64,000 nt of DNA from Pocillopora damicornis. Taxonomy: Eukaryota. The notes below the pieces were generated by a model. That model did no database searches and had not been told where the DNA came from. It saw only the letters and a list, made by a program, of their open reading frames with translations. A program made the position numbers and the translations under genes. Numbering within the stretch: the stretch's first letter is position 1; every line of letters begins with the position of its first letter. Of the stretch, positions 1 through 64,000 are shown one piece after another. The DNA lies in contig NW_020844672.1 of the NCBI RefSeq assembly GCF_003704095.1, positions 310,001 through 374,000 of the forward strand, read 5' to 3'.

Positions 1-12688: not shown

Positions 12689-15576
12689 ATGGCGATTTCC
12701 TCTTCTCGATTTCAGAGAGTCACGCTGTATTCCTTGCTGCTTTTGGCGATGATTCTCGTTTACCAAATCTACCATCATGGAGGCAAGCTGCTTAGCAAAA
12801 ATCAACAAGAACGAAAAGACGACTGGACCAAGCATTTGCAATCAAATCATGTGAAATTGTCTCGGACAAAAGCAGCGATAGAATCGCCACAGCCTATTCG
12901 AAGAGACTTGAAAAAAACCGCCGAACAAGGGAATCCAATATTGCAGATGGAAGTGAAGAGATTAAAAACCCGCATAAATCGGAAAGATAGTCTTATTGAA
13001 AAGCTGACTGCTCAGTTAGAAAAGGAAAAATCTCGAGCAGAGAAATTGAATCAGGTGATTGGGAACTTGAAGGTTGAAAACACGCAATTACAGGCGGAAG
13101 TCGAGAGTAACTCTAACGGGGTCACGAGCGGTAGAAGTGAACAAAACACTGGCCTGAAGAAAGAACTCGGTTCCCTGATTAAAACATCTCCAAAAATCAG
13201 CGATATTCATATATCACAACGAATTCCATTTGAGAGTTTCGCCAAAACGCATCTCTTCGAATACTCCCCTAAAAAGAAACCGAAAGAATATATTTTCCAT
13301 GGTCAAAATTCGAACACGCGGAGAGTAAAATCCGGAGAGCGCCATCTTGTCCAAGCACAAGATATCGGTGTCAACTTTATCAACACAAACACGTCATACC
13401 ACGTAAGCCGCGAAAACATGGTGGATGGGGTCTACAGAATCGATATCAACACTGGTATTGATTATGAACTGTATTTCAAAGATCCGTCAGCGAATAAATT
13501 TATCACAGTGCGGCTTATTCGCCCATTAGGTGTTCTGCAACCAGTTGCTCTACCAGAAGACAATAGAGGTCCGAATGAACTTATAAACTTAATTGTTCCC
13601 TTATCTGGGCGCCTTGAACGATTTCAACAGTTTATGGATATGTTTGTGGAAGTGTGCATTAAAATTGACAAAAACGTGTTTTTGACAGTGGTCTTATACG
13701 GAGCCTCGGACTTCAACACTGTAAAAACTACCCTCAAAGATTTGGAAGTTACGTATGGTTTTAAAAAGTATCAACTTATCATGCGGGATAAACCGTTTTC
13801 TCGGGGGAGAGCTTTACATGATGGTGTCATGTACTGGAGTAGCAGCCCGAAAAATGTTTTAATGTTTTTCTGTGATGTGGACATAACGATTCGCCCTGAT
13901 TTTCTTCGAAGGTGTCGCATGTACACTCAAAGGAAGGAGAAAATTTATTATCCGATGGTGTTCAGCTTGTTTAATCCAAAGAATGTTTACGAACAAGGAA
14001 CTATTCCACCACCCGCAGAACAACTCAAAATTGGTAAGAAATTGATTTCATTTCTATGTTTAATTCACTCAGAAAGTTAACAGAAAATTGCTAGAGCAGT
14101 CCGAAGAAACTTCAAGTTTATGCATTTTGTAGCAAGTCTTTGTCTGCGCTGCGAGTACTGAGAGCTTCTCGGATATAATTCGGTTCCTTATGTTTTCTTT
14201 CTTTCTTTTTTACAGTACTGTTTAGAGATTTAATTTTCCTTTGCGCAAATAATTTCAATGGGTGATCTACGGTAAAATCACATTTTATTGTTAAACGCTT
14301 AAAACAAAGATTTGCTAGAGCCATCACGGTAGCTATCTTGGCGGGGACCGAAAATCGTGGGCACCTGTCCAGTGTTAACCACAAATCAAAGTTATTACAC
14401 TATTTGTTTTTATGGAGTTATAGTCACGGTCGTTACAAAGTGAAATGCACTCTTTGGTTTTAGTAGAACAAACTTATTTCGACTAAATCGACATTTTCCC
14501 CTGTTTTATGCAGTCGTCAAAACCATGTTGTAAATGTCAAAAAACACCTTCGAACGTTTCTTTAGATTTCAACGTTTTAATTTATTGTAGACCGGAAGTA
14601 CGGCTTTTGGCGTGAATATGGGTTTGGAATGACTTGTCAGTACAGAGCAGACTATCTCCGTGTTGGTGGATTTGATTTAAACATCGAAGGCTGGGGAACT
14701 GAAGACTTGGGATTGTACCAAAGATATCTGCAACAAGCAAACATCAGGTGATATTAATGTTTCACTGTAGCTCTTCGATTTTTCAACTGTCGCGTAACGC
14801 AGAGCTGCTGTTTTTCCGTCTCCCTTTAATTGTCTTTAATGGATCAACGAAAAAGCAACCAGAATATAAAATTACCATTTTAATTAAACTAACATAAGAG
14901 AATTGAAGTAATATAAAGGAGCTACTCCTCACAGTAAAAACCTGTCATACCCGCCGAGGAAAATCAAAAAAGAACCTGCAAAACTGAAAGGGTCGGTTAT
15001 TTACGCAAGGTCTAATAAAGTGTAGTGGTAATATACCTTTAAAAAGGAACTACTTAAAAAAACCCTCTTCAGTTTGCATGAAATATGTAATTCCGTATTC
15101 ACTCTCACGCGACAATTTCTCAACACCCGTTCCCTTATTTACTATTGCTGTTTTATCTCTGACGAAGAACTTGCGCTCGAAATGTCAGTTTTAGAAACTC
15201 TTCACGGTGGCCAATTTACATCATAAAATCACTTGACAAAAACAAAATAACCAAGTGCTACCCCCACCGACACAGCAAGTCAGTTTCTTTGGCAACTGAC
15301 CCCATTTATTATCACCACGGTTTGGCAGCCATAAATTTAAGGCATTTACAGTATTGTTTACTTTTAATCTGTTTTAGAATCATTCGTGCCCCTGACAGAG
15401 ATCTTTTCCATCAATATCACGACAAAAAGTGCGACCCTAGCCTTTCTGAGGAGCAGTACCGGTCATGCCTCGGATCCAAGGCGAAAGTTGAGGGAACACA
15501 CACTCAGATCGCTATACAGCTGACAAAACTTAGAGAGAAGTATGAACCAGAGTCACAATCTGAGAACGGTTATTGA
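12689..15576 (+). CDS. CSGALNACT1: Chondroitin sulfate N-acetylgalactosaminyltransferase-like (CHGN family), 566 aa; exons 12689-14033, 14591-14747, 15378-15576
   Basis: Type II membrane anchor, coiled-coil stem, INLIVPLSGR, FSRGRAL, FFCDVD (DXD), IYYPMVFS, GFWREYGFGMTCQYRAD, GGFDLNIEGWGTED; splice phases consistent. Paralogue 1 vs 2 cannot be resolved. Confidence 0.93.
15157..15300 (+). mobile_element. Degenerate copy of the same Penelope-like repeat
   Basis: CTCTGACGAAGAACTTGCGCTCGAAATGTCAG...ACGGTGGCCAATTTAC...CCCACCGACACAGCA. Confidence 0.65.
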
Positions 15577-18005
15577 GATCAAACTATTGAAAGAAACAAG
15601 TGCCAGCCCGTGACACGTGACCGTCACGAGGTGAATTAAGCTGCCCACACGAGGAAATCAACAAAACAGATACAACTAGAGACAATTCCAGAGCTGGGCG
15701 CTGCCTTTGAATTCAATCATGAACTGAGTCGATTGTTTCAATGGCGACAGATCACATCAACGTTGGGAAAGTTACGAAATGTTGCGTTTGTTGTAACCTG
15801 TCTGGAAATTCAAATTTTACAAGAAGTTTCCGTTCGAATGGAACCACAATTCTATTCCCTTTTTGAATGGAATGTTGAAAATTGCAACAAATTGTCCTTC
15901 TTGTTCGATAGAAATTAAATAAATACAGATATTGCTAAAAGCTCCATTCATGTTTGAATTAGTGTATGGTTATTCTTCAGCCGGTTCTTTTAGTCTAGTT
16001 CAAAAAAAATGTGGCCAGCCTTGGCCAGTTTTACACTTTTGTCCCTGTCACGTGTCCTTCCCAATGGTATGGCAAATTACACGGTAATTAAGACAGGCTA
16101 AAAGGAAGATTGGCCGGAACCAGGTATGGGAAAATATCAAGAAACGTGACAGCCCATGTTGCATAATATTTCCTTAACAGGATTTTGCCATAACTGTAGT
16201 TTTCATTGGTTCCCCTCGCCATCAGCTGTACCTCTCACTTGTCAAAAAGATCATGTTTGCTAGGGCGGCAATATAAATTACGGCATTTGAAACAATTTCC
16301 ATAACTTCACTGTACCAAAGTGAAATAAGTATATTGTGCACGTCAAAGGTACGGCGTTCAACACGTGTCTTTAAGAAAGAAAATACGTTAAATAACACCA
16401 TGATTAAAAGCTTTAAATTCATCTCAGTTTTCAATACCTTTATTTTCGACAGATTAGAGTTAATTTAAAACTAGCGCTAGCCACCGCCTGTAAATATTCA
16501 ACTTTCTCTCGAAAAAAAAAGAAACCACTTGAGAAAAGTTAGTTAAAAACTCTGCCCAAGGTCAGCCAGGATTAGAAAATGAGTCATTTCCTTCGCGAGT
16601 TACTGTTATGAATGGAAGGTGTTCAAATTCAAATTGAAATCTTTCCGCGCTAAAACGCAAGCTTCACGCAAAACGTAAATCCATGTTGTAAGAATAAATG
16701 AACACATACGTCAGATGTATTTTTGAACCAAATAAACTAATTTACACACAAATTAAGAGGACATGACCTTCGCAGCCGTGAAATCACAATCGCTGAGATA
16801 CAGCACACTTGTGTTCAAAATTGCCTAAAAATGGATGAGGATCAAATTACTTTTACGATATTACAAAAGCAGCAATTTGTAAATGGCTGAAAAAGACAAT
16901 GACCAAAAACAAAAACAAAAAAACCAGAATAAAATTGCGCACTGTTGTGCAAAGAAATCAAGTAACAAGAAGCCTATGGCAGAATTATGACTTACGATGA
17001 AAACGAAACTTCCCAGGACAACCAATGAAAATGAAGAAAGAGCAACTGCAAGACGTTGCCGGTCTTGGTGTTACAAAACATTTTAAGACTTCACATAAAA
17101 GGGAATTTACGCGAGCCAGGAAATACAAGCTAAGTGTAAAGTCGATGCTAGTATTTCAACAAACGAAAAAAACACCCCCATTATAAACAACTCCTGAGAT
17201 GGAACGAAGAGAAGATGAATACCTCACGAAAACTTTTCATTTGACTTGACAGGAAACAAGCCCACAGCAGTATGAGATTCAGTCTCTTTCATAAAATACG
17301 CCAAATTAATTACTTTCAAAGTGAGGGAAGCCACAAAATATATAGTTTGGAGATGGAAAAACACCAAAACAAAAGTAGTTTTACTAAAAAGTAAAACCAG
17401 TGGTGAGAGATAGAGAAGATTGAATCTGATTGCAGCCTGACCGCCACCTTGGGAAAGTTTTTGAAGCTCCTTCAAATGAAACGCAAGTTAAGCGACCAGA
17501 AGGTGTAAAGTTAAAATTTTTTTTTACACCTTTATACTGCTCCGTCCACTCAAACGTACTCAGCGTTATGAAAAATTACAACAACTAACTTTAACCTACA
17601 AGGAAGCCACAAGAAAATCAAAGATTCTCGATACTTGAGTTCTACCTAATAATATTCCGCAAAAATTATTAAATTCACTTCCAAGAATGAGTCTCAAACT
17701 CACCCTTAGCATGATGGATTGATACTAAGTTAGTCCCTTTATAATACTAACAAGAAAGCAGTATCTGCATATCATTATAGGGGTAGCTACCTAATTATCA
17801 ACACTGGCTACAACTTTGAATTAAAGAATACAAGCTGAAGAACATTACACAAGTTCTGTCTTGACACTATTGGCACAAGCTCACCAGGGAGATTACCTGG
17901 ATAATTTTTTAAGTCACTTCTGTTTCCATACAGATTTATTCGCAGATAGAGTGAACCTTCATCACAGAAGTTAATTAAAGAATGAGAATGACAATATTTG
18001 AAGTT

Positions 18006-21000
18006 TTACTCTTCATCGTCTTCTTCCTCCTCGTCCTCCTCTTCTTCGTCTTCGTCTTCTTCCTCAATAGCATCATCTTCTTCTCCATTCACATCACCAT
18101 TCTCTACCCTGTCCAGTCGAACTAAAAACAGAAAACAAAGAATTCACTTCAGTAATTTAAACTAATGCCATTATGTGTAAGGTCATGTACAACAGAAACA
18201 TTACACTGAAACCTGTATCAAGGGGACCCTATATTAAGCGGACATGAAACCCTAATCCAAAACAATTCCTTCCACATTTACTGACACTAAAGTCAACCCC
18301 TTTATTCCCTGAAACCTGTATAAAGTGGTTCCTTAACTCTTAAACTCCCAGAAATTATTAACATGTAACTTCTCCCTAAAATATTCATACACTATCCTGC
18401 AAACAGGTAACAAGAATATTCAAACTAATCAGGAAGAAGTTGATATCTTGATCCAACACCAGATTTTTGTAACTAAGGGGAGAATTGAAAATCTTGGAAG
18501 TAAAGAGTTAATGAGAAATTTTAGCTTCATTTCTATCCCACTGCAGTTTTAACATTACAATTTTCACACAAGAAAAAGGTTTTTCCCTTGGTATTAATTA
18601 AGACTAATTCTATCTGGCCAAAAAGACCAGACTTAAATTGTCACTGATTGCAAACTATTTTCTGTTTGGGAGTTTCGGTAACTGCTTCCCAGGTGATTTA
18701 TCAAGCAAACACTAATGATACAACCTGGGTGCAAATCTAGGAGCCAACTGACTTTCTTCCCCCTGTTCACCCAATATATATTAATAACTTACTTGAATCA
18801 TTGTTTCGAACCATTAACTCTGCTGCTCTGATTCTTGGTCCTTGTGTGTCAAAACTCATACCAAAAACAAGCAGTGTTCTGTTCTTTTCCAAAGAGGTGA
18901 CAATTTTTTGTTCAACTTGACTACCAATAATGGCAGACTATAAGGAAAAGCATAAACAACTGGCTCAACAGTATGAAGCAGTAGAGTAACCAAACTTAAC
19001 ACAAGCTGTAGACATAAAAAGATTGCTCAGCATGCTTCACCACATTTTCAGTATCCCAGAACCAATAGAAAATATGTTAAATAGTACAGATTGAGGATGA
19101 AACTTAATCATTGTAAGACCACAGACTTATGTGATCATCAAGGAATGCATAGTTATCGTCATGATCATAATAAACTGCAACATTTATTTACTGAATGGGT
19201 GTAAACAAGCACCTTTGATAAAAAAATATATATTCACCTGATTGGATAGCCTCAGTGCTGTCAAGTTAGTATTAGTTTCTAGAACTTTCATGATTGCCTG
19301 AAAATAGAGAAATATTAATGCTATTTAGTACTTAGAGATCAGCATATTGCTTCTCATCACCAAAAATCATGTGTTACTTAAAGCTGACTGTCAACATAAA
19401 AGGAGAGAAGAAAATCAATTTATCACATGCCAGGCTTACATTGCCAGTTTCAAGAAAGATAAAATGAAATATTGGAAGTTGAAAAAAATTAGGTGTTTAT
19501 TTTTTGTTTATTAGATATTATATCCTTCACAATAACTTGTTTCCAAAAACATTTGGTCTACATTTATAACTTCTCAGATATAATTGTTGAGTACCATATT
19601 TGCATGCAAGTGATTAATATTTTAGTCAAATAGCTTCTGTGTGTTTTCCATCAACCTTTGTCATCTTGAACAAGGGCTTCTGAAAGATTTTAACAAAACA
19701 TTCCACAAGTTACTGCAAAAATGAACTGCAGAAATAATGTCTGCTACACACCATGATTCCATCTCCAGTCAGGAAGTTAGACTCCAGGTTGATGCTCTCT
19801 AAGGTCTTGTTTTTACTTAATGCCTCTGCAAACATCTGAGAGAATCAAACAGCAAATTTATTTTCAAACAAAATGTAGATGTCTGTCAAACAATGTTATC
19901 AACCAGGGGAGGGGAAGATGGTCCTGTCTTTCATGGTTACCGACTTTTGTTGCAACATGGTAAGTAGTGCTATCAAAATGATTTTCCCTGAAGATCATAA
20001 TTATTACTTGAATAACAAGCAAAATTGTCAAAAAATTGGAAACAAATGAGACAAAAACTGTTTTTTGAATGCGCTTCAATTCAGAGTTTATCCTAGACAA
20101 AGAATACCTTGGCAGTCTTGTCTGTCATCTGTGTGTTGGCTAACTGAAGATGTTTAAGATTGGTATTACTTTTCAGTGCCTTGGCAACATCTTCAAGAAT
20201 CTCTGTAGTGACATCTCTATGATTGTTCAAGTTTAGATTTGTCAATTTTGCATCATTTCTTTTGAATTGTTCCATTGCTTTCCCAAGGTCCAACTCATTT
20301 ACAGCTGTGAGGTCAGGCTTTTTTATCTTAGTTGCCTTTACAACACCTGGGATTAGAAAAGGAATACTGTTAATCTTTCATTGTACTTTAGCAGCTGAAA
20401 ACTAAAACTGAATTCACCAAAGGCAGTCCTCTGCTGGATTCAAATGAATGAGCTAGGCAATGTAAGTATAATACTGCTCTAACAACTACAGGCTGTAAGT
20501 CTACTGCCTGTGATCAAGACAGGTCTTAAAACCAAATCCACTAACAAATGTTTTATAGTTTTTGTCAGCAGTTTTGAAGAAGTTATAAATATGAAATCTG
20601 CCTTAGTTGCTCATGGAAGTTTAAGTGTTAAGCCCTCTCATAAAAACAAAGTTTTGTAAGTTTCCCAAAGACAAAAGCACAGGTTGTATATAGCACCCAT
20701 GCTTTTCAAGAGCACAACCCTGAGAACATATAGGAGTACAGTGGTGTTTAACTCACCAGGTTTGTATTTCTTTAAGCCACTGCCTCTTAAAGCTTTCCCA
20801 GCTTCCATCTTTTCTGCAAAGTGACTCTGAGTTTGGGTTAACATGCCATGCACACCAAGTATTGCTGGAAGAACAATATCAAAAACAATCAAGTTCAAGA
20901 GGGAAGGATTCCAACAAACAGCACTATTTCATTTCATTACACTCTGCCTTCAGGTAGCAGATCTTGGATATTTTTGGTCAACTTTTTTTTTTGATATAAG

Positions 21001-23513
21001 TATTAGCCCTAACTCCCAGATCAAATTTGTAATTCTCCTTTCTGTCAACCATACAATTCTTATCATGTTAGTTCAGAGAATTTAGTATTGAATCAACTAA
21101 TTATCCCCAAATTGATAGTTTCCTTAATTCTCATCACTTATCTGGTTGATAATGTATTGATATTATAAGGAGAAATTCTGTCTTGGTCACTCATGGGAGT
21201 TAAAGGGTTAAGTAAGCTTGATACAAGTTTCCTTTTAACAAAAACTAAAACACATAACTCCCATAAAAATGTCTGTATTGAATATGCAGCAGCCTATGTA
21301 TGCTATAGACTGTGTATAATGCAGATAGTCAACTATCCAAATATACAAATGATTTGTTACAATGGAGTCTTGATACTGTGATCACTAGAAATCTCAAACT
21401 TGAGACACCATTTCATCACCACAAGGAGAATGCAACTAGAGAGCACATTTTGGAACCTTCTGGTCAATCCCTTAGAATTTCACGATAACAATATTCCACT
21501 GATTATAGTACTAAAAAGTAACACTTGAACCTTTGCACAGAGATCAATGGTCGTTTCATTTACCTGCAAGTTCCATCATTTCCTCATCAGTTGCATTATC
21601 TAAAACCTCACTGAGATCATCAGGGAGCAGTGGAGTTGGATCTTTTTTCCCTGGCTGCTCCTTTGGCCGCCAAACTTTGCCACGCGTTTCTTTCTTGTAT
21701 GGAACATAATCTGAACGTTCCTTCAGATTCTTAGCCTGTTCTTCCAGGTGTTCCAACAGATGTTGTCGATCAAATGGTCCAGTGTTATCCTTTTCTGTCT
21801 GGTTTTCTTGCCGCTCATGAACTGGGAGAAGGGCATTCTTTTAAAGAGATAAAATGTGGAGGAAATATTAAAAATTTGTTGTTAAGAAAGGAAAAACAAA
21901 TGTCTGAGTTTCTAATGAGAATTGGAACCTTGGTCAATACCAGTTTACAGTCAGTTGCTTCACTTTCAGATTCCAAAAGAACTTGTGTGAAAGCTGGGGG
22001 ATACAATCACTTTATAAATTTCAAACAAGGATAAATCTTAAAAGGTCACTAGAATGAATAAAATAATAATCACAAATTTTAAAGATTATTAGATAACTGA
22101 TCATTTTCACAACTGCTTTAGCTGTGTACATAACTGCAAAGGTATTTCATATTTTTTAAGTAAATTTAGTTCTCAGGATGCAACATCAAGTTGATAAAAG
22201 CAGTCTTTCAGGAAGTGCAAGAATGCAGAGTGCATGGCAAGAGTGTTTAAATTACCAAAAAAGCAATTTTTTTTGACCAGTTAAATTGTAGCATCTGTTG
22301 AAGCCATTAAAAATAGGTCTGTATTTCTCCATAACACAAAACACAATTTCAAGTGGACCTACAAGGCACTTGAACAATCTATTAAATCTGTTCTACTATC
22401 AGTTTAGTGCACAATTAAATGCAACATCTTTGCAAAGTCTTTGCAATACTCACAGAGAGAAGATCTCCTCACCATAAGAATTAGCATGCATGCAAGCTGA
22501 CAGATAACAAAACCAGCTTTTCAAAGTTTCATGCTAAGCTCATGCTATAAAATACTTAGGACATATCATGTCAATGTAACCCCTTCCTGAGATAATAAAA
22601 AACTTGTTTAAACATTCGATGTATTAAAATCCGCGCGGAAAATCCCAGCATTTCCTCTCTAACTTTATCGAGACTAGTCTAAGGAAACCAGTATCCATGA
22701 AGAGATCTGGCTGCTATCAAACTGCATCGTTACTATATTTACTTTCTGACCAATCACACTCATTATATGAATAGCATCGACAAGTAATTGTCGAGGAATA
22801 TCAACCCAAAAACACTCACTTCAAGGGGAATTACATTTAGCTTTTTTCCATGAATGACGATGAAAAAAAAGCGACTTTTAAAAGTACCATAGTGGCCAAT
22901 ATCCGAATCAAAAGTTAACATAAACACACGCTCAAAGTCTAATTATAGGTACGTCTTCGTGAATGTGTAAAAGACTGGACTTCATAAAACTGATCATAAC
23001 ATTCACTTTGTAGGTTAAATAATACAAACGAAGGTTAACTTTCAGGTGATCCAAAATATAGCCCTTATAAATCAGTGCTGTGTTCGAGTATAGGGTGCGT
23101 GAATCTAGTCACCATGAATGCAAATTACTACAACATACACTCAGCATGAATGTATGTGAGATCAAAAAAGAATCATCCCTGTTTAGGACAAAAACATCCG
23201 TACGAACCTAGGTAAAACGCTAAAACAGCGATGTGTCGCTCGGTGAGTTGCAAAAGCAAACAAAGCATATCGAACACATAACATGCTTCGATGCTAGCAG
23301 GAGTGAGCGACTCACGACTTGGCATGATTGCATGATTACTTGGATCACTGGAGGGACATCATGTCTTTCTTTAATATAAATTCTTACCTCGGGATCAATA
23401 GCTGCATTGAGGTCTGCTAACTCCTCTGGAGACAGAGCTTCCACTAAAGAATCCTCATCGATGTTTTGGAACTGATCGAGATCCACAGACTCTTTTTGCT
23501 TCACCCAAGACAT
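18006..23513 (-). CDS. TMOD: Tropomodulin, 383 aa; exons 23388-23513, 21564-21837, 20757-20864, 20108-20346, 19752-19835, 19238-19297, 18793-18937, 18006-18121
   Basis: DEDSLVEALSPEEL, DPENALLPVHERQ, TGPFDRQHLLEHLE, ATDEEMMELAAILG, LRR domain (LNLNN, INLESNFLTGDG, LRLSNQ), RNND; all introns GT-AG with consistent phase. Confidence 0.96.
18333..18511. mobile_element. TTAA-type MITE, related family
   Basis: TTAACTCTT...AAGAGTTAA termini; similar size and subterminal sequence to families A and B. Confidence 0.6.
21003..21211 (+). mobile_element. TTAA-type MITE, family B
   Basis: AACTCCCAGATCAAATTTG...GTCACTCATGGGAGTTAAAGGGTTAA; inverted copy at 40215-40420. Confidence 0.8.
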
Positions 23514-24818
23514 GGCGTCCAACTTAGTGCCCAAGTTAGCAAGATTTCGTCAAAGTACTCGATGAATATGACTTTTTCTGCCAAGGATGTCCTTATTTTG
23601 GACAGATACAAACTAAAAGCGGGAAAATAACCGGTTATTTCCCTCCTTGGACGAGAAAATCGAGGAAAATTTCATTCACAACACTCCCTTATTCGTCTGA
23701 CAAAATACTCAAGCTCGACCCAGACCCTCCGCGCTCATAAATATTCCTTACAAAGTGTGATGGGCGGTGTTGAGTGAAATGATGAGTTTTGCTGGATTGT
23801 TCTGATAAACAGTCATCCAAGATTGGGCTCCGTTTCAAATTTATAACAAAGTTAAATTGGAACAGCATGGTTTCCATTGCATAATATATCGATTGATTAC
23901 GAAGTTTAGCGTTAACGAAACCGAGCTAATAAAGTTATTGAACTTTTACTGAGGTATTTTTTTTTGCCAAATATTGTTGTACCTGTTTAGCTGGAGTTAA
24001 ATAAAATCTTCTCATCATTTTCGAAGTTTATGGACATTTGTTGCACATCACTCTTCTCGAATCAATTATTTAGCGGATTTCGAATGTTATCTCCATCACC
24101 ATAGAGCTAATATGAAAAATAAACACTTCAGACTGGATGATTGCCTCTGTCACTACGATTTCTTTCACGTAACGGTCACAGATTGAAAGAATCGTCTGCG
24201 TCATTCAAACAACGACTCCAAGGAAACAGACCAATTCTGACGCCTATAGAACTGTGACGCTTAAATTTTACAGAAGAATGGATCAGGGATCATTCTCTGT
24301 CTCTAAGCAATCTTGTAAGAGCGAAACCCTCGTTGGCTGGAAGCTGAAAGTATCAGTTTCCATATCACAGACATCGCACCCACAAACTAGCATTCCCATC
24401 TTTGATGCTTTTAAGTTACATAAAAAAAGTCGCGTGTTCAATTCCCTCCGACCAGCACAAAAGGAAACTCGTGTCCAAAATGTTAGATATCATTACCAAC
24501 TCTCGGCGATGTTTTGCCGATGTACATCACTTAATATGCTTAAACTGAGAGTGAACGTTTTTGGCAGATAAAATTATTCACAGACGAAATATTTTTTCCC
24601 AAGAAATTTCCTTATGTTTCCCTGTCTCTTACTAGTGTCCTTGTTGAAAAACTACAAAGCTGGGCACTTCTGAATCAAAATCTATGGAATTTCTCAACAG
24701 AAAAGGTTAATTCATTCTTGAATAAACCACGAAACAGTTTTGTTTATAAATCGTAGGTTGTCTGAGGTCAAATCAATTAAAGTGATCAGTACTCGTGGAA
24801 AACACTTTGCATTCGCTG

Positions 24819-25030
24819 TTAACCCTTTACACCCTAACATTAGTAGTCATATTCTCTATACTGTTTTCTGTACATTTGCTAATGTGCTGACAAGGAGAAT
24901 TTGTCTAACAATCAAGAGTTTCTTCAGTTGGTGATCATTTCCTTTGTTTTCATGACATTAATGCGTGATTCAGTGATGAGATTGTAAGGAGAAATTAGAT
25001 GCTAGTCACTCTTGGGGCTTAAAGGGTTAA
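24819..25030 (+). mobile_element. TTAA-flanked piggyBac-like MITE, family A
   Basis: TTAACCCTTTA...TAAAGGGTTAA; internal sequence shared with 27356-27568 and 35371-35572. Confidence 0.85.
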
Positions 25031-27147
25031 AGTACAGCTAGGAAAAAGGTGCTGTCATGATTCAAGGGAACACTACAGCCAACAGTTTAAACGCGCGACT
25101 TCTCTTAGTCCCAGCCCTCCCCTCCCTTCCACTCCTCTGGTGAAACTTGAGAAACCGATAGGTGGACAAAACAGGAGGGGTGTAACGACAGAGGACCAGG
25201 GAACAGTAGGACGGGTAAGGGCTGAGAGACAAGCTGCAGGGAAGAAACAACGCTCTCGGCCTTGTAAGAAATTTTGCGGAAGGATGTCAAGAATACCTAC
25301 CAAAACTCTTAACCTTGCACAAACAAGAGGGTCTCAATGGGGTCATAGCTTTAATGGCTAACACTTAAACTTTGGGCTACTTTGCGGTTACGGTTAACCC
25401 AAAATAACACATTGAAGAAAAGAAAAAATTTTACGGTTCATTTTTCTTTACGGCTAATGGTTAACACCACTGAGACACTCAAACAAACTTATATGTTTTA
25501 AGCGATTGTAGTGAGACGTAACAAACCAACGCAAATAATTAAACTCGGAACGTAAAAGTGTACGAAGTTTATTGATACAGCGTGGTGGTCTGATTAACAA
25601 CCGGACTTTTAGATTAAAAACTACCAGTGAAGTTTCCGTGATTGCCTTCATATAAATGTTTACGCATTAGTTCAAATTCTAACAAAACCTGGTTCATAAT
25701 ATAATCCCCGTCAAGAATAAAAATTGACATCACAGACTATAGGTCTGGTTGACAACCTGATAAGTTTCGTTGTTCTTAACTCTTAGTCTTTAAGACCTAA
25801 CTACGTGTTCTCGTGCAAGTTTCTGAGATTACATAGTAAGAAAGATACAATTGACCAATGCTGGAAATTCGGTACTGCGATAAAAACTAATTATTGTCCT
25901 AAAATTACACGATTTCGTTACACTACAACACAATCACTCTCTAATGTACGATTCCATTAAAATATTTCATTGTTCAATTAAAGTTATCCCGCGCGAGATC
26001 ATCTCACCAAGTTAAAACTTAAAAAAAAATCATTTCAAGCTACAATTCTATTTAATACATTTATTCCGACGATCGTATCACTGCATAGATTTGCAAATTC
26101 ACCTAAAAAATTTACTAGAAATTGTCGTCTTTGCACGATTGGCTCCTTCAAAAAGTTACCCTTTAAGGATGTTTTCTGTTAAAGAGGATAAGATCTAAAA
26201 GCAAAAGGTCTAAAAGCTAGGAAATCAGTGAAAAGCAGTTGACAGATAAATGATTGGCAGACAACCCCGATGCATTTGGTGGGTGTTGTGTAGTATCTCA
26301 CTAAGCGTGCTTAGCCAAAAATTGCTCATCTTTCTAGAAAAATATCTTATGCGCGACACTTGTACGGTGTCAGATTCGTCCAATTTGGCACAAGTAGATA
26401 GACTTTTTTGACTTTACATCGTCTTTAAATGAGATACTGAACTTTTTGTCCTCCAATCTGCGAGACAAAATAAAAGAAAACACATCATAAGTAGATTTTA
26501 AAATAAAATGCCGTACAAAAATGAATTATAAATAAACAAGGGATGAATAACCCTAACCCTCGCTGAAAATAAGCTTTAAATAAAAAAGAAACGATAATCA
26601 GCGATAATCAAAGAGGAGAGTAACATTTTTAACAAACAAGAGATTCTTCATGATGAATGCCACTTTCATCAACCGAACTTCTTCTGTTGAAGGAATCATT
26701 TGCGAGCATTTTACGCTTCACTTGGTTTTCCCGGCAACTTGAACCGCATTTAAAGGAAAAGATTATCTATTTTCCTCAATTTTAAGTCTTCGCCATAAAA
26801 TTTTCTCACAGAACTTATCAGGGGGAATCTCTTCGAAGAGGGTTTTCTTCGAATCCTGTAAATTCCCCTTACAGCATCCCTAACAACTCAACTTCAGTAA
26901 CATAATTTAACCCTTTCAAATGTTTTTTTCACGTTAAGTCCTCCTGTCTACAGGGTGCCATGTCGATTTTTGGACAGACAGACTTGTCTAAAGAAAATTC
27001 CCAGAGAACGGTAATATAAGACAACACTAGTGTCGATGAACACAAAACAGTAGCGTTGAGTTGAGGTGGCGCTCCACGACACTCGTTAAACCCTCGAGAT
27101 GTGTATCTGACTAAAAGAAATTTGAGGAGAGATCACTAACTTTTTTT

Positions 27148-28745
27148 CTAACGGAGTACCTTGCGAGGCCTGGTAGAGACACTGACAGCGGCAGTTTCGC
27201 CTTCGTGACCCTCTTGGAACACATCCACCACACACACATTGCTACTTGGGCTGAAGTTTCGGTCACGGATCAAGAACTCTACACACGGAGCATGACGATA
27301 AGCCTCCCAGGAATCATGGAATTCTATGTACTGTTGCACAAAACAAATTCAACTGTTAACCCTTTAACCCCTAAGAGTGACTTGCATCTAATTTCTCCCT
27401 ACAATATCAACTCAGAATGATACCTTAAGGTCATGAGAATATAGCAAATGATCACCAACTAAATAAAGTTCTTGATTGTAAAACAAATTCTCCCTGCCAG
27501 CACATCAGGAAATGTATAGAGAACAGTATGGAGAATATGCATACTGATGTTAGGATGTAAAGGGTTAAAGGAGAAAACATATGGACTTGAATCCAATTTG
27601 GAGTGGCTGAGATCCACGCCAGGTGTAGATCGAACACGATAATTTAATTTAATCTTATCAACTGAGTTTGAGCCTGATCTTTCGAGCGTTAGCCCTTCGC
27701 CAATCACTCTGATGACGGGCTTACGTTCGAAACGTCAGCCTTTAAACTCTCTACGGTAGCCAATTTACGTGAACAACTCAGTTGATAACACGAAATTACC
27801 CTGTTATACTCTCCCAACGACGCAGCACCACAGTTTTTTTTTAAAGAAACTTACCCCTTTATTCATAGGGCAGATCTATCCACTTGTGATGCGCTAGCAA
27901 CCTGCCTGTGGCCTTAACACAGGTGTAATTTTACTCCTGGCGTAAATGCAATTCTCTACAAGCTTTTTTCAAATTTGTTCAAACTTGTTGACTTCAAAGA
28001 ACGACGAAAGAATGAGCAACTGCAAGAGCCTAAAACGTGAAACCACTTATCTTCTCAGGATAGCTGATCTAAAATGTTCCCGATTGTCCAATATATATCT
28101 AAGTTCTTACCTTCTTGCAGCTTGATCGAGCCACCCAGTTGTTGTTGAGGTCTCTCAGCTGTACTCTGACATCACTAGCGTCTCCGTGCACTAGAACAGG
28201 TTTGAACGGAGAAAATGGAAATCGGCCAAGCTCTGCCTCAGAGTTGCATACATCCTAAAAAAATCAATATAACAATTTACTTGACTACTTTGTATCTTAC
28301 CCCATTGAAGAAAAATCAGGTTTCGCATTGCAAATGTGGCTACTACTAAGAAGAAAATGAGGCTCAACTTGAGTATTATTGTTTGTCTCTCGATATGGTC
28401 ACTTCTGTGGAGGAGGCGTAATCTCTACTACCAAGAACCCGTCTTTACGCAACCTGCTCTCGCGACTGATTGAGCATTTTCCTCATTTCAAAATTTCTCT
28501 CCCAATTGCAATTTTAGATAGCCTCATTTTCTGAACCACAAATTACAGTGCCTCCCTTTAAAAACGGGAAAAAAAACTTCTCAAACCTTAAACGCTGCTT
28601 CCGTGTCATCTAGCAATACCACATTCAAAGCCCAGTCATCATTCACCCTTGGGGGAGGGGCGAACACTGCCGCCAACATGCGCTTGGTAGCCTTGCCTCG
28701 CGTGTGAGGGCGAGATCTGCCCACCAGGCTAAATGCTGAGAAATG
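27148..28745 (-). CDS. UPA domain of ZO-1 following ZU5 (last three exons)
   Basis: HFSAFSLVG...[10 protein letters not shown]...[24 protein letters not shown]...VRVQLRD...YIEFHDSW...CVEFLI...CVVDVFQ aligns by eye with the UNC5-type UPA domain. Confidence 0.8.
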
Positions 28746-31700
28746 ATCCACAAGGACTGAAACCGAGTTGGAATCTACTTGGCACTGGTCTCCTCGGGAA
28801 TCCCGACCTTGAAGAGAAACGTTCTTCCATTCAGATGGCTGACCTGCGGGACAGCGGTAACAAAACACTATATGAATTTTCATCCAATGAACTCTACGGA
28901 TCACTAGTGTCCTCCTACAGAAAATGTCTCTTTTTTGATGTCTTACAAAGGCCACAAAAGGCACTGTGAGTCAAATTCCAACAACGCGTAGCCACAAGGA
29001 GTATTGATCGATTCTCTCGGTTGAACTGGATACTACACTTTTGTAAACTATTGCAAACAATCAAGCCCTAATTAGGTAACTTTAACAGCCTCAAATCAAC
29101 AGCGAAACGCGCTCTAGGACGATTACCTTCACATCCACACACTCACACAAATACACGTACCTGTGGGCGTGTCACTGGACTTGAGGGCAAATGACCATCC
29201 ATCAGGGGTCATGGAGGCACAGTGCGGCAGACGGAGCTCCACAGGTTTGAGGAACTGAGTGCCATGAGGGCCACACATCACTAATGGACTCAGAAGAGTT
29301 TCTCCTAACACCATACAAACACAACACGTCACATATTCACCTACCATGTGTCGTTACACAATAATACAGCCAACCACCAGACAAAAACTACTTAAGATAG
29401 TTACGATTGTCGTGTGTGCAATAAACGCTGAATTTCAGTAGGTCAGTAGCGATGTTGAGGTTTTTCTAACCGGAAAAATGCTGTCATTTTCTGGTCAAGT
29501 ATTTCAGGTTGTAAGTAATTCTGTACGGAGCAAAAGAATCACTATGAAACGTAGCCTTTAAAAACTTTGATGTCCTTACCTCGATCAGAATCTAATGGAG
29601 GCATAAAGTTGTTGTCTTTACAGACTTTGAAGTAGATTTCCTGTTCCACACCCGGTGGGATAGCACCTTCAGGTATGACAATGCTAACCCCGGACTCCGG
29701 GGAAGATAGGACACCCCCCTGAGAAGTGAACTTGCCCCTAGCAGTAGCAACGACTTGTGTGTCTTCATCCAGGGATTCAAAATCACTGAAAGAAACAATA
29801 CGAAGAAAAAATTTCTTTTGATGGATTAATTGGACTGATTTCAATTTCTTCTGAGCATCTCTCAGTAAGGTCGCGACCACGACATTCAGGATCCTCGGGA
29901 CAAAACGAATAGACTTTGCTCCAGCAACAAAGCTAAACGAGTCCGTGCGCCAAATTGGCCGCCAAGCGACAAAAACGTCCCTTTGAAGATCGAGTGACTG
30001 GATGAAAGTAATCTTTAGTTTTCCCATTACGCGAAAGTCACACGCGAAAAAATAATTTAAGAAAAGCTTGTTCAACATATGTACTAAAAGACCAAATATA
30101 TCTTCACTTTTATAGAAAACCGTGTCTTGTTTGTTGTAAGAATAACGGCCAGGCTACCACTAAGATGACGCATGGATAAATCAAAGCTCTGAACGAAAAT
30201 AAAGAAAAACTATTTGTAAATCTGATACATAAAGCTACTTATAGATGCGACCGATGCAAGGAGTTATATTAACACAAAGTTAATATTTTTTGACAGTCTG
30301 ATAAGCAACAAACGTGACAATTGACGTAACATGAGGGAAACTTTATTAAAATTTGCGTTGCCTTGATCTAACTCTACGCTCTACGAAGCGACTTGATTTT
30401 TCACGACTCATCTCCAAATCAACACTTTGTTGAAGCTTGGAAAGTGGCCTTGTCAAAGGCGCAATCGTGAACCTATTTTCCCTAATTCTGTTCTCGAAAA
30501 ACACTTCCCTTAGCTTAAGATTTCTAGCCTCGGACATTTACTCCTCACCTTGTCACAACGTTCTGTCCTTCGTGATCCATGTTGTCAAGGTCTGACGTGA
30601 CCTTGTGCCTGTACTCTGTTCTGTACGTCGTCGGTCTCGGGTCTGGCTCGCGCTCTGGTCGGGAAAAACGAGGAGATCCCGAGAGGCGAAAATTGTACGT
30701 CACAGGGTCTCCTATGCGAGGCCCATCCGAGGGTCTGCTTGTGGGTGGGTCACGAGAAAAAGGCCGATCACCCGAAGAAGGCCTGTCATTGTTCCCGGCA
30801 TTGAAAGGTTTAGGAGCGTAAGCTGAATACGCCGATCGGGGGCGTTCGGGTCTCCCCGCGTCAAACTTGGGCGCCGTTCGGGTCGGAATCGTCACTTCGG
30901 CTCTGTAACGAGGTTCTCGAGATAGACTTCCCGTTCTGTTCTCAGAATTCATAGGGAACTCAGTCTGCGGTGCACTTTCCACTCGATAATTCGAGACGTT
31001 CGCGCGGATTTCAGACTCCGCAGGTTTATCGCGATCAAAACGCGTAACGGTGGGGTAAGAACGCGTTGGATAATAGCTAGAATGTGCTGTCTCCTTCTTA
31101 TCTGGATTTGAATAATCCACCACAAGGTTACGAGGTTTTCTGTCGTACGACTCCGAGAATGGACGAGGTTTGCGTTCCTCGACAGAGCGCCGTCGCTGAG
31201 GTATTAAGGCTGACTCTAAATCTTCCAAACGCTTTTCAAGATCTGCCTCCACTTCTTTCTTTTTCTCCTGTACTTCGATCGGTGGTTCTCGGATGCGATC
31301 GATTTGCTCTCGACGCTGACTCGACTCGTTATCAATTGCCCAGAGCTTAGACACCGGGACTCCTACGCGTGCGTCGTACTCTTTGAGAAGGTCGGAATCA
31401 CCTTCGACTTTACGAAGACTTTCACGCTTCATTCGCAATTCTTCGGCGTCCGCTTCGGACCGATCGAAGCCATCGGGCATTCGGGTCTTCTTGAGTGACT
31501 GTCTTAGCTCAACTGGGTTCTCACGAGAAGGAAGTAACCTTGAAAGAATAATAACACAACAGTTACTCATTTTTACTTGTCACTGTTCAACATTGTGCGA
31601 CAAACAGACAAGTCAGTTCAATCAGTGAAGCAACGTGAAAATTTTGATGACCGTTTAAAAATTATTTCAGAGCTCTTCGAGCTCAGGAATGTGAAGAGCC

Positions 31701-34700
31701 TCTTTGAAATATCCACTGCTACTTACTTCACGACGTTTCCAGAAGGCCTCTTATAACCTGGTCTTTGTCTCTCCAAAGTGTCTTCGTTAAAACCATGCGT
31801 GCCATTACGGAAGTCATCCTCCACATAGCGTTGCCTTGGATGGAAATCTTCTTGATAATCAGGATCCTCATACCGAAGGTGCGGATCAGAGTATGCAGGA
31901 CGGACCCGAGGTGGCTCGGAATTGACCTACGACAGACAAAGAAACTTGATGTAAGGAAATTGATTTTTACGGTGTGAATATAAACACGTTAATTAAACAT
32001 TAGTTGCTTTTACGACGGTGGATGATTGGACAACAGTTTATTTCGAGTGAGCGAAATACACTTTTTTTTTTCCTTTTTTTTACCTCCATGGAGGGTTCAG
32101 CATGCATGATGTCTTCATCGACAGGCTGGGTCGAGACGGACGAGCGGACAGTTGGTGAGTCTAACGTGGAATCATAATCGTAGGACTGTGAGAAGCGGCT
32201 GGGCATGCGGAATTCGATCTCTTCCTGTTCATCGAACTGAAAGAAACGAAAAACAAACAAACAAAACAAATAAATTATACTTAAATGCGTGACCACAACA
32301 ACAAACGAAAAAATAAAGTAGCTCAGTTGAATTTGCTATTTCTCTTGGGCAGACGGTTAAAAACTGACAAACTTTTGGTTAAAATAGGGCAATTTAGTAT
32401 CATCAACTAAGTTGATAACGTAAATTGGCCACCGTAAAGAGTTAAAAAACTGACGTTTCGACCGTTAGCCTTTCGCCAATCGCTCTGAAGACTTATGTTA
32501 TCAACTCAATTGATAATCCTTAATTATCCTGTGATACTCTCCCACCGACGCAGCACCAGTTTCTTTAAAAAATTACTCCCTTTGTTCATTTTGGTTAAAA
32601 CAATTAACGATGGAAACTTAATTTGATAAGCAGGGCTTCAAGCCCCATTTTTCGAAACGTCGCCTTTTGACGACTTTAAATTGTAAAATGGTCTTCATTT
32701 AAATATTTCGGTCGCTCCCCCTCCTCCACCCTAAATAAGGAGAAAAAGAAAAAGAAAAAGAAAAACAACACTCATATCAATGAGCACTACATGAAGTAGT
32801 TAGTCAGCTAAACGATGCGATCACAACACTTCCGATTTTTTCTTTGTCTGTTGGTCGCCAATTGGTGACTTTTGTCGAAATTTTAGGCGCCAGATATATT
32901 TTCACTCGCCATGGCGACCAAAATGGTCACAGCTTAGAGAGCTGATAATAGATGGCAATGCGGTGAGAATCGAACGACGAATTACCTTGTCTTCTGACAT
33001 CCAAACTGGATCTTCTTGCTGTTTTGTGATTTCCTCTTTGACTCGTGAATACCAGTTGTCCATGGAACCCGCTGGAATAACAGCTGAAGACACAATAACA
33101 TGTCCTGTAAGGCCCTACTACGTACGTTTATCCCACCTTGTTAGACATGTGCAACTAGATAGCGCGACACCAACAGAACAAAACACTTAGTGGGAATAAA
33201 GTTCCAATTTTCCCCTCCATTTCCTCTTTAAAATTTAGTTGTAATTACAAGTCTACGAAAAGAAAATGACCGTTGCCATATTCCTTTTGTCATCGAACAA
33301 TGACTCGACACTCTACACGCATAGCAAACAAACAACAACAGATGAAACAGAAAAGGACATCTTCAAACCTGTAAACATGTTGCTATAAAACTGCTCCAGT
33401 TTCAGTGAGTTATCGTGTAGTTTCTTAATCATTTTTGCAGACTGATCTCCCACGCCATGTTGGCTTCTCATTTCCCTGAAAAGGAAAACCCGTGTAACAC
33501 AGGAAGTTAGTATACGACAAGAACCTAACAATCTGTTAAGGAATTCCAGTTAGGTACCAATCGCTCCCGAGAAGAGAGGTTTTTTTTAAATACCAAAACC
33601 TTTCTTTTATGATAAAACTTTAAACACCGTCATTGCATCAATTTAGTAAACTAAAAACTCGGTTTGAATAATTACCGAACTGAAAAATCACACTAGAGCC
33701 GAGGAAGGAAAGAACAAATTCTCTGCAAGACTTACTTGACCATTTGTTTGTTGGGTGGTCTCAGAAAGATCACAATGGGATACAACTGAGCGAAGTTTAG
33801 CCTTTCCACTTCTTCGGGAGTAATGTCCAAAAGACAATGCTTGCCCTGTGAAAATAAATTAAAATCAATGCAGTTTGATTAAGAAATAATTCATACTTCA
33901 TCTGAAACAAACAACTAATGTGCCAACAACACACCTCACCAATTTTCACTGCACTTCTCCCCACAAAATGTTGAGAGAATTTGGCTCTCCTCTTAAAGCT
34001 AACTCTGAAATGATCAAATCACGTCTTCTTTCCACAGTATTCCTACAAAATTCTTCATTGTTTGGTGACGTTTGGTTCGAAACTAATTAGTGACTTACGC
34101 TGTCAATTACAGCCTTGATAGTAACGTAACTCAATGAACGTCGGGATGAACGCATGGGGCTTCTGCCTGCTGGCTGTAGACCACGGAAGGCAGCTGAAAT
34201 TACAGAGAGAAAAAAAATCCTCATTAACCTGTTTGTAGCCTCCTAAGAACAATACATTTCTATGTAAATATTGCCAAATATTGAGCGCTAAACAAATGTA
34301 GATAGCACCATAGCTTCACAATAAACTTTGCAAAGGAAAGATAAATCCATGTTGAACAAAGTCGACTTGACTTGCATTAGGGAAGTAACAATACCGACAT
34401 TTTCAACTCAGCGTTTAAAGTATTCCGCAATCTCATTGGTATTGCTTCACTTTCCTCTGTGATTGGTCGCGAGAACCCGCTCCACATTCTCAACCAATCA
34501 GTTGCAGAACTAAAACTGTGAGTGGAACACCTCCCGCTTTTCCCCGTTTAGACCGTGTTTTTATGTTTTTTCTTTGAGTTATCATTAGGATAATTTTCCT
34601 TCTATTGGAGCCAATGCGCTTCAATGGCTCCACTGTTCTTACTTGGAATGGCAAATACATCTGGCATGTCTTGAAGAAGCTTGTCTCTTGTAATGTCGGC

Positions 34701-37700
34701 AATCGGCCCAAGTAACACCACTGGCCTGACAAAACCAGCTATAAAGAAAATAATTTAAGTTAAAAAGCTTGCCAAAGCAAAGGGAAGACACATTTTTAAC
34801 ACAAGTAAAACTAAAAGTATCAATTAAGTAAATATAGCAGCGTTTTGCAGAAGGGAATGCACTTGATATTTCACGAAGTTTAACTTACGTTTTCTGAGAG
34901 CAACACGTTCATATGCTGGCAGTTTGTTTTCCAGTGCAGTGGTCGCTGAAAAATAACAACTCAGTGTTACTGATTTTCCCTCATATGAATAGCACATCTT
35001 GCGCAAAAAAAGAAGGCAAATAAGCTCATAGGACCCTGCTCATGTATTACTTACTGAATGATTCCTCATCCAGATGATCAGAAGACACAAACTTGTATTT
35101 CTTTAGTGTGCCACCTCTAGAGTTGCTCCTCTTCAAGCTGCCATAATTATCACCCTTCCTCGGAGTCATTTGTTCGACTTTTTGTTGAACTTGAGCCAGC
35201 TGCTCAGCTCTGTAAGAAACAACAAGGCAATGTCAACTCATAAAATGCTAGTTTTAAACAGGGCGTAACAAAATGGGATTTGCTTCAATTTCTCTCTAAA
35301 AGGAAAATCATATGGCTATACAAAGGAAAACGTCCCAAGGAAAACCACTGAAAGCAAATTTTCGCAATTTATACCCTTGCATCAGTATGCATATTCTCCA
35401 TACTGTTCTCTATACATTTCCTGATGTGTTGACAGTTAGAACTTGTTGAACTATCAAGAACTCCTTCACTTGGTCATCATTTCCCATATTCTCATGTCCC
35501 TAATGTGTGTTTCAGGGACGATATTGTGAGGAGAAACTAGATACTGGTCAATCTCAGGAGTCCAGGGGTTAAAGGTTATTTTTGAAGATTTTGTTATTGT
35601 AGCCAGTCAATGTCATTCATTCTCCTGAATTTCTTAAAACTCATTTTCAGAGTGCCTTGCAGTGAATTAATACACAAAGGTGAATTTCTGTACTGACGAA
35701 TGCTGTTTGAGTAAAGCAAGAAGTAATTTGTCTTTTCGCTAAAGTGACACTATGAAATGAAATGATCATGTCTTGATTAAAACCCTCATGACAAGATGAA
35801 CATCATCTTTCTGTTATCTAAACTTTTCTCATGGTAACATTTAATTACCTGGATTTATTGGGAAGAATTCCAATCTCAGTTTCCAGACCAGTCTTTGTTA
35901 CAACCTGTGCACGCCATGCTCCAATCACCCCATCATGCATGGTATCCCATATGTGGAACACATCCTCCCTTTGGAAAGAGAACTCCTGTTCCTTCATCTG
36001 CTCATAGTCAAAGTGAACTCTGTCAAAAGATAATGAGAAAAAGAAAATGAGTTAACTTGTAAACTTGGCAGAACTTTCTATTACTGCAACTTTAAATCTC
36101 CTTTTTCTTAATAATACCCCAGTAAATAACAACGATAATTTTTTTTTTTATAGAAGGTAAAACACACAGCAGTATAAAAACTGATAAAACAGAGGCTCTC
36201 TTGTTATTTTTTAAATGGGAAAAAAGGAAAAAACACAAATGTTAAGTGCAATATCTTACACAAAATACTAAATAAACACGCATGTATGCCTTAGTTTTAT
36301 TCCTAGTTAGTTGTACTACAAGGTTTTCTATTCAAAACCAACACATCATAGCACGTTTATAAAATTAAGACAAACTAAGCTCTACAAGAAAATTTAGCAA
36401 CGGTTTCTTTTTCAACTGTTCACCTATTGAGCAACATTCAAGGACAAAGTCTCACATATACAATGCACAATATCTGCTGTCACAAGTTTGTAAGGTAACG
36501 ATGAATCCACTTCACCCAACAAACTTACTTGATGTAAAATGAATCTCCAGATTCTTTGCTGATCTTGTCAAAAGCTTAAAACACAGAGTCAACAGTCAAT
36601 TTCATAGGGTACAACAAGAAATGGACTCTCTTTAAATTAGTAATTAAATTGAAAAAGATTCTCTGAAGATACCAGAGGAACTTCTCTTACTTTGTCTTCT
36701 ATACTTGCACAGAAGGTTCACTTCATCTCCAAGAGACAACAAAATCAAAACAGCCTCTTCTCTTGTGATGTCCTTGAAATCTATGTCATTGGCCTGAAAT
36801 AAAAGATGGCATTCCTTGGTGTTTAGAAAATTTCTCACCCCTCTTCCAGTTAAAACTGTTGGTTCTAAAAGGTATAACTTATCAAATTGAGCTAAAAGAC
36901 CCTCAAAATCTCAAACTGATCATCAAAGTCAAGAGTGAAATATCATGTTCACTGGTTTAAAAGTGTACTCACCATTAATACTTGATCACCCTTCCTTAAT
37001 CCTTCATTGTAAGCTGGGCTTCCTTCCTTCACAGCAGCAACAAAAATACCAGTTTTATTTCCACCTGATACTTGGATACCAAGACTGCCACTCTTACGGA
37101 ATGCCACAAGTCGCGCATCCCTGTTGAAAAAAGTTGAGTTGCTTTATGTCATAGCCAAAATATTAAAATTGCACACAGCAGCACAAGGCACATTTTAATT
37201 ATCATAATCTTCTCATAACAAAATTACTCTGAATTCATTTTGGAGATTCCTGTACTAGTTCACTTTCCAAGAGTAACTGTAGACTGTCTTAAAGAATTCT
37301 GACAGCATATGTACCAGTATTTGAATTGTTAAGTAGAAGTTTCTATTCAAAACTTAGGCAATCTGCTTGTGTATTTATCATTTTTCCTTACTAGCAGGGA
37401 CTCTCAAATAACAGAAGCATACCCTCTATATCTCCTGCGGTCTACAGAGTCCTGTGCTCCATCCTTACGATCACTGCGAGGCGAACTTGAGGTAGACTCA
37501 ACATAATTGACACTTGATCTTGACGCATTCACAGATTCATTCCTTCCCCAAGAACTTAAACCATCTGGTGTGTATGACACTGGGGGAGGTGAAGACAAAA
37601 TACTAGTTACAAGCGATCAATAAACAGTTTCTATGTTTCAATACATAGTAGTGCAACAATTTTGGAAAACATTAATATAGTTAGGGTTCACAACCACTTT

Positions 37701-40700
37701 TGAATGAGACATGCATTGCTGAAAACAAGACAGCATTGGTTTCAAGTTTTTTGTTCGATATGCTTCGAGGAAAACCAGTGAAGTTTAGTGACTGCTGGCA
37801 CTTGAAGATAAAAGTGAAAGCAATCTGAAGTTAACAAATGTTTCTTAGGCTTAATGAAACTCTGATTCATGAATCACCACATATTGCACTTTTGCTGTTT
37901 CTTATGCCTTTCAGGAAGGTTATGGAATTTTAATCTAAATGCAAAAAAGCTCCCCAATGGTACTGTTTCTCATAGCAGTAAATCCTGCCTGGCCAAGATG
38001 TCTTTGCATGAAAAATAAGACATATAATCTGTATAATTATTTTTTCTATGACCTGTGGAGTTCATGAAATCAATTCAAAAATCTTAAACTTCAGATTGAG
38101 CTTTTAGAGAGGGTTTGTCTTGAAACTTCGATTAATACCTTCAGCAGGTTTTGGAAAATGTGGTTCTGATTCCTGTTGTGAACTCTCTACAGCCCTGAAG
38201 ACCTCCTCTTTGTCATAACCTATCCCCGAGACTCGTTCACCAGTATCTGGCCTCTTCCAGCTTGATCCTAGAAATCAATAGATGTACATCAAAAAGAAAC
38301 ATGAACAAAACAAGGGTGCCAAACTGTTTTGTTACAAGAGCACTAAGATAGAAAAACATTTATTTTCATTTATTTTAGCCCTCTTGTTGTTTACTTAAGT
38401 CACCAAATGGACCACAGTACACCTATTGACTCCCATGCATCTTAAAGATCAACATCATCTAAGTTACTAAACTCGCACTTTAAAAATTTGAACAGCAACA
38501 GCAAATTTATGTCAAGTAATTAGGATGTAAGCTACACAAAGTCATGGCTAATATTTTTGGCTGCTAATTATCATACCTCCATTAATCAACAAACTTAACC
38601 TTTTTATTGGAGATCTACAATACTTACCTGAAAACAGCAGGTTGTCTTTATCCAAAGGAGGTGGGGGTCGCTCTGGGAGATCATCCTCACTATAGTGCCT
38701 ATTGTTGGAGTAATAGTAAAATAACAGTCATAAGGTAGACATCCTGTATTGAAACACTTCCAAAATACTATTTGAGGGTTGGTGCCATACGAGTGTAAAC
38801 AGGAGGGCAACAACCTCTGCAATGACAAGGAAGTCATCACAGTAATCAATACACAGCCCAGCTCCAGGTACCAGCCAACAGAATACTGACATAGATAAGC
38901 TGGTTGTGAGCAAAATGCAATAAAAATTAAAACAAACACAGTCAATTTTCTGCAACAAAGTCCAGAGTATTGTCCACAACTTCATGATTAAGGTAGAAGT
39001 GTCTAAACACACCAAGCAGTTTGCAAAATATACCTTGAACATAGCCTCGCGTGTTCTCTCTTACCTTGGAGGCAATTCTGGCTCTTCATTATAGCCATTT
39101 GGCAGGTCATGATCTCTGTCTCGAGTTTTGTGTCTAAATGCTGCTGGCAAAGAGTGTGTGCTGTAACTTGGTGGTAACTGGTCATCCTTCAGTACCAACA
39201 GGTCCAGTTTGTTGGAACGACGGACCATATCAATGGCCTCCCGCAAACTCATCTCTTCAGATTTACGGTCATTTATCTGTAATGCAAAGGCAAAATTACC
39301 ACAGGCAAGGAAAAATTCTATCTCAGTCTATGCTTGTGTTTCCTGTTTTTGAAGAAGTTTTTGTGATTCTATACTGGGCCTCACCATCTCGAATAAATAT
39401 TTCTATATGTAATTATTTGGCACCTATTGCTTTCCTTTACCTACTGTTCTTTTATACAGTAATTAAGATTTCATATGGTTATTACTAGATATTAATTATT
39501 TTTGTGTTTTTTATTAGTAGGATTTTGCACAGAGGTAAAAAGCATGATTAAACATTAAATAATGTTTCATTGCGCACCTTCAGGATGATGTCTCCAGACT
39601 TAAGTTCACCTTGCCTAGCAACCATACCATTCTTGTCAATTTCTTTGATGAACATGGATCCCCCAAGTGAAAATCCATAACCTAAGAATACAAGAATTGG
39701 CCAAATTTAGTACAAAACACAAGCATCTGCACTTATCAAAATGAGCACAAATGATCATTTTATGAACTTGATGCCTCGTAACGTGATTACTTAATACTAA
39801 TCACATCAACTATTTCAATTCTCTCTGCCATTTTCTTGGATAGGATACCCTTCTTTATATGTAGAGCAAGTGTTCATATTGCTTTGGAATGATCACACAG
39901 TGAACCCTTTCTTAAAAATTGCAGGCCAAATTGCTATCCTTTAATACTCCTGTAAATTAGCCTTTCTTGCCTTGACAACATGTACAAGGACAAAAGAGTT
40001 TCACATAAGAGGGATGCCAAGAAGGCTTGTTTGCATATAAAAGAATAAAATTCATACCTGCAATTATCAAAGAGGTCTATTGGCTATATAGAAACTAACA
40101 TGGTTTACACAAAATTTCTTTTAAAAAAAATTGAAAAAAAAAAAACAATCAAAGTATCTCTGCTAGATTAGAGTTTGAGGGGATACAAAATACATTTTTT
40201 TTTTTTAGTAACACTTAACTCTTCAACTCCCATGAGTGACCAAGACAGAATTTCTCCTTACAATATCGATACAATATCACCAGATAAGTGATAAGAATAA
40301 AGAGAAATATCAATTTGGGGTAAGTTGATCCGAAACTTAATTCCCTTAACTAACATTATAAGAAATGACTGGTAAACAGTGAGGAGAATTGCAAATTTGA
40401 TCTGGGAGTTAAAGGGTTAATTTTGATGTAGTGTAAAGGGTGTGTCATTACACCTCATCTAATTCCATTGCAGATTTAAGATTATTAGTTTGACATGTTA
40501 TAAATCAACAAGGTACCTTTATTTTGCTGTTCCCTTACGAGTGTGACAGTTTGTGGAACCTTACTTCCTTCTCTGGGAGTAGTCATCACAGGAGCAAGCT
40601 TTTGTCGTTTAATGGCCTAGAAATGAGAAGGTACTGTCATTCCAAATGTAAAGCAGAACTGCATTAACAAAGCTATTGAAGATCTACAAGAGTAAAGACT

Positions 40701-64000: not shown

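What the first reader, a model, noticed from the sequence alone, without database searches (positions are those of the whole stretch)
28720..28780. ZO-1 keeps an HFS self-cleavage motif exactly where vertebrate ZO-1 stops
Seen: the ZU5 domain ends SVSVLVDHF and continues S-AFSLVG (HFS codons 28745-28737). Established: vertebrate ZO-1 terminates at ...VSVLIDHF, and the ZU5 proteins PIDD1 and UNC5CL autoproteolyse between F and S of an HFS motif at this position, by the same chemistry as Nup98. Inference: this ZO-1 may cut itself to give an N-terminal product ending in DHF, identical to the vertebrate C-terminus, plus a UPA fragment. Vertebrate ZO-1 would then be a genetically fixed cleavage product, with a stop replacing the nucleophilic Ser.
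Basis: partly seen in the sequence, partly recalled or inferred. Interest (0 to 1): 0.92.

Follow-up and report, generated by a model that had tools for sequence, protein, structure and literature searches.

The report
Coral ZO-1 keeps a self-cleavage motif
The coral version of the tight-junction scaffold ZO-1 continues past the point where ZO-1 of most other animals stops. At that exact point it carries the His-Phe-Ser motif with which related proteins cut themselves, so the familiar ZO-1 end may be a fossil self-cleavage site; no cleavage has been tested.

Summary
A minus-strand exon (28843-28587) of the Pocillopora ZO-1 gene encodes ...SVSVLVDHF|SAFSLVG..., with the HFS codons at 28745-28737. 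RNA contigs and a cDNA contig show one uninterrupted reading frame from ZU5 into a real UPA domain (Pfam UPA 30.5 bits; UNC5B 3g5b E 3e-36; Foldseek also finds the NLRP1 and CARD8 FIIND).

The Phe aligns with UNC5B L677. A published model equates that residue with CARD8 F296, the residue just before the FIIND scissile bond.

All ZO-1 sequences found that keep sequence after this point have Ser there, encoded by TCA, TCT or TCG. These are six scleractinian genera, four coral metagenome contigs, Nematostella and three Branchiostoma species. All 187 other ZO-1 sequences found end exactly at DHF: vertebrates, hemichordates, molluscs, a centipede and the sea anemone Actinia. TAA or TAG sits in the Ser codon's place wherever I could read the DNA.

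Amphioxus still has HFS plus the next strand, so HF-stop arose at least four times.

Self-cleavage itself remains an inference (about 0.55). The scan noted HFS motifs at ZU5/UPA boundaries in other genes of this genome, but not in ZO-1. I found no paper on this. Verdict: new member of a known kind.

The parts
29580..29785 (-). Exon A: start of the ZU5 domain (...[14 protein letters not shown]...LDSDR)
   Evidence: Pfam ZU5 hit. Splice joint 29303|29579 seen in RNA contigs. Matches cDNA L001.
29161..29304 (-). Exon B: central ZU5 ([14 protein letters not shown]...SSDTPT)
   Evidence: Pfam ZU5 E 1.9e-16. Joints 29303|29579 and 28841|29159.
28587..28843 (-). Exon C: last ZU5 strands, the HFS tripeptide, and the first beta-hairpin of UPA
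   Evidence: Aligns to UNC5B 3g5b across the ZU5/UPA junction and to the ZO-1 ZU5 structures 2kxs and 2kxr. A single RNA contig spans exons C, D and E (X1 record 2).
28737..28745 (-). His-Phe-Ser codons (cat ttc tca); the proposed scissile bond lies between 28740 and 28739
   Evidence: No variant at these bases in four RNA runs. F aligns with UNC5B chain residue L137, which is L677 if the 405-residue chain starts at residue 541. PMC3210808 equates L677 with CARD8 F296.
28111..28254 (-). Exon D: UPA, middle part
   Evidence: Joints 28253|28586 and 27330|28111. UNC5B alignment. Pfam UPA on the joined cDNA.
27160..27330 (-). Exon E: UPA, last part (ends ...STRPRK)
   Evidence: Joints 27330|28111 and 26457|27160..
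27148..27159 (-). Alternative read-through end, ...K-VLR-stop (the 1710-aa isoform)
   Evidence: cDNA L001 and P0020 end in KVLR. An alternative joint 26457|27141 is seen in three runs. RefSeq isoform X2 has 159 residues after F.
26425..26457 (-). Exon F: 10-residue tail IGGQKVQYLI plus stop (the 1717-aa isoform)
   Evidence: Joint 26457|27160 in all four runs. The same tail is present in Porites, Montipora, Oculina and Acropora; Nematostella ends ...EYVI.
46618..46953 (-). Context: N-terminal CARD exon of the same gene
   Evidence: Pfam CARD E 4.4e-13. CARD is also found in the full-length P0227 and in the amphioxus protein.

Best explanation
The locus is the Pocillopora orthologue of ZO-1, with the architecture CARD, three PDZ, SH3, GUK, ZU5, UPA. 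This much is shown. Its ZU5 is joined to a complete UPA domain by a PIDD1/UNC5CL-type His-Phe-Ser tripeptide. The tripeptide sits in a tight turn between two strands, at the position homologous to the scissile bond of the autoproteolytic ZU5-UPA (FIIND-type) modules.

The mechanism is inferred. After folding, the hydroxyl of Ser1552 attacks the Phe1551 carbonyl (an N-to-O acyl shift followed by hydrolysis). This would give a 176-kDa scaffold fragment ending ...VLVDHF-COOH and an 18-kDa UPA fragment starting SAFSLVG. By analogy with NLRP1, the UPA fragment would at first stay docked through its first beta-hairpin.

The evolutionary reading is supported by comparison. The ancestral ZO-1 had ZU5-HFS-UPA. 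In Actinia, protostomes, hemichordates and vertebrates the Ser codon became a stop, which encodes the N-terminal product directly. That leaves the 'incomplete' ZU5 known from mammals, whose two missing strands are supplied in trans by partner hairpins.
For: - **Gene model and expression.** All splice joints appear in 3-4 RNA runs, and one contig bridges the HFS exon to the UPA exons. The cDNA L001 carries the whole ORF.
- **Domains.** Pfam ZU5 scores 119 bits and UPA 30.5 bits against a cutoff of 27. UNC5B ZU5-UPA matches at E 3e-36 over residues 17-297.
- **Structure.** In the AF2 model, strands 146-152 and 155-162 flank F153-S154, with local pLDDT 79-84. Foldseek finds 3g5b at E 2.5e-17, rNLRP1 FIIND 7crw_A at E 1e-6 and CARD8 7jn7_B at E 2.4e-4.
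- **Positional homology.** The coral F aligns with UNC5B L137 of the chain, that is L677. L677 corresponds to CARD8 F296 (PMC3210808).
- **Established chemistry.** HFS-dependent autoprocessing is established for PIDD1, Nup98 and UNC5CL (PMC9162469; PMC7883297).
- **Ser conservation.** Ser is kept in every orthologue found that has downstream sequence, with synonymous codons TCA, TCT and TCG.
- **Truncated orthologues.** 187 ZO-1 proteins end exactly at DHF. TAA or TAG occupies the Ser codon's place in Actinia, Saccoglossus and Tegillarca. Amphioxus keeps HFS plus WFALIG.
- **Mammalian ZU5.** It lacks two strands, which are completed in trans by a GRINL1A hairpin (PMC6928914).
- **Paralogues.** Paralogous ZU5/UPA junctions in this genome read DHFT. 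One recent duplicate has lost both H and T.
Against: - There is no biochemical or proteomic evidence of cleavage for any ZO-1.
- His and Phe are invariant in all 187 truncated orthologues as well, so they have a structural or binding role that does not depend on catalysis.
- Lineages that retain Ser are few: Hexacorallia and amphioxus. At the UPA's 51% identity between Pocillopora and Nematostella, conservation of a single Ser is weak evidence.
- The second catalytic His of NLRP1 and CARD8, 27 residues upstream of the Ser, has no counterpart 27 residues upstream in the coral sequence by direct count. No alignment to the FIIND was possible.
- The UPA part of the model has low confidence (pLDDT 50-65).
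- TCA and TCG are one step from a stop codon, so recurrent HF-stop could reflect mutational accessibility plus selection for an open ZU5 groove.
Confidence: 0.55

Rival explanations
1. The ZU5-UPA of cnidarian ZO-1 is an uncleaved structural supramodule, as in UNC5B and the ankyrins. In this reading Phe is the buried anchor of the last ZU5 strand, His is structural, and the Ser is incidental.
For: The closest sequence and structure match is the non-cleaving UNC5B. DHF is invariant in orthologues that have nothing to cleave. No counterpart of the NLRP1 H1186 / CARD8 H270 histidine was seen. Some FIIND alleles that carry the motif cleave poorly (my own knowledge, not checked here).
Against: UNC5B and the UNC5-like hits have Q-L-G or P-G at these three positions, not H-F-S. 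To my knowledge every ZU5/UPA junction with HFS that has been tested (two in PIDD1, one in UNC5CL) self-cleaves. Ser is kept with synonymous codon changes. This reading does not explain why four lineages truncated at exactly this bond.
Confidence: 0.33
2. Whether or not the protein cleaves, the recurrent HF-stop is not a fossil of cleavage. In this reading it reflects selection to remove the cis hairpin so that the ZU5 groove can bind partners in trans. The Ser codon was simply the only codon near the boundary that is one mutation from a stop.
For: In Pocillopora the seven codons from the Ser onward are TCA GCA TTT AGC CTG GTG GGC, and only TCA is one step from a stop. Mammalian ZU5 binds the GRINL1A and MRCK-beta hairpins in the vacated site.
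Against: A truncation one to a few residues later would open the groove equally well, yet all 187 truncated sequences end at +0. If cleavage exists, HF-stop is the one nonsense change that leaves the N-terminal product unchanged, which explains the exactness better. The two readings are not mutually exclusive.
Confidence: 0.3
3. Annotation artefact: the UPA exons belong to another gene, or the HFS exon is not joined to them in mRNA.
For: None beyond the initial absence of a Pfam hit on single exons.
Against: One RNA contig spans exons C, D and E, and all joints are seen in 3-4 independent runs. The cDNA L001 encodes PDZ through UPA in one ORF. The RefSeq models of six coral genera and of Nematostella agree.
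Confidence: 0.02

Closest known systems
PIDD1 (autoproteolysis at HF|S446 and HF|S588) and UNC5CL
   Same: They have a His-Phe-Ser tripeptide at the C-terminal end of a ZU5 domain, followed by a further ZU5 or a UPA. The proposed chemistry is the same N-to-O acyl shift (PMC9162469, PMC7883297).
   Different: Those proteins carry a death domain after the UPA and act in caspase-2, NF-kB or IRAK signalling. Here the module ends a junctional MAGUK, nothing follows the UPA except a 10-residue tail, and the only death-fold domain (CARD) is at the far N-terminus. Cleavage is untested.
FIIND of NLRP1 and CARD8
   Same: A ZU5-UPA fold is cut between Phe and Ser. The first UPA strand stays inserted in ZU5 and holds the fragments together (bioRxiv 2020.08.13.250241). 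The model matches 7crw_A and 7jn7_B by Foldseek.
   Different: The FIIND uses S-F-S plus a distant catalytic His. The ZO-1 motif is H-F-S, as in PIDD1. In the FIIND proteins the released fragment is UPA-CARD; here it would be UPA alone.
UNC5B ZU5-UPA-DD (PDB 3g5b)
   Same: It is the best sequence match (E 3e-36) and the best fold match (E 2.5e-17, TM 0.64), colinear across the whole ZU5-UPA.
   Different: UNC5B has D-Q-L-G where coral ZO-1 has D-H-F-S, and it is not known to self-cleave. It also carries a death domain, which is absent here.
Vertebrate ZO-1 ZU5 (PDB 2kxr, 2kxs)
   Same: It is orthologous, with 73-82% identity in the ZU5. The last strand...SVLxDHF, is identical.
   Different: It stops at the F and lacks the next two strands, which are supplied in trans by a GRINL1A hairpin, and by MRCK-beta in a similar way (PMC6928914). 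The coral protein supplies them in cis from its own UPA.

Membership tests
ZO (TJP) subfamily of MAGUKs, ZO-1 orthologue | Three PDZ domains, SH3 and GUK in that order | tested here: met
   Pfam on P0227, which is in the same 90% cluster as the window's protein: PDZ three times, SH3_2 (weak), Guanylate_kin. The corresponding exons are visible in the window.
ZO (TJP) subfamily of MAGUKs, ZO-1 orthologue | C-terminal ZU5 domain closest to ZO-1 ZU5 | tested here: met
   2kxs E 3.7e-46 and 2kxr E 4.7e-43. The top database hits are all named ZO-1/TJP1.
ZU5-UPA supramodule (UNC5, PIDD, ankyrin, FIIND) | ZU5 followed directly by a UPA domain | tested here: met
   Pfam ZU5 119 bits and UPA 30.5 bits (cutoff 27) on L001:3235-4170. 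UNC5B alignment over residues 17-297. Foldseek 3g5b TM 0.64.
ZU5-UPA supramodule (UNC5, PIDD, ankyrin, FIIND) | Death-fold domain (DD or CARD) after the UPA | tested here: not met
   The ORF ends 10 residues (QYLI isoform) or 3 residues (KVLR isoform) after the UPA. The only death-fold domain is the N-terminal CARD.
Autoproteolytic ZU5-UPA modules (PIDD1, UNC5CL, NLRP1, CARD8) | [H/S]-F-S tripeptide at the ZU5/UPA boundary, with Phe at the position of CARD8 F296 | tested here: met
   H152-F153-S154 of the cDNA segment. F aligns with UNC5B L137 of the chain, that is L677, which PMC3210808 equates with CARD8 F296. The 541 numbering offset is inferred from the 405-residue chain length.
Autoproteolytic ZU5-UPA modules (PIDD1, UNC5CL, NLRP1, CARD8) | Nucleophile (Ser, Thr or Cys) conserved at +1 in orthologues that retain downstream sequence | tested here: met
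   Ser is present in Pocillopora, Acropora, Montipora, Porites, Oculina, four coral metagenome contigs, Nematostella and three Branchiostoma species, with codons TCA, TCT and TCG. The sample covers only three deep lineages.
Autoproteolytic ZU5-UPA modules (PIDD1, UNC5CL, NLRP1, CARD8) | Accessory catalytic residues (NLRP1 H1186 / CARD8 H270, CARD8 E279) | tested here: inconclusive
   FIIND sequences could not be aligned by phmmer, and Foldseek gives no per-residue map. No His lies 27 residues upstream of S154. PIDD-type sites use the -2 His instead.
Autoproteolytic ZU5-UPA modules (PIDD1, UNC5CL, NLRP1, CARD8) | Actual cleavage of the Phe-Ser bond | not testable with these tools
   This needs protein expression or proteomics.

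The most novel reading that the evidence does not exclude
Ancestral ZO-1 was a self-cleaving, FIIND-like junction protein. Its UPA fragment ends in a conserved Y-[LV]-I tail that could bind a PDZ domain. The fragment is held by ZU5 and released when the scaffold is degraded or mechanically unfolded, which would signal loss of junction integrity, possibly through the N-terminal CARD. Bilaterians and Actinia later hard-wired the cleaved state and replaced the cis hairpin with trans ligands such as MRCK-beta and GRINL1A.
Probability: 0.12. Interest if true: 0.9.

Novelty: new member of a known kind. Interest (0 to 1): 0.68.

Why it matters
ZO-1 is one of the most studied junction scaffolds, and its ZU5 domain is known to be structurally incomplete without an explanation.

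If this reading holds, the incomplete domain and the exact C-terminus ...DHF are the remains of an autoproteolytic ZU5-UPA module that cnidarians still carry whole. That would add a cell-junction protein to a self-cleaving family so far tied to cell death and innate immunity (PIDD1, UNC5CL, NLRP1, CARD8).

It would also give an evolutionary rationale for the trans-binding hairpins of ZO-1 partners. And it would be an unusually clean case of a post-translational cut being replaced, several times independently, by a stop codon.

All of this can be tested with one expression construct and two point mutants.

Tried and rejected
- **Representative-library search with the 88-aa exon.** It gave only 11 hits, mostly genomic ORF fragments. 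Its value was to lead to the amphioxus protein P0010.
- **The search for homologous proteins with the Nematostella UPA alone.** It returned 2 hits because of the word index, which wasted one of three searches. As a result I could not sample Hydrozoa, Scyphozoa, Octocorallia, sponges, placozoans, ctenophores, echinoderms, annelids, tunicates, insects or nematodes.
- **Search for a UPA relic downstream of the Actinia stop.** The best local score was 39, against up to 38 in 30 shuffles, so this is not significant.
- **3' UTRs of Saccoglossus and Tegillarca.** No recognisable x-F-x-L-x-G relic was seen after the stop.
- **Stop codon identity.** TAA and TAG are compatible with TCA>TAA and TCG>TAG, but every stop codon is one step from some TCR codon, so this has no discriminating power.
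- **phmmer of the junction plus UPA against PDB.** It did not reach any FIIND chain, so the accessory catalytic residues could not be mapped.
- **Metagenome pattern scan.** It found only scleractinian host contigs.
- **DNA that could not be obtained.** Several isoforms were not on record.
- **Papers not held.** Tinel 2007, Heinz 2012 and Huo 2011 are not in the library, so I cannot exclude that one of them remarks on the ZO-1 HF end.
- **Spliced model.** Exons were searched by reference, and the natural cDNA contig L001 and database proteins served as the contiguous sequence. The only joining was an in-script translation for comparison with P0020.
Full report
**What is in the window**

On the minus strand, bases 28760-28716 read [15 protein letters not shown].

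The stretch lies in an exon at 28843-28587 with a canonical acceptor and donor. I modelled the 3' part of the gene as follows:

| Exon | Coordinates (minus strand) | Content |
|---|---|---|
| A | 29785-29580 | start of ZU5 |
| B | 29304-29161 | central ZU5 |
| C | 28843-28587 | last ZU5 strands, HFS, first UPA hairpin |
| D | 28254-28111 | UPA, middle |
| E | 27330-27160 | UPA, end |
| F | 26457-26425 | 10-residue tail and stop |

An alternative read-through end lies just after exon E and stops at 27148. Upstream exons encode three PDZ domains, SH3 and GUK, and a CARD exon lies at 46953-46618.

**Expression and gene model**

Contigs from four RNA-seq runs of four studies show every junction of this model. 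One 575-nt contig runs from the HFS exon through exons D and E. No variant touches the HFS codons.

A 4461-nt transcript contig from another run (L001) carries the ORF from the PDZ domains through the UPA in one frame. It differs from my exon model at one residue in 310.

Both 3' ends are transcribed. One is ...RPRK-IGGQKVQYLI and the other is ...RPRK-VLR.

The 90% cluster of this protein contains the RefSeq entries 'tight junction protein ZO-1' of Pocillopora verrucosa and P. damicornis. The window is therefore from a Pocillopora genome and the gene is already annotated automatically.

I sent no joined exon model to any search tool. L001 and database proteins were used by reference instead.

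**The domain after HFS is a real UPA**

- On the contiguous cDNA segment (312 aa; H152, F153, S154), Pfam gives ZU5 at 119 bits and UPA at 30.5 bits, against a cutoff of 27.
- phmmer against PDB aligns residues 17-297 colinearly with the ZU5-UPA of UNC5B (3g5b, E 3e-36).
- An AlphaFold2 model has mean pLDDT 65: ZU5 80-95, the junction 79-84, UPA 50-65. It places F153-S154 in a two-residue turn between strands 146-152 and 155-162.
- Foldseek's best hit is 3g5b (E 2.5e-17, TM 0.64). It also recovers the self-cleaving FIIND of rat NLRP1 (7crw_A, E 1e-6, TM 0.51) and of CARD8 (7jn7_B, E 2.4e-4).

**The tripeptide is at the scissile position**

In the UNC5B alignment, D-H-F-S pairs with D-Q-L-G, so the coral Phe falls on chain residue 137. 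With a 405-residue chain covering residues 541-945, that residue is L677.

D'Osualdo et al. state that CARD8 F296, the residue before the SF|S cut, corresponds to UNC5b L677 (PMC3210808).

HFS-dependent N-to-O acyl-shift autoprocessing is established for PIDD1 (F445|S446 and S588), Nup98 and UNC5CL (PMC9162469; PMC7883297).

In rat NLRP1, the first UPA strand after the cut forms sheets with ZU5 and holds the two fragments together (bioRxiv 2020.08.13.250241).

**Comparative evidence**

Two searches with ZO-1 C-terminal regions returned about 200 ZO-1 proteins.

Six clusters keep ZU5 plus UPA: Pocillopora, Acropora, Montipora, Porites, Oculina and Nematostella. All read DHF-S-x-F-S-L-x-G, with 159 or 166 residues after the Phe. 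An unbiased DNA pattern that left the +1 codon free found four more coral contigs in metagenomes, all with Ser.

Three Branchiostoma species read DHF-S-W-F-A-L-I-G followed by 22 more residues and a stop, with no UPA. The stop abuts a 51-bp tandem array.

Every other sequence, 187 in all, ends exactly at DHF. These are:
- vertebrates;
- three hemichordates;
- many bivalves and gastropods;
- the centipede Strigamia;
- all six isoforms of the sea anemone Actinia tenebrosa.

At the DNA level, the codon after TTC is as follows:

| Lineage | Codon after TTC |
|---|---|
| Pocillopora | TCA |
| Other corals | TCT |
| Nematostella | TCG |
| Branchiostoma | TCA |
| Actinia | TAA |
| Saccoglossus | TAG |
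| Tegillarca | TAG |

**Reading of the distribution**

Amphioxus retains Ser and the following strand. The S-x-F-x-L-x-G match to cnidarians has a chance expectation of about 2e-5 by my estimate. It follows that the bilaterian, deuterostome and chordate ancestors cannot have had HF-stop.

On the accepted animal phylogeny, HF-stop must then have arisen separately at least four times: in protostomes, in ambulacrarians, on the vertebrate stem, and in Actinia. The Actinia event is independent because its fellow actiniarian Nematostella and the corals keep the UPA.

Four truncations on the same codon call for an explanation.

- **Fossil cleavage site.** This is the simplest account. If the protein already cuts itself at F|S, a nonsense change at Ser is the only truncation that leaves the large fragment chemically unchanged. 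HF-stop then becomes an absorbing state once the UPA fragment is dispensable.
- **Open groove.** The alternative is selection for an open ZU5 groove combined with the fact that TCR is the only near-boundary codon one step from a stop. This is plausible and not exclusive. It explains the exactness less well, because ending one to a few residues later should open the groove just as well.

Either way, the 'incomplete' mammalian ZU5 lacks two strands that a GRINL1A hairpin completes (PMC6928914). Those strands are exactly what remains when the cnidarian protein's own hairpin after HFS is removed.

**Cautions**

- Cleavage has not been observed.
- His and Phe are as invariant in the truncated proteins as in the full ones, so their conservation does not speak for catalysis.
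- The Ser is conserved in only three deep lineages. The UPA is 51% identical between Pocillopora and Nematostella, against 82% for ZU5, so a single conserved Ser is modest evidence.
- I could not map the accessory His and Glu of the FIIND.
- Key older papers were not held. Seven of the eight full-text searches used bore on this idea and found no statement of it, but absence from this library is not proof of novelty.

**Side evidence from paralogues**

The HFS exon finds other ZU5/UPA junction exons in the same genome. Two read D-H-F-T, which keeps a possible Thr nucleophile. One near-identical tandem duplicate reads H-Y-F-A, having lost both His and the nucleophile together. One reads D-N-L-T. 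Earlier notes of this scan also report HFS motifs in NLR-like genes of this genome. The motif is thus a recurring and apparently coupled feature of cnidarian ZU5-UPA modules.

**Verdict**

I put self-cleavage of cnidarian ZO-1 at about 0.55. I put the statement that the bilaterian C-terminus derives from a stop at the Ser codon of an ancestral ZU5-HFS-UPA at about 0.85.

This is a new member of a known kind of module, sitting in an unexpected and heavily studied protein.

Noticed in passing
window 26425-26457 (-) and 27141-27160 (-): The gene has two alternative 3' ends. One is a spliced micro-exon giving the tail IGGQKVQYLI. The other is a read-through or alternative-donor form ending KVLR. 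The Y-[LV]-I end is conserved from corals (QYLI, HYLI) to Nematostella (EYVI) and looks like a hydrophobic C-terminal PDZ ligand on the putative released UPA fragment.
   Followed up: partly
window 46618-46953 (-): An N-terminal CARD exon belongs to the same ZO-1 gene. CARD-bearing ZO-1 forms also occur in amphioxus, oysters, scallops, hemichordates, a shark and a frog. A CARD isoform is published for zebrafish ZO1b (PMC10703405), so this feature is ancient and not new.
   Followed up: partly
L007 and L009 (G000:C521:37090-37284 and 17395-17637, minus strand): Two near-identical tandem paralogues of a ZU5-UPA gene differ at the junction motif. One reads T-D-H-F-T and the other T-H-Y-F-A, so His and the nucleophile were lost together in one copy.
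   Followed up: no
L005 (G000:C1098:19823-20065, plus strand): Another ZU5/UPA junction exon in this genome reads M-V-D-H-F-T-L-F-A-V-I-G. It is an HFT variant of the self-cleavage motif in an unidentified gene.
   Followed up: no
L003 41927-42119 (Branchiostoma floridae): A 51-bp tandem array of 3.9 copies starts three bases after the amphioxus ZO-1 stop. The last dozen or so codons of the ORF resemble the repeat unit. This suggests the UPA was displaced by a minisatellite.
   Followed up: partly
window 27312-27881: The intron between the UPA exons holds sequence with very high summed contig depth in all four RNA runs (up to about 100,000) and many loose ends. It is probably a dispersed repeat transcribed elsewhere in the genome.
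   Followed up: no
window 18000-23549 (-): The downstream neighbour is a tropomodulin/leiomodin-like gene. Pfam Tropomodulin scores 110 bits at 21559-21840, followed by LRR-like exons and an acidic tail.
   Followed up: partly
window 51700-63806 (-): The upstream neighbour is a large Ig plus fibronectin-III receptor-like gene, with I-set and fn3 hits, a likely transmembrane exon near 54400-54550 and a proline-rich cytoplasmic tail.
   Followed up: partly
PDB chains 2kxr and 2kxs compared with database ZO-1 proteins: The mammalian ZU5 used for the NMR structures lacks a roughly 20-residue segment ([16 protein letters not shown]...) that is present in the coral protein and in most database ZO-1 sequences. 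This is presumably an alternatively spliced insert inside ZU5.
   Followed up: no

What the first reader, a model, noticed from the sequence alone, without database searches (positions are those of the whole stretch)
27148..29785. Complete ZU5-UPA supramodule on ZO-1, with the death fold at the opposite end
Seen: three phase-consistent exons add about 160 aa of UPA-like sequence after ZU5. Established: UNC5, ankyrins and PIDD1 use ZU5-UPA-death domain, and in UNC5B the module autoinhibits the death domain; vertebrate ZO-1 has only ZU5. Inference: this protein has a rearranged set (CARD...ZU5-UPA), and the CARD could fold back onto ZU5-UPA in place of the missing death domain.
Basis: partly seen in the sequence, partly recalled or inferred. 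Interest (0 to 1): 0.75.

Follow-up and report, generated by a model that had tools for sequence, protein, structure and literature searches.

The report
Coral ZO-1 keeps ZU5-UPA tail
This coral's ZO-1 cell-junction scaffold ends in a complete, expressed ZU5-UPA module, whereas nearly every bilaterian ZO-1 examined stops exactly at that module's self-cleavage motif, which suggests how the "incomplete" vertebrate ZU5 domain arose.

Summary
On the minus strand the ZO-1 gene has canonical, phase-consistent exons after ZU5. RNA contigs from 4 runs of 4 studies splice them exactly as predicted.

The added ~160 aa are a UPA domain:
- Pfam UPA scores 27.5 bits (cutoff 27) on this species' own transcript-derived protein.
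- A profile of the region aligns in one stretch with the ZU5-UPA of UNC5B (E 2e-51).
- In the AlphaFold model, the best single-domain matches of this part are NLRP1 UPA chains (Z 10.6).

Corrections to the finding:
- The interval holds five exons.
- The main isoform splices on to a 10-codon exon at 26457-26425 (...QYLI).
- No death domain follows.

The CARD fold-back idea is untested and looks unnecessary, because many bilaterian ZO-1 proteins keep the CARD without a UPA.

The more telling result concerns the C-terminus. Of 162 long ZO proteins fetched, 152 end exactly at ...DHF. Six anthozoan proteins continue with S and the UPA, so they carry an intact PIDD-type HFS motif at that point.

My reading is an ancestral ZU5-UPA that was truncated in Bilateria and may self-cleave in corals.

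Earlier scan notes report other death-domain-less ZU5-UPA genes in this genome. They do not report this one as a UPA.

The parts
29580..29785 (-). Exon E1: N-terminal half of ZU5
   Evidence: Pfam ZU5 profile positions 2-52, E 1.2e-13. Splice borders. RNA joint 29304|29580 in 4 of 4 runs.
29161..29304 (-). Exon E2: second half of the Pfam ZU5 model
   Evidence: Pfam ZU5 profile positions 54-97, E 4.2e-17. RNA joints on both sides in 4 of 4 runs.
28587..28843 (-). Exon E3: last ZU5 strands ([15 protein letters not shown]), a basic linker, and the start of UPA
   Evidence: Alone it hits UNC5B 3g5b_A at E 2e-4, query 19-85 against chain 122-185, across the ZU5/UPA border. It is single-copy in the genome; the next best exon is 29-35% identical.
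28737..28745 (-). His-Phe-Ser motif (H 28745-28743, F 28742-28740, S 28739-28737)
   Evidence: It aligns with QLG of UNC5B. That is the position D'Osualdo et al. equate with the CARD8 SF/S cleavage site. 152 of 162 long ZO proteins end at this F.
27178..28691 (-). UPA domain (coding parts in E3, E4 and E5; introns in between)
   Evidence: Pfam UPA PF17217 covers residues 1227-1360 of P0020, profile positions 1-134 of 140, 27.5 bits (cutoff 27). I mapped these residues to the window.
28111..28254 (-). Exon E4: middle of UPA
   Evidence: RNA joints 27330|28111 and 28254|28587 in 4 of 4 runs. 58% identical to Nematostella ZO-1.
27141..27330 (-). Exon E5: end of UPA, with two donors. The 27160 donor continues the frame. 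The 27141 donor leaves the TAG at 27150-27148 in frame, ending ...PRKVLR.
   Evidence: Loose ends at 27160 in 4 of 4 runs and at 27141 in 2 of 4 runs, all with the same downstream letters. P0020 ends ...VLR.
26425..26457 (-). Exon E6: last 10 codons (IGGQKVQYLI) plus stop TAA
   Evidence: The 30 loose-end letters match 26428-26457 exactly, 1 match against 0 expected. The acceptor ...ctcgcag and the TAA are read. The same tail ends the Porites, Montipora and Oculina proteins.
46684..46926 (-). CARD at the N-terminus of the same gene
   Evidence: Pfam CARD E 6.5e-13, residues 27-107 of the piece 47004-46618. Aligned to residues 2-98 of coral ZO-1 proteins.

Best explanation
The exons encode the C-terminal ZU5-UPA tandem of an anthozoan ZO-1. 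It is homologous to the UNC5-type ZU5-UPA but has no death domain behind it.

Shown:
- The exons are spliced into the mRNA.
- The tail is a UPA by sequence and by predicted fold.
- It is single-copy here and conserved between stony corals and Nematostella.
- Nearly all other ZO proteins fetched stop at the Phe of a conserved His-Phe(-Ser) motif.

Inferred:
1. ZU5-UPA is the ancestral ZO-1 C-terminus, and bilaterians lost everything after the scissile-type bond.
2. In the coral, the strand(s) after HFS complete the ZU5 barrel in cis. They fill the place that partner hairpins (GRINL1A, MRCKbeta) fill in trans in vertebrate ZO-1, so the UPA piece acts as a built-in cap on the ZU5 ligand site.
3. 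Because the motif is the PIDD/Nup98-type HFS, the protein probably cuts itself between Phe and Ser. That would give a ZO-1 body ending in ...DHF with a UPA fragment of about 18 kDa held non-covalently.

My odds: UPA identity about 0.95, ancestral origin about 0.7, cis-capping about 0.6, self-cleavage about 0.4.
For: Splicing:
- 4 of 4 runs show all four joints.
- P0020 is 1369 aa on a 4461-nt contig, so it is cDNA. It is colinear with the window from PDZ2 to the tail.

UPA by sequence:
- Pfam UPA hits 5 of 5 cnidarian ZO-1 proteins scanned, covering profile positions 1 to 118-136 of 140. Scores are 27.5, 24.6, 23.2, 20.7 and 16.3 bits; only the first reaches the cutoff of 27.
- E3 alone hits UNC5B at E 2e-4.
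- Profile A1 hits UNC5B 3g5b at E 2.1e-51 in one stretch, profile 16-294 against chain 5-280.
- BLASTP of P0020 against the UNC5-like P0009 gives 27% identity over 195 aa, E 1e-11.

UPA by fold:
- Foldseek's top hit is 3g5b, E 2.5e-15.
- VIA-align matches the UPA part (166-306) best to the NLRP1 UPA chain 7crv_B: Z 10.6, rmsd 3.4, 124 aa. Generic beta-sandwiches score 7.0 or less.
- Atlas feature hits are UPA clusters, which I treat as a lead only.

Conservation, Nematostella against the window: E3 56%, E4 58%, E5 47%, compared with 31% in the disordered exon.

Truncation:
- 152 of 162 long ZO proteins end at DHF.
- 9 of 9 proteins that continue past that Phe have Ser next.

Published context: vertebrate ZU5 lacks two strands, which a GRINL1A hairpin supplies (passage of PMC6928914; PDB 2kxs hit).
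Against: - Exon by exon, E3-E5 give no Pfam hit, and E4 and E5 give no PDB sequence hit.
- Four of five orthologues fall below Pfam's UPA cutoff.
- The model is middling: pLDDT 71, pTM 0.52, and the C-terminal half of UPA is at 48-68.
- The two-domain superpositions have rmsd 12-17 A, so a packed supramodule is not shown.
- Profile A1 contained two UNC5-like fragments, which inflates its score over profile positions of roughly 120-215.
- Only hexacorallian sequences show the tail. Medusozoa, sponges, placozoans and ctenophores could not be examined, so 'ancestral' rests on parsimony.
- An Actinia isoform ends at DHF.
- Cleavage has no direct evidence. His is also kept in the truncated bilaterian proteins, so its conservation need not mean catalysis.
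- UNC5B and ankyrin show that ZU5-UPA can work uncleaved.
Confidence: 0.55

Rival explanations
1. One reading: the N-terminal CARD folds back onto ZU5-UPA and takes the place of the missing death domain, giving a closed, autoinhibited ZO-1 as in UNC5B.
For: - CARD and ZU5-UPA sit on one polypeptide.
- CARD and death domain share the death fold.
- UNC5-type ZU5-UPA-DD can adopt a closed form (passage of PMC10084454).
- Vertebrate ZO-1 is reported to fold through its ZU5 end (abstracts of PMC9010756 and PMC6748370).
Against: - It is untested here.
- CARD persists in ZO-1 of oysters, Pecten, amphioxus, Scyliorhinus and an Actinia isoform, none of which has a UPA. The CARD therefore has a UPA-independent role.
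- In the abstract seen (PMC6748370) the vertebrate fold-back is a mechanosensitive intramolecular interaction of the ZU5 domain; the listing does not name a CARD as its partner.
- About 1300 residues, much of them disordered, separate the two ends.
Confidence: 0.1
2. The module is a non-cleaving, purely structural ZU5-UPA, as in UNC5B or ankyrin. It serves as a docking surface for a cytoskeletal or membrane partner, and the HFS motif is only a structural relic.
For: - The closest solved relative is UNC5B. Canonical Unc5 is stated not to autoprocess (PMC10084454 passage).
- DHF is conserved even where nothing follows it, so the motif has a structural role.
Against: - UNC5-type sequences have QLG, LPG or QPG at this site, not HFS.
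- Ser follows HF in 9 of 9 ZO proteins that continue.
- Bilaterian proteins end at exactly the scissile-type bond.
Confidence: 0.35
3. The UPA is a hexacorallian gain, captured by exon shuffling from one of the many coral ZU5-UPA genes, and not an ancestral ZO-1 feature.
For: - Only 6 of 162 long ZO proteins have it, and all 6 are stony corals or Nematostella.
- Earlier scan notes report many ZU5-UPA genes in this genome (I did not check them).
Against: - The ZU5 is shared by all ZO-1 proteins, and the bilaterian ZU5 is incomplete. A domain is unlikely to be born incomplete.
- Amphioxus keeps a 29-aa remnant that begins SWFALIG, matching the coral strand SAFSLVG.
- No close paralogue of E3 exists in this genome; the best is 29-35% identical.
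- Exon borders are shared with Nematostella.
Confidence: 0.2
4. The UPA acts as an oligomerisation aid. As in NLRP1/CARD8, UPA-UPA contacts would lower the threshold for CARD polymerisation, here between ZO-1 molecules, helping to build junctional assemblies.
For: - UPA promotes CARD filament formation in NLRP1 and CARD8 (passage of PMC11874512; abstract of PMC7794386).
- The UPA part of the model is most like NLRP1 UPA.
Against: - In NLRP1/CARD8 the UPA is directly next to the CARD. Here they lie at opposite ends of the protein.
- If cleavage occurs, the UPA fragment carries no CARD.
- Sequence identity to NLRP1 UPA is only 7-9%.
Confidence: 0.1

Closest known systems
UNC5B cytoplasmic ZU5-UPA-death domain (PDB 3g5b)
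   Same: It is the best sequence and fold match. There is one continuous alignment over ZU5 and UPA (E 2.1e-51, 28-31% identity). The layout is also the same: ZU5, a short linker, then UPA.
   Different: The coral protein has no death domain after UPA. It has HFS where UNC5B has QLG. It sits on a cytoplasmic MAGUK scaffold, not on a transmembrane receptor.
NLRP1 / CARD8 FIIND (ZU5-UPA) followed by CARD
   Same: Both combine ZU5-UPA with a CARD in one protein. Both have an x-Phe-Ser motif at the end of ZU5. The UPA part of the model matches NLRP1 UPA chains best (Z 10.6, 10.2 and 8.9).
   Different: The coral CARD is at the far N-terminus rather than directly after UPA. Sequence identity is 7-9%. 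Cleavage is proven there (PMC3210808) and only inferred here.
Vertebrate ZO-1 ZU5 domain (PDB 2kxr, 2kxs)
   Same: It is the orthologous domain, 50-71% identical, in the same PDZ3-SH3-GUK...ZU5 protein.
   Different: The vertebrate protein ends at ...DHF and lacks two strands, which a partner hairpin supplies. The coral continues with those strand(s) and a whole UPA.
PIDD1 and UNC5CL (self-cleaving ZU5-UPA-death domain proteins)
   Same: They carry the same His-Phe-Ser motif at the end of a ZU5 that is followed by a UPA (passages).
   Different: They carry a death domain. I did not compare sequences, because none was available from a tool. Cleavage of the coral protein is untested.
Ankyrin ZU5N-ZU5C-UPA-death domain (PDB 4d8o, 3f59)
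   Same: The ZU5 fold match is very good (Z 14.6, rmsd 2.1 over 127 aa). The ZU5C-UPA pair aligns over 238 aa.
   Different: Ankyrin is a much weaker sequence match than UNC5B (E 1.9e-7, ZU5 only). Ankyrin has two ZU5 domains and a death domain.

Membership tests
ZU5-UPA tandem (UNC5 / ankyrin / PIDD / FIIND type) | ZU5 domain above the Pfam cutoff | tested here: met
   116-118 bits against a cutoff of 21 on 5 of 5 cnidarian ZO-1 proteins. The window exons E1 and E2 score 51.5 and 62.6 bits.
ZU5-UPA tandem (UNC5 / ankyrin / PIDD / FIIND type) | UPA domain directly after ZU5, by sequence | tested here: met
   Pfam UPA scores 27.5 bits (cutoff 27) on P0020. The four other orthologues score 16.3-24.6 bits, below the cutoff, but match nearly the full profile. 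There is one continuous alignment to UNC5B ZU5-UPA, E 2.1e-51. BLASTP gives E 1e-11.
ZU5-UPA tandem (UNC5 / ankyrin / PIDD / FIIND type) | UPA beta-sandwich fold | tested here: met
   Model residues 166-306 match NLRP1 UPA at Z 10.6, rmsd 3.4, 124 aa. Unrelated sandwiches score 7.0 or less. Model confidence in this part is moderate.
ZU5-UPA tandem (UNC5 / ankyrin / PIDD / FIIND type) | ZU5 and UPA packed into one compact supramodule | tested here: inconclusive
   pTM is 0.52. Two-domain superpositions on 3g5b and 4d8o have rmsd 11.9-16.7 A.
ZU5-UPA tandem (UNC5 / ankyrin / PIDD / FIIND type) | Death-fold domain (DD or CARD) immediately after UPA | tested here: not met
   The proteins end 10-30 aa after UPA. 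Pfam finds no Death or CARD there. None is found in 10 of 10 downstream open pieces between 27132 and 23692.
Self-cleaving ZU5 (PIDD1, UNC5CL, NLRP1, CARD8) | His/Ser-Phe-Ser motif at the end of ZU5, before the strand that rejoins the ZU5 sheet | tested here: met
   HFS lies at 28745-28737. It aligns to the UNC5B site that D'Osualdo et al. equate with the cleavage site. In the model it sits in the turn between strands 144-150 and 153-160.
Self-cleaving ZU5 (PIDD1, UNC5CL, NLRP1, CARD8) | Actual cleavage between Phe and Ser | not testable with these tools
   This needs protein expression and a Ser-to-Ala control.
Self-cleaving ZU5 (PIDD1, UNC5CL, NLRP1, CARD8) | Auxiliary His/Glu residues near the site that tune cleavage | not tested
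   At about 10% identity to CARD8/NLRP1 no reliable residue mapping was possible. No PIDD1 sequence was available from a tool.
ZO-1 (TJP1) orthologue | Three PDZ, SH3, GUK, a long disordered region and a C-terminal ZU5 | tested here: met
   Pfam on the orthologues. Colinear tblastn of those proteins on window exons from 46947 to 27151.
ZO-1 (TJP1) orthologue | C-terminus at ...DHF, as in bilaterian ZO-1 | tested here: not met
   The coral continues for 159-166 aa. No alternative DHF-stop exon exists in the window.

The most novel reading that the evidence does not exclude
Anthozoan ZO-1 is a self-cleaving junction scaffold. HF|S autoproteolysis would produce the same ...DHF C-terminus that bilaterian genes encode with a stop codon. 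The UPA fragment would stay on as a removable cap over the ZU5 ligand groove, released for example by tension or turnover. On this reading, bilaterians hard-wired the 'cleaved and uncapped' state by truncating the gene, and that created the trans-binding, mechanosensitive ZU5 of vertebrate tight junctions.
Probability: 0.3. Interest if true: 0.8.

Novelty: new variant of a known kind. Interest (0 to 1): 0.6.

Why it matters
Reviews describe the vertebrate ZO-1 ZU5 domain as an oddly incomplete barrel that needs a partner hairpin. ZU5 binding to cingulin and MRCKbeta controls ZO-1 conformation at tight junctions.

Anthozoans keep the complete ZU5 plus a UPA, and bilaterian proteins stop at the Phe of a PIDD-type HFS motif. 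Together these give a concrete evolutionary origin for that incompleteness. They also give a testable idea: the ancestral protein was capped in cis and possibly self-cleaved.

The finding adds a MAGUK scaffold to the short list of ZU5-UPA carriers. It is also a second architecture, after NLRP1/CARD8, that combines ZU5-UPA with a CARD.

The public gene sets already contain these proteins, and Pfam already tags one of them with UPA. The novelty is therefore in the reading, not in the sequence. Four full-text searches found no paper that discusses a UPA on ZO-1. I could not read Liao et al. 2014 or Huo et al. 2011, which may bear on this.

Tried and rejected
Steps that led nowhere or were limited:
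- Exon-by-exon Pfam on E3, E4 and E5 found nothing at E up to 10.
- E5 against PDB sequences gave 0 hits. E4 gave 2 chance-level hits at E 1.2-1.3.
- The all-protein search with E3 returned 12 hits. Most are single-exon fragments running into introns, and none is a full-length coral protein.
- The word-indexed search with the UPA region alone found only 5 coral proteins and missed Nematostella. I therefore searched ZU5+UPA together, so that UPA carriers would rank first.
- A second, DHF-stop version of E3 in the window: none found.
- A hidden death-domain exon downstream: none in 10 of 10 pieces.
- Mis-annotation or gene fusion artefact: rejected, because RNA joints and cDNA-length contigs support the model.
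- Recent capture from a paralogue: rejected, because E3 is single-copy and the next match is 29-35% identical.
Whether Actinia has UPA exons behind its DHF-ending isoform stays open.
- Three papers were not held: Liao 2014 by two ids, and Huo 2011.
- No supplementary files were asked for.


Full report
WHAT IS THERE

The finding lies in the 3' part of a ZO-1-type MAGUK gene on the minus strand. The gene runs from a CARD exon near 47000 down past 26425. Open pieces and tblastn of public ZO-1 proteins give the order CARD, PDZ1-3, SH3, GUK, a 340-aa disordered exon, then ZU5.

Inside the finding I defined five exons with AG/GT borders and compatible phases:
- E1 29785-29580
- E2 29304-29161
- E3 28843-28587
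- E4 28254-28111
- E5 from 27330

Pfam places the 97-position ZU5 model in E1 and E2 (E 1.2e-13 and 4.2e-17). It finds a CARD in the first exon (E 6.5e-13). Exon by exon, it finds nothing in E3, E4 or E5.

ARE THE EXONS IN THE mRNA?

Yes. I laid Logan contigs of four RNA runs from four studies on 27000-29900. All four runs carry the joints 27330|28111, 28254|28587, 28843|29161 and 29304|29580, and each skipped part has CT..AC ends, that is GT..AG on the minus strand. These are contigs, so they show presence and not level.

A public Logan protein, P0020 (1369 aa, longest contig 4461 nt, hence cDNA, 85 member sequences), is colinear with the window from PDZ2 to the tail. It is 96-100% identical across E1-E5.

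THE 3' END

The same lay-out corrected the 3' end. In 4 of 4 runs the contigs leave the window at 27160, and in 2 of 4 also at 27141. In every case they continue with 30 letters that match 26428-26457 exactly. There, an acceptor (…ctcgcag) is followed by IGGQKVQYLI and TAA.

So the main isoform ends …PRK-IGGQKVQYLI, as do the annotated Porites, Montipora and Oculina proteins.

IS THE TAIL A UPA?

I did not send a joined model of the window's exons to any search or fold. I used public proteins that tools returned.

By sequence:
- E3 alone hits UNC5B (3g5b_A) at E 2e-4. The alignment runs from the last ZU5 strand through the linker into the start of UPA. E4 and E5 alone hit nothing meaningful.
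- On whole proteins, Pfam UPA (PF17217) matches 5 of 5 cnidarian ZO-1 proteins scanned, over profile positions 1 to 118-136 of 140. P0020 scores 27.5 bits (cutoff 27, E 2.9e-6). Porites scores 24.6, Oculina 23.2, Montipora 20.7 and Nematostella 16.3. The precomputed Pfam column already lists PF17217 for P0020 and the Porites protein.
- A profile of 14 C-terminal stretches (A1) hits UNC5B at E 2.1e-51 in one stretch, profile 16-294 against chain 5-280. It hits ankyrins only at 1.9e-7 and weaker, and there only over ZU5. A1 held two UNC5-like fragments, which favours UNC5 over part of the profile.
- The pairwise BLASTP of P0020 against the UNC5-like P0009 is free of that bias: 27% identity over 195 aa, E 1e-11.

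By predicted fold:
- The AlphaFold model of the P0020 stretch has mean pLDDT 71 and pTM 0.52. ZU5 is confident. The first half of UPA is at about 80 and the second half at 48-68.
- Foldseek ranks UNC5B first (E 2.5e-15). The ZO-1 ZU5, the ankyrin-B ZU5-ZU5-UPA-DD, NLRP1 and CARD8 follow.
- With VIA-align the ZU5 part matches ankyrin ZU5 at Z 14.6 (rmsd 2.1, 127 aa).
- The UPA part (166-306) is best matched by the NLRP1 UPA chains 7crv_B, 7crw_B and 6x6a_G (Z 10.6, 10.2, 8.9). The next, unrelated beta-sandwiches score 7.0 or less.
- UNC5B and ankyrin-B align over both domains (250 and 238 aa), but at rmsd 12-17 A. The relative packing of the two domains is therefore not established.
- Atlas feature look-alikes of the tail are UPA, UNC5B-like and FIIND clusters at scores of 0.78-0.86. 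I treat these as a lead only.

WHAT IS MISSING

No death domain follows. The proteins end 10-30 aa after UPA. Pfam finds none. It also finds none in 10 of 10 of the longer open pieces downstream of E5, between 27132 and 23692.

WHO HAS IT?

I searched with the Nematostella ZU5+UPA region, so that carriers of both domains would rank first. Of 1933 hits the best 120 were listed.
- Six scored 444-730 bits with 97-100% coverage: five stony-coral clusters and Nematostella.
- Every other listed protein scored 335 bits or less with 51% coverage or less.

I then tallied all 162 proteins of 900 aa or more held. Many are isoforms of the same species. The tally:
- 152 end exactly at …DHF. These are vertebrates, hemichordates, bivalves, a phoronid, a centipede and one Actinia tenebrosa isoform.
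- 6 have a tail of 150 aa or more.
- 3 amphioxus proteins have a 29-aa tail beginning SWFALIG.
- 1 garbled model has no DHF.

All 9 proteins that continue past the Phe have Ser next.

E3 is single-copy in this genome, and the next best matches are 29-35% identical. The window holds no alternative DHF-stop exon.

Against Nematostella, the UPA exons are 47-58% identical while the disordered exon is 31% identical. The tail is therefore under constraint.

HOW IT LIKELY WORKS

In one search the coral HFS aligns with QLG of UNC5B. D'Osualdo et al. state that the essential Phe of the CARD8 SF/S cleavage motif corresponds to Leu-677 of UNC5b, and that PIDD and Nup98 use HFS (passages). A review states that ZU5 autoproteolysis is kept in Unc5CL but is not seen in canonical Unc5 (passages of PMC10084454).

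Another review states that the vertebrate ZO-1 ZU5 is an incomplete barrel lacking two strands, and that a 22-aa GRINL1A hairpin completes it (passage of PMC6928914). The matching PDB entry 2kxs is among my hits, aligned to model residues 5-160.

Putting these together:
- Anthozoan ZO-1 carries the complete ZU5 with its own closing strand(s), and a UPA.
- Bilaterian ZO-1 is cut short at the Phe of the HFS motif, which frees a groove for partners in trans.

From this I infer, in falling order of confidence:
1. ZU5-UPA is ancestral to ZO-1 and was truncated in Bilateria.
2. The coral tail caps the ZU5 ligand site in cis.
3. The protein cleaves itself at F|S and keeps the UPA fragment bound, as in NLRP1, CARD8 and PIDD1.

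None of the three is shown here.

The domain set CARD…ZU5-UPA is real. P0024, a 5509-nt transcript contig of a related coral, carries both ends, as do four annotated anthozoan proteins.

The fold-back of the CARD could not be tested. It would need a two-chain or joined prediction, which the tools and rules do not allow.

It is also not required for the CARD. The Pfam column shows CARD in ZO-1 of Branchiostoma, several oysters, Pecten, Scyliorhinus canicula and Actinia, and all of these lack a UPA.

The closest precedent for CARD with ZU5-UPA is NLRP1/CARD8. There the UPA promotes CARD filament formation (passage of PMC11874512). I list that as a further rival.

NOVELTY

The proteins are already in public gene sets, and one is already tagged with UPA by Pfam. 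I ran these full-text searches:
- ZO-1 + ZU5 + 'UPA domain': 15 papers. All listed ones are about NLRP1, CARD8, PIDD1, ankyrin or Robo4, and name ZO-1 only once or twice.
- ZO-1 + ZU5 + cnidaria: 0 papers.
- MAGUK + ZU5 + Nematostella: 0 papers.
- A six-term search including ZU5-UPA: none of the 15 listed papers holds 'ZU5-UPA'.

 A cnidarian polarity review holds no mention of ZO-1. I could not read Liao et al. 2014 or Huo et al. 2011, and I asked for no supplements; either could hold an earlier remark.

Earlier notes of this scan report an HFS note on this same spot, a CARD-ZO-1 follow-up, and other death-domain-less ZU5-UPA genes elsewhere in the genome. I checked the first, partly checked the second, and did not check the third.

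VERDICT

The UPA identity is well supported. The fold-back reading is unsupported. The more interesting lead is the coincidence between the bilaterian C-terminus and the self-cleavage motif. I class this as a new variant of a known kind, interest 0.6.

Noticed in passing
window 26425-26457 (-): The last micro-exon gives a conserved C-terminus...QYLI or ...HYLI in stony corals and ...EYVI in Nematostella. A hydrophobic-x-hydrophobic end like this could be a PDZ-binding motif on a protein that itself has three PDZ domains. That reading is from my own knowledge and was not tested.
   Followed up: partly
window 27141 and 27160 (-): Two alternative donors of exon E5 join the same downstream exon. 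The 27160 donor continues the reading frame. The 27141 donor leaves the TAG at 27150-27148 in frame, giving a protein without the ...YLI end.
   Followed up: partly
window 27350-27870, in the intron between E5 and E4; look-alikes at 24740-24934 (+), 21141-21293, 35469-35606 and 40359-40454: A repeated element appears in RNA contigs at very high summed depth (up to about 90,000 at 27485-27581) with many odd joints. Open pieces with the same ...NPLxP...ISPYNI-like translation recur in the window. It is probably a SINE- or MITE-like repeat.
   Followed up: no
P0132 (Actinia tenebrosa ZO-1-like isoform X3): A sea-anemone ZO-1 isoform with a CARD ends exactly at ...VLVDHF, like bilaterian ZO-1.
   Followed up: partly
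P0010, P0013, P0014 (Branchiostoma ZO proteins): Amphioxus ZO proteins continue 29 aa past DHF (SWFALIGWPRFHRYDHTGSMGGVITTNI-), conserved in three species. The tail keeps the Ser and a strand like the coral SAFSLVG but has no UPA. It may be an intermediate state.
   Followed up: partly
model m9b1d03d0b5c2, residues 1-163: The ZU5 part also matches GAIN domains of adhesion GPCRs (CD97 Z 9.8, BAI3 Z 8.7, CELSR1 Z 8.4). This fits the GAIN/ZU5/Nup98 kinship attributed to Liao et al. 2014 in PMC10084454.
   Followed up: no
window 28209: A G>C difference is seen in RNA contigs of 2 of 4 runs. It changes Pro to Ala in FPFS(P/A)FKP. P0020 and three other coral proteins have Ala; the window and Oculina have Pro.
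   Followed up: no
window about 51700-63806 (-) and about 18000-23549 (-): Neighbouring genes on the same strand. Upstream is an Ig/fibronectin-III receptor with a proline-rich tail, DCC/neogenin-like by eye. Downstream is a tropomodulin-like leucine-rich-repeat gene. Neither was examined further.
   Followed up: no
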